DNA of 64,000 nucleotides from Octopus sinensis (Eukaryota): NCBI RefSeq assembly GCF_006345805.1, contig NC_043018.1, positions 11,656,001 through 11,720,000 on the forward strand. The letters run 5' to 3'. Below are positions 1 to 64,000 of this stretch, in pieces. Each line of letters opens with the position of its first letter. Position 1 is the stretch's first letter. The position numbers and the translations under genes are program-made. Below the pieces are notes generated by a model that made no database searches, was not told the DNA's origin, and saw only the letters and a program-made list of their open reading frames with translations.

Positions 1-205
1 CTAGTAATTATTCTATTGGTCTTTTTTGCCGAACCGGGGACATAAACGCAGACACATAAATACACACACACACATATATACAACTGGCTTCTTTCAGTTT
101 CCGTCTACCAAATCCATTCACAAGTCTTTGGTCAGCCCGAGGCTAGAGTGGGACTGAACTCAGAACCATGTGGTTGGGAAGTAAGCTTCTTACCACACAG
201 CCACG
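1..205 (-). mobile_element. tRNA-headed SINE (partial), same family as 43966-44230
   Basis: Reverse complement reads GTGGCTGTGTGGTAAG...AACCACATGGTTCTGAGTTCAGTCCCAC (Pol III A/B-box-like) then GATTTGGTAGACGGAAACTGAAAGAAGCC, as in other copies in the window. Confidence 0.75.
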
Positions 206-211
206 CGGGCA

Positions 212-278
<67 letters not shown>

Positions 279-369
279 ATATTTATAATTCTTTACAATG
301 CTTCAGCTTCAAAGCTGCGGTCATGCTGGAGCACCACTACTGACTGAGCTACACAATTATTTAAAACTT

Positions 370-830
370 CCTCAGATATGTGGCATTTCATCAATGTGAG
401 AGTTGGATGCTGCTGCCCTCATCTGTGTTTCCTGCTGTGAGGTAGACTCGTCTGGAACTCTTGACAGGAAGAGATCCAGTTTTGTTTTAGAGACACATCC
501 ACACCGTGCAGGTCTCTCAGGCATTTGGGAAGGATATTGAAGAACTGTGGGCCCTTAAAGCCCAAGCTGTTACAGTATCTGGTCCTGTATTTTGATGGCT
601 ATGCTGGAATCTTTAGCACTATGCAGTGGTGCCCTGTTCTGCAGTTTGAGTAACTTTCAATGCCAAAGTTTGGTACAAGGCCTTCTCAGATAGCTGAGGG
701 CATGTCTAAGAGTGCTGCTATGAACAGCAGTGGCTCTGAGACAGTACCCTGTGGAACACGACTTACTATTTGTGTTTCCTTGGAGGTGGTTCCCTTGGCT
801 ACCACTGTCTGACATGCAGTTTTCTTGTTA
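370..830 (-). mobile_element. Decayed CR1/L2-group LINE fragment (RT region and C-terminus, with internal deletion)
   Basis: Minus-strand translation gives VPQGTVSEPLLFI and YRTRYCNSLGFKGPQFFNILPKCLRDLHGVDV..KTKLDLFLSRVPDE, typical of CR1-like ORF2 ends; stops present. Confidence 0.6.
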
Positions 831-984
831 TTTATACACCCTGGTACTCTTAAAGAATGATTAACCCACTTATAATATAATATAATATTATTATAATATA
901 TATTATATATTAATATATAATATAATCTATATGTAATACAATATATATATATATAATATATATATATATTATGTTATATTAATA

Positions 985-1342
985 TATATATAAACGGCAA
1001 AATGTCTGTGTGTGTGTCCTTTATACAAATCCACAATCTTTCAGTTAGAGGGGTCGCACTTTCTATGGTCATTTAAAACTGTCCAAGGGTGGTTGTGCAT
1101 GTCTTTACATTTCCCCAGTCTCCCTGCAAAGCCATTAAAAAATCAATAGAAGTGACTTTTTTGTGAATTTTCTATCCAAAACCGAATCAAAATGCCAGAA
1201 ACTTGATACGCCAATCGAATACCAGCTAGCTGTGTGTGATTGGTTCGAGATTTGGACAGTACTCGCGTGTATGTGCGCACGCACACAGCTGTATATGCAT
1301 GCACTTGTACTATGACCCGGCAACGCCAGGTCATAGTGCTAG
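985..1342 (+). mobile_element. Non-autonomous Helitron-like element
   Basis: Hairpin CTATGACC-CGGCAACGCCA-GGTCATAG (1310-1336) followed by CTAG (1339-1342) and T, the canonical Helitron 3' end; 5' side begins in a (TA)n tract, so the boundary is approximate. Confidence 0.55.
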
Positions 1343-1394
1343 TATATATATATATATATATGTATATATAAATGTGTGTGTGTGAATATCTATA

Positions 1395-1742
1395 TTCTTT
1401 TACTTGTTTCAGTCATTTGACTGCTGCAATGCTGGAGCACTGCCTGTAGTCAAAGAAATTAATCCCAGAACTAATTCTTTGTAAGCCTACTACTTATTCT
1501 ATCGGTCGCTTTTGACGGGGACCAGCGTGATTTGTGAAGCAATGGTGGGGGTCACACACACACATACATATACAACAGGCTTCTTCCAGTAACCATCTAC
1601 CAAATCCAATCACCTACTCACAAACTTTTGGTCGGCCTGAGGTTATATTAGAAGGCACTTGCTCATGGTGCCACACAGCGGGACTGAAACTAGATTCATG
1701 TAGTTGGTAAGGAAGGTAGTTACCACACTGCCACCCCTGTGC
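1395..1742 (-). mobile_element. tRNA-headed SINE, near full length
   Basis: Contains TTTTACTTGTTTCAGTCATTTGACTG..ATGCTGGAGCAC tail and GGACTGAAC..TTACCACACTGCCAC head (reverse complement), as at 20545-20780 and 44990-45190. Confidence 0.7.
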
Positions 1743-2094
1743 CTATAATTTATATATATTTACATGTGAATATATATATATATATATAAATTGTATATAT
1801 AGAAAAATATATATATAATTTTTATATATATATATATAATTTTTATATATATATATATATATATATGCACACACAAATTTTATACAGGTATATATAATTT
1901 TCATATATGCATATAAATGAAAGGTTAGTTGAGTTAGGGGTTAAAATAACCATCTAAGGGATAGAAGTATCCATTACACTACTGGTATATGTTACTGATG
2001 TCAGTCAATTGTTGTTCATCAGTACTTCTTCATTTTGAATTTTTTTAAATATATGTATATATAATTTTTACATAGATATATATGCATCTCCTTG

Positions 2095-2240
2095 TTTCTT
2101 TTTCTGTTCCTTTCTGTGGAAAAGTGTAGGCTCGAAACATTAAAGACTTTTTCACTTCCCGACCGTTAAACTAAAACATCTTTTGTGGTCTACACCACCT
2201 GTCTTTGTCTTTTGTTTTTTTGAGAATTCTCCCTATAATT
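2095..2240 (+). mobile_element. Penelope pLTR-like repeat with a relic minimal hammerhead motif (2110-2145)
   Basis: CTTT-CTGTGGA-A-AAGT GTAG GCTC-GAAA-CATT-AAAG has stem I (CTTT/AAAG), a degenerate core, a partial stem II and GAAA. Confidence 0.45.
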
Positions 2241-3162
2241 TTTATATATACTGTAAAAACCCATGTAATTTGTACAACTGTGTAATTTACACTGGTGATT
2301 TTTGAGGATAAAAATTTTTATAAAAGGCTTCTACTCGTGTAAGATTTGCACCCAAGTTTTCAGAATTGCTGATATGGCCGAGGGGAAAAGGTTTTCAGTT
2401 TAGTAGTATTTAGCATAATTTCACTTACTGATGATTAGATTTTATTAAATTTTCATCAAATACAAAAATTTAGTTTAACAGGTATCACATTGAAAGCTAT
2501 TGAATTATAAAGTATTTGTGCCGTTTACAATAAACTTTATATTACATTTCTTACCCACAAGAGATTATGTCCCATCTTTGGCATACTTCTGTATGTCTTC
2601 TCAAATCATGATCACAGTAAAAAGTTGTTGATAATTCTTTCAAACAAAGCTGATAAATATGCTCAAGTATTGCAAAATAAGCTTCATTACCAATAAACAT
2701 CAGCTTGGATGACACTATACTCAACCAGCATAGGAAGGTGACCGATCAAATTGATTGTGTAAACAGAATTCTCATTGGTCGAAAGTGTCTTCTTGTCTCA
2801 AGCTCTGATTTTCTGCCTATTCTTGTCGGAACCTTTGATATGGAGCATCGAAATTTTCACACATATTAAATGTCAAGCAAACTTAAAATCTGTCATTACC
2901 GTTTTAGCTGGGTGACCAAGCTGAGAGTTTGGTAACCCGCTAAAATAAACATTAAAAACATTAAAAATCGAAAGGAGAAAATAAACGGCTTTGCACATTT
3001 AGCTCTGTGTTTATTGTTCAAGAGAGGTGCAAATTTTAAGAAGCAACTTGTCAGAATATACACGTCTGTGTGAAGACATATGCAAGTATAGCGATATATC
3101 CATATATATCATCATCACCATATATATATGTATATATATATATATCCATATATATACACCTG

Positions 3163-3197
<35 letters not shown>

Positions 3198-3250
3198 ATG
3201 TATATATGTGTGTGTGTGTATGTATATATGTGTGTGTGTGTATGTATATA

Positions 3251-3283
<33 letters not shown>

Positions 3284-3330
3284 ATATATATGTGTATATA
3301 AATATGTGTGTGTATATATATGTATATATC

Positions 3331-5444
3331 CATATCATCATCGTTTAACATCTGCTTTCCATGGTGGCATGGGTTGGATGATTTGACTGAGGACTGGCGA
3401 ACCGGATGGCTGCACCAAGCTCCAGTCTGATCTAGCAGAGTTTCTACTGCTGGATGCCCTTCCTAATGCCAACCACTTTGAGAGTGTAGTGGGTGCTTTT
3501 ATGTGCCATTGTTACGAGGGCCAGCTGGTGGTACTGGCAACGGCCACACTCATGGTGTTTTTTTACGTGCAACCTGCACAGGAGCCAGTCCTACGAAACT
3601 GGCAACGACCTCGCTCAAATATTTTTCATGTGCCAGTAAGGCAACGCTGATAACAATCACATTCAGTTTCTTTTTATGTGCCACCAGCATGGAAGCCATT
3701 CAGCTGCTCTTGCAATGATCACACTCGGATGGTGCTCTTAGCGCTATACTAGCATGGATACCAGTCATCAAATTTGATTTTGATTTCAATTTCACTTCCC
3801 TCAACAGGTTTTCGCAAGCAGAATTTAATGACCAATGAAGGAAAAGTACGCATAATTGGGCTGGTTACACCCCTGGTAGAGGCCACGGGTTATGGTCTCA
3901 CTTGGCTTGCCGGCTCTTCTCAAGCCCAGCGTATTTTCAAAGGTCTCGGTCACTAGTCATTGCCTCAGTGAGGCCTAATGTTCAAAGGTCATACTTCACC
4001 AATCATCCCGGGTCTTTCTGGGTCTACCGCTTCCACAGGTTCCCTCAGTCGCTACGGTGTGGCGCTTTTTCACACAGCTATCCACATGACCATACCAGCA
4101 CAGTCGTCTCTCTTGTACACTACATCTGATGCTTCTTAGGTCCAACTTTTCTCTCCAGGTACTTACACTTTGTCGAGTATGCACACTGACATTACACATC
4201 CATCAGAGCATACTGGCTTCATTCCTTGCAAGCTTACGCATGGCTCATGTTTCACTGCCATGTAGCATGGCTGTTCATACACATGCGTCATACAGTCTAA
4301 CTTTTACTCTGAGCGAGAGGCCCTATTCTTATTCTAGGAGCTACACTTTAAGTACACCCGCCCCCGCTACTGACTTGGTCACCTAGGTAACGGAAGCTAT
4401 CAGCTACTTTTAGTTTTTCTCCCTGGAATGTGGCAGAAGTTGTTCTCTGCACATTTTCAGTGTTTATTGCTCCTGAGCATCTGCCATATACAAAAACTAT
4501 CCTCCCAGTTAGCCTTCCTTTGATATTGCTGCACCTCTTATGTGTCCATAGCTTACAATTGGTGCATCTTATAGAGTTTCTACCTACACCTTTTCTACAG
4601 ATCGAGCAGGGCCATCTACCTGAAGGGATTTGTGATTTGCCTGCCTTCCTACATATTAGGACTTTGGTATTAGCTAGGTTGATTTTAAGGCCCTTCGATT
4701 CTAATCCTTGTCTCCACACTTGAAACTTTGCCTCTAGTTCTGATAGTGACTCAGCAATTAGAGCAAGGTCATCAGCATATAGGAGCTCCCAGGGGCATCC
4801 TGTTTTGAATTCCTCCATTATTGCCTGGAGGACTATGATAAATAGGAGGGGGCTGAGGACTGAACCTTGGTGGACCCCTACCTCTACTCTGAATTCTTTA
4901 GTGTACTCATTGGCAACCCTCACCTTACTGACAGCATCTCTGTACATGGCTTGCACAGCTCTCACTAACCATTCATCTATCCCTTGTTTCCTCATTGACC
5001 ACCAGATAAGGGATCGGGGGACCTTGTCAAAGGCTTTCTCCATGTCAACGAAAGCCAGGTACATGGGCTTATCTTTGGCTTGGTATTTCTCCTGTAGCTG
5101 TCTCACCAGAAATATGGCATCAGTGGTGCTTTTCCTTGGCACAAAACCAAACTGCGTCTCATCCAAGCTGACTCTCTCCCTAATCAGTTGGGCTATGACC
5201 CTCTCCGTAACCTTCATTACCTGATCCAACAGCTTGATACCTCTGTAGTTATTTGTATCTAGGGCGTCACCTTTACCTTTGTAGCAGTTGACTATTATGC
5301 TGCTACACCAGTCATTGGGTATGACTCCTTCATGTATCACCAGGTTAACTATATGGGTGACTAGGCTATAGCCGACACTTTTGAGCATCTCTGCAGTGAT
5401 TCCTGATGGGCCTGGGGCTTTCCCTGTCTTCATGCTTCTGATTG
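3331..5444 (-). mobile_element. 5'-truncated RTE-clade LINE (RT ORF remnant, 3' UTR and (GAT)n tail)
   Basis: RT ORF 4348-5433; downstream frames give RLCWYGHV and GRPRKT; 3' UTR has the TTGGCATTAGGAAGGGCATCCAGC motif; tail reads CATCATCATCGTTTAAC on the + strand at ~3331-3347. Confidence 0.9.
4348..5433 (-). pseudogene. Reverse transcriptase domain of the RTE LINE (361-aa open stretch, lacks the endonuclease, disrupted C-terminally)
   Basis: Motifs KAPGPSG, NYRGIKLL, QFGF, FVDMEKAFDKV, GVHQGSVLSPLLF, YADD, KTKV-like NTKV, FRYLG; Cys-rich insert WPCSICRKGVGRNSIRCTNCKLWTHKRC. Confidence 0.92.
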
Positions 5445-5849
5445 CCTTAACTACTAAGGAACTGTCTACTCGGATAGCTCCTTAACTACTAAGGAACTGT
5501 CTACTCGGATAGCTCCTTAACTACTAAGGAACTGTCTACTCAGATAGCTCCTTAACTACTAAGGAACTGTCTACTCGGATAGCTCCTTAACTACTAAGGA
5601 ACTGTCTACTCGGATAGCTCCTTAACTACTAAGGAACTGTCTACTCAGATAGCTCCTTAACTACTAAGGAACTGTCTACTCGGATAGCTCCTTAACTACT
5701 AAGGAACTGTCTACTCGGATAGCTCCTTAACTACTAAGGAACTGTCTACTCGGATAGCTCCTTAACTACTAAGGAACTGTCTACTCGGATAGCTCCTTAA
5801 CTACTAAGGAACTGTCTACTCGGATAGCTCCTTAACTACTAAGGAACTG
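5445..5849. repeat. 35-bp tandem array (~11.6 copies) at the 5' truncation point of the RTE
   Basis: Unit CCTTAACTACTAAGGAACTGTCTACTCGGATAGCT; its reverse complement encodes AIRVDSSLVVK, contiguous with the RT frame KAIRSMKTGKAPG. Confidence 0.95.
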
Positions 5850-6180
5850 GCAAAGGAAAGACGGAAGACAGAATATACAAGAATTTATTAGTAATCATGA
5901 GAATTGTTCTGACACGTCTAGCATCGATCCCTTATGGTTGGGACACTCAACAACTGGTTCAAGAACATTTGGTGGTGCAGATGTATCTAGTCGGGCGATA
6001 AATAACTACAACTCTTTAAAATAACAGTTCCACAGTGTGACTTCTCATTTTTTAGAAAGAAACGCAGCTAGATGTAGGGAATATCTTCATTGATATAGAA
6101 GATCAAAACTAAAATCCTAGATGGCAAAAGGAGAAATAACACACAATCCAGCGAGAAAAGTTTAAAAAGGACCGTTCAGA

Positions 6181-6530
6181 AATCATCATCATCATCATCA
6201 TCGTTTAGCATCCGTTTTCCATGCTAGCATGGGTTGGACGGTTCTACTGGGGTCTGTGAAGCCAGAAGGCTTCATCAGGCCCAGTCAAATCTGGCAGTGT
6301 TTCTACGGCTGGATGCCCTTCCTAACGCCAACCACTCCGTGAGTGTAGTGGGTGCTTTTTACGTGCCACCCGCACTGGTGCCAGACAGAGCTGGCAAACG
6401 GCCACGAACGGATGGTGCTTTTTATGTGCCAGGCGAGGCTGGCAACGGACTCGAAACGGGGTGGTGCTGGCAACGGTCGCGAAACGGAAAGTTCTCTTAC
6501 ATGCCAATGGATGTATAAATGCCCTCAGGC
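6181..6530 (-). mobile_element. RTE-3'-end-derived short element (SINE-like or truncated LINE)
   Basis: (CAT)n-CGTTTAGCATCCGTTTTCCATGCTAGCATGGG...CTGGATGCCCTTCCTAACGCCAACCACTCC, same tail as 3331-3480. Confidence 0.8.
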
Positions 6531-6849
6531 AAGCTGCATTGCACATGTACACTTGCTCATGCAACCATCTGCAAAAATGTGAGCATATGCACATGCAAGG
6601 TTTGGTGCACTCATGATCACAAAGCCAGTTGGTTATTTACTTGATGTTTAGAAGAACTGGGAGGTTAAAAGTAAACCTAAGTTATCCATACCTTAAAGTA
6701 AATTAAATTATGTTAACATTTACTCAAAATTCATTCCCACTGCATTGTGCAAAAGTACATTTATATGTGTGTTGGCATCTCGAGAGTCGTTCAGAAATTC
6801 TATTAAGTATCTTCTCATTAGTCTACAGAATAGACGGATTCCTCAGAGT

Positions 6850-7352
6850 AGGGACAGCATCTCCTGGAAATTGTATTGTATGATTTTGTGTACCTTACAA
6901 TGGACCAAGTTATGTTGTACTTCATTTGATCCTCCTTCAGTCGCCAAACAAAATCTGCCAAAGGTGTTGATTAAAGTTGGCAACATATTTACAATAACGA
7001 TTCTTAAATGAATCAGCCGTCTGCCCAATGTAAACATATGGTCCTCCCCTTGTGGGCAAAGTACATTTATATACAAGATTTGTACTCATACAGCTTCATC
7101 AAAGGACATTTTGATTTTTCTCTGCACAAGCATTTATTGTAGTTATTTGTATATAAGGTAGTCCAGCCTCCATTTACCAGCATTGTTGACGTGTTAGCTG
7201 TATCATAAGTATTTCTACTACAAGAAATTGGTCGTAATTGGTGTTTATCATTGCGGTTTACATATCTTTGGTTGTTATTTAGATGCAAATGTTCACTAGA
7301 TCCAGTATGTGGGTTATTAAACCTTTGTCGCATTTTGCTATTGTTTATATAT

Positions 7353-7360
<8 letters not shown>
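6850..7360 (-). mobile_element. Penelope-like element fragment (GIY-YIG endonuclease relic)
   Basis: Frameshifted minus-strand translation KCLCREKSKCPLMK...LVYKCTLPTRGGPYVYIGQTADSFKNRY. Confidence 0.7.
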
Positions 7361-7420
<60 letters not shown>

Positions 7421-7670
7421 AAATGAGTAAGAATAGATTCAACTTTTCAATTCTGTTGCATCCGTTTCCATGACAACGGTTATGTATTCGTGTTTAACAT
7501 GTATTACACAATATAACAAAATAACCAGGTCACTCTCTCAGTCATATTTGAATTATGAAAATAGAATTTGATCTGTGAGAAATTTATCTCAACATTCCAA
7601 GAATATATTTATTAAACAGTGTTGTTTACAAACACATTAAGTGAAGTGATGGGATTGATTTAGTACAGCT

Positions 7671-8497
7671 CCCAAAATTACTGCAGAGCTTAATGACCAC
7701 CTTGAGAACCCAGTTTCCACAAAAACTGTCCGCCAGCTGCTGCATAAAGCCGGATTTCACGGGAGGGCTGCAATTAGAAAAGCATCACTTTCAAAAAGAA
7801 ATGTTGCAAAGCGTTTAGAGCAGAGTAAAAACCTACAGAATTGATCCCTAGAGCAGTGGGAGAATGTTATTTTCTTAGATGAGTCATCCTTTACCTTATT
7901 TCCACCCACCAGCCCTAGTATGTGTGGAGACAGCCAAAAGAAGCATTTGACTCAGGCTGCCTTCTTCCAACTATAAATATGGAGGAGGATGTGTGATGAG
8001 CTTGGAGGGGGGGCTATATCTTGGAAATCAGCTGGCCCAATGGTTTCCCTTCATGGCAGAATTAATAGTCAAGACTATTTAAGCATTTTATCTAATCAAA
8101 TTCATCCTATTGTTGCGGAACTGTCTCCAGAGGGAAACACAATCTTTCAGGATGATGATGCACTAATTCACACAGTTAAAGTTGTTACTGAATGGCACGA
8201 GGAACATTCTAGTGAAGTTGAACATCTTATCTGGCCACCACAGTCCTCAGATTTCAATATTATTGAACATTTATGGTGCATTTTAGAAGAACAAGCAAGG
8301 AGTCGATATCCTCCACCATCGCTACAAGAACTGGAGACTGTTTTAGCTGAAGAATGGACAAAAATTCCTTTGGAAACAATTCAAACTTTGTATGAGTCTC
8401 TAGCTTGTAGAATTCAAGCTGTAATTACTGCCAAAGGTGGTCCTACCCCATATTAAAATAAATTTTAAGGTGTTTCCATTATTTTGTCCAACCCCTG
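7671..8497 (+). mobile_element. 5'-truncated Tc1-family DD34E transposon relic with right TIR
   Basis: TAPKITAELNDHLENPVSTKTVR, VIFLDESSF, IFQDD, WPPQSSDFNIIEHLW, GGPTPY* (ORF 7989-8456); TIR ...TTTCCATTATTTTGTCCAACCCCTG followed by TA. Confidence 0.9.
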
Positions 8498-9065
8498 TAT
8501 TTTCATATATTGACATGTTTGTGTTTGAACCTACTGAAAAAATATTTATAAGTATGTGTAGCCTTATATTTTTTTGTTTTTGGAAGTATGTCCAAATAAT
8601 TAATTTCTTAAAAAACATATTGCTTTGTATGTAATTAGATGTGTGTGTGTGTATCTGTATGTTTATGTGTACATATGTTAATGTGTGTGCATGTATGTGT
8701 GTTTGTATACATGTATGTATTAAAACAAAAGCTGGAAAATTTAGTATATTTTTTAATTCCACATTACGTATATTTCACTACAGTATTAGAAATGCATTGT
8801 GAATATTAGTAATAATAATAATAATAATAATATTATAAATAAATTCATAATAGGTATGGAATCTCCAATCCATAATTCTGCAAATAGGATTTACCAGAAC
8901 TTTCAGTTAGTATGTATGCGTTATTAAAATAGAACATCAATCCACACACTTTTGATTACTGCAATGTGTAGGTGTGGTTTATAACTACTTGAATATACTA
9001 TATACATACACATATATATATACACATACATATACATATATATATATATATACACACACACACAT

Positions 9066-9617
9066 ACATGAGGTCGTATCAATAAGTATTTGGGCTGTTG
9101 CCATAGTAACGAAGCTAACGCTCAGAGTGAAGCTGCTTGGCCAAAATTGACCTTGAATACTACTGTGCTCACTTCTGCTGTTTACAACAGTGCTTCAAAG
9201 GAAAGTATGTAGCGTGTGATCATCACATTGACCATGACAGAGAAAGTTGTCATGGCGATACCTGCTCAGAGGCCTATCCAAAGTGGATGGAGAGGAGTGA
9301 ATGAGCTGCATGCAAGTGTACGAGTGGTTCAGCCGTTTCCAAGGTGGCTGAGAATATGTCAATATTGAGAATGTTTTGGGAGACCTGCAACCAGCAGAAC
9401 TGAGGAAAACATTGCAGATGTGTGTGCAGCTGTGATGGGAAATCATCGAATCACCATCTGTGAATTATCAGAGGATGTGCAGATTAGTTATGAGACTCGT
9501 GTCTGCCAAGTTTGTGCCAAAACTGCTTCCAGCTGACCAAAAAGACACTTGGGTTTCAGTGGCACAAGATCTCCTTGATTGTGTGCCAAGATAGATGAAA
9601 ACTTTTTGAAAACCTTG
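9066..9617 (+). mobile_element. mariner-family relic (left end and N-terminal HTH region)
   Basis: Left end GAGGTCGTATCAATAAGT; translation VYEWFSRFQGG, RPATSRTEENI, RITICELSEDVQISY, RVSAKFVPKLL; many stops and deletions. Confidence 0.75.
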
Positions 9618-11715
9618 CATAGATTAGCTAAATATTAAATTAATCCCATCCCTTCAACTAATGTTTATTAGTGCCATCTTTAATTAACATTTTCTTGGAA
9701 TGTTGCTCTATGCAGATTGTATTTTGATAATTCAAACATGTCTGACAAAATGGTCTGAATATTTTGTTCTGTTGTGTAATATATTAATAAGCAAATACAT
9801 AGCCATTCTCATGGAAACACATGTAACATAGTTAAAAAGTCAACACCATCCTTATTCATTTGTTATATTTTTACTCTGCAATAAATGTGCAGCATTTTAT
9901 TAAATTCACTGGAGGCTTAATAATATGAATTAACTGATTAATATTGCATTATTTGTTCTATTGATTGGTTGATGGATATAGAGTATTGTTGGTATTCCTC
10001 TGTGAACCAAATACTCGCACAAAGTGCTACTAAGTTAATTGCCTTAGATTGTACAGATCCCTAAAACTTGAATATATTATATGTATGTATTATGCATATA
10101 TATGAGGTAACATTAATTTAAAAGCCATGTTGAGGAAGAATCCATTTGAAAATGATTTCATGTGAATCTGTGATTTATTCTACCTATTACAAGACTGTTT
10201 ATTATTATTTTCTTTGTCACTGTTTTTAATTCTAATTTCATTTTGTAGCCATTTCAGTTTGCAACGATCTTGCCTCCCATCTGTTTCTTGTAGTTCTCTT
10301 CATTTCCCCCCCTCCACCAGTCTTGTAGACACTTGTTGCTTAAATCTGTATCCAAGTCTGATCCTGCATTTATTTTTTATTTTATTCTGTTTTAGTATTT
10401 CCTGCTTTCCCTTTTATATTTTTACATTATTGTTTGCTATTATTTATTGCCTAGTTATGAATATTTTGTTTGATTTCTTGCATTTAAAAATTCTTTTTTT
10501 TTTTTTTTTTTACAAGTTTAAGATCTGATCAAAATATATTTTTTCACAGGGTTAAACTGCATGCTTAATCATTGAAAAAAAAAATTAATTCTGTTTTTTT
10601 TTTTTTTATTTCAAATAAATGTTCATAACCATGACAACCGTGGTGCAATTCCTGACAAACTTATATAAGAAAAATTGCAGAACAAATTCGAACTTATACC
10701 ATCTTTAGAACAACATATGCAAAATTTCAATCAGATTGTCATCATGTCTCTTATTTCTGGATGTATACATAGTCTCAAATTAGATTCAAACTGGAAGTAT
10801 TTAATTTAAACTATGGTGAATCATGTTCTTACCCACATGGCCATGTATATGGTTCATGCATTACCAGGTTCTTAGTTCAATGCAGAGACTATGCTCACAT
10901 TCAGGAATGAAACATCTGACAATGTTTGGACATCCAAAAACTCTAAATGTAATGTAGATATGTAATTTAAGGCAAGGTTGATATTCTGTGAATTAATATA
11001 ATTTTGTTAAAAACTCATTTTAGCAATTTAATTATCCATACATTTCAACTAATAGCAGGAAATACAATTTTTTACTGTATGTCACTATTTCAAATTGTTC
11101 TATGCTCTGTCACAACATGGTACAAAATATTGGCTACAAACACATTTTACCAGATCCTACACCATTTAGTTGTTAATGTACAGCTGAAGATTTTGTTTTT
11201 GTGTAAAATGTCTTATAAGTCATCCTATTGAGGCCCTTTCTTCCTCGAGCTATTTTCATTTGATAAGCACATCTTGGCAATTGACTGTGTAGTGTCCCTG
11301 TCATTAACATCGATCGCCTGTACTTTGTAGGGTACTTGATTATAGTATCCTTCTCAGTAATGTGGTGCAGTACTAATGACTAGATACAAACCTTCAGCTT
11401 TGCAGATTTCGGTGTCTGTGTAGTCACACAGGCACACACACCCCTCCACACACACACACACTTGTATACACATCACTGTCAACTTGATTAAATTGTAGAA
11501 CAATTATCACATTCTTTGTTATTTAAAAAAATATATATTCAGAAGAAATGGTTTAAAATTTGAATGGTGGATCCTGCAGGTCCTTTTGGCTCCTTTATTG
11601 CCTGTCTTTTTTTTTTTATATCCAAAAAAATTCAGAAATTGGAATGACCAAATCTATATAGTCATTTGGAGTTTTGTATCTCATCTTGTACTTTGTTGTT
11701 GTTGTTATTGTTATA

Positions 11716-12390
11716 ACAAGCTGGCAGAATTGTTAACATGCCAGACATAGGGGTACTTCATCCATTTTTATGTTTTGAGTTCAAATTCTACTGAGGTCAA
11801 CTTTGCCTTTCAGGGTCGATAAAATAAGTAACGGCTGAGTGCTGGGGTCGATGTAATCAACTTGCCCCCACTCCCAAAATTGCTGGCTTTGTGCCCATAG
11901 TAGAAAGGGTTATTATTATTATTATTATTTAAGGCAGTAAGCTGGCAAAATTATTAGCACAGTGAACAAAATGCATAGTGGCATTTCATCTGTCTTTAAG
12001 TTATGAGTTCAAATTCCACCAAAACTACTTTTGCCTTTCTTCATTTAGGAGTTGATAAAATAAGTACCAGTTGAACACTGGGGTCAATATAATCAACCAG
12101 ATCCATCCCCTATAATTTCAGGCCTTGTGCCTATAGGACAAAGGATTGTTATTTTTTATTTAAGGTGATGAATTGGCAGAATTGTAAACATGCCAGAGAG
12201 AATGATTAGTGACATTTCTTGCAGGTCGATGCATTCTGAGTCCCAGTGCCACTAAGGCTGACTTTGCCTTCCATCCTTTTGGGATTGATAAAATAAGGAT
12301 CAGTCAAGTACTGGGATTGATGTAATCGACTAGCTGCCTCCCCCCCCCCCATAGATTTTGGGCCTTGTGCCTAATGTAGAAAGGATTATC
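11716..12390 (+). mobile_element. Three head-to-tail tRNA-SINE copies with a Deu/Nin-like central domain
   Basis: Each copy has AGCTGGCAGAA..TTAGCA/TTAACA...GAGTTCAAATTC..CTTTGCCTT..GGGTCGATAAAATAAG..CTGGGGTCGATGTAATC...GGCCTTGTGCC and an (ATT)n tail. Confidence 0.7.
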
Positions 12391-12791
12391 ATTATTTTTA
12401 GTCATTACTCGTTGCTAGGTAATGACCTAGTCAAGATGAAAGAGATTCTTCAGCAGAATCCTACTAAAATGATCTACTAATTGATACGAGCAACAACAAC
12501 CGGTTTCTTTTTTTCTCTTGAAACAAATTTAAATTCTATCTTTCACACACACACACACTCGCTCTCTCTCTCTCTCTCTCTCTCAACAATGAGTCTGTAT
12601 TGTCTTTATGTTGAAAGACATACAGAAGCACACGCACTACCCCCAAAATAACTATATATATTATATATATATATAAATAATTATTTTGTTGAAGTCTGTG
12701 TTTTGTCGACATCCTAGCACTTGAAGTTCTTGTGTTTTAATCAAACCTTTTCAGTTACTTTGGTGACAACACTACCTATCTGTCACACACA

Positions 12792-12832
<41 letters not shown>

Positions 12833-13396
12833 AGTCACTCAATAACAACTTTTTCTCCTCCCTTTCTTCTAAATATATGTTGTGACAGGGCCTATCTCCC
12901 CTTCTCATTCCTTCCCCTCTTCCTTCTCTCTACATAAATGTTGTTACAGACAGATAGATGGAAATAGCTTCTCTTTTATAACATAAGATTATTATTATTA
13001 TTTAATATTACTAGTATTATTAAATTCAGTATTATTTTTGAGAGCATTTGCTCATAAAACTTGAAACCAAAAGAAACAACCAAATTGACTGATTAGACAG
13101 TATCAAATATTGACAGTTCTGGTGCCATACCACTTTCAAGTAAGAGAAAAACCATAGTCTCAAGAATAACATTAAAAAAAAATATCTTAATTGTAGGTCA
13201 GATGTTACAACTCTATATTTATAGATATTTAATATGGCCAAATATCATCTGGTTCTTTGACAAGCTGTGATGTCTCTTAATACTAATTAACTAATCCTTT
13301 TTATTTTTTTAACAAGCTTTTATTATTTCATTTGTTGCAACAAAATCAATGAGATATTAATTTTATGACACATACTATATCTTTTTATCATTCCAG

Positions 13397-13581
13397 AATA
13401 CTTTGTATTATGATACGTATTGGGTGGGCCAACATGTCTGCTTGGCTTGGTTGTGTGCATTTCTTCTGCTTATTGTCCATTTCCTTCCTCCGCAATACCT
13501 TGATCTCCTACACAAATGTGCCCTCCATTTGGGACGTTGGCAAAAAGTTGAAGGACGTCATGCCCATGTACCATACAACCC
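13397..13581 (+). CDS. TMEM39A: TMEM39A/B-family protein, internal coding exon (third from last)
   Basis: ttccag|AAT ... CC|gtacgt; NTLYYDTYWVGQHVCLAWLCAFLLLIVHFLPPQYLDLLHKCALHLGRWQKVEGRHAHVPYNP resembles human TMEM39A as recalled (YYDMRWSCEH...[24 protein letters not shown]). Confidence 0.9.
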
Positions 13582-14437
13582 GTACGTATATTTAAATAAA
13601 ATCTCGATTGATAAGCACCAAACAGTTTCAGGGAAAATTTAATAGTAAAAGAAATTAAGCTGAAAAAAGGAGGGAAAGAAAAAGCTGCAAAAAGTAATAT
13701 AATTTGATTCAAGATGCTGATGATGATGTGTGGTTAAGAAGTTTGGTTCCCAACTACATGGCTTTAGGTTTATCCTCATTGTGTGACACTGGAGGCAAAT
13801 ACCTTCTACCGTAGCCAAGGGACTACTAAAGCCTTGTGAGTGGATTTGGTAGATGGAAACTAATATCCATTGCATATATGTTTGTTTACATGTGTGTGTG
13901 TATATATAAAGCTATCAATAATAGTATGTAAATGCTCGGTGTAAATGTATGTATGATGAGTTCAGGTGAAAAAGAAACAAAAGAAAACCTCAGAAAATGA
14001 TTGCAATAAAAATGTTCAGTTTTATCATAAACCAGAAAAGAGGTAAAAAATAAATGCATATAATCATCATCATCATCACCACCATTAACATCTGTTCTCC
14101 ATGCTTTGGTTGGAGATGGTTCAACAGGATCTGACAAGACAGAGGGTTCTGTTAGGCTCCACTGTCTGTTTTGATAGGGTTTCCTAAAACCAGCCAATTT
14201 AAAGAGTATAATGAGTACTTTTTTCATGGCACCAACAGTGGTAGAGATTGCTTCTTCTCAAAACTTGCAAGACTAAAGAGTCTAAAGGGGTTCCAAGAGG
14301 CTCCTTTAAAATAGGAAAGAGAGAGAGGGGGGGTGATGATTGAATATATTGAAAAATTAAGTTTAAAGTAATTATATTTTTGTTGTCTTATGAAATGTTA
14401 GTTTTATTTTTTGTTTTTTTTATATTTTTTCCCCCAG

Positions 14438-14558
14438 TTGGTCTGAATTGCAAGTGTGGCCTCCCGGGGTATTAGTTAAACATGTCAGAGGTTTGTTCCG
14501 AGCTGAAGGAATTAATATTACTGCTGAACCTGGTAATAGTATGCACAGTCGGTTTTAT
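14438..14558 (+). CDS. TMEM39A: TMEM39A/B-family protein, penultimate coding exon (121 nt)
   Basis: cccccag|T TGG ... TAT|gtaagt; WSELQVWPPGVLVKHVRGLFRAEGINITAEPGNSMHSRFY matches [24 protein letters not shown]..HARFY; phase fits the previous exon. Confidence 0.92.
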
Positions 14559-15639
14559 GTAAGTAGTCATTGTATTCTACACATTTACCCTTTTTATGTA
14601 TGTATAAACTGTTTTGCTAATGTATAACTACAGAGCATAGAGATGGTATAACTATAGAGCATACAGATGGTTGATTCAGCAAGCACTGGGCTCACTAGCT
14701 GATAGGTTAGTGGCTCACGTCTCGTCACCTGCCCTACTTTTAGTTCAGTGTACAGGTAGGAACACTGATTGATTTGAACAGTGGTAGCCAGGTAATATTG
14801 GTTTCAAATTTTGGCACAAGGCCAGCAGTTTTGGCACAGGGGGTAAGTTGATTACATCGACCCCAGTGTTCAGCTGGTGCTTATTTTATCAACCCCTGAA
14901 AAGATGGAAGGCAGTCGATTCTGGTAAAATTTGAACTGAGAATGTAAAGAGAGGCAAAATACTTCTAAGCATTTTTGTCTAGCATGGTAATGATTCTGCC
15001 AGCTTGCTGCCTTGTAACCAGGTAATATTAACTAGTGTTAGGTTTGTATGGATGTGGCTAAAACCCATGTGCCAAGTAGGTCTCTAATTAGCCACTTCAT
15101 AATCTAAAAATGTAAATCAAAATTTCTGTTGACAAGGTGTCTTAGCATCACTCAGTAAGACTGTTGTCAGCTGCTCACCAACCTAAATATTCTATCTATT
15201 TCTGTTCAGATTGACTGGGTTGGCTTCCCACACCTACCCTATTATATCATTCTAAACTTAAATAAACACATCATCAAAATCTTGAAGTTACAAGATAATT
15301 CAAAACAATGTGAATGAATAAGCATTACATTTGACAGAGCAATCTGAAGGAGCTAAAGGGTTAAAGCTACACGCACATCCACACTTAGTTTACATCTGAC
15401 GTCTGGACCCCCATCTTGTTCAGGATATTGATCTAATATTATATGTCCAATCATATAGAGTGGAACACAATCAACGGCTTCAGTTGCTAATGTTAACTCA
15501 CAAAAAACAGTATATATACATATATATACAAAAACACTTAGCATATTATATTATATTGATCATTTAACTGTATAATTGGTTCACATCAGTCTAGAAAAAA
15601 TAAACTTATGTCTTTCTTTCCTGTTCTTTCATTTTTCAG

Positions 15640-15870
15640 TTTCTTTTCCACTGGCCGTTAAGAATTACCAATTATTTGCTGTTTCTGTCTTTCACTTTGG
15701 TGATTTACCAATTTGTACGGCTCCTCCTCTGTACAGAATGGAACCACATTGTATCACTAGCATTGATGCTTTTCTGCTGCGATTATACGTTATTCAAACT
15801 CTTCCGCGACCGAGTCATATTGACTAGCACATATAAAGATGAGGAAGAGAAGGGCGATAATTCTCACTAA
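15640..15870 (+). CDS. TMEM39A: TMEM39A/B-family protein, terminal coding exon
   Basis: ttttcag|TTT; FLFHWPLRITNYLL...EWNHIVSLALMLFCCDYTLFKLFRDRVIL...* matches [38 protein letters not shown]; TAA at 15868-15870; AATAAA at ~16205 and ~16288. Confidence 0.92.
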   Translation, partial: FLFHWPLRITNYLLFLSFTLVIYQFVRLLLCTEWNHIVSLALMLFCCDYTLFKLFRDRVILTSTYKDEEEKGDNSH

Positions 15871-17559
15871 TCAACCCACAATTTGAAAGTGATCTAATCT
15901 GAAATCTACAAAGTCCACTTGAAACATTGGCCAGTCATAAAGAAAATCCTTCTCTGTCTCAGTTTTCTTTTTCCCACCTGGTCATGAAAAAAGCTGTTTG
16001 AGGAAGAAAATAATTCCAGCAGCTGAATTGATTACCAATTTTTTTTCTTTCTTTTCAAACTTTAAAATATCTCTTTCCAAGAGAATTCAATCCAGTTTCA
16101 AACAAAAGGTTTTGAAAGAGCTTCTGAGGAAATCAATACTTTTAACCTTTTAACAGATTGTTGTGAAATGTGAAACAGTATCTTTTCCTTTCTTCCTGCT
16201 CTGCTAAATAAAAGAAAAACCTAAATAATATGTGATATAGGGACCAAAAATATTTATATTTTTTAATACTTCTTTTATGAAGAAATCAATAAAAGCATTC
16301 AGTCAACAAGTTTGTTTTTCTTTTCCTCCTTTTTGATTTTTGCTTTGTCTTCAGTATTCTACCTCATCGTCATCATATCTGCTTTTTCCATGGAGGTATG
16401 CATTAAAGGAAATTTCTGGAAGCAAATGTTAACAGGCAGGTGCCTTCCTGTCATCAACCCTTACCTATTTTCACTTGTCTCCACAAAAAAAGAAATTCTT
16501 TGAATTACCACACCCCTCCCCCTTGGACAATATAGTCCAGAAGAATACAAAGGTTGAATGCCTTGCTTTAACTTCAGCCTTTACCTCTTTGAGTCCTAGA
16601 GGATATTATCATAACATACAGTATATCAAACATTTTTAGATTTGGCACAGCCCGTCCCTCTCCTGGTTTGACCATTGCTGATTTCTTCCAGATGGAGAGA
16701 AGGAGATAGAAAGAAAGAATAAGAGAAAGGAAAAGAATCAGCTCTAGTACGCGACTGGTACATTTTGTCAACCCTGATAGAATGAAAGGCAAAATTGACC
16801 TCATGGCATTTGAACTCACTGCATAGAAAGCTGTAATAAATCAATTAATTCAACTGATGCTTGAACAACTCTGATTCTCAGCCAAAATTAAGCACATCAA
16901 AAAAGGTCCTCAAGAAGACCCGTTACAGTAGCTTGTACAGCAGAGTACCATGTCTTGGTGACACTCACTTGCTTCTAAAGACTGGATAGTCTTAGCCGAA
17001 ATAACTTTGGTCCTAACTCAACTCAATCAGAAAAGACCAGGAACTTAACAAAATCTACTACCATTGCTACTTACTTACTTACTTACTTACTACTACTACT
17101 ACTACTACTCCTCTCATAGGCCGAAAGTGATGTTGGTTTGTTTTTTTTCTGAATGTAATTTTACCAAATTACATTCCCTTCACCATTGGTTGTTGGCTCA
17201 TCCTTTCTCTTTCATGTCTTGCTTTGCACTCATCCCCAAACGTGACGTCTGTTTTTCAGTGCAGCCTCCATCTATTCTATTTCTCATATATTGTCAGACA
17301 ATTGTATTTTGAAAATTGTTTAGCCCATGGTCAGCCCTGATCTAGAAAATCCATGATCAGACATTATGCTTATGTTTAATTTGTCCACCCCACCATTATA
17401 AATAGTGTGCCTAGAACTGGATAATCCAATGCATCATTTTTTTTTTTATTGAAGGAATGTGATTTGAGGGAGATGTAATTGTTATTTTAACAGATTGAGT
17501 AACCAAGTAGAAGCGTCTTGGCTCTTGTCAAAAATGTTACAGTGTGCTCAACAAGTATT

Positions 17560-18010
17560 TTAATACCATTTTGTCCTCTCCTCTACATCTCCCTACACAT
17601 TGTGCTCATTACCTCCACCATCTTTCATTATGTCTTCCTGTTCCTCTTCTGCTTCATTCCACATTCATTTTCATCACTCCTCTCACCCAGTCATTTCCAT
17701 CCTTCCTCATTTCTCTTCACAATATCCATTCACTGACTCAATTTCTATCATTCTCAAAAATTCATTAATATATCTTTTTGCGATGCTCTTTTACAATCAG
17801 ATGCTCTTTCTGCCACTATTTCTCCTCTCCCAATAATATTCCATTCATCAATCAAACCATTCTCATTTCCTTTCTTACTCTCCTCCATGTTCATTCCCCC
17901 ATGTCTCACTTCTATGAATTTCTTCTGCATGCAACTTCACCTTTTTCAGCTGCAACACTTTCTTTCCCATTAGTACACTTCTCCATTCTAAGAACTTTCA
18001 TGTATATCTC
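17560..18010 (-). mobile_element. Highly decayed RTE-like LINE fragment
   Basis: Minus strand gives traces such as HRSETWGMN and RKEMRMV, typical of the post-RT region of RTE ORFs; purine-rich strand bias. Confidence 0.4.
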
Positions 18011-18339
18011 ACTCTAACCATTGCCACCAAATTTATTCCAGTTTCCAATATATGTAAGCATTTACAAACTTCTTGTTCACTACCTATGATGCAAAATCTA
18101 CCTTGTGGAATAGATATTTTCAGCAATATTATTATAAATTATGCTGTATCCAACTTCTTACAGTGATGAATTGCACCATTCCTTGCTACCCATTTACTGG
18201 TAAATAGACATTACCTCATTTCTTTTCAATAAGAATTGGAGGATCAGTTCTCATGGTCTTTGCTGGCTTTACAGATCATTGTGAGTTAAATGCAGCTCAG
18301 ATATAACGGTACTGTTAAGAACTTTGTTTCAAAGCTGAG

Positions 18340-18745
18340 GGGCTGCACCAGATTCCAATCTGATTTGGCGTGGTTTCCATGGCTGGATGCCCTTCCTAAT
18401 GCCAACCAGTATACGAGTGTAATGGATGCTTTTAGGTGCCACTGACACAGGAGTCAGTTGTGTGGCACCAGTATCTGCCACAACTGTGATTTCACTTGGC
18501 TTGATGGGTTTTCTTCTCATGCTCAGCATATTGCCAAAGGTCTCAGTCATTTGTCATTGCCTCCATGGGGCCCAATGCTCTAAAGGTGCTTTTACATGCC
18601 ACTGGTATGGGTACTAGTTATGGGACACTGGCATCGGCCACTCTGCCTCCATGAGGCCCAATGCTCGAAAGGTGCTTTTTATATGCCACCAGCACAGGTG
18701 ATAGTTACATGACACCAGCATCAGCCACAACTACGATTTCACTGA
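18340..18745 (-). mobile_element. RTE-tail SINE-like element containing dispersed, diverged copies of the 145-bp satellite monomer
   Basis: Reverse complement contains GTGGCATGTAAAAGCACCTTTAGAGCATTGGGCCCCATGGAGGCAATGACAAATGACTGAGACCTTTGGCAATATGCTG...CCCATCAAGCCAAGTGAAATC, then the TTGGCATTAGGAAGGGCATCCAGC tail. Confidence 0.85.
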
Positions 18746-19166
18746 AAACAGTTGTGCTATCTTTGTGGAAATGGAGTCTCCTGGTCACCCATCTGTGCAA
18801 CCTGTCTTAGCCATCTTCCTGAGTTTTTATAGGGGATCAGAAGCCAAATTATAGAGTTTTCAAAGAAACCCTGTCCATGCCATCACTTCATGTTGATTGT
18901 TCGGTTAATAGACCAATCACATGACTTGTTTGTGATGTCAGACTGAGTATCCAGGGATTTGGTTTCAAATCACAGCTAGAGTTCTTTGAACTTTCTCCTG
19001 CCAGTTCTTATTCTAGAAACTAAATTTTCAGCACACCCCACACCATTGCTAATTAGATCACTGAGGTAATTAGAAATTATCTACTACCTCTTTGTGTTTT
19101 TTTGCACCTATGCACCTGCCATATTGCCTTTTATGTGAAAAGAAATATTCAGGAGGAGGATGGTGG

Positions 19167-19198
<32 letters not shown>

Positions 19199-20544
19199 AG
19201 GAGAAGAACAAAAAGAAGAGTATAATTGATAATATCGACTGCTGTACATATTTTATAGTCAAAATTAATCCTGTCAGGATTTGCACTCAGAATGTGAAGC
19301 AAAGTATTATGTCTGCCACTCCCCATAGCAGTTTAAGGATGAATGGCAAAAACTTGCAAAATAGAGAAACTGCAACTTCTTAATGGTGTAGTATACAAAA
19401 AAAAAAAAAATTTAAGAAAAGGTATTAATTGCCAGTTAGTGATTATAGTGACAAGAAAATTAACAGATACATCATTTGAGACAAAAGAATAGAAATTGTA
19501 TCATGAGATTAAGCAATAACAATTCAAATAAATGCAGTGGACAACTTCTAAAAAAGCTTTTATGTCTGGAGTATTTTGTCATTGTACAATGATTTACATT
19601 ACTTTGCTATGAAGGTTAAAAGCCGAAAGAATTAAATATGATCTTAGCCTGTTGTGTCCCTTGTGTCTCATTGAAACATAACCCACACCTTGATTCTCAT
19701 CCAAAGAGAAACCAACACCTTGATCAATAAGCATTGATTGTCAATTAATCTTGATTACTGTCTTTATTAGCAAAATATGTTTGTAGTCAAAGTAAAGCCA
19801 TTTTTTATTCATCTGATGGAAACATATTTCTTTCAAATGGTGCAATGAACACATTAAAAATATTAATTCAATCCATTGCTCAGCAAAACACCATGACCTC
19901 TGGCCTAAGAGCTGTGAGCTGAATCTATGACTCTGAACAAGTCCCACATCTGAGCAGTCTCAGCAGCCTCAGAGTCCCTGAAAGGAGTTACAGGAGATAC
20001 CCTTCCTCGTCCGAGTTAACAGCCATGAAAAATCATACATTATAAAAGAAAAGTGAATTTCTGTCTGTCTGTCACAACATCTATTAACGGGACAGAAAGA
20101 AGGGGAGGGATCAAAATATCCCTAAGTATTTTTAGAAGGGGAGGAGAAAGGTTGTTGTAGAGAACAATATAGGAGAAAGAGAGAGTGTGTGTAGATAGAT
20201 AGATATACAGATAGTATTGTCACTATCATAATAATTAAAAAGTTTTGATTAAAAACATGGGAATTTTAAGTACAAATCTGTCCACACAGTTTCAAAGAAA
20301 AAAATATTTTCATAATATAACAATATAGATAGTTATTTTTTTGGTTGTTTGTGTGTTTCTGTTTGTCTGTCAATGCAACACATACTTTAAAAAAAGACTT
20401 TCACTATAACGACAGGTTGTTGTTGTTGTTGAGAGAGAATGTGTGTGTGTGTGTGTGTAAAAGATAGATAAGAAGATTGTTGTCATCATAGTAACTAATT
20501 AGACTTTCACTATGTAACTGTCTACTATTACAAGAGGGTATACT

Positions 20545-20740
20545 CTTTTACTCTTTTACTTGTTTCAGTCATTTGACTGCGGCCATGCTGGAGCACCGCC
20601 TTTAGTCGAGCAAATCGACCCCGGGACTTATTCTTTGTAAGCCCAGTACTTATTCTATCGGTCTCTTTTGCCAAACCACTAAGTTACAGGGACGTAAACA
20701 CACCAGCATCGGTTGTCAAGCAATGCTAGGGGAACAAACA

Positions 20741-20780
<40 letters not shown>
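20545..20780 (-). mobile_element. SINE 3' half with (CA)n
   Basis: TACTCTTTTACTTGTTTCAGTCATTTGACTGCGGCCATGCTGGAGCACCGCC...GACCCCGGGACTTATTCTTTGTAAG..TACTTATTCTATCGG. Confidence 0.8.
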
Positions 20781-20782
<2 letters not shown>

Positions 20783-20931
20783 CCTCAACTAAAGATAATT
20801 CTTTAGCATTCATATTTCTCTGCCAAATGTAATGCTTATTTATTCACATTGTTTTGAATTAATCATGCATTTACCTGGTAGCTTTGAGATTTTGAAGACA
20901 TGTTCATTTCTTCTTTAGATGACATTGTAAG

Positions 20932-20962
<31 letters not shown>

Positions 20963-21393
20963 TGGATCTGGCCAGTTTGAACATAAAGCCAGCAGGATAT
21001 TTGGACCTGATTTGGCTTGGTTTAAATACTAAAGGGTTAAGAAAGTGATTTAAATACAAACCAGTAGAAAGAGTGTCAGAAATAACTCTTCAACATTGCA
21101 ATCAGTTAAAAAGAAAATTGCAGTAAAGCTGCAGAGTGGTGGGTGTCAGATGTGGAATGCAGACTATCATAAAAATGGTTTTATTTTGACATGCACATTA
21201 TGTTTTTATTCTTCCTTCCATTTTAGGTCATGAATAGAGAATATTATGTATACTTCTTGTATTCAACTTTGATTACACTGTAAAATTATTGCAGTTTTCT
21301 TCTTTCTTTTTTCTCACTATATTTTCAAAACTCTTGTCATTTGTGGCTTTGGCCTAAATACAAAATTGACATTTCTTATCTCAGCTGTAAATA

Positions 21394-21441
<48 letters not shown>

Positions 21442-21454
21442 GTGTGTGTGTATG

Positions 21455-21488
<34 letters not shown>

Positions 21489-21899
21489 CAGAGAGAGAGA
21501 AGAGGTGGTGGTGATGGTTGTAGTTGTAGCAGCAGCAGCAGCAGTAGTATAATGCAAGGTGATTCTACAATTAAGACTAAAGATTACCTCGCTTATAATA
21601 AGCAAATTCAGTGTTGCATCCTGGAGTCACTGAGTTGTACAGGTCTTTTCTGTTTGGCTGCCACTTTTCAATTTCTTCAATTTCTGTTCCAATCGATTTC
21701 ATATTTGGTGTAATGGTATAGTTTTGTATGCTACTCATTGACATGAAATTCATTTTTGCCATATATCAATAAAGAGTTAATAGCTTTTAAAGTTTGCATA
21801 TTTTGGGTAATTTTAGCTATTCGTAAGCCACAAACACATTCATACCTGTTTCCATAGTAACAAGCACATGTGTTGACAAATATATTCTACGTGAAACCA

Positions 21900-23625
21900 T
21901 GTATAGACGATGAACTTTACGAATCTTGTAAAGAGATATCCCAGTGATTTGCTGGATGTGACTAAAGCAGTGGTCCAGAAAATGCTAGAGGTTGCACCCC
22001 AGAGAGAAAAAGAGGGAGAAACTGCCAAAATTAGTGCAGCCTCTCCCTAAAACGTAAAAATGTAAGTTTATTTTGCTGTTTTAAATTCTTCCATGGAGAT
22101 TAAAGTAAGGTGTATAAATGCACGTGGCTTGGGGTCGAGATGGAAACAAATCTGTCTCCTGAACGACCTCAGGTCACTAGATTTGGATATATGTTTGGTA
22201 ACTGAGTCCAAGTTGAATGAGCCACATACATTCTCACCTCTTCTAAGTAGCTACTAGAAATGTATTTCTCCTAGTCACCAGGGAGGCGCTGGCATGGTAG
22301 TTTTATTCAGAAAAAGCTTGGACATACAGGGAAGTACAGTCTTTCTGAACCCAGAAGCTAGGCTGGTCATCCTAGATGCGACACATGTCAGTAAGCAGTC
22401 TTTCAGGTTGGCCAGCTGTTTACGTGACACGGAGAATTTCTTAGTAACATCTAAGACACTAGTTTTAACAGGAGACTTTAACACTATACTTGATGCACTG
22501 GTGGATAGTGTTGGCTCGGCAAATAGAAGGGGGAATCCTGGTCTCAAAAGGCTACTAACAAGCTTAGTAGATCATTATAGGCTGGATGAACTGCTCGTTC
22601 CACAGTGGACGTGATCTAATCTCGACAGGTCTTATCTCGATCGAATATTCATTAGAAATAGAGATAAGGGTAGTGTTAGTTGTCCATGTTCCTTTCGCAT
22701 CCCTTACATGGATCACAAATTTGTGATGTGTAAGGTGTACTTAGTTAAGTGCTATAGACAGGGACTAGGGTACTGGAAGCTAAACAAGTCTATTTTGACT
22801 TGTAAAGCCTTCCGTGCCAGGGTTAAGGAATTAGTTCAGAGGGCATTATGTGGCGCCATCATCAATAATAGATGGTGGTGCACCCTCAAATGAGCCATTT
22901 GTTCAGAGTCTGTTAGATTTAGTAAACAGCTAAGTTTAGAAAAGACTAGAATAGAAGGGAAACTAGTTAAGGAATTAGAAGAGGCCATAGAATCTGGCTC
23001 TGCATCTAGAGTGACAGCAGCGAGGACGATATTGTTCCACCACCTCAAAGCCAAACACAAATGGTGTAGAGTCAGGGCTCAGTTATGTGCAGAGGGGAGA
23101 GAGGGCATTAACGTTGCCGGATGGGCTCGTTGTGTGGAGAGTTGTAGGGGCGGCAGGGAAGCCTCTATAAAGTCTTTAATTGATGAGTAGAGTCATACGA
23201 TTGAAGGACAAGAGGAGATGTGGAAGGCTTTTCATCAGCATTTTGCCCGGTTGCTCAGGGAGAGCGATGCACCGGACAGTGGGGAGCCCCTAAGGGACTT
23301 CCTCGCCGGTAGGCCGCAACTCTTGACAAGGGAAGTGAGGTGCTGTGAAGGGCCGATCACAGCTGAGGAGGTCAAAGAGGTGGTAGCTGAATATGCCGGG
23401 GCTGGATGGTCTGCCCTACGAATTTTATCAAAGTATGCCGGACTTGTTCGGACACTTGCTAGCTTGTGTCTACACAAACAGGAAGCAGATTGGGAGGATT
23501 CCCAGCTCTGTTTATCGGAGAGTGGTGATGTTGATCAGAAAAGACCCGAACAATGGGGTGATATTAGCAATTTCAGGCCCATAACTCTACTTAATGTAGA
23601 GTTAAAGATTTTGGCTTATGTTTAA
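21900..23625 (+). mobile_element. Tx1/L1-clade LINE relic: possible ORF1 end, AP-endonuclease and RT N-terminus; 3'-truncated
   Basis: From ~22096: IKVRCINARGLG...DICLVTESKL, VLTGDFN, DHKFV, GYWKLNKSIL, PGLDGLPYEFY, FRPITLLNVELKILA; multiple stops and frameshifts. Confidence 0.85.
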
Positions 23626-23743
23626 ACACTGCTTGGCACTAAAATTTCAATATATATATTCTTTATTTGTGTATTAGGGCTTAGTACACAAATAAAGAAT
23701 TTATCCACCAATGCAGTGTTGAACACTCATTCTCATTGTTTGA

Positions 23744-23744
<1 letters not shown>

Positions 23745-23829
<85 letters not shown>
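23745..23829. repeat. Compound (TTAC)n(ATAC)n microsatellite
   Basis: Direct reading. Confidence 0.95.
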
Positions 23830-23837
<8 letters not shown>

Positions 23838-23955
23838 CATACATACATAAATGAAAAATGTATAGTAAATAAACAAACAGGCATAACGTATACTGAATAT
23901 AGAAATGAACGGGAGACAAACAGAAGGTTCATAATTCTTCATCAGTTATCAATGT

Positions 23956-24147
23956 CACTAAAGTGACGGAGGGTACTAAGTGGTACTAGCATTGCTGGAA
24001 ATAAGAGTCAAAACAACTCAATAGCCACAAACACAGTATCTTAATTACTGATAAGTAATTAAGATAGTGTATTTGTGGCTATTAAGTTGTTTTTACTCTT
24101 ATTTCTAGCAATGCTGGTACCACTTAGTATCCTCTGTCACTTTAGTG
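23956..24147. mobile_element. 192-bp palindromic MITE with CACTA...TAGTG ends and a 4-bp TSD (ATGT); Chapaev/CMC-like
   Basis: Two ~93-bp arms with about 8 mismatches around a 6-nt loop TGATAA; ATGT directly flanks both ends. Confidence 0.8.
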
Positions 24148-24208
24148 ATGTCTATAAATTTGCCCTTAGGTTGTTAAATTGCTAATAAGCCACCTATAAT
24201 ATTTATAG

Positions 24209-24254
<46 letters not shown>

Positions 24255-24257
<3 letters not shown>

Positions 24258-24857
24258 GGGACGTAGTCAGTCCACCTGTGCATACCTTCCTTCTTGTGAC
24301 ACTTGTGAAGACCTGTTGAGGCAAGTGAGAATCGAATCAAATCAAATCAAATCGAACCAAATCAAAATAGATGAACATCAATGGAATTTGTATCCTTGTG
24401 GTACCAGTGCCGGTGGCACATAAGAAAACCATCCGAACGTGATCGTAGCCAGTACCGCAACGACTGGCCTCCGTGCTGAGGGCACGTAACAAACACCATC
24501 CGAGCGTGGCCGTCCGCCAGCCCCGTCTGGCACCTGTGTCGGTGACACATAAGAAAACACCATCCGAGCGTGGCCGTCAGCCAGCCTCGTCTGGCACCTG
24601 TGTCGGTGGCACATAAAAAACACCATCCGAGCGTGGCCGTCTGCCAGCCTCGTCTGGCACCTGTGTCGGTGGCACATAAAATCACCCACTACACTCTCGG
24701 AGTGGTTGGCGTTAGGAAGGGCATCCAGCTGTAGAAACACTGCCAGATCTGACTGGCCTGGTGCAGCCTTCGGGCTTGCCAGACCCCAGTTGAACCGTCC
24801 AACCCATGCTAGCATGGAAAGCGGACGTTAAACGATGATGATGATGATGATGATGAT
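24255..24857 (+). mobile_element. RTE 3' fragment or SINE with three ~63-bp internal tandem units and a (GAT)n tail
   Basis: Units CACCATCCGAGCGTGGCCGTC..GCCAGCC..GTCTGGCACCTGTGTCGGTGGCACATAA at 24494, 24558 and 24621; ends GCATGGAAAGCGGACGTTAAACGATGATGAT. Confidence 0.85.
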
Positions 24858-25110
24858 ATATATATATATAAATTCAGTACAGGTATAAATACTGAAGTTT
24901 GCTTTACAAAAGCTTGTCTACAGGTATTCACCAAATTCATTCACAAGGCTTTAGTCAGAGTGGGGCTATATAGAAGACACAAGCCAAAGGTACTACACAG
25001 TGGGACTGAACCCAGAACCATGTGGTTGGGAAGCAATTATCTTACCATACAGCCACGCCTGCATACATATATGATTATATATTATATTACATACATTATA
25101 AACGTGTGTA

Positions 25111-25160
<50 letters not shown>

Positions 25161-25664
25161 CGCATTAGAGTGCGTGTATAGAATAGAAGTGGGAGAAGAA
25201 AATCTAGTAAATGAATTTGAAGAGAGAGAAAGAGGAGTGTAAAAGCATTAACATAACCAGAGAATAAAGAACGGCAATATAAGAACTTGATACTCGAAGA
25301 ATATAGCAACAGTGTACAGAAACACAGAACTTAGTAATTCTAAAAGTGGCGGTAAAAATACTAAAAAAAAAAAAACTGGGAGAAGTTCCAGCACTTCGAT
25401 GAAATTATTGACTCTTCGATTTCAAGACAATTAAATGAACAAATTGCTTCATTTAATTTTCGGAATTAATTTATTATACAACAAAATAATTTTTTATTTG
25501 TTGATATAATCGGGAGGTGGGTTTCAAATCGCCAAACTACAGAGTGTTGTGAGAAGCAGATCAGTTTCAGGAACGACCTCAGAAGTGAGAGACAATCAGA
25601 AACCAGAATCGTCTTAGAATATAGAACTTTCTTCTATTCTTTGTGGGGAAGTGAAATCAAAATA

Positions 25665-25742
25665 ATGCCAAAAAGCATTCGTATTACGAACAAACTAGTT
25701 CGGTGTTTTCTAGCCGAGTTTCTGGGTACTTTCATACTCTTG
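25665..25742 (+). CDS. AQP3/7/9/10-like: Aquaglyceroporin, distal first coding exon (1a): MPKSIRITNKLVRCFLAEFLGTFILL
   Basis: AATAATG start, MIP TM1 motif AEFLGT, 78 nt, phase-0 donor |gtaagt. Confidence 0.8.
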
Positions 25743-26721
25743 GTAAGTAATTATTTTCTTCTTGTTTAGCCCCACCGATTCCTGATAGCGCAAACTTATG
25801 ATTAAAAGCGTTCCACTCCTGACTATTCAACAGTGAATCTAAGAGTATAATTATGTTATCCATTAAAATATATAAAAAAAAAGTTTGATACTGAGGAGAT
25901 TTGGCTGCTAATTTTAGCCGTTTCAACGACCACACAGAGGATGGTTTTTGTGAGCTGGTAACTCGTTTGCGCGTATGTGGGTGTATGTATGTGTGTGTGC
26001 ATGTGTTTGTGAATGTGTGTGTGTGTGCATGTGTGCTTATGCCTGTGTGTGTAAAGGTTTCTTCCAACCAATATCCAATGCCAGGTACAGTTTTATAAAA
26101 TTCAAGTTTAACTTTCTCAGAGTCGGAGACACTCAACGGTACAACAGAACAAAGTTTATCCGTGATTATTATTTGAATATAAATCTGTGGATCAGATTTT
26201 CGGATCAACGATTCCCTCAAAAGTTCTCAGTTTCGACGGAGACTTTTCCAATTTATTTCTCATTACAGCCTCCAAAATAATAGGGACTCGGGGAGCATCT
26301 TTTTATGAAAAAAAATTTCGGAAAATTTATGATTTTAACCAATTTTGTTTTGCCCAATTCACTTAAAAACAAAGGAAGATGCCTTTTCGGCAAAAACTAT
26401 AGATTTTCAGACGAAAACGTAATTTAAGGATGATTTGGCTGTTGTTTCTAACATACCCCATGACCACCTTCTTTCTTTCTTCCTCACTCACATGTTTTGA
26501 TGGTTTTCAATATTTTTCTACATTTGAACATATTTAAGCTATTAAAAAAAAAAATTGAAAATTTATGATTTTTTTCCCTCTCTACATTTTCTGTTTATAA
26601 TTTTATAAAATAGTGAAAAGTCTGAGAAAGTAATTGAGATTTATCCAAGGATTTTGGAAAGTGGTGTGAAAAAAGTTAATTTATTTTAATAGCATAACTT
26701 TCTGTTAGCAAATATTTTCCT

Positions 26722-27050
26722 GCACACACACACACAACACACACAGAACACACGCAACACACACACACACAACATACACACAACACACACACACGCAACA
26801 CACACAACACACACACAACACAACACACACACAACACACACACAACATACACACACACACACACACGCAAGACACACACAACACACACACACACGCAACA
26901 CACACACAACACACACACACACACCACACACACGCAACACACACGCAACACACACACACACACGCAACACACACAACACACACACAACATACACACACGC
27001 AACACACACGCAACACACACACAACACACACACACACGCAACACACACAC

Positions 27051-27094
<44 letters not shown>

Positions 27095-27148
27095 ACACAC
27101 ACGCAACACACACACACACACACGCAACACACAACACACACACACACG
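26722..27148. repeat. Degenerate (CA)n array with CAA/CGCAA interruptions
   Basis: Direct reading. Confidence 0.95.
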
Positions 27149-27564
27149 CAGAGCCTCGCTTGTTCGGGGGTGGGGGTGGGGGGTGGAGCTATTAATTTAA
27201 ATTGCAATTTTTTTGTTGTTGCTTGTTTCCCAAGAAAATATTGAAAACCATCAATAGAGGTGAGAGTGACAAAGAAAGGAGTAAGGGCGTCGAGGGATGT
27301 GCTTGAAACAACAGCCAAATTCCTTTAAATCCCCTGAAAATAATATTTACAAAAATTTTTTTTTTATCAAAATGGTTTCGGTAATCTTTCGGTATTGGTT
27401 TCAGAACTGTTAAATGTTTACAGCTGTTCGTTCGTTAGTTTCCGTAGAAAATTATTATTATTATTTTTTTTTACTTTTGGTTTCATGACGCATCGAAGAC
27501 AATATTTGCTTTGAAGTTGGAAAGTGAAAGAGGAGGAGGGAGACGGGTGCGTGTATGTACGGGT

Positions 27565-29445
27565 ACACACGTACGTACACCCATTATCTTTCTTAGACAC
27601 ACGTACGTACACCCATCTTTCTTAGACACACGTACGTACACACATTATCTTTCTTAGACACACGTACGTACACCCATCTTTCTTAGACACACGTACGTAC
27701 ACCCATTATCTTTCTTAGACACACGTACGTACACCCATCTTTCTTAGACACACGTACGTACACCCATTATCTTTCATAAACACATGTACGTACACCCATC
27801 TTTCATAGACACACGTACGTACACCCATTATCTTTCATAGACACACGTACGTACACCCATCTTTCTTAGACACACGTACGTACACACATTATCTTTCATA
27901 GACACACGTACGTACACCCATCTTTCATAGACACACGTACGTACACCCATTATCTTTCATAGACACACGTACGTACACCCATCTTTCTTAGACACACGTA
28001 CGTACACCCATTATCTTTCTTAGATACACGTACGTACACCCATCTTTCTTAGACACACGTACGTACACCCATCTTTCTTAGACACACGTACGTACACCCA
28101 TTATCTTTCTTAGATACACGTACGTACACCCATCTTTCTTAGACACACGTACGTACACCCATTATCTTTCTTAGATACACGTACGTACACTCATCTTTCT
28201 TAGACACACGTACGTACACCCATCTTTCTTAGACACACGTACGTACACCCATTATCTTTCTTAGATACACGTACGTACACCCATCTTTCTTAGACACACG
28301 TACGTACACCCATTATCTTTCTTAGATACACGTACGTACACCCATCTTTCTTAGACACACGTACGTACACCCATTATCTTTCTTAGATACACGTACGTAC
28401 ACCCATCTTTCATAGACACACGTACGTACACCCATTATCTTTCATAGACACACGTACGTACACCCATCTTTCATAGACACACGTACGTACACCCATTATC
28501 TTTCATAGACACACGTACGTACACCCATTATCTTTCTTAGACACACGTACGTACACCCATTATCTTTCATAGACACACGTACGTACACCCATCTTTCTTA
28601 GACACACGTACGTACACCCATTATCTTTCATAGACATACGTACGTACACCCATCTTTCATAGACACACGTACGTACACCCATTATCTTTCATAGACACAC
28701 GTACGTACACCCATCTTTCTTAGACACACGTACGTACACCCATTATCTTTCTTAGACACACGTACGTACACCCATCTTTCTTAGACACACGTACGTACAC
28801 CCATTATCTTTCATAGACACACGTACGTACACCCATCTTTCATAGACACACGTACGTACACCCATTATCTTTCATAGACACACGTACGTACACCCATCTT
28901 TCATAGACACACGTACGTACACCCATTATCTTTCATAGACACACGTATGTACACCCATTATCTTTCATAGATACATGTACGTACACCCATTATCTTTCAT
29001 AGACACACGTACGTACACCCATTATCTTTCATAGACACACGTACGTACACCCATTATCTTTCATAGATACATGTACGTACACCCATTATCTTTCATAGAC
29101 ACACGTACGTACACCCATTATCTTTCATAGACACACGTACGTACACCCATTATCTTTCATAGATACATGTACGTACACCCATTATCTTTCATAGACACAC
29201 GTACGTACACCCATTATCTTTCATAGACACATGTACGTACACCCATCTTTCATAGACACACGTACGTACACCCATCTTTCATAGACACACGTACGTACAC
29301 CCATTATCTTTCATAGACACACGTACGTACACCCATTATCTTTCATAGACACACGTACGTACACCCATTATCTTTCATAGACACACGTACGTACACCCAT
29401 CTTTCATAGACACACGTACGTACACCCATTATCTTTCTTAGACAC
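27565..29445. repeat. 29/32-bp minisatellite (~60 units), unit ACACACGTACGTACACCCA(TTA)TCTTTC(T/A)TAG
   Basis: Direct reading; unit starts 27597 and 27626 give 29 bp, and an extra 3 nt (TTA) gives 32 bp. Confidence 0.97.
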
Positions 29446-30014
29446 GAACATGCATGCGTGTGCGAGCGCATGTCTCTTTCCCCTTTAACTTCCAACTTCA
29501 AAGCAAATGTTACCAAAAGTAAATAAATAAAAAATTTTCAAGGAATTTAACAAACGAAGCTGACAGTTCTGAGACCAATATCAAGTGATTGTTAAGGTTC
29601 CCCACCATGGTTTTTAAGTGCACTGTGCCATTAAAACTGGCTGAAATCGGTCCGGAGTGAGGTAGGGAGAGGTGATGGGGTGAAATAAATCACAAATTTT
29701 CCAAAATTTTTTCATAAAAAGATGTCCTCCCCCCCCACTATCATTTTCATGGTGAAAAAAATCACAAGTCCCTTCTAGGAGATGGCCCTGCTTGATATGT
29801 AAGAAGGGTGTTGATAGAAATTCCATAGAAATCCTACATTTCGGATTCAATCCTTCATCAGGGGGCAGAGAAAAAAGTCAAACAAAGTTTACATCCTCTC
29901 AGCTTGAAAAACAGGCTGCAGCTGAATAATGGATGCAGAATAACATGAACTGCTAACGGGAAACAGAAAGGAGAAGGAAAAAGATGATGGAGAGAGTAAA
30001 TACCACCTCCCCTG

Positions 30015-30290
30015 CTCTTCCTCTCTTCTCAAACACATTAAATCTGCAATACCTTTCTCTTAATTTCTTCGCTTTCAACGACTTTGCAGCATTGGTTCGG
30101 ATTTTGAATCCCATTGCAAAACGATGTGACAGTTTTTTTCTAAATCACTTGTCGACCTGGCACTCCACCGAGCGCAAGCCATCAACCGCACTGCAGCTCT
30201 CCTACCATCTTCACGCACTTCCACCGACTGTATTCCACTCTCTCTCATCTACCACCCGTACATTCTCCCTCCAGCATGGCCACAGTCACA
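30015..30290 (+). mobile_element. Penelope-like RT C-terminal/linker fragment, with an inverted hammerhead relic upstream (29833-29863, minus strand)
   Basis: KHIKSAIPFS*FLRFQRLCS, LVDLALHRAQAINRTAAL, IPLSLIYHPY. Confidence 0.7.
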
Positions 30291-31059
30291 CAACCAAAAC
30301 AAATAAAACAATTAAAAAAACTATGCCATTTTAATCCCAAGCAATACCAGGTATCTCTGCTAGTATATATTTATTTGTCTCCCACTACACCACCACTACT
30401 TGACAACTGGCATTGGTTTGTTTACATCCCTGTAACTTAGCAGTTTGGGAAAAGATTGATAGAATAAGTACCAGTCTTAAAAATAAGTACTGGGATCAAT
30501 TTGTTGGACTAAACACTTCAAGTGGTGCTCCAGCATAGCCATAGTCTAATGACTGGAATAAGTAAAAAGTTAACGATATAGCTTCAATATCCTCCTTGAA
30601 TCTTTCCTGCACCCGTTTTGAGAACCACTGAAGGCCTTAATAAACAACTGATTGTAATTTAGGTGCAAAGCCAGCATTTTAGAGGAAAGGGGTTAGAAGC
30701 CTGCATTTTATTTGATTGACCCCAAAAGAACAAGAGGTAAAGTTGACCTTGATGGTACTTGAACACAGAACATAAAGGGTTGTAAGAAATATTGGTTTCA
30801 AATTTCAGCACAATGCCAGCAAGTTTGGGTTAGCAGGTAAGTCAATTACAGTTCTCAACTGGTGTTTGTTTTATGACCAAGAAAGAATGTAAGAATGAAA
30901 GGTGAACTCAACCATGGCGAAAGTTGAACTCAGAACGTAAAGATGAATGAAACACCGCTGAGCCTTTTGCCTGGTGCAGTATCGATTCTGCCAGCTCGCC
31001 ACCCTTCGGCTGGAAGAAATATTGCAAGGCCAATCCACTGGCCTTTAAGTTTAATGAAC

Positions 31060-31093
<34 letters not shown>

Positions 31094-31586
31094 TTCCTAT
31101 ACATTTACATATGTTGTGTGTGCGTACGTTTACTGCCCAGTGTTCAAATTTGAGGTGAAAAATGAGATAAAAGGAGAGTGGGGACACAAACAACTGAAAT
31201 GCTAATATGAGTAGTGGTGGGAGGTTGAATTTGAAAGGAAACAGAAGACTATGAGAAATGACAACTGGCAAAGAGAGGCCTGAAGAGAAGAATGCACAAA
31301 GATAATAGGTTAAGATCAAAGTACAAGTGTTGACGAGGGGAAGGAAGGGAGGGAGAGAGAAAAGGAAGAGTGTGAGAGAAGAGAGAAGGAAGAGGGGAAA
31401 GCAAAAGAAGAGAAAAACTACAAGTGGGAGAAGAAAAACAACCGAAAGGCATTCAAAGTGACATAGATCAGCCCTTATTTTAAGCTTGAATGAACAAAAT
31501 TTAATGGTGACATAAAACAACGACCAGAATCATTTGAAGTTTATTTTACTTAATTTATATTCATCCCGTGTTTGTTTGTTGAAACT

Positions 31587-31664
31587 ATGCTGAAATTTAA
31601 GCCTATTAGAAACAAACTAGCTCGATGTTTTCTTGCGGAGTTTCTGGGTACTTTCATACTCTTG
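31587..31664 (+). CDS. AQP3/7/9/10-like: Aquaglyceroporin, proximal first coding exon (1b): MLKFKPIRNKLARCFLAEFLGTFILL
   Basis: AAACTATG start, AEFLGT motif, 78 nt, phase-0 donor |gtaagt. Confidence 0.88.
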
Positions 31665-32955
31665 GTAAGTAATCAATTAAATTGCTATTAGATTGTTTCA
31701 AACCCCAGATCATCCTTTCCCCTTGATAAGTATATGCAAGGCTATATCATATTCAATGTAATATGAAGGAGTTTTAACTGCTATTTCTATTTTTTTTGTC
31801 TTGCAAGTTCTTAGAGATGCTGTCAGTGCAGGTGCCACTTAAAAACACCCAGTCCATGCTGTAAAGTGGCTGGCATTTGGAAGGACATCCAGCTGTAAAA
31901 AACTTGCCAAAACTGACCTCACCTGTGCTTGTGCCATGTAAAAAGCACTAAGTCCACTCTGTAGGGTGGTTGGTGTTAGGAAGGGCATCCAACTGTAAAA
32001 AGTTCTGCCAAAACAGTTACAGAAGTCTGGCACATATTTCTACCTGGCTGGCTCCTGTGAAACTGTCCCACCCATGCCAGCATGGAAGGCATACGTTAAA
32101 TGATGATGATGAAGATGATGAAAGAACTGTCGGGAATCGACAGTGTTGATTGTGCACATTAGATTACTGTGTCAGTTTCATATCGTACCTACGTTTGGCA
32201 TAGTATAGAGCATGTTCTACATGAACATATTAATTCTGCGAAAGGTTATTCTAGATAACCATATCCAAATATTTGGGTGATACTATTCTACATCCTTGTG
32301 CACACCCCGATGTCGTTATAACATTGTTGGCAACAAGATATTCGAACCCCCATAGAATTCCTCTCAACACATGGCTTATGATGCTCCCCCACTACATCTG
32401 CTCGTGATCAGAGATGTATATATCACCAACCACTAAGGGACATGCTCAACTAGTTAAGGTCAAACAACCGACAAGCAAATCCGTGGTATTGAGCAGAATA
32501 TTTACGGTAACCCATCCTTTTATAACAAGACAAAACATGTACATGATAACATTTCCAATCGGTTAAGATCAGAAACCATGAGAACCACTGCCTGGTATTA
32601 CATCGGGGCGGTGGCGTCGTCATCATCATCATCATTATCATCAACACCACCACCACCATCATCATCATCATCATTACTATCACTACTATTATTATTATTA
32701 TAATTATTATTATTATTATTATTATTATTGTGGTAAGCTGACAGAATTGTTAGTGGAATGGACAAAATGTTGAACAGCTTTTCTTTTGGTTTTACGTCCT
32801 GTGTTCAAATGCCGCTTAGTTTTTCATCCTTTTGGGGTTGATTAAATAAGTACAAGGTGAACACTGGGGTCAATGTAATTGGTTTTCCCCTCCCCTCAAA
32901 AACTGCCGGCCCTGTGCCAAAATTTGAAATGACTATTATTACTATTAATTTTCAG

Positions 32956-33082
32956 TTGGTTGGAATTGCTGGTGTAGCACAGGTTGTCCTCAGTGAGAAG
33001 GCTGATGGAGATTTTTTCAGTATTAATGCATGCTGGGGTATGGCAGTGACACTTGGAGTCTATGCATCTGCAGAGGTATCAG
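32956..33082 (+). CDS. AQP3/7/9/10-like: Aquaglyceroporin exon 2 (127 nt)
   Basis: tttcag|TTG...TCA G|gtaagt; LVGIAGVAQVVLSEKADGDFFSINACWGMAVTLGVYASAEVSG. Confidence 0.93.
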
Positions 33083-33439
33083 GTAAGTGCAATGAATGTT
33101 TTCATTTCCTTCTGGTCTTTTTTTTCTTTTTTTTCCACAGATTTCACAGATTTCCTTGACTCTCTGTTGCCAACCAATTCTGCTATTATGAATTTGAATT
33201 GGGAGCCTGAGTCTTTCATTAGCTGGTTATACAACAATGGACAGCACCCCTATGGATGCATTGCTGTTACTCTCTTGAGAGAGCTTGGTGATCCTAACCA
33301 TGGATTTTCTATGATTCCTCTGCTCAGCATCAATGTAAGAAGCACATTTGGCTCAGCTGAGCTCTTACGCTGCCTCTTCACAATCCCCCACCCCCTGCTG
33401 CAGTCCCATGACTTTGCTGGATCCCTGGCAGGGTAGCTG

Positions 33440-33880
33440 AATGGGTGCCATACCTTGCCAAAGGGCAACTCATAACTATGCAAGGAATGGTGGTCACTTT
33501 GTGAGGTATTTTCAAAATACTTGCAAACCCTTCTGTGAACACTTTGATAAAATAGACATTTTTCTGGACATTCTAATGAATGAAAATGAGACATTTACAG
33601 CCAATCTCTACTGCAAGGACACAGACACACACTAATATTCAGATTTTAGATCTTGCCGCCCTTCCCATACAAAAGGGAACACACCGTTCAAATGGTAAGG
33701 TGTATATGGTCAATAGTTACAGACACAAAAGATACCTGGTAGAACTAAATGTGTTCCTTCAAAAACAGAAATACCCCAAAAAGCTAATGAATCATGCCAT
33801 AACCAAAGCAAAAGAAGTCTCGATCTCTGCCTTATGGAGAAACACTGACACTGAGGGGAAAATAAACATACAAATGTAAA
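33440..33880 (+). mobile_element. Penelope-like RT fragment (intron 2)
   Basis: IDIFLDILMNENETFTANLYCKDTDTH and LQKQKYPKKLMNHAITKAKE resemble the PLE RT thumb region; frameshifted. Confidence 0.6.
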
Positions 33881-34225
33881 TATTCCATTTGTAGTCACTC
33901 TTGCACTTCCCTCAGGTTGTATTTCCTTTGCAGCCGTGCACCTGTTTCTGTCTTCATTCCAAAGCTATGACACAAGGAGATATTGATAAATTGGGTTTGG
34001 CTGATCCTGTATGGGAAAATGGAGACCACCTCCCCCTGTAGGATGAAGTTAAGATTATAAACAGATGATACCACTGGAAAATACGAAAGTAGCACATATG
34101 CTAGGATACAACAACCTCCTAAGCAGACCAAGTGCAGATACGAGTAGCAGATAGGAACCGGTATTAAGGAAGGATAGCAAAATATTATATTTATACGCTC
34201 TAAAATTCACTCCGTAATTGCCCAC

Positions 34226-34475
34226 GGGCATATGGCATAGTGGTTAAGAGCGTGAGCTACTACCCCCAAGATTCCAAGTTCGATTCCAAGCAGTCACCTG
34301 AATAATAATAATAATAATAACATCAAAAAATACCTTAGGAATGAGAACCCAGGTTCGAAATTTCCCCAAGACACCTGATGAAGGCTGGAGGGTATATCAG
34401 CTGAAACATTGTGTTAACAACAAACAATATGAGGACAAATATCCATCAAATGTAAATAATGTAAACAATGTATGT
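34226..34475 (+). mobile_element. tRNA-derived SINE carrying a minimal type I hammerhead ribozyme motif (34370-34415)
   Basis: A box TGGCATAGTGG (34233-34243), B box GTTCGATTCC (34278-34287), (AAT)n, then GACAC-CTGATGA-A-GGCTG..CAGCT-GAAA-CATT-GTGTT. Confidence 0.7.
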
Positions 34476-35082
34476 AAAGCCTAATTTAAAGATTATCCCT
34501 GTTTTGTTCCTAGAATACAAATTTGACCTGTTCAGTTTTATCTTTATTACATAATAATAATAAATACCTACTTTATTTTTTCCTAGTAACCACAAGAAGA
34601 CATGGGAATTTAATCAATATCGTTTTAATTCAATAGTTGATCTACTTGAATAATTCGATACTTGGTTTTTTTTATGGCCTTTTAACTCTTTTGATACTCA
34701 CCTGCCTGAGACTTGGTTTTATGAGATAAATGTCTTGTTTTTAAGTGAGCTAAATTCAAACCTTCCATCAAACTTTCAGATTACTTTATGCTTCAAATAC
34801 TATCTTAATAATGTGAAAACTATTTTGTTAAATACTTCATTATTTTCAAACTCAACTGAAATAAAGCCAGTTTACGTCAGCAGAAATGTAGTAACAAAAG
34901 GGTTAAGTGACACAAGTTGTTAGGGAAAGGAGAGTAATTATGTATGTTATTGTGAAAAAAAGGAGAGTGGTGCGAGTTATTTTAACCCTTTTGTTACCAT
35001 ATTTTTGTTGAAATAAACTGCTTTTGTGTTAATTTTAAAATAGCAAAGAAACTAGTAAAATAACTGTCATTATTAAGCTGTT

Positions 35083-35420
35083 TGTGAAGGTGCATGGCTT
35101 AGTGGTTAGAGCGTCGAGCTTATGATCATGATGTTGTGAGTTCGAATCCCGGACTGGGCTGCGTGTTGTGTTCTTGAGCAAGACACTTTATTTCACGTTG
35201 CTCCAATTCACTCAGCTGTAGAAATGAGTTGCGACGTCACAGGTGCCAAGCTGTATCAGCCTTTGCCTTTCCCTTGGATGACACTGGTGGTGTGGAGAGG
35301 AGAGGCCGGCATGCATGGGCGACTGCTGGTCTTCCATAAACAAACTTGCCCGGACTTGTACCTGGGAGGATAACTTTCTAGGTGCAATCCTACGGTCAGT
35401 CATGACCAAAGGGGGTCTCA
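35083..35420 (+). mobile_element. tRNA-headed SINE (family with GTGTTCTTGAGCAAGACAC core); second copy at ~37335-37640
   Basis: TGGCTTAGTGGTTAGAGCG A box, GAGTTCGAATCCC B box, shared body with 37335-37640. Confidence 0.8.
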
Positions 35421-36220
35421 GCATTAAGCTGTTTGGAACATAAATTAACAGGAAATTTTGGTGGTAGCTTTTAATTTTGATCAACTTAACCCTTTAACAG
35501 TTAAACCAGCCATGTCCAGCCAAAATATTCTACCTGTTTTATGTTCAAACTGGTGAGATCTGGTCTCTCATGGCAACCCCTCAATATCATTCTAAAACTT
35601 AACAGTTTCCTCAAAATTGCAAAACTACACGAAAATGCATGATTAATTTAAAATCAATGTGAATAAATAAGCATTACTTTTGACAAAATAATGTGAATAC
35701 CAAAGAGTTAAACAAGGAAATTTGTATCCTAGTAGCAAAGGCAGTCTCAAGTGATGAACTTTCTGTGTGCTTCTGTTGTGTATTTATTGATTGTGGTGAA
35801 TGCCAGATATAGTAAAGTTTCAGATAAAATTCTGTAAATGTCAACTCTGTTTTATACTTACATCAAAGACTGGGGTTGACTAAATAGTCCTTCAACTTTA
35901 TTGTGTTCTATCATCCATGTCAGAAATCAACCATCTTGCAACCCCCAAGCTGTATCAGTCAGTGTGATGATAGGCGGGGGGGAAGAATGTGGCCAAAGAT
36001 AATGAATGCAATGGAGTGGTAGGGTTTTACTGTATAAGGGGGTGAGAAGACAAAGTAGAGTGATGGGAAGATAAGACACTATGTTTGAATATGAATAGGT
36101 CGATCAGATCTGTAGAGAGTACGAAACTAGATTTGAACTAGGGATCTGTTTTTTAAACTAGGGGTAACAATACCTTTATCGTTTAGATCACTAAATGTAC
36201 ATGGTAAAGAAACATGTTGA

Positions 36221-36450
36221 AGGCGGGGAGCTGGCAGAAACGTTAGCACGCTGGGCGAAATGCTTAACGGTATTTCATCTGCCATTACGTTCTGAGTTCA
36301 AATTCCGCCAAGGTCGACTTTGCCTTTCATCCTTTCAGGGTCGATAAATTAAGTACCAGTTACGCACTGGGGGCAATGTAATCGACTTAATCCCTTTGTC
36401 TATCCTTGTTTGTCTGCTCTGTGTTTAGCCCCTTGTGGGTAGTAAAGAAA
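36221..36450 (+). mobile_element. tRNA-SINE with a Deu/Nin-like domain, well-preserved copy
   Basis: AGGCGGGGAGCTGGCAGAAACGTTAGC...GAGTTCAAATTCCGCC..GACTTTGCCTTTCATCCTTTCAGGGTCGATAAATTAAGTACCAG. Confidence 0.8.
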
Positions 36451-36658
36451 TAGGTAAAGAAACATGATTACCTTTGATTGAGAAATAAAGGTTTCTGTTT
36501 CAAATTCGGCCAAGGACTATGTACATGACCACAGACAAGATATAAATAACAGAAAAGAAAAAATATATCATCTTGAAAGGTAAGGATAATAGTATGAAAA
36601 ACTAATAATATTTTTTTTTCTTTATTCTATCTTGATCTGACATTTTCTTTGTTCACAG

Positions 36659-36796
36659 GAGCTCATCTGAATCCTGCAGTCACTGTAGCACTTGCTATCT
36701 TCAGAAAGTTCTCTTGGAATCATGTTCCAGTGTATTTTGTAGCTCAGTACCTTGCGAGTTTTGCTGGGGCTGCTGTTGTGTACTTTGTTTACAAAG
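36659..36796 (+). CDS. AQP3/7/9/10-like: Aquaglyceroporin exon 3 (138 nt; first NPA)
   Basis: tcacag|GA GCT CAT CTG AAT CCT GCA...AAA G|gtatgt; GAHLNPAVTVALAIFRKFSWNHVPVYFVAQYLASFAGAAVVYFVYK. Confidence 0.96.
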
Positions 36797-38664
36797 GTAT
36801 GTCAAAGAATCCTTTTCTTCTTGCTTATCACTTCAGAATTCATTTCCAAAGAAGTGAATTCCATTTGAACATTGTTGATACACTACTGGATGAAGACCTC
36901 AGCATCATACCATTGCTAATTTATTTCTGCAGGTTATAGGTCCATTGGATGGGGTGCTCTTGTAGTAGGGTGATCAACCTGGGTCATTGGCACCTAGATG
37001 GAATTTGAACTCAAAATAAAGAGGGCTGAAACAGATAACACTAATTATTTTGTCCAAGACTTTAACAATCCTGCCAGTTCCTTCCCCTCAACTCAGCCTT
37101 GTAGAGTGGACCATGAAATGAAGTGTTTGTCTCAAAAAATATATACTATTCAGTCCAGGAATTGAAGACATGACCTTACGATTGTGAACTTAACATCTTA
37201 ACCACTAAAGAAGTTTATTTCTTTGATTCTCAACCATGTGGCTTTGAGTTTTGTCCAACCAGCTGCCTCAGGGTCAGCAAAAGTCTTTTAAGAGGATTTG
37301 GTAGATAGAAATTGGAAGAAGCTTATCCCATGTGTGTTCAGGCTCACAATCATGAGGTATTGAGTTCAATTCCCAGACCAAGCTGTGTGCTGTGTTCTTG
37401 AGCAAGACACTTTATTTCATGTGGCTGTAGAAATGACTCATGATGTCACTGGTGCCAAACTGTATCGGCCCCTTTGCCTTTCCCTTGGATAATATCAGTG
37501 GTGCGGAAAGGGGAGGCTGGTGTGCACGGGTGACTGCTGGTCTTCCATAAACAACCTGGCCCAGACTTGTGCTTTAAAGATCTTGCCTGGTGTTTTGGAG
37601 GGGAACTTCCCTGTAGTCATTCATGACTGAAGGGGTTCTTTATGGCAGGAGACTCACCTGTCACAACCTGATCAGATGATTTGTTTATAGAGATCAAATG
37701 TTTGTGCTGTGCATCATCATCTTACTCCTTCCATCAAATTGGCATTGCCTAGACGAGTGCATCGTGTTCCACACATCAAATGTGAAAGCGATTGCAGAAC
37801 AACACGAAATGAAGTGATTTACTCTAGGGCCTAGGAATTGAAACTACAGTCTTATGATCATGAGTGCAACAACCTAACCACTGGGTCACAAATATATCAT
37901 CATTTTAACGTTCACTTTTCCATGCTTACATAGCTCAGACAAAATTCATGAGGCAAATTTTGTATGGCCAGATGCCCTTTACCTATTTCCAAGCATGGTA
38001 ATATTTCTTCATAGTCAGACATGTTTTCACAGAATACTGGAAATTACTGACATTTATTTACAACTGAGATGAGGAAACTTTTTAATGTGGTGGGCAAAAA
38101 TTTCCCCCCACCCCTGATTTACCACAATGATACAATATCAAGACAAGGAGACACAAATACATATACACTCATACACACAGTTATGATGGGCTTCTTTCAG
38201 TTTCTGTCTTGGAAATCTAATCACAAGGCTTTGTTTTCAGTACAACATTGACCTGTCTGTTTTTACAGTCAATTTGGCAAGTGATTTAAAGCTGCTTTCA
38301 TAAAAAGTTAGCAGCTCACTATTAATACCATTCTTTAAACTAATAACTCTCAATCTGGTAACAAATTACCTAATGGTAAATTGTTTTGGTCTTTTTGAAA
38401 CCACCCTCCTGTGACAGCTCCTGGTTTATGACAGAAACTACGTGTTTTAAAGTAATCCCAGTTAAAATTTCCATCAAAATTCCATGATGATTTATGGTAA
38501 CACCAGATTAATAATGACAAAGTTATTTTACTAAATTCTTTGTTATTTTCAAAATTAATTGAAACCAAAGTAATGTACTTCAGGAGAAATGGTAACGAAA
38601 AGGATTTATGTTTGAAAATGTTGTGCATGCAGTCACTCCAAATGTGCACTTCTGCTTCTTCTAG

Positions 38665-38783
38665 ATGGCCTTGACAATTTTGATGGTGGAATAAGGCAGG
38701 TGACCGGGCAGAATGCTTCAGCTGGTATCTTTGCTACATATCCTAAAAGCTTTGTCTCTACAGGCAGGTGCTTTGCAGATCAG
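38665..38783 (+). CDS. AQP3/7/9/10-like: Aquaglyceroporin exon 4 (119 nt; loop C)
   Basis: ttctag|AT GGC...CAG|gtaggg; DGLDNFDGGIRQVTGQNASAGIFATYPKSFVSTGRCFADQ (AGIFATYP Glp motif). Confidence 0.95.
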
Positions 38784-39062
38784 GTAGGGACCCAAACATT
38801 GAATGATTTATTTATGAATTTGTATTAACATGTAGTAGTAGTAGTACAGTTTCTTGGTTTCCATGGCATATAAAGTCACCACCTGGACACGGCGTGGGTC
38901 TGTCGCAGAATTACTACTCATTTTTGCCAGTTGAGTGGACTGGAACAGCATGAAACGAAGCGTTTTGCTCCAGAACACAATGCATTGCCTGGTCTAGGAA
39001 TTGAAACCACAATCTTACAATCATGTGTCCAACACCTTAACCACTAAGCCATGCACCTCCAC

Positions 39063-39105
<43 letters not shown>

Positions 39106-40052
39106 TGTTGTTGTTGCTGAATTATTCAGATCAACTTCCACTCAAGTAGCTCTATATCTCAGAAAATAGCTGAATGGCTTGGCATGAGCCACAGTCCTGT
39201 CATGTGTTGGGATTTGGTCTGATCCTCACCACTTTATATCATTTATATATAATATAGTGTTTTGATGTGTTTCTTTCTTAACTGGTTGAGGGGTGACCCA
39301 CCTCCAGGATAAAGTGTCATAAACTGCAGGCAATTTTAGAAGCAACAAACAGACAGACTATTAGTTCTGCAAAAGTAAAGAAATAATTTTAAAATTCTAG
39401 TAAATCATATCTGCTATGAAAACTTAACTGCAAATTTTTATCGACCATATTCCAGTATCATTTTGAGCTAGAAGGACTTGTAGAAATTCCACCGTGTAAG
39501 TCATTATATTAGAAAACATTATTTTATATAAAACACAAGAAAAGAATTTCCCAAAATCCTTTTGAAATCCTATCATTTAATCAAAACTGTACTTTCAAGT
39601 ATAATCAAAATGAACTTAGAAGGTATTGCTTAATTTCATTCTTTTAATGTTTGACAGACATGGTGTGCTTTATAGTTTAAGGAAATAAAAGATTAATTAA
39701 AAGGATAAAATAAGAGGGCAGCAGTGTCGAATTCCTTCCTTCACTAAAAGCTAATCAAATAAGATTGGCCATTGAAAAGGTGATTACAGTGACGGAGCCC
39801 CAGCATGGCCACAGCCTTTGGGCTGAAACATATAATAGAATATATATATATGTATATATATATAATCATCATCATCATTCTTTAACGTCCATTTTCCATG
39901 CTGGTATGGGTTGGATGGTTTGAGCAGAGCAAGACTTGATGATTTTGTAATAAATTCAGAAAGCAATTTGTAATGTATTTTCAAGATGCAAATGCATGTT
40001 TCATTTTATTCTTATTTCTGTGAAAGTTTCGTTTTTCTCTCTCTTTCTTTAG

Positions 40053-40270
40053 ATCGTTGGCACTGGGTTGCTGACTTTATGCATCGCTGCAATAACAGAT
40101 GGCAAAAATATGAAACCTCAAAAAGGCCTCCTACCATTTTCTATAGGAAGTATTGTGTTTATGATTGGTGTAACTTTTGGTTTCAATTGTGGCTATGCAA
40201 TCAACCCTGCAAGGGACTTGTCACCTCGCCTATTTACCCTGATGGCTGGCTGGGGCACTGAAGTTTTTAG
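40053..40270 (+). CDS. AQP3/7/9/10-like: Aquaglyceroporin exon 5 (218 nt; NPARD)
   Basis: ctttag|ATC...TTT AG|gtgtgt; IVGTGLLTLCIAAITD...GFNCGYAINPARDLSPRLFTLMAGWGTEVF. Confidence 0.96.
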
Positions 40271-40434
40271 GTGTGTGTTCCATAAGTCTTGAAATTATGT
40301 TGAGATAATATTGTAGGAGTTACCACTCTGTTTATCATAAGAGATTTGTACAAATACAATGGAAAGCACAAAGTTGATGGACTCTCTGCTGGTGACTGTG
40401 TCCAAGAGATATGTGAATGTGTATCAGCTTGAAT

Positions 40435-40900
40435 CATCATCACCATCATCATCATCGTTTAACATCTGCTTTCCATGCTGGCATGAGTTGGACGATTTGA
40501 CTGAGGTGTGGCAAACCAGACGGCTGCACCAGACTCCAATCTGATCTGGCAGAGTTTCTACAGCTGGATGCCCTTCCTAATGCCAACCACTCCAAGAGTG
40601 TAGTGGGTGCTTTTACATGCCACCAACACGAGAGCCAGTCAAGTGGTACTGGCAATGGTCATGCTCAAATGGTGCTTTTTATGTGCCATCTGCACAGCAG
40701 CCAGTCCAGCGGCACTGGCAACAACCTCACTCAAATATTTTTTTCACGTGCCACCAGCACAAGTGCTAGTAAGGTGACACAGGTAACAATCACACGCGAA
40801 TGGTGTTCTTTAATGTGCCATCGGCAACGATCTCACTCGGATGGTACTCTTAGCGCTCCACTAGCACGGATGTCAGTCATCGAATTTGATTTCGATTTGA
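40435..40900 (-). mobile_element. RTE-tail SINE-like element
   Basis: (CAT)n CGTTTAACATCTGCTTTCCATGC...CTGGATGCCCTTCCTAATGCCAACCACTCC, closely paralleling 3331-3800. Confidence 0.8.
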
Positions 40901-41909
40901 ATGTGATTGATTTTATGGTTGACAAAATGTCTTTATCTCTGAAGAAAAGAAAGAGAGAGAGAGAAAGTTATTGTATACATTTGTCAGAAAAGGTGACTTA
41001 TGGTAGTGTCTGAGGAGAGTATCAGAGTATCGTTCATAGAATGTAAGCTCCTGAAGTTTTGTGATTGTCTGGTTGCAAGCAAACTGACAAAATGAGTCTG
41101 ACCAATTGATGCGATAGAAAATTTATTTTCTTTTACATGACTTGAATCAGACAAAACAAGCAGAAAAGTGTTAGAGACAGAGAAAGCAGTTATGGCTGTA
41201 CAGTTAAGAAATTTGCTTCACAACTATGCGGTTTGATCCCATTGCACAGTACCAAAGTGTCTTCTATTATAACTTCAGACTAACCAAAACCTTGTGAGTG
41301 TAATTTGGTAGGTGGAAACAATGTGGAAGATCATTGGATGAACCTTTTCTGTTCTTGGTGGGTAGACTTAATTTTTCACATAAACTAACACCATCACTGG
41401 CTTTTGGATGTCTTTAGCAGTGTCCAGTTTGTTATAAACATTCAGGGTAGGTCCCTGGTTTGAGAATAACTTCCACCAATCACAGAAGCCCTGAAAAGGA
41501 TCATGAGTACTGCTTTGCTTCTCTAAGTTATTGAAAAAAGAGATTTGGGTTGATGTATTTTGTAAAATTTAAGTACATCAACCTGAATTTTAACAATCCC
41601 ATTGTATAAGAGATGCTGGATTTTGGGTGTGTATAGGTTTTTCCAATTGGACTCAGGCTGGTATAGTGAAAAAAATTAATATTAAATTGATGATGAGGAG
41701 GAGGAGGAGGAAGTAGATTGAATGAAATGATGATGATTTTGGTAAGTGTTTTCAATTTAGAAACATTATTATTTTTTACTTTTAATCTGCATGTTTGTTA
41801 CAATCACTTGCCAAGATACACCCAGCATCCTAGGGCGAGTGAAGGATAAGAGATGTTACAGTATGACAGAAAGCTTGGGGAGGGGAAGTGGCAGGGGCAG
41901 TAGTGAAAT

Positions 41910-43335
41910 ATCCTCATGTAATACAACACAGACATTTAAACGGATAGGATTTTTCTAAAGATGTGGGCAGCACAATGTTTTGCATTTCTCTGAGACATGG
42001 TTCTCCTGGGATATTATCTAGATGTTTCTGACATCCCATTTTTATCATACCTAGGGCACCCACAATAACAGGAACAGGAACAGTTCTCGCTTTAAGATGC
42101 CACATCTTTTGTATTTCAATTTCCAGGTCCTTATATTTACTTAATTTGTCAAATTCCTTTACAGATATATTTTTAACTATGAGAACACTTACATCTATTA
42201 ATCTGCAAGTATTTTCTTCCCTGTCTTTAATAATTATGTCTGGTCGATTAGCCTGGATTGTTCTGTCAGTGTTGACTGGAAAATCTCGATTGGCTCAGGG
42301 TGATGTTCATACCAGTAAGTAGGATTGCTAATTTTGTCGTGCTTACATATTTTCCAATGTAAATACTCTCCTACCCTATTGTGGTGATTTTTGTATTTGT
42401 TTGGTGTTAGCACAGGACATCCTGAGACGAGATGATTCGTCAAATGTGTTGCAGAATCTGCATTTAGGGTCAGAACCGTTTTGAAAAACATTAACCTAGT
42501 AGTCTTTTGTAAGCAAGCTTTGATCTTGTGCTACCAATATGAAAGCTTCCTTCTCTGCTTTTGGTCCTAAACTTCTCAGCCACTGACGGGTTGTTGCTTG
42601 GTCTACATAAACATTTTGACTTCAAAGTAGATACTGTCCATGCAGAGCTTTCTGGTCCCACCCCTCCTCAATTTGTTTCTGCCCGTTCTTTTTTGCAATC
42701 TGCTTGAACTGTTTCGCTTGTTTCGTGGCAGGGGTTTCAGGTTCTTCATCTAATTCAGGATTCATGCCAAGTGCCATTGTGAATTTCCAAGCTTCCTTCA
42801 CAATAGAATGTGATTTTTTACTGCTTTCATATTTGCACACAAGCTGCAGCATCCAGTTCTCTGGACTAGATAAGTACCTCACAGTTCTATCTGCATCATT
42901 CCTCTTCCTTCATTGCATCTAGCTAAGTACAGACATTCATCGTCTGCTTTTGGGTGGTGCATGTTCTTAGATGTTAGTAGTTTTCTTGTCTTCCTGTCCA
43001 GGCGTTGGAGTTCTGTAAGATTCCAGTTAATGATGTTGAAACTATATTAAACTACTGGAAGTGCCAAGGTGTTAATGGCTTCAATACAATTTTTCGAGTT
43101 GAGTTCAGTTTTTAGTGTGAGTTTTAGCCTCCTGTAATACTCCTTTCTTATTTTTCCCTTTATAGTAGCATGCTGTATACCATTTCCTTCATTTATCCCC
43201 AGGTATTTATAACTTTCTTGTGGGTCAAGCTCCTTGATGGCAGCATCGGTATCTAATTTAATGGAAGCTATTTGCCTGAGCTTTCCTCTTACAAAATCCA
43301 TTCTGATGTCATTGCTGAACACTTCAACAGTTGTT
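41910..43335 (-). mobile_element. 5'-truncated R4/Dong-like LINE with restriction-like endonuclease (pseudogenised), in intron 5
   Basis: YKYLG, AINTLALPVV, CRFC...HLVSGC zinc knuckle, HNRVG.YLHW, RPDIIIKD...LIDVS...KEFDKLSKYKDL, VPVIVGALG; abuts (TTA)n at 43343-43380. Confidence 0.85.
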
Positions 43336-43343
43336 AGCAGTCC

Positions 43344-43374
<31 letters not shown>

Positions 43375-43432
43375 GATATTATTGTTGTTGTTGCTGGTAG
43401 TGTTATTATTGTTTTTCTTTTATTTTTCTCAG

Positions 43433-43611
43433 TTTCAGAGACTACAACTGGTTTTGGGTTCCAATTATAGGGCCCCACATTGGTGCAATTTTAGGAATAT
43501 TGCTCTATGACGTCACTGTTGGTCTTCACTGGGAAAGTTCTGAACCAGAGATTGATCACGAAGCTAAAAATCTTAAGGATGGTGCATTTGCTTCTATGAC
43601 TTTAGAAAAAG
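43433..43611 (+). CDS. AQP3/7/9/10-like: Aquaglyceroporin exon 6 (179 nt)
   Basis: ttctcag|T TTC AGA GAC...AAA G|gtatgt; FRDYNWFWVPIIGPHIGAILGILLYDVTVGLHW... Confidence 0.92.
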
Positions 43612-43965
43612 GTATGTACATGATCCAGTTTTCAACTGCAAAGTTCAATCAAAACTATTCTATTAAATCTATTCATTTGTTTACAATGAGATTATCTTAT
43701 CTTCAACAGCTGCTCTGAAATATTTACTATATGACTTCTTTCTCAGCCACATGGTTTTGGGTTCAAGTCCACTCTGTGGTATCTTGGGCAAATGTCTTGC
43801 ATTTTAAAGTGATCTAAATTAAAACCTTTCACCAAAATTTCATGGTATTTATGAATCAAACACCAACTTGATAATGACGAAGTTATCTTACAAGATTTTT
43901 CAACAATTGAAATGAAACTGCACATATCAGCAGAAATGTGGCAATAGAATTTCACTATATACGCA

Positions 43966-44230
43966 GAGGAGTGGCTGTGTGGTAAGAAGCTTGCTTACGA
44001 ACCACATGGTTCTGGGTTCAGTCCCACTGCGTGGCACCTTGGGCAAGTGTCTTCTACTATATAGCCTTGAGCTGACCAAAGCCTTGTGAGTGGATTTGGT
44101 AGACGGAAACTGAAAGAAGCCTGTCATATGTATATATGTATGTATGTGTTTGTCCCCCCCCCCCCCGCCCACCATCGCTTGACGACTGATGTTGGTGTGC
44201 TTATGTCTCCGTAACTTAGCAGTTCAGCAA
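43966..44230 (+). mobile_element. tRNA-headed SINE
   Basis: TGGCTGTGTGGTAAG A box, GGGTTCAGTCCC B box, CCTTGGGCAAGTGTCTTCTAC core. Confidence 0.8.
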
Positions 44231-44711
44231 ACTACCAAAATATCACTTAAATGTTGACAGGTTTCTTAGAAGTGGTCTTCATTGAATTAATTTTTTCTTT
44301 TTTTTTTTTTTGATCTTTTCATTCTTGGGAATATTAGAATCTCAGTTAGAAGGAGGATGTAACACATAAGATTCTTGCCAAACTTGATCTGACTTTTTGA
44401 ATTAAAAATGATGCTTGCAATTGAATTGAGGGATTGCTCAAGATTTTGGTGATTTGGTTCTTTCAGAATTGCCTGACGAATTTGACTTCCAGACAGACTG
44501 TGGCTCAAATTGGATATTCTTTTTTCTTAACCTTTTTGTTACCTGATGATTTCAGTAATTAATGTAGGACAAAAAATGCTACTTTTCATTTTATTTCACT
44601 GAAAATCTAATATTAAATGGTTTGTGGACAGAGACAAACAAATCTCTAACTTTTCCTTAATTTTTTAGTTATTAACAATAATGAGAAAACATTTCTGAAA
44701 TTTATTTTCAG

Positions 44712-44770
44712 TTGCTGCCACAACATCAAGCCAGCGTCTTATGGAATCGAATCTTACCGACACAAATTGA
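44712..44770 (+). CDS. AQP3/7/9/10-like: Aquaglyceroporin exon 7 (C-terminal tail and stop): VAATTSSQRLMESNLTDTN*
   Basis: ttttcag|TT GCT...TGA; phase matches the exon 6 donor; total CDS 918 nt = 305 aa plus stop. Confidence 0.7.
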
Positions 44771-44895
44771 AGAATATTGTCTGTAAATGGTTAGCATCAA
44801 GAGAATTCCTATAAATAATTCTGAAAGTTTGGAAACATCGCATGGAAAATGAAGATATATATATATATATATTTTTTTTCAGTTTATTTACATAT

Positions 44896-45193
44896 AAGTC
44901 TTTCCTCTTACGTAATGTTTATTTTCTTAACGATTCCTTTATCCTCTGAAGCATGTTTCAGAGCATATTTGGCATAGTTTTTTATCGTATTACCTGTTTT
45001 GGTCATGTGAATGCGGCCATGCTGGAGCACCACCTTTAGTCAAAGAAATCTACCCCATGATTTATTCTTTGTAAGCCGAGTACTTATTCTATCGGTTTGT
45101 TTTGCCAACTGTTAGGTTAAGGGGATATAAATACAGGAACATCAGTTCTCAAGCAATGGTGTGGGTAGGAACACAGACACAGACACACACACA

Positions 45194-45237
<44 letters not shown>

Positions 45238-46169
45238 TTTATTTTAAGCAGCAGAAAATTCAACAAAATCTGTTGCTTAAAATAAAGCTTAAAATAAAGC
45301 ATATTACTCTACCACTGGTATTTGAGTACTCTTTTTTCCACCTTGTTTCACATTTATGTGTTTACTCCGGTATATATATATATATATATATACAGAATAA
45401 GGAGACTATGACATCTCTGACAGGTGTTTCAATTCAGTAATCTTTAGATAATTAATTTATAAAATTAAGATTATTCTAAGCTGAATCTCTTCAGAGGTAG
45501 TAAAGATATACAGATTAGAAATACATGTTGACATAATGGCTATAAACCGTTAATTGATAGCAAATATATACAAAAAGATCCAGTTGAAGGGGGGAGGGGG
45601 AGTAGTGTATATTTTGTATCTTAATGAAAGGAAAGAAGAGATTATTATAATATCATAGGGTATTGAGAAGGAGAAAAAGAAAAGCAAGAAGAGAAATGCA
45701 TGTATATATAAATATATAATATCAAACTTATCTATAATAATACAATACAAAAAAATTGAAGTTATAAAATTTAAGTGAAGTAGAAGCAAATAGTAGCAAT
45801 TATGAATTAACTGAAGTTAAATAGTAAAGGGATAAATAATTTCTAAATATAATAATGATAATTTAATTTTTCTGTGTTTATAATAATAATGAAATAAAAT
45901 TTAGTTTAAATAAATAGCATGTCCAGAATAATATGGAAAGAGAAAAAATATCGAAATACATAATATATCCTTTCATCCGTTAAGAAAATTTATTTCAAGC
46001 CTTTAAGGTAAAAGAACAATAATAATAGACTATTGGATAGGAAAAAATATTTTAATTTCAAACATACAGCATTCCATGAGAGAAACCGGCAGAAAATGAT
46101 GTTCTGAAACATGCTTCAGAGGATAAAGGAATTGTTAAGAAAATAAACATTATGTAAGAGGAAAGACTT
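44896..46169. repeat. 71-bp inverted repeat pair (44896-44966 / 46099-46169)
   Basis: Arms are reverse complements with 3 differences; weaker similarity extends ~20 bp further outward. Confidence 0.9.
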
Positions 46170-46639
46170 CTGTAGAAATAAATTGAAAATAAAATCAAAT
46201 AAATGACAATGAATTATGTAAAATGCCTTCATGTATAACAGGGATGTAGTGAAAATATTTATATATAAAGATAGCAAAGCCAGAACAAATTAAACAGGGG
46301 CTTATCTGAAAATGTAATCAGAGATAATGATAATATATTTGTGGATTTAAGTAGTGAATAGCTCAATATCCACCGAAACAGCTCAATATGCTATTAATTT
46401 GGTACATTGTAGTATTAAATAAAATATAAAATAAATAAATAAAAATGAAAACAATCTAGGATAGATTAAGAAGTTATCTCAGTTATAAATACTAATTGCA
46501 TTTATTCTATATAAATAGAGGGGATGATTGTAGCAGGAATGTAAGTATCTGTTATACTATTAACCCCATTATAGATAACCCTAGTGCAAATATTAATTAC
46601 AGAGCAATAAATCTACTTATAATGTGGTCCATTTACCTA

Positions 46640-46990
46640 ATATCCCTAAAGTCAATGATATCCCTAATAGCTGAGATTGAAGAATTAAGACATAAAAGCG
46701 TAGTATATCAATGTACAGTAAGGGCACAGGGAATGCAGAGTTGTTATATAGGTTCAACATGGGATGAAATTAAGAAACGTTTGGCCTCTCACATCTATTC
46801 TTTCAGAAATAGACATAGAACTGGTTCCACTGGTCTGCGTAAATTTATTTGGGAGTTAAAAGATAAGAATACACAGTACAATTTAAAATGGGAAATACTA
46901 ACCTCCACATGCTCTTATCAAACAAATATGAGTCAAAGTCACTTCTGCTGAAATGAAAAATTCTTTATCCTCTAGGCAAAATACCCTATT
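46640..46990 (+). mobile_element. Penelope-like GIY-YIG endonuclease relic
   Basis: VVYQCTVRAQGMQSCYIGSTWDEIKKRLASHIYSFRN...TGLRKFIWELKDK..YNLKWEIL within ORF 46496-46951. Confidence 0.8.
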
Positions 46991-48872
46991 CTTAACCCCT
47001 GGGATGAATGCAATGTCTCTGGTATTCATAGGACCAAATTTGTATTTGCAAAATACTGATATAATATTACTTAATTTTTTACTTATTGTATTCCTTGCAT
47101 TTGCATTCCTAACTCATTTGACTGCATATTTAACCTTTCTTCCCTTTATTACATTAAGCTCCTCTTTAAAAATCAACATATTTTTTAACCCCTACTTTGT
47201 GTATGGATATATATTTTGCTCTTACATTAATATTCATATATATCTTACATATTAAGTTATTTATCCCCTTCCCATAAACTATATTAAATTTAAAATAAAT
47301 TTTATGATCAACACATTTTATCTAACTTTTACCGGGTGTTTATGTATGTATGTATGTATATATATACATACACACACACACACATATAAAACTATTTCAG
47401 GATTTGTTTGTTTTTTAACAGTAAATCATTATCATTTTAAAACAATATATATATATAAATATATATATTGGTGTTTTGCTGAAATGAAGTTGTTGATCTG
47501 AAATGATCTTTTTGAAATATTTCTGTCAGATTAGATTTCAATCTAATCCGAAGATGGAAACTGTGTCCATTTCAAGAGAATTAATTAGTTGCATAAGTGA
47601 AGTGAAACAGAGTCAACTGGAATTTGGACATGAGTTGCAGTGTTTGTCAGTAACATCTTGTAATTCTCACCAATAATTGTGAGGTACTTTAAGCATTCTG
47701 ATACCAAAACTGTTTGAGATCAACCCCTGGCTCTATACAAACTTCCTATTTTAAAGTGATCTGAATTTAAACCTTCTATCAGAATTTCATATTATTTCAA
47801 ACATAAAAATTTCAAAATTAACCAAACTGAAAGAAGTGTTTCAGCAGAGATATGGGGAAAAAAGGGGTTAAATCTCTTACCAGTATGTAGCATTTACTTA
47901 GTGATATTCTGTGCTTTGGAAGGGGTTTTTTTCAAAATTAATGGTTAGCAATAAACCAGATCAGTAGTTTGTACGATGTATTTAAGCAATGATGTCATGA
48001 AATGTTTCATTAAATTTCATTTGCTCATAATCATTTCCTGTGCTTTTTTTCATGCCATTCTGATAAATATGTGTTAGTTCAATGATAGTACGATTACTGA
48101 TAATTCTGCAACATGGTAACATTTTATAACAAGATTGATTGCTTAAATGTTCCATTTCCAAGTATATTATTCAGCAGCTTTTGTAAAGAACTCTAACTGA
48201 AAAGAAGCATGACAGTTAAGAAACAGGAATTATGGTTTTGATATATTTTATTGCATCACTGTTCCAGTTTCTTGTATAATTCTACCAAACTTGATTTTAC
48301 TTTTCAGTATTGTTGTAATAAACATTGTAAATATACCAGACTTAATTGAATCTATTATAATCTTAATGGAATCTATTTTATGATATATTAGACTTAATTG
48401 ATGCTATTATACAATTGGTAATCCTTTGTTTAAAATGTTTGGATCCAGAAGTGTTTTGAAATTTTTCCTGATTTTTGATATTTATCATCATTTTACTGTT
48501 TATTTTTCCATGGTTGCATAGGCCAGATAGAATTTTTTGAGACAGACTTTCTACAGCCAGGTACCCTTCCTGTTTCCCAGCAAGGTAACTCCTCACGGCC
48601 AAACAGGTTTTCACGGAAGATTGGAAACAATGACATTGCTTGGACGACAGTAACACCCATTTACAACTATAAAGCAATATCAAAACACAAGCACCCCTAC
48701 TTTATGTATGTATGTGTTTCCTTTCATCTTCCATCACCAAAATCCACTCACAAGGCTTTCATCAGCCAGGGGCTAAAATAGATGACATTTACTCAAGATG
48801 CCACACAGTAGAATGGGACAGCTTGGAGATGGGATTCAAGTCTAAACATGTTATCCATTTACATTTCAAGAC

Positions 48873-51800
48873 GCAATGACAAGTGACCGAGACCTTTGGC
48901 GATATGCTACGCTTGAGAAGACCCATCAAGCCAAGTGAAATTGTAGTCATGGTCAATGCTGGTGTCATGTGCCAGTGGCACGTAAAAAGCACCTTTTGAA
49001 CACTGAGCCTCATGGAGGCAATGACAAGTGACCAAGACCTTTGGCGATATGCCACGCTTGAGAAGACCCATCAAGCCAAGTGAAATTGTAGTCATGGTCA
49101 ATGCTGGTGTCATGTGCCAGTGGCACGTAAAAAGCACCTTTTGAACACTGGGCCTCATGGAGGCAATGACAAGTGACCAAGACCTTTGGCGATATGCCAC
49201 GCTTGAGAAGACCCATCAAGCCAAGTGAAATTGTAGTCATGGTCAATGCTGGTGTCATGTGCCAGTGGCACGTAAAAAGCACCTTTTGAACACTGGGCCT
49301 CATGGAGGCAATGACAAGTGACCAAGACCTTTGGCGATATGCCACGCTTGAGAAGACCCATCAAGCCAAGTGAAATTGTAGTCATGGTCAATGCTGGTGT
49401 CATGTGCCAGTGGCACGTAAAAAGCACCTTTTGAACACTGGGCCTCATGGAGGCAATGACAAGTGACCAAGACCTTTGGCGATATGCCACGCTTGAGAAG
49501 ACCCATCAAGCCAAGTGAAATTGTAGTCATGGTCAATGCTGGTGTCATGTGCCAGTGGCACGTAAAAAGCACCTTTTGAACACTGGCCTCATGGAGGCAA
49601 TGACAAGTGACCAAGACCTTTGGCGATATGCCACGCTTGAGAAGACCCATCAAGCCAAGTGAAATTGTAGTCATGGTCAATGCTGGTGTCATGTGCCAGT
49701 GGCACGTAAAAAGCACCTTTTGAACACTGGGCCTCATGGAGGCAATGACAAGTGACCAAGACCTTTGGCGATATGCCACGCTTGAGAAGACCCATCAAGC
49801 CAAGTGAAATTGTAGTCATGGTCAATGCTGGTGTCATGTGCCAGTGGCACGTAAAAAGCACCTTTTGAACACTGGGCCTCATGGAGGCAATGACAAGTGA
49901 CCAAGACCTTTGGCGATATGCCACGCTTGAGAAGACCCATCAAGCCAAGTGAAATTGTAGTCATGGTCAATGCTGGTGTCATGTGCCAGTGGCACGTAAA
50001 AAGCACCTTTTGAACACTGGGCCTCATGGAGGCAATGACAAGTGACCAAGACCTTTGGCGATATGCCACGCTTGAGAAGACCCATCAAGCCAAGTGAAAT
50101 TGTAGTCATGGTCAATGCTGGTGTCATGTGCCAGTGGCACGTAAAAAGCACCTTTTGAACACTGGGCCTCATGGAGGCAATGACAAGTGACCAGACCTTG
50201 GCGATATGCCACGCTTGAGAAGACCCATCAAGCCAAGTGAAATTGTAGTCATGGTCAATGCTGGTGTCATGTGCCAGTGGCACGTAAAAAGCACCTTTTG
50301 AACACTGGGCCTCATGGAGGCAATGACAAGTGACCAAGACCTTTGGCGATATGCCACGCTTGAGAAGACCCATCAAGCCAAGTGAAATTGTAGTCATGGT
50401 CAATGCTGGTGTCATGTGCCAGTGGCACGTAAAAAGCACCTTTTGAACACTGGGCCTCATGGAGGCAATGACAAGTGACCAAGACCTTTGGCGATATGCC
50501 ACGCTTGAGAAGACCCATCAAGCCAAGTGAAATTGTAGTCATGGTCAATGCTGGTGTCATGTGCCAGTGGCACGTAAAAAGCACCTTTTGAACACTGGGC
50601 CTCATGGAGGCAATGACAAGTGACCAAGACCTTTGGCGATATGCCACGCTTGAGAAGACCCATCAAGCCAAGTGAAATTGTAGTCATGGTCAATGCTGGT
50701 GTCATGTGCCAGTGGCACGTAAAAAGCACCTTTCGAACACTGGGCCTCATGGAGGCAATGACAAGTGACCAAGACCTTTGGCGATATGCCACGCTTGAGA
50801 AGACCCATCAAGCCAAGTGAAATTGTAGTCATGGTCAATGCTGGTGTCATGTGCCAGTGGCACGTAAAAAGCACCTTTTGAACACTGGGCCTCATGGAGG
50901 CAATGACAAGTGACCAAGACCTTTGGCGATATGCCACGCTTGAGAAGACCCATCAAGCCAAGTGAAATTGTAGTCATGGTCAATGCTGGTGTCATGTGCC
51001 AGTGGCACGTAAAAAGCACCTTTCGAACACTGGGCCTCATGGAGGCAATGACAAGTGACCAAGACCTTTGGCGATATGCCACGCTTGAGAAGACCCATCA
51101 AGCCAAGTGAAATTGTAGTCATGGTCAATGCTGGTGTCATGTGCCAGTGGCACGTAAAAAGCACCTTTCGAACACTGGGCCTCATGGAGGCAATGACAAG
51201 TGACCAAGACCTTTGGCGATATGCCACGCTTGAGAAGACCCATCAAGCCAAGTGAAATTGTAGTCATGGTCAATGCTGGTGTCATGTGCCAGTGGCACGT
51301 AAAAAGCACCTTTTGAACACTGGGCCTCATGGAGGCAATGACAAGTGACCAAGACCTTTGGCGATATGCCACGCTTGAGAAGACCCATCAAGCCAAGTGA
51401 AATTGTAGTCATGGTCAATGCTGGTGTCATGTGCCAGTGGCACGTAAAAAGCACCTTTTGAACACTGGCCTCATGGAGGCAATGACAAGTGACCAAGACG
51501 TTTGGCGATATGCCACGCTTGAGAAGACCCATCAAGCCAAGTGAAATTGTAGTCATGGTCAATGCTGGTGTCATGTGCCAGTGGCACGTAAAAAGCACCT
51601 TTTGAACACTGAGCCTCATGGAGGCAATGACAAGTGACCAAGACCTTTGGCGATATGCCACGCTTGAGAAGACCCATCAAGCCAAGTGAAATTGTAGTCA
51701 TGGTCAATGCTGGTGTCATGTGCCAGTGGCACGTAAAAAGCACCTTTTGAACACTGGGCCTCATGGAGGCAATGACAAGTGACCAAGACGTTTGGCGATA

Positions 51801-54800
51801 TGCCACGCTTGAGAAGACCCATCAAGCCAAGTGAATTGTAGTCATGGTCAATGCTGGTGTCATGTGCCAGTGGCACGTAAAAAGCACCTTTTGAACACTG
51901 AGCCTCATGGAGGCAATGACAAGTGACCAAGACCTTTGGCGATATGCCACGCTTGAGAAGACCCATCAAGCCAAGTGAAATTGTAGTCATGGTCAATGCT
52001 GGTGTCATGTGCCAGTGGCACGTAAAAAGCACCTTTTGAACACTGAGCCTCATGGAGGCAATGACAAGTGACAAGACCTTTGGCGATATGCCACGCTTGA
52101 GAAGACCCATCAAGCCAAGTGAAATTGTAGTCATGGTCAATGCTGGTGTCATGTGCCAGTGGCACGTAAAAGCACCTTTTGAACACTGGGCCTCATGGAG
52201 GCAATGACAAGTGACCAAGACGTTTGGCGATATGCCACGCTTGAGAAGACCCATCAAGCCAAGTGAAATTGTAGTCATGGTCAATGCTGGTGTCATGTGC
52301 CAGTGGCACGTAAAAAGCACCTTTTGAACACTGGGCCTCATGGAGGCAATGACAAGTGACCAAGACCTTTGGCGATATGCCACGCTTGAGAAGACCCATC
52401 AAGCCAAGTGAAATTGTAGTCATGGTCAATGCTGGTGTCATGTGCCAGTGGCACGTAAAACACCTTTTGAACACTGGGCCTCATGGAGGCAATGACAAGT
52501 GACCAAGACGTTTGGCGATATGCCACGCTTGAGAAGACCCATCAAGCCAAGTGAAATTGTAGTCATGGTCAATGCTGGTGTCATGTGCCAGTGGCACGTA
52601 AAAGCACCTTTTGAACACTGAGCCTCATGGAGGCAATGACAAGTGACCAAGACCTTTGGCGATATGCCACGCTTGAGAACCCATCAAGCCAAGTGAAATT
52701 GTAGTCATGGTCAATGCTGGTGTCATGTGCCAGTGGCACGTAAAAAGCACCTTTTGAACACTGGGCCTCATGGAGGCAATGACAAGTGACCAAGACCTTT
52801 GGCGATATGCCACGCTTGAGAAGACCCATCAAGCCAAGTGAAATTGTAGTCATGGTCAATGCTGGTGTCATGTGCCAGTGGCACGTAAAAAGCACCTTTT
52901 GAACACTGGGCCTCATGGAGGCAATGACAAGTGACCAAGACGTTTGGCGATATGCCACGCTTGAGAAGACCCATCAAGCCAAGTGAAATTGTAGTCATGG
53001 TCAATGCTGGTGTCATGTGCCAGTGGCACGTAAAAAGCACCTTTTGAACACTGAGCCTCATGGAGGCAATGACAAGTGACCAGACCTTTGGCGATATGCC
53101 ACGCTTGAGAAGACCCATCAAGCCAAGTGAAATTGTAGTCATGGTCAATGCTGGTGTCATGTGCCAGTGGCACGTAAAAAGCACCTTTTGAACACTGGGC
53201 CTCATGGAGGCAATGACAAGTGACCAAGACCTTTGGCGATATGCCACGCTTGAGAAGACCCATCAAGCCAAGTGAAATTGTAGTCATGGTCAATGCTGGT
53301 GTCATGTGCCAGTGGCACGTAAAAAGCACCTTTTGAACACTGGGCCTCATGGAGGCAATGACAAGTGACCAAGACCTTTGGCGATATGCCACGCTTGAGA
53401 AGACCCATCAAGCCAAGTGAAATTGTAGTCATGGTCAATGCTGGTGTCATGTGCCAGTGGCACGTAAAAAGCACCTTTTGAACACTGGGCCTCATGGAGG
53501 CAATGACAAGTGACCAAGACCTTTGGCGATATGCCACGCTTGAGAAGACCCATCAAGCCAAGTGAAATTGTAGTCATGGTCAATGCTGGTGTCATGTGCC
53601 AGTGGCACGTAAAAAGCACCTTTTGAACACTGGGCCTCATGGAGGCAATGACAAGTGACCAAGACCTTTGGCGATATGCCACGCTTGAGAAGACCCATCA
53701 AGCCAAGTGAAATTGTAGTCATGGTCAATGCTGGTGTCATGTGCCAGTGGCACGTAAAAAGCACCTTTTGAACACTGAGCCTCATGGAGGCAATGACAAG
53801 TGACCAAGACCTTTGGCGATATGCCACGCTTGAGAAGACCCATCAAGCCAAGTGAAATTGTAGTCATGGTCAATGCTGGTGTCATGTGCCAGTGGCACGT
53901 AAAAAGCACCTTTTGAACACTGGGCCTCATGGAGGCAATGACAAGTGACCAAGACCTTTGGCGATATGCCACGCTTGAGAAGACCCATCAAGCCAAGTGA
54001 AATTGTAGTCATGGTCAATGCTGGTGTCATGTGCCAGTGGCACGTAAAAGCACCTTTTGAACACTGAGCCTCATGGAGGCAATGACAAGTGACCAAGACC
54101 TTTGGCGATATGCCACGCTTGAGAAGACCCATCAAGCCAAGTGAAATTGTAGTCATGGTCAATGCTGGTGTCATGTGCCAGTGGCACGTAAAAAGCACCT
54201 TTTGAACACTGAGCCTCATGGAGGCAATGACAAGTGACCAAGACCTTTGGCGATATGCCACGCTTGAGAAGACCCATCAAGCCAAGTGAAATTGTAGTCA
54301 TGGTCAATGCTGGTGTCATGTGCCAGTGGCACGTAAAAAGCACCTTTTGAACACTGAGCCTCATGGAGGCAATGACAAGTGACCAAGACCTTTGGCGATA
54401 TGCCACGCTTGAGAAGACCCATCAAGCCAAGTGAAATTGTAGTCATGGTCAATGCTGGTGTCATGTGCCAGTGGCACGTAAAAAGCACCTTTTGAACACT
54501 GGGCCTCATGGAGGCAATGACAAGTGACCAAGACCTTTGGCGATATGCCACGCTTGAGAAGACCCATCAAGCCAAGTGAAATTGTAGTCATGGTCAATGC
54601 TGGTGTCATGTGCCAGTGGCACGTAAAAAGCACCTTTTGAACACTGGGCCTCATGGAGGCAATGACAAGTGACCAAGACCTTTGGCGATATGCCACGCTT
54701 GAGAAGACCCATCAAGCCAAGTGAAATTGTAGTCATGGTCAATGCTGGTGTCATGTGCCAGTGGCACGTAAAAAGCACCTTTTGAACACTGGGCCTCATG

Positions 54801-57800
54801 GAGGCAATGACAAGTGACCAAGACCTTTGGCGATATGCCACGCTTGAGAACCCATCAAGCCAAGTGAAATTGTAGTCATGGTCAATGCTGGTGTCATGTG
54901 CCAGTGGCACGTAAAAAGCACCTTTTGAACACTGGGCCTCATGGAGGCAATGACAAGTGACCAAGACCTTTGGCGATATGCCACGCTTGAGAAGACCCAT
55001 CAAGCCAAGTGAAATTGTAGTCATGGTCAATGCTGGTTCATGTGCCAGTGGCACGTAAAAAGCACCTTTTGAACACTGAGCCTCATGGAGGCAATGACAA
55101 GTGACCAAGACCTTTGGCGATATGCCACGCTTGAGAAGACCCATCAAGCCAAGTGAAATTGTAGTCATGGTCAATGCTGGTGTCATGTGCCAGTGGCACG
55201 TAAAAAGCACCTTTTGAACACTGGGCCTCATGGAGGCAATGACAAGTGACCAAGACCTTTGGCGATATGCCACGCTTGAGAAGACCCATCAAGCCAAGTG
55301 AAATTGTAGTCATGGTCAATGCTGGTGTCATGTGCCAGTGGCACGTAAAAAGCACCTTTTGAACACTGGGCCTCATGGAGGCAATGACAAGTGACCAAGA
55401 CCTTTGGCGATATGCCACGCTTGAGAAGACCCATCAAGCCAAGTGAAATTGTAGTCATGGTCAATGCTGGTGTCATGTGCCAGTGGCACGTAAAAAGCAC
55501 CTTTTGAACACTGGGCCTCATGGAGGCAATGACAAGTGACCAAGACCTTTGGCGATATGCCACGCTTGAGAAGACCCATCAAGCCAAGTGAAATTGTAGT
55601 CATGGTCAATGCTGGTGTCATGTGCCAGTGGCACGTAAAAAGCACCTTTTGAACACTGGGCCTCATGGAGGCAATGACAAGTGACCAAGACCTTTGGCGA
55701 TATGCCACGCTTGAGAAGACCCATCAAGCCAAGTGAAATTGTAGTCATGGTCAATGCTGGTGTCATGTGCCAGTGGCACGTAAAAAGCACCTTTTGAACA
55801 CTGGGCCTCATGGAGGCAATGACAAGTGACCAAGACCTTTGGCGATATGCCACGCTTGAGAAGACCCATCAAGCCAAGTGAAATTGTAGTCATGGTCAAT
55901 GCTGGTGTCATGTGCCAGTGGCACGTAAAAAGCACCTTTTGAACACTGGGCCTCATGGAGGCAATGACAAGTGACCAAGACCTTTGGCGATATGCCACGC
56001 TTGAGAAGACCCATCAAGCCAAGTGAAATTGTAGTCATGGTCAATGCTGGTGTCATGTGCCAGTGGCACGTAAAAAACCTTTTGAACACTGGGCCTCATG
56101 GAGGCAATGACAAGTGACCAAGACCTTTGGCGATATGCCACGCTTGAGAAGACCCATCAAGCCAAGTGAAATTGTAGTCATGGTCAATGCTGGTGTCATG
56201 TGCCAGTGGCACGTAAAAAGCACCTTTTGAACACTGGGCCTCATGGAGGCAATGACAAGTGACCAAGACCTTTGGCGATATGCCACGCTTGAGAAGACCC
56301 ATCAAGCCAAGTGAAATTGTAGTCATGGTCAATGCTGGTGTCATGTGCCAGTGGCACGTAAAAAGCACCTTTTGAACACTGGGCCTCATGGAGGCAATGA
56401 CAAGTGACCAAGACCTTTGGCGATATGCCACGCTTGAGAAGACCCATCAAGCCAAGTGAAATTGTAGTCATGGTCAATGCTGGTGTCATGTGCCAGTGGC
56501 ACGTAAAAAGCACCTTTTGAACACTGGGCCTCATGGAGGCAATGACAAGTGACCGAGACCTTTGGCGATATGCCACGCTTGAGAAGACCCATCAAGCCAA
56601 GTGAAATTGTAGTCATGGTCAATGCTGGTGTCATGTGCCAGTGGCACGTAAAAAGCACCTTTTGAACACTGAGCCTCATGGAGGCAATGACAAGTGACCA
56701 AGACCTTTGGCGATATGCCACGCTTGAGAAGACCCATCAAGCCAAGTGAAATTGTAGTCATGGTCAATGCTGGTGTCATGTGCCAGTGGCACGTAAAAAG
56801 CACCTTTTGAACACTGGGCCTCATGGAGGCAATGACAAGTGACCAAGACCTTTGGCGATATGCCACGCTTGAGAAGACCCATCAAGCCAAGTGAAATTGT
56901 AGTCATGGTCAATGCTGGTGTCATGTGCCAGTGGCACGTAAAAAGCACCTTTTGAACACTGGGCCTCATGGAGGCAATGACAAGTGACCAAGACCTTTGG
57001 CGATATGCCACGCTTGAGAAGACCCATCAAGCCAAGTGAAATTGTAGTCATGGTCAATGCTGGTGTCATGTGCCAGTGGCACGTAAAAAGCACCTTTTGA
57101 ACACTGGGCCTCATGGAGGCAATGACAAGTGACCAAGACCTTTGGCGATATGCCACGCTTGAGAAGACCCATCAAGCCAAGTGAAATTGTAGTCATGGTC
57201 AATGCTGGTGTCATGTGCCAGTGGCACGTAAAAAGCACCTTTTGAACACTGGGCCTCATGGAGGCAATGACAAGTGACCAAGACCTTTGGCGATATGCCA
57301 CGCTTGAGAAGACCCATCAAGCCAAGTGAAATTGTAGTCATGGTCAATGCTGGTGTCATGTGCCAGTGGCACGTAAAAAGCACCTTTTGAACACTGGGCC
57401 TCATGGAGGCAATGACAAGTGACCAAGACCTTTGGCGATATGCCACGCTTGAGAAGACCCATCAAGCCAAGTGAAATTGTAGTCATGGTCAATGCTGGTG
57501 TCATGTGCCAGTGGCACGTAAAAAGCACCTTTTGAACACTGGCCTCATGGAGGCAATGACAAGTGACCAAGACCTTTGGCGATATGCCACGCTTGAGAAG
57601 ACCCATCAAGCCAAGTGAAATTGTAGTCATGGTCAATGCTGGTGTCATGTGCCAGTGGCACGTAAAAAGCACCTTTTGAACACTGGGCCTCATGGAGGCA
57701 ATGACAAGTGACCAAGACCTTTGGCGATATGCCACGCTTGAGAAGACCCATCAAGCCAAGTGAAATTGTAGTCATGGTCAATGCTGGTGTCATGTGCCAG

Positions 57801-60800
57801 TGGCACGTAAAAAGCACCTTTTGAACACTGGGCCTCATGGAGGCAATGACAAGTGACCAAGACCTTTGGCGATATGCCACGCTTGAGAAGACCCATCAAG
57901 CCAAGTGAAATTGTAGTCATGGTCAATGCTGGTGTCATGTGCCAGTGGCACGTAAAAAGCACCTTTTGAACACTGGGCCTCATGGAGGCAATGACAAATG
58001 ACCAAGACCTTTGGCGATATGCCACGCTTGAGAAGACCCATCAAGCCAAGTGAAATTGTAGTCATGGTCAATGCTGGTGTCATGTGCCAGTGGCACGTAA
58101 AAAGCACCTTTTGAACACTGGGCCTCATGGAGGCAATGACAAATGACCAAGACCTTTGGCGATATGCCACGCTTGAGAAGACCCATCAAGCCAAGTGAAA
58201 TTGTAGTCATGGTCAATGCTGGTGTCATGTGCCAGTGGCACGTAAAAAGCACCTTTTGAACACTGGGCCTCATGGAGGCAATGACAAGTGACCGAGACCT
58301 TTGGCGATATGCCACGCTTGAGAAGACCCATCAAGCCAAGTGAAATTGTAGTCATGGTCAATGCTGGTGTCATGTGCCAGTGACACGTAAAAAGCACCTT
58401 TTGAACACTGGGCCTCATGGAGGCAATGACAAGTGACCAAGACCTTTGGCGATATGCCACGCTTGAGAAGACCCATCAAGCCAAGTGAAATTGTAGTCAT
58501 GGTCAATGCTGGTGTCATGTGCCAGTGACACGTAAAAAGCACCTTTTGAACACTGGGCCTCATGGAGGCAATGACAAGTGACCAAGACCTTTGGCGATAT
58601 GCCACGCTTGAGAAGACCCATCAAGCCAAGTGAAATTGTAGTCATGGTCAATGCTGGTGTCATGTGCCAGTGACACGTAAAAAGCACCTTTTGAACACTG
58701 GGCCTCATGGAGGCAATGACAAGTGACCAAGACCTTTGGCGATATGCCACGCTTGAGAAGACCCATCAAGCCAAGAGAAATTGTAGTCATGGTCAATGCT
58801 GGTGTCATGTGCCAGTGGCACGTAAAAAGCACCTTTTGAACACTGGGCCTCATGGAGGCAATGACAAGTGACCAAGACCTTTGGCGATATGCCACGCTTG
58901 AGAAGACCCATCAAGCCAAGTGAAATTGTAGTCATGGTCAATGCTGGTGTCATGTGCCAGTGGCACGTAAAAAGCACCTTTTGAACACTGGGCCTCATGG
59001 AGGCAATGACAAGTGACCAAGACGTTTGGCGATATGCTACGCTTGAGAAGACCCATCAAGCCAAGTGAAATTGTAGTCATGGTCAATGCTGGTGTCATGT
59101 GCCAGTGGCACGTAAAAAGCACCTTTTGAACACTGGGCCTCATGGAGGCAATGACAAGTGACCAAGACCTTTGGCGATATGCCACGCTTGAGAAGACCCA
59201 TCAAGCCAAGTGAAATTGTAGTCATGGTCAATGCTGGTGTCATGTGCCAGTGGCACGTAAAAAGCACCTTTTGAACACTGGGCCTCATGGAGGCAATGAC
59301 AAGTGACCAAGACCTTTGGCGATATGCCACGCTTGAGAAGACCCATCAAGCCAAGTGAAATTGTAGTCATGGTCAATGCTGGTGTCATGTGCCAGTGGCA
59401 CGTAAAAAGCACCTTTTGAACACTGGGCCTCATGGAGGCAATGACAAGTGACCAAGACGTTTGGCGATATGCTACGCTTGAGAAGACCCATCAAGCCAAG
59501 TGAAATTGTAGTCATGGTCAATGCTGGTGTCATGTGCCAGTGGCACGTAAAAAGCACCTTTTGAACACTGGGCCTCATGGAGGCAATGACAAGTGACCAA
59601 GACCTTTGGCGATATGCTACGCTTGAGAAGACCCATCAAGCCAAGTGAAATTGTAGTCATGGTCAATGCTGGTGTCATGTGCCAGTGGCACGTAAAAAGC
59701 ACCTTTTGAACACTGGGCCTCATGGAGGCAATGACAAGTGACCAAGACCTTTGGCGATATGCCACGCTTGAGAAGACCCATCAAGCCAAGTGAAATTGTA
59801 GTCATGGTCAATGCTGGTGTCATGTGCCAGTGGCACGTAAAAAGCACCTTTTGAACACTGGGCCTCATGGAGGCAATGACAAGTGACCAAGACCTTTGGC
59901 GATATGCCACGCTTGAGAAGACCCATCAAGCCAAGTGAAATTGTAGTCATGGTCAATGCTGGTGTCATGTGCCAGTGGCACGTAAAAAGCACCTTTTGAA
60001 CACTGGGCCTCATGGAGGCAATGACAAGTGACCAAGACCTTTGGCGATATGCCACGCTTGAGAAGACCCATCAAGCCAAGTGAAATTGTAGTCATGGTCA
60101 ATGCTGGTGTCATGTGCCAGTGGCACGTAAAAAGCACCTTTTGAACACTGGGCCTCATGGAGGCAATGACAAGTGACCAAGACCTTTGGCGATATGCCAC
60201 GCTTGAGAAGACCCATCAAGCCAAGTGAAATTGTAGTCATGGTCAATGCTGGTGTCATGTGCCAGTGGCACGTAAAAAGCACCTTTTGAACACTGGGCCT
60301 CATGGAGGCAATGACAAGTGACCAAGACCTTTGGCGATATGCCACGCTTGAGAAGACCCATCAAGCCAAGTGAAATTGTAGTCATGGTCAATGCTGGTGT
60401 CATGTGCCAGTGGCACGTAAAAAGCACCTTTTGAACACTGGGCCTCATGGAGGCAATGACAAGTGACCAAGACCTTTGGCGATATGCCACGCTTGAGAAG
60501 ACCCATCAAGCCAAGTGAAATTGTAGTCATGGTCAATGCTGGTGTCATGTGCCAGTGGCACGTAAAAAGCACCTTTTGAACACTGCCTCATGGAGGCAAT
60601 GACAAGTGACCAAGACCTTTGGCGATATGCCACGCTTGAGAAGACCCATCAAGCCAAGTGAAATTGTAGTCATGGTCAATGCTGGTGTCATGTGCCAGTG
60701 GCACGTAAAAAGCACCTTTTGAACACTGGGCCTCATGGAGGCAATGACAAGTGACCAAGACCTTTGGCGATATGCCACGCTTGAGAAGACCCATCAAGCC

Positions 60801-63800
60801 AAGTGAAATTGTAGTCATGGTCAATGCTGGTGTCATGTGCCAGTGGCACGTAAAAAGCACCTTTTGAACACTGGGCCTCATGGAGGCAATGACAAGTGAC
60901 CAAGACCTTTGGCGATATGCCACGCTTGAGAAGACCCATCAAGCCAAGTGAAATTGTAGTCATGGTCAATGCTGGTGTCATGTGCCAGTGGCACGTAAAA
61001 AGCACCTTTTGAACACTGGGCCTCATGGAGGCAATGACAAGTGACCAAGACCTTTGGCGATATGCCACGCTTGAGAAGACCCATCAAGCCAAGTGAAATT
61101 GTAGTCATGGTCAATGCTGGTGTCATGTGCCAGTGGCACGTAAAAAGCACCTTTTGAACACTGGGCCTCATGGAGGCAATGACAAGTGACCAAGACCTTT
61201 GGCGATATGCCACGCTTGAGAAGACCCATCAAGCCAAGTGAAATTGTAGTCATGGTCAATGCTGGTGTCATGTGCCAGTGGCACGTAAAAAGCACCTTTT
61301 GAACACTGGGCCTCATGGAGGCAATGACAAGTGACCAAGACCTTTGGCGATATGCCACGCTTGAGAAGACCCATCAAGCCAAGTGAAATTGTAGTCATGG
61401 TCAATGCTGGTGTCATGTGCCAGTGGCACGTAAAAAGCACCTTTTGAACACTGGGCCTCATGGAGGCAATGACAAGTGACCAAGACCTTTGGCGATATGC
61501 CACGCTTGAGAAGACCCATCAAGCCAAGTGAAATTGTAGTCATGGTCAATGCTGGTGTCATGTGCCAGTGGCACGTAAAAAGCACCTTTCGAACACTGGG
61601 CCTCATGGAGGCAATGACAAGTGACCAAGACCTTTGGCGATATGCCACGCTTGAGAAGACCCATCAAGCCAAGTGAAATTGTAGTCATGGTCAATGCTGG
61701 TGTCATGTGCCAGTGGCACGTAAAAGCACCTTTTGAACACTGGGCCTCATGGAGGCAATGACAAGTGACCAAGACCTTTGGCGATATGCCACGCTTGAGA
61801 AGACCCATCAAGCCAAGTGAAATTGTAGTCATGGTCAATGCTGGTGTCATGTGCCAGTGGCACGTAAAAAGCACCTTTTGAACACTGGGCCTCATGGAGG
61901 CAATGACAAGTGACCAAGACCTTTGGCGATATGCCACGCTTGAGAAGACCCATCAAGCCAAGTGAAATTGTAGTCATGGTCAATGCTGGTGTCATGTGCC
62001 AGTGGCACGTAAAAACACCTTTTGAACACTGGGCCTCATGGAGGCAATGACAAGTGACCAAGACCTTGGCGATATGCCACGCTTGAGAAGACCATCAAGC
62101 CAAGTGAAATTGTAGTCATGGTCAATGCTGGTGTCATGTGCCAGTGGCACGTAAAAAGCACCTTTTGAACACTGGGCCTCATGGAGGCAATGACAAGTGA
62201 CCAAGACCTTTGGCGATATGCCACGCTTGAGAAGACCCATCAAGCCAAGTGAAATTGTAGTCATGGTCAATGCTGGTGTCATGTGCCAGTGGCACGTAAA
62301 AAGCACCTTTTGAACACTGGGCCTCATGGAGGCAATGACAAGTGACCAAGACCTTTGGCGATATGCCACGCTTGAGAAGACCCATCAAGCCAAGTGAAAT
62401 TGTAGTCATGGTCAATGCTGGTGTCATGTGCCAGTGGCACGTAAAAAGCACCTTTTGAACACTGAGCCTCATGGAGGCAATGACAAGTGACCAAGACCTT
62501 TGGCGATATGCCACGCTTGAGAAGACCCATCAAGCCAAGTGAAATTGTAGTCATGGTCAATGCTGGTGTCATGTGCCAGTGGCACGTAAAAAGCACCTTT
62601 TGAACACTGAGCCTCATGGAGGCAATGACAAGTGACCAAGACCTTTGGCGATATGCCACGCTTGAGAAGACCCATCAAGCCAAGTGAAATTGTAGTCATG
62701 GTCAATGCTGGTGTCATGTGCCAGTGGCACGTAAAAAGCACCTTTTGAACACTGGGCCTCATGGAGGCAATGACAAGTGACCAAGACCTTTGGCGATATG
62801 CCACGCTTGAGAAGACCCATCAAGCCAAGTGAAATTGTAGTCATGGTCAATGCTGGTGTCATGTGCCAGTGGCACGTAAAAAGCACCTTTTGAACACTGG
62901 GCCTCATGGAGGCAATGACAAGTGACCAAGACCTTTGGCGATATGCCACGCTTGAGAAGACCCATCAAGCCAAGTGAAATTGTAGTCATGGTCAATGCTG
63001 GTGTCATGTGCCAGTGGCACGTAAAAAGCACCTTTTGAACACTGGGCCTCATGGAGGCAATGACAAGTGACCAAGACCTTTGGCGATATGCCACGCTTGA
63101 GAAGACCCATCAAGCCAAGTGAAATTGTAGTCATGGTCAATGCTGGTGTCATGTGCCAGTGGCACGTAAAAAGCACCTTTTGAACACTGGCCTCATGGAG
63201 GCAATGACAAGTGACCAAGACCTTTGGCGATATGCCACGCTTGAGAAGACCCATCAAGCCAAGTGAAATTGTAGTCATGGTCAATGCTGGTGTCATGTGC
63301 CAGTGGCACGTAAAAAGCACCTTTTGAACACTGGGCCTCATGGAGGCAATGACAAGTGACCAAGACCTTTGGCGATATGCCACGCTTGAGAAGACCCATC
63401 AAGCCAAGTGAAATTGTAGTCATGGTCAATGCTGGTGTCATGTGCCAGTGGCACGTAAAAAGCACCTTTTGAACACTGGGCCTCATGGAGCAATGACAAG
63501 TGACCAAGACCTTTGGCGATATGCCACGCTTGAGAAGACCCATCAAGCCAAGTGAAATTGTAGTCATGGTCAATGCTGTGTCATGTGCCAGTGGCACGTA
63601 AAAAGCACCTTTTGAACACTGGGCCTCATGGAGGCAATGACAATGACCAAGACCTTTGGCGATATGCCACGCTTGAGAAGACCCATCAAGCCAAGTGAAA
63701 TTGTAGTCATGGTCAATGCTGGTGTCATGTGCCAGTGGCACGTAAAAAGCACCTTTTGAACACTGGGCCTCATGGAGGCAATGACAAGTGACCAAGACCT

Positions 63801-64000
63801 TTGGCGATATGCCACGCTTGAGAAGACCCATCAAGCCAAGTGAAATTGTAGTCATGGTCAATGCTGGTGTCATGTGCCAGTGGCACGTAAAAAGCACCTT
63901 TTGAACACTGGGCCTCATGGAGGCAATGACAAGTGACCAAGACCTTTGGCGATATGCCACGCTTGAGAAGACCCATCAAGCCAAGTGAAATTGTAGTCGT
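48873..64000. repeat. 145-bp satellite DNA array, ~104 copies in the window, running off the right edge
   Basis: Monomer GCAATGACAAGTGACCAAGACCTTTGGCGATATGCCACGCTTGAGAAGACCCATCAAGCCAAGTGAAATTGTAGTCATGGTCAATGCTGGTGTCATGTGCCAGTGGCACGTAAAAAGCACCTTTTGAACACTGGGCCTCATGGAG; ORF track repeats with a 145-bp offset. Confidence 0.99.

What the first reader, a model, noticed from the sequence alone, without database searches (positions are those of the whole stretch)
25665..33082. Aquaglyceroporin with two duplicated, intact alternative first coding exons
Seen: two 78-nt exons 5.9 kb apart encode MPKSIRITNKLVRCFLAEFLGTFILL (25665-25742) and MLKFKPIRNKLARCFLAEFLGTFILL (31587-31664). Both end in phase 0 with donor gtaagtaat, and only one exon 2 (32956) follows; no other aquaporin exons were seen between them. 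In the last 54 nt they differ at 4 sites, 3 of them synonymous, while the first 8 codons are diverged. ACCAGAATC lies 63 and 64 nt upstream of the two ATGs, so the duplication included 5' UTR. Inference: a promoter-plus-first-exon duplication giving two N-terminal isoforms of one channel under separate promoters, both under purifying selection. This is loosely analogous to N-terminal isoform control in AQP4 M1/M23, but made by exon duplication.
Basis: partly seen in the sequence, partly recalled or inferred. Interest (0 to 1): 0.75.

Follow-up and report, generated by a model that had tools for sequence, protein, structure and literature searches.

The report
Octopus aquaglyceroporin with twin first exons
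An octopus glycerol/water-channel gene carries two related copies of its first coding exon, giving two channel versions that differ at only six residues near the start. The feature is real and at least ~34 million years old, but it is an ordinary gene architecture and public RefSeq annotation already lists both versions.

Summary
The window is Octopus sinensis chromosome CM016880.1 (11,656,001-11,720,000). It holds one aquaglyceroporin gene (AQP3/7/10-like) with seven coding exons and two paralogous 78-nt ATG-containing first exons. Exon 1a is at 25665-25742 and exon 1b at 31587-31664. Both end in phase 0 with gtaagtaat, ahead of a single exon 2.

RefSeq already lists both products for this locus: isoform X2 (XP_036368211.1) starts with 1a and isoform X1 (XP_029649373.1) with 1b. 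The O. vulgaris model uses 1a and the O. bimaculoides model uses 1b. Both exons are intact and in the same order in three independent chromosome-scale assemblies, so the duplication is at least ~34 My old and not an assembly artefact.

The exons diverge between species at 5.1%, like the constitutive exons (3.3-6.1%). This is not significantly slower than their flanks (7-11%). Detectable paralogy is only about 97 nt. The flanks do not align, so "promoter duplicated" rests on one 9-mer (p about 0.03).

Argonauta, Mytilus and Haliotis relatives have one first exon. A nemertean (Lineus) gene has three.

Verdict: real, ordinary, already annotated; isoform function unknown.

The parts
25602..25610 (+). 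ACCAGAATC motif 63 nt upstream of the exon 1a ATG. It may be a remnant of a duplicated 5' UTR or a start-site element.
   Evidence: Conserved in O. vulgaris and O. bimaculoides. There are 3 copies in the window against 0.56 expected.
25665..25742 (+). Alternative first coding exon 1a (26 codons, MPKSIRITNKLVRCFLAEFLGTFILL). It ends in phase 0 with donor gtaagtaat and is the N-terminus of RefSeq isoform X2.
25716..25751 (+). 36-nt block identical to 31638-31673. It spans the end of exon 1a and the first 9 intron bases.
27565..29445 (.). 61-nt (29+32) satellite array inside the 1a-1b interval. It is not homologous to the gene. Its copy number explains most of the difference in 1a-1b spacing between species.
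31523..31531 (+). ACCAGAATC motif 64 nt upstream of the exon 1b ATG.
31587..31664 (+). Alternative first coding exon 1b (26 codons, MLKFKPIRNKLARCFLAEFLGTFILL). It ends in phase 0 with donor gtaagtaat and is the N-terminus of RefSeq isoform X1.
32956..33082 (+). Common exon 2 (rest of TM1, loop A, TM2). It is the single acceptor for both first exons.
36659..36796 (+). Exon 3, with the first NPA motif (HLNPAVT).
38665..38783 (+). Exon 4.
40053..40270 (+). Exon 5, with the second NPA motif (INPARD).
43433..43611 (+). Exon 6. The acceptor was corrected to 43433 from the RefSeq protein (..EVF|SFRDYNW).
44712..44770 (+). Coding part of exon 7 (VAATTSSQRLMESNLTDTN, stop TGA).

Best explanation
This is one aquaglyceroporin gene of Octopus sinensis, which RefSeq calls 'aquaporin-7-like'. 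Its closest solved relatives are AQP3, AQP10 and AQP7. Its first coding exon exists in two tandem paralogous copies 5.9 kb apart.

Each copy has its own ATG in a good context (A at -3). Each encodes the short cytosolic N-tail plus the first half of transmembrane helix 1. Each ends in phase 0 at an identical strong donor. Exon 1b has no convincing acceptor upstream of its ATG; exon 1a has one weak candidate 15 nt upstream.

Inferred mechanism: the isoform is chosen by where transcription starts. A transcript starting upstream of 1a splices the 1a donor to exon 2 and removes 1b with the intron. A transcript starting inside that intron, upstream of 1b, splices the 1b donor to exon 2.

The products are two 305-residue channels with identical pores. 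They differ at six residues (positions 2, 4, 5, 6, 8 and 12). These lie in the juxtamembrane tail that aligns with the AQP3 segment carrying its YRLL sorting signal. The likely consequence (inference) is separate transcriptional control, possibly with isoform-specific trafficking or phosphorylation. Isoform 1a has Ser4 and Thr8; isoform 1b has no Ser or Thr in the tail. Permeability should not differ.

The duplication predates the split between O. vulgaris/sinensis and O. bimaculoides (~34 My). The sharply bounded, nearly identical 3' part of the exon is best explained by a short gene-conversion tract before that split, together with protein-level constraint on TM1.
For: **Shown**
- The gene model translates to 305 aa identical to XP_029649373.1.
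- It matches Pfam MIP at 171 bits against a cut-off of 25. The best solved relatives are AQP3 at E=6e-75, then AQP10, AQP7 and GlpF.
- RefSeq isoform X2 starts with the 1a peptide and X1 with the 1b peptide. The O. vulgaris model CAI9738696.1 uses 1a. The O. bimaculoides model XP_014767631.1 uses 1b.
- The window is an exact substring of the O. sinensis assembly.
- Both exons, intact and with GT donors, lie in the same order ahead of a single exon 2 in O. vulgaris and O. bimaculoides.
- The paralog-specific states of the first 24 nt are kept across species: 0-1 differences between orthologs against 9-10 between paralogs.
- Divergence between O. sinensis and O. bimaculoides is 5.1% in each first exon, 3.3-6.1% in exons 2-6, and 7.4-10.6% in the flanks.
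- For codons 9-26, pN/pS between 1a and 1b is about 0.1.
- The species split times come from PMC10700109.

**Inferred**
- Promoter choice. Exon 1b has no ATG and only two AG dinucleotides in its last 80 nt upstream, with no pyrimidine tract before them.
- Gene conversion. For codons 9-26, pS between 1a and 1b is 0.22, about the same as between orthologs (0.15-0.21). Against Argonauta it is 0.74-0.89. The flanks of the two copies cannot be aligned.
- A sorting or regulatory role for the tail. This rests on the alignment to AQP3, the YRLL motif and the PKA-regulated binding of the AQP7 termini to PLIN1 (PMC8825993).
Against: - I could not reach read-level transcript data. Searches for transcript-derived protein fragments found none from octopus. 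Use of both exons therefore rests on automated gene models, which can be seeded by protein alignments.
- Conservation of the exons is not significantly stronger than that of their well-conserved flanks. A 26-codon ORF could stay open by chance at 5-10% divergence.
- No promoter could be identified computationally.
- RefSeq also has a second transcript encoding X1 and an X3 that starts in exon 2. The 5' end of the gene is therefore more complex than two promoters.
- Exon 1a has a weak candidate acceptor (ctttcttctattctttgtggggaag|) 15 nt upstream of its ATG, so it might also be used as an internal exon.
- The L2P difference in O. bimaculoides 1b shows that part of the isoform difference is not fixed.
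Confidence: 0.8

Rival explanations
1. Both exons are used, but only the promoters matter. The duplication split the gene's regulation between two promoters (tissue or stage), and the six amino-acid differences are functionally neutral.
For: All pore-forming residues are in shared exons. The N-tail is very short, 13 residues before TM1. Position 2 differs between species in 1b, L in O. sinensis and P in O. bimaculoides. In codons 1-8 the pN/pS ratio between paralogs is about 0.6, which suggests relaxed constraint.
Against: The 1a-specific and 1b-specific tail sequences are almost unchanged over ~34 My, with 0 and 1 changes in 24 nt. The same segment carries sorting and regulatory signals in mammalian AQP3 and AQP7.
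Confidence: 0.35
2. One of the two exons, most likely 1a, is an untranscribed or rarely used relic of a partial duplication. The RefSeq and O. vulgaris models that contain it are artefacts of automated prediction.
For: I obtained no read-level evidence. Exon conservation is not significantly above that of the flanks. A short ORF can survive by chance.
Against: - Two independent pipelines produced models starting at 1a: NCBI Gnomon for O. sinensis, and the transcript, protein and ab initio pipeline for O. vulgaris that used Iso-Seq (PMC10700109).
- In all three species 1a keeps its ATG, open frame, a GT donor with gtaagtaat, and an A at -3.
- 1a has no indels, whereas the flanks do.
Confidence: 0.12
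3. Exon 1a belongs to a collapsed or misassembled paralogue, so the arrangement is an assembly artefact.
For: None found. The interval between the exons holds satellites that are hard to assemble.
Against: Three independent chromosome-scale assemblies show the same order, 1a then 1b then a single exon 2, with collinear unique sequence around both exons. The species are O. sinensis, O. vulgaris and O. bimaculoides. The two exon copies differ at 14 sites that are stable across species.
Confidence: 0.01

Closest known systems
Variable first-exon arrays made by tandem exon duplication (UGT1A and clustered protocadherins; tandem exon duplication as a source of alternative exons, Kondrashov & Koonin 2001 and Letunic et al. 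2002; all cited from my own knowledge)
   Same: There are paralogous 5' exons in tandem. Each has its own start codon and donor, and each splices to one set of common downstream exons. The exon is chosen by the transcription start.
   Different: There are only two copies, and the variable part is tiny: 26 codons with 6 differing residues, not a whole domain. Separate promoters are inferred here, not shown.
RefSeq models for this locus: O. sinensis aquaporin-7-like isoform X1 (XP_029649373.1, XP_036368212.1) and isoform X2 (XP_036368211.1)
   Same: The proteins are identical to the two products deduced from the window.
   Different: The records are automated predictions. They do not state that the two first exons are paralogues, and no paper on them turned up.
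Lineus longissimus aquaporin-7-like gene (isoforms X1/X2 versus X3; XP_064646827.1, XP_064646842.1)
   Same: It is an aquaglyceroporin with tandem paralogous first coding exons that encode the N-tail and the first half of TM1. They end at the same phase-0 intron position ahead of a single exon 2.
   Different: There are three copies, one apparently not in the listed isoforms. They are much more diverged (about 55% amino-acid identity) and only about 0.7-1 kb apart. The duplication is probably independent, since Argonauta, Mytilus and Haliotis relatives have one copy.
AQP4 M1/M23 isoforms
   Same: One channel gene yields N-terminal variants with an unchanged pore, and the N-terminus controls behaviour in the membrane.
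   Different: M23 is an N-terminally shorter product of the same reading frame (my own knowledge). Here both isoforms have 305 residues and use different, duplicated exons.
Mammalian AQP3 / AQP7 / AQP10 and E. coli GlpF (aquaglyceroporin clade)
   Same: These are the best solved-structure matches. The protein has two NPA motifs and NPARD after the second. The ar/R positions read W53, G, Y and R by alignment.
   Different: The N-tail is among the shortest of the relatives compared, with 16 residues before the AEF motif against 17-41 in the others. The AQP3 YRLL motif is replaced by TNKL in 1a and RNKL in 1b.

Membership tests
MIP / aquaporin superfamily (Pfam PF00230) | Significant match to the MIP profile over six transmembrane segments | tested here: met
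   171 bits against a cut-off of 25, covering residues 10-252, for both isoforms.
MIP / aquaporin superfamily (Pfam PF00230) | Two NPA motifs in the two half-helices | tested here: met
   HLNPAVT at residue 73 and INPARD at residue 205.
Aquaglyceroporin (GLP) clade | Closest relatives are AQP3/7/9/10 and GlpF rather than water-selective AQPs | tested here: met
   AQP3 at 6e-75, AQP10 at 1e-71, AQP7 at 8e-65 and GlpF at 2e-46.
Aquaglyceroporin (GLP) clade | Wide ar/R filter (aromatic, Gly, aromatic, Arg) and Asp after the second NPA-R | tested here: met
   In the alignment W53 aligns to AQP3 F63, and GFNCGYAINPARD aligns to GFNSGYAVNPARD. Which AQP3 residues form the filter is from my own knowledge.
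Aquaglyceroporin (GLP) clade | Glycerol or small-solute permeability | not testable with these tools
   This needs an oocyte or proteoliposome assay.
Tandem-duplicated alternative first exons | Two or more paralogous 5' exons in tandem upstream of one common exon | tested here: met
   The two exons are identical at 64 of 78 nt, share a 36-nt identical block, and precede a single exon 2.
Tandem-duplicated alternative first exons | Each copy has its own start codon and 5' splice donor and joins the common exon in frame | tested here: met
   Both have an ATG with A at -3, end in phase 0 and are followed by gtaagtaat. Both spliced products give 305 aa.
Tandem-duplicated alternative first exons | Both copies are actually spliced to the common exon in mRNA | tested here: inconclusive
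   Gene models for both exist. No read-level or transcript-derived sequence could be retrieved.
Tandem-duplicated alternative first exons | Each copy has its own promoter or transcription start | not testable with these tools
   This needs CAGE, 5' RACE or ATAC data. There are only indirect hints: no acceptor before 1b, and no upstream ATG in the last 80 nt.
AQP4 M1/M23-type isoforms | Long and short N-termini from two in-frame starts of the same coding sequence | tested here: not met
   Both isoforms have 305 aa and come from different exons.
Mutually exclusive internal exons (splicing-chosen) | Both alternative exons have 3' acceptor sites and are flanked by common exons on both sides | tested here: not met
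   Both exons contain the start codon. 1b has no plausible acceptor and 1a has only a weak candidate. This was by sequence inspection only.

The most novel reading that the evidence does not exclude
First-exon duplication may be a recurrent, selected way for aquaglyceroporin genes to diversify their N-terminal tail and promoter while keeping one pore. It arose independently at the same phase-0 intron in Octopus (two copies, at least 34 My old) and in the nemertean Lineus (three copies). In Octopus the TM1-coding half and the donor may be kept identical by gene conversion, while the cytosolic tail is held different. That would imply isoform-specific trafficking or regulation of glycerol, urea or ammonia transport in cephalopods.
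Probability: 0.2. Interest if true: 0.4.

Novelty: already known. Interest (0 to 1): 0.2.

Why it matters
It matters little beyond annotation. Both N-terminal isoforms are already in RefSeq, and tandem-duplicated alternative first exons are a textbook route to isoform diversity.

Three modest points are new:
1. The two first exons are paralogues that have been kept for at least ~34 My.
2. The pattern of similarity suggests a short conversion tract rather than simple purifying selection.
3. The same architecture occurs in a nemertean aquaglyceroporin.

If the two tails direct different localisation or regulation, they would be a compact natural system for studying N-terminal control of aquaglyceroporins.

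Tried and rejected
- **Protein searches with short queries.** Queries of 69 aa and 114 aa were meant to find transcript-derived fragments spanning the 1a/exon 2 or 1b/exon 2 junction. They returned only distant, mostly microbial MIP fragments, so they gave no transcript evidence.
- **Look-ups not on record.** The exact look-up of isoform X2 and of the Owenia protein found nothing.
- **Paralogue flanks.** Local alignment of 300 nt upstream and downstream of the two exons scored no better than shuffles (p = 0.19-0.44 upstream, 0.07-0.29 downstream). I therefore rejected 'a large duplicated block including the promoter is still visible'.
- **SINE-like repeats.** The repeats near both exons (24394-24853 and 31813-32121, families D9, D10 and D12) sit upstream of 1a but downstream of 1b, at a different spacing (about 7.2 kb against 5.9 kb). 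They are independent insertions, not part of the duplication.
- **First version of exon 6.** I placed the acceptor at 43439 with an open end. That was wrong, and the RefSeq protein fixed it at 43433, with exon 7 at 44712.
- **Literature.** Searches for octopus aquaglyceroporin isoforms found nothing relevant.
- **Promoter scanner.** The sigma-70 promoter and terminator scanner was not used because the sequence is eukaryotic.
- **A third copy.** A third copy of the first exon in the window was looked for and not found.
Full report
**1. The observation**

Exon 1a (25665-25742) encodes MPKSIRITNKLVRCFLAEFLGTFILL. Exon 1b (31587-31664) encodes MLKFKPIRNKLARCFLAEFLGTFILL. Both are followed by gtaagtaat.

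They differ at 14 of 78 nt: 10 in the first 24 nt and 4 in the last 54 nt. Of the last four, three are synonymous and one changes V12 to A. A 36-nt block that crosses the exon-intron boundary is identical in both copies, with none expected by chance. ACCAGAATC lies 63 and 64 nt upstream of the two ATGs.

A tblastn scan with an AQP3 probe, a scan for NPA motifs, and tblastn with the full octopus protein all find just one copy of every other aquaporin exon. None lies between 1a and 1b, and there is no third first-exon copy.

**2. What the locus is**

A full-length search returned a cluster of Octopus proteins. A 39-kb piece of the O. sinensis assembly (GCA_006345805.1, CM016880.1) is an exact substring of the window. 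That places the window at 11,656,001-11,720,000 of the chromosome.

The gene model that reproduces the RefSeq protein exactly is:

| Exon | Window coordinates |
|---|---|
| 1a or 1b | 25665-25742 or 31587-31664 |
| 2 | 32956-33082 |
| 3 | 36659-36796 |
| 4 | 38665-38783 |
| 5 | 40053-40270 |
| 6 | 43433-43611 |
| 7 (coding part) | 44712-44770 |

This gives 918 nt and 305 residues.

The protein matches Pfam MIP at 171 bits. Its best solved relatives are AQP3 (6e-75), AQP10, AQP7 and GlpF. It has NPA motifs at residues 73 and 205, NPARD after the second, and an AQP3/GlpF-like filter by alignment. It is an aquaglyceroporin.

**3. The two-isoform reading is already public**

| Record | Species | Length | Starts with |
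|---|---|---|---|
| XP_036368211.1 (isoform X2) | O. sinensis | 305 aa | MPKSIRITNK... (1a) |
| XP_029649373.1 / XP_036368212.1 (isoform X1) | O. sinensis | 305 aa | MLKFKPIRNK... (1b) |
| XP_036368213.1 (isoform X3) | O. sinensis | 251 aa | a Met inside exon 2 |
| CAI9738696.1 | O. vulgaris | 305 aa | 1a |
| XP_014767631.1 | O. bimaculoides | 320 aa | 1b-type (MPKFKPIRNK...) |

The O. vulgaris annotation combined Iso-Seq and RNA-seq transcripts, protein alignments and ab initio models (PMC10700109).

I could not reach read-level evidence. Two short-query protein searches found no octopus transcript fragments. Use of both exons therefore rests on these automated models and on conservation.

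**4. Conservation and age**

Both exons are present, intact and in the same order ahead of a single exon 2 in O. vulgaris (8,245 nt apart) and in O. bimaculoides (8,271 nt apart). In the window they are 5,922 nt apart. The O. sinensis to O. vulgaris difference comes mostly from the copy number of a 61-nt satellite between the exons. Three independent chromosome-scale assemblies rule out a collapsed paralogue.

O. bimaculoides split from the vulgaris/sinensis lineage about 34 My ago (PMC10700109), so the duplication is older than that.

The paralog-specific 5' parts are almost frozen. Orthologs differ at 0 sites (1a) and 1 site (1b) in 24 nt, against 9-10 differences between paralogs.

Each first exon differs from its O. 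bimaculoides ortholog at 4 of 78 sites (5.1%) with no indels. Exons 2-6 differ at 3.3-6.1%. Flanking sequence differs at 7.4-10.6% and has indels. This fits coding constraint, but with so few sites it is not statistically distinguishable from the well-conserved flanks.

The best Argonauta hians relative (57% identity) has a single first exon. No second copy lies in its 10 kb upstream or in intron 1. Single copies were also found for a Mytilus edulis and a Haliotis cracherodii relative. All of these share the same phase-0 intron position.

**5. How far the duplication extends, and why the 3' part is so similar**

Recognisable paralogy covers about 97 nt (25660-25756 against 31582-31678, 81% identity). 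It has a sharply bounded core at 25682-25751 that is about 91% identical to the 1b sequence at 31604-31673 (O. vulgaris 1b, whose exon sequence is the same as in O. sinensis).

Upstream and downstream flanks align no better than shuffled sequence. The only upstream signal is the in-register 9-mer ACCAGAATC. Its post hoc p is about 0.03. It occurs 3 times in the window against 0.56 expected, and it is conserved at both exons in all three species. It could be a remnant of a duplicated 5' UTR or a shared start-site element. 'Promoter duplicated' is therefore weakly supported.

For codons 9-26, synonymous divergence between 1a and 1b (pS 0.22) is no greater than between orthologs (0.15-0.21). Against Argonauta the same codons are saturated (0.74-0.89). 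If the duplication were as young as pS suggests, the flanks should still align, and they do not. If it were old, synonymous sites should have diverged.

The simplest reconciliation is an inference: an older duplication followed by a short gene-conversion tract over the TM1-coding half and the donor. The tract would predate the species split, because three of the four 3' differences are shared by both species. Protein-level constraint also acts, with pN/pS of about 0.1. Alternatively the duplicated unit was only about 100 nt.

**6. Mechanism**

Both exons carry the start codon with A at -3 and identical donors. Exon 1b has an in-frame stop 36 nt upstream, no ATG in the last 80 nt, and no plausible acceptor. 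Exon 1a has no upstream ATG within 150 nt and only a weak candidate acceptor 15 nt upstream.

The most likely mechanism is therefore alternative transcription initiation. Each start site commits the transcript to its own donor, which joins the common exon 2. This is inferred, not shown.

The two proteins differ only at residues 2, 4, 5, 6, 8 and 12, in the 13-residue cytosolic tail and at the entry of TM1. All pore residues are shared. The tail aligns with the AQP3 segment that holds the YRLL basolateral sorting motif: TNKL in 1a and RNKL in 1b (PMC8825993). The termini of AQP7 mediate PKA-regulated binding to perilipin 1. Isoform 1a has Ser4 and Thr8, and isoform 1b has neither.

I consider separate regulation certain if both exons are used. 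Isoform-specific trafficking or phosphorylation is possible but untested.

**7. Comparison with known systems**

The architecture belongs to a well-known kind: tandem-duplicated variable first exons spliced to common exons, as in UGT1A and clustered protocadherins (my own knowledge).

It is not an AQP4 M1/M23-type arrangement. Here the isoforms are equal in length and come from different exons.

It is not unique among aquaglyceroporins. The Lineus longissimus gene has three tandem paralogous first exons (L005 9301-9405, 10001-10147, 10970-11065) ahead of one exon 2, at the same intron position. Two of them are represented by RefSeq isoforms X1/X2 and X3.

Other invertebrate aquaglyceroporin isoforms that I looked at differ by N-terminal extensions or by C-termini, not by duplicated exons.

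**8. Verdict**

The feature is real and correctly described. The core interpretation is probably right (0.8). It is already recorded in public annotation and is an ordinary mechanism.

What is new is small: the paralogy and age of the two exons, the likely conversion tract, and the parallel case in a nemertean. Interest is 0.2.

Noticed in passing
L005 (Lineus longissimus OU342993.1) 9301-9405, 10001-10147, 10970-11065; exon 2 at 11984: A nemertean aquaglyceroporin gene has three tandem paralogous first coding exons, each ending in a GT donor at the same phase-0 position. The most upstream copy has in-frame ATGs but is not among the isoforms listed.
   Followed up: partly
window 27565-29445: A 61-nt (29+32) satellite of about 31 copies lies between exons 1a and 1b. 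The orthologous array is about 4.4 kb in O. vulgaris (L002 11695-16102). In O. bimaculoides only one 36-nt stretch (L001 3192-3227) matched it. This accounts for most of the different 1a-1b spacing between O. sinensis and O. vulgaris.
   Followed up: partly
window 48873-63998: A 145-nt satellite of about 104 copies at 99% identity runs to the end of the window. It produces many spurious minus-strand ORFs. Dispersed relatives at 18463-18743 and 3898-3986 suggest it derives from a dispersed repeat.
   Followed up: partly
window 43612-43727; L001 (O. bimaculoides): The 320-aa O. bimaculoides model XP_014767631.1 reads through the exon 6 donor (..LEKGMYMIQFSTAKF..) instead of splicing to exon 7 as in O. 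sinensis and O. vulgaris. The same read-through frame is open in the window. It is probably an annotation difference rather than a real C-terminal isoform.
   Followed up: no
window 32956-33082 (exon 2): RefSeq isoform X3 (XP_036368213.1, 251 aa) starts at a Met inside exon 2 and would lack TM1. A second transcript also encodes X1. Together these imply further 5' transcript variants beyond 1a and 1b.
   Followed up: no
window 4348-5433 (-) and 5445-5849: A 361-aa ORF has a reverse-transcriptase domain (RVT_1, 106 bits) and a weak PHD/C1-like zinc finger match, so it is a retroelement. A 35-nt tandem repeat (11.6 copies, 98% identity) lies directly next to it.
   Followed up: partly
window 7989-8456 (+): A 155-aa ORF matches a DDE_3 transposase domain (E=1.3e-10). 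It is a Tc1/mariner-like transposon fragment.
   Followed up: partly
window 24394-24853 and 31813-32121: Copies of a SINE-like element lie upstream of 1a and downstream of 1b. The first has an internal 63-nt triplication. They are not part of the exon duplication.
   Followed up: partly
window up to about 15870 (+): The 3' end of a neighbouring gene lies upstream on the same strand. Its 466-aa product has a Tmp39 (PF10271) domain.
   Followed up: no
L006 (Mytilus edulis OY782959.1) 1-8904 and 10001-19759: In Mytilus the aquaglyceroporin is duplicated as whole genes in tandem, rather than as first exons.
   Followed up: no
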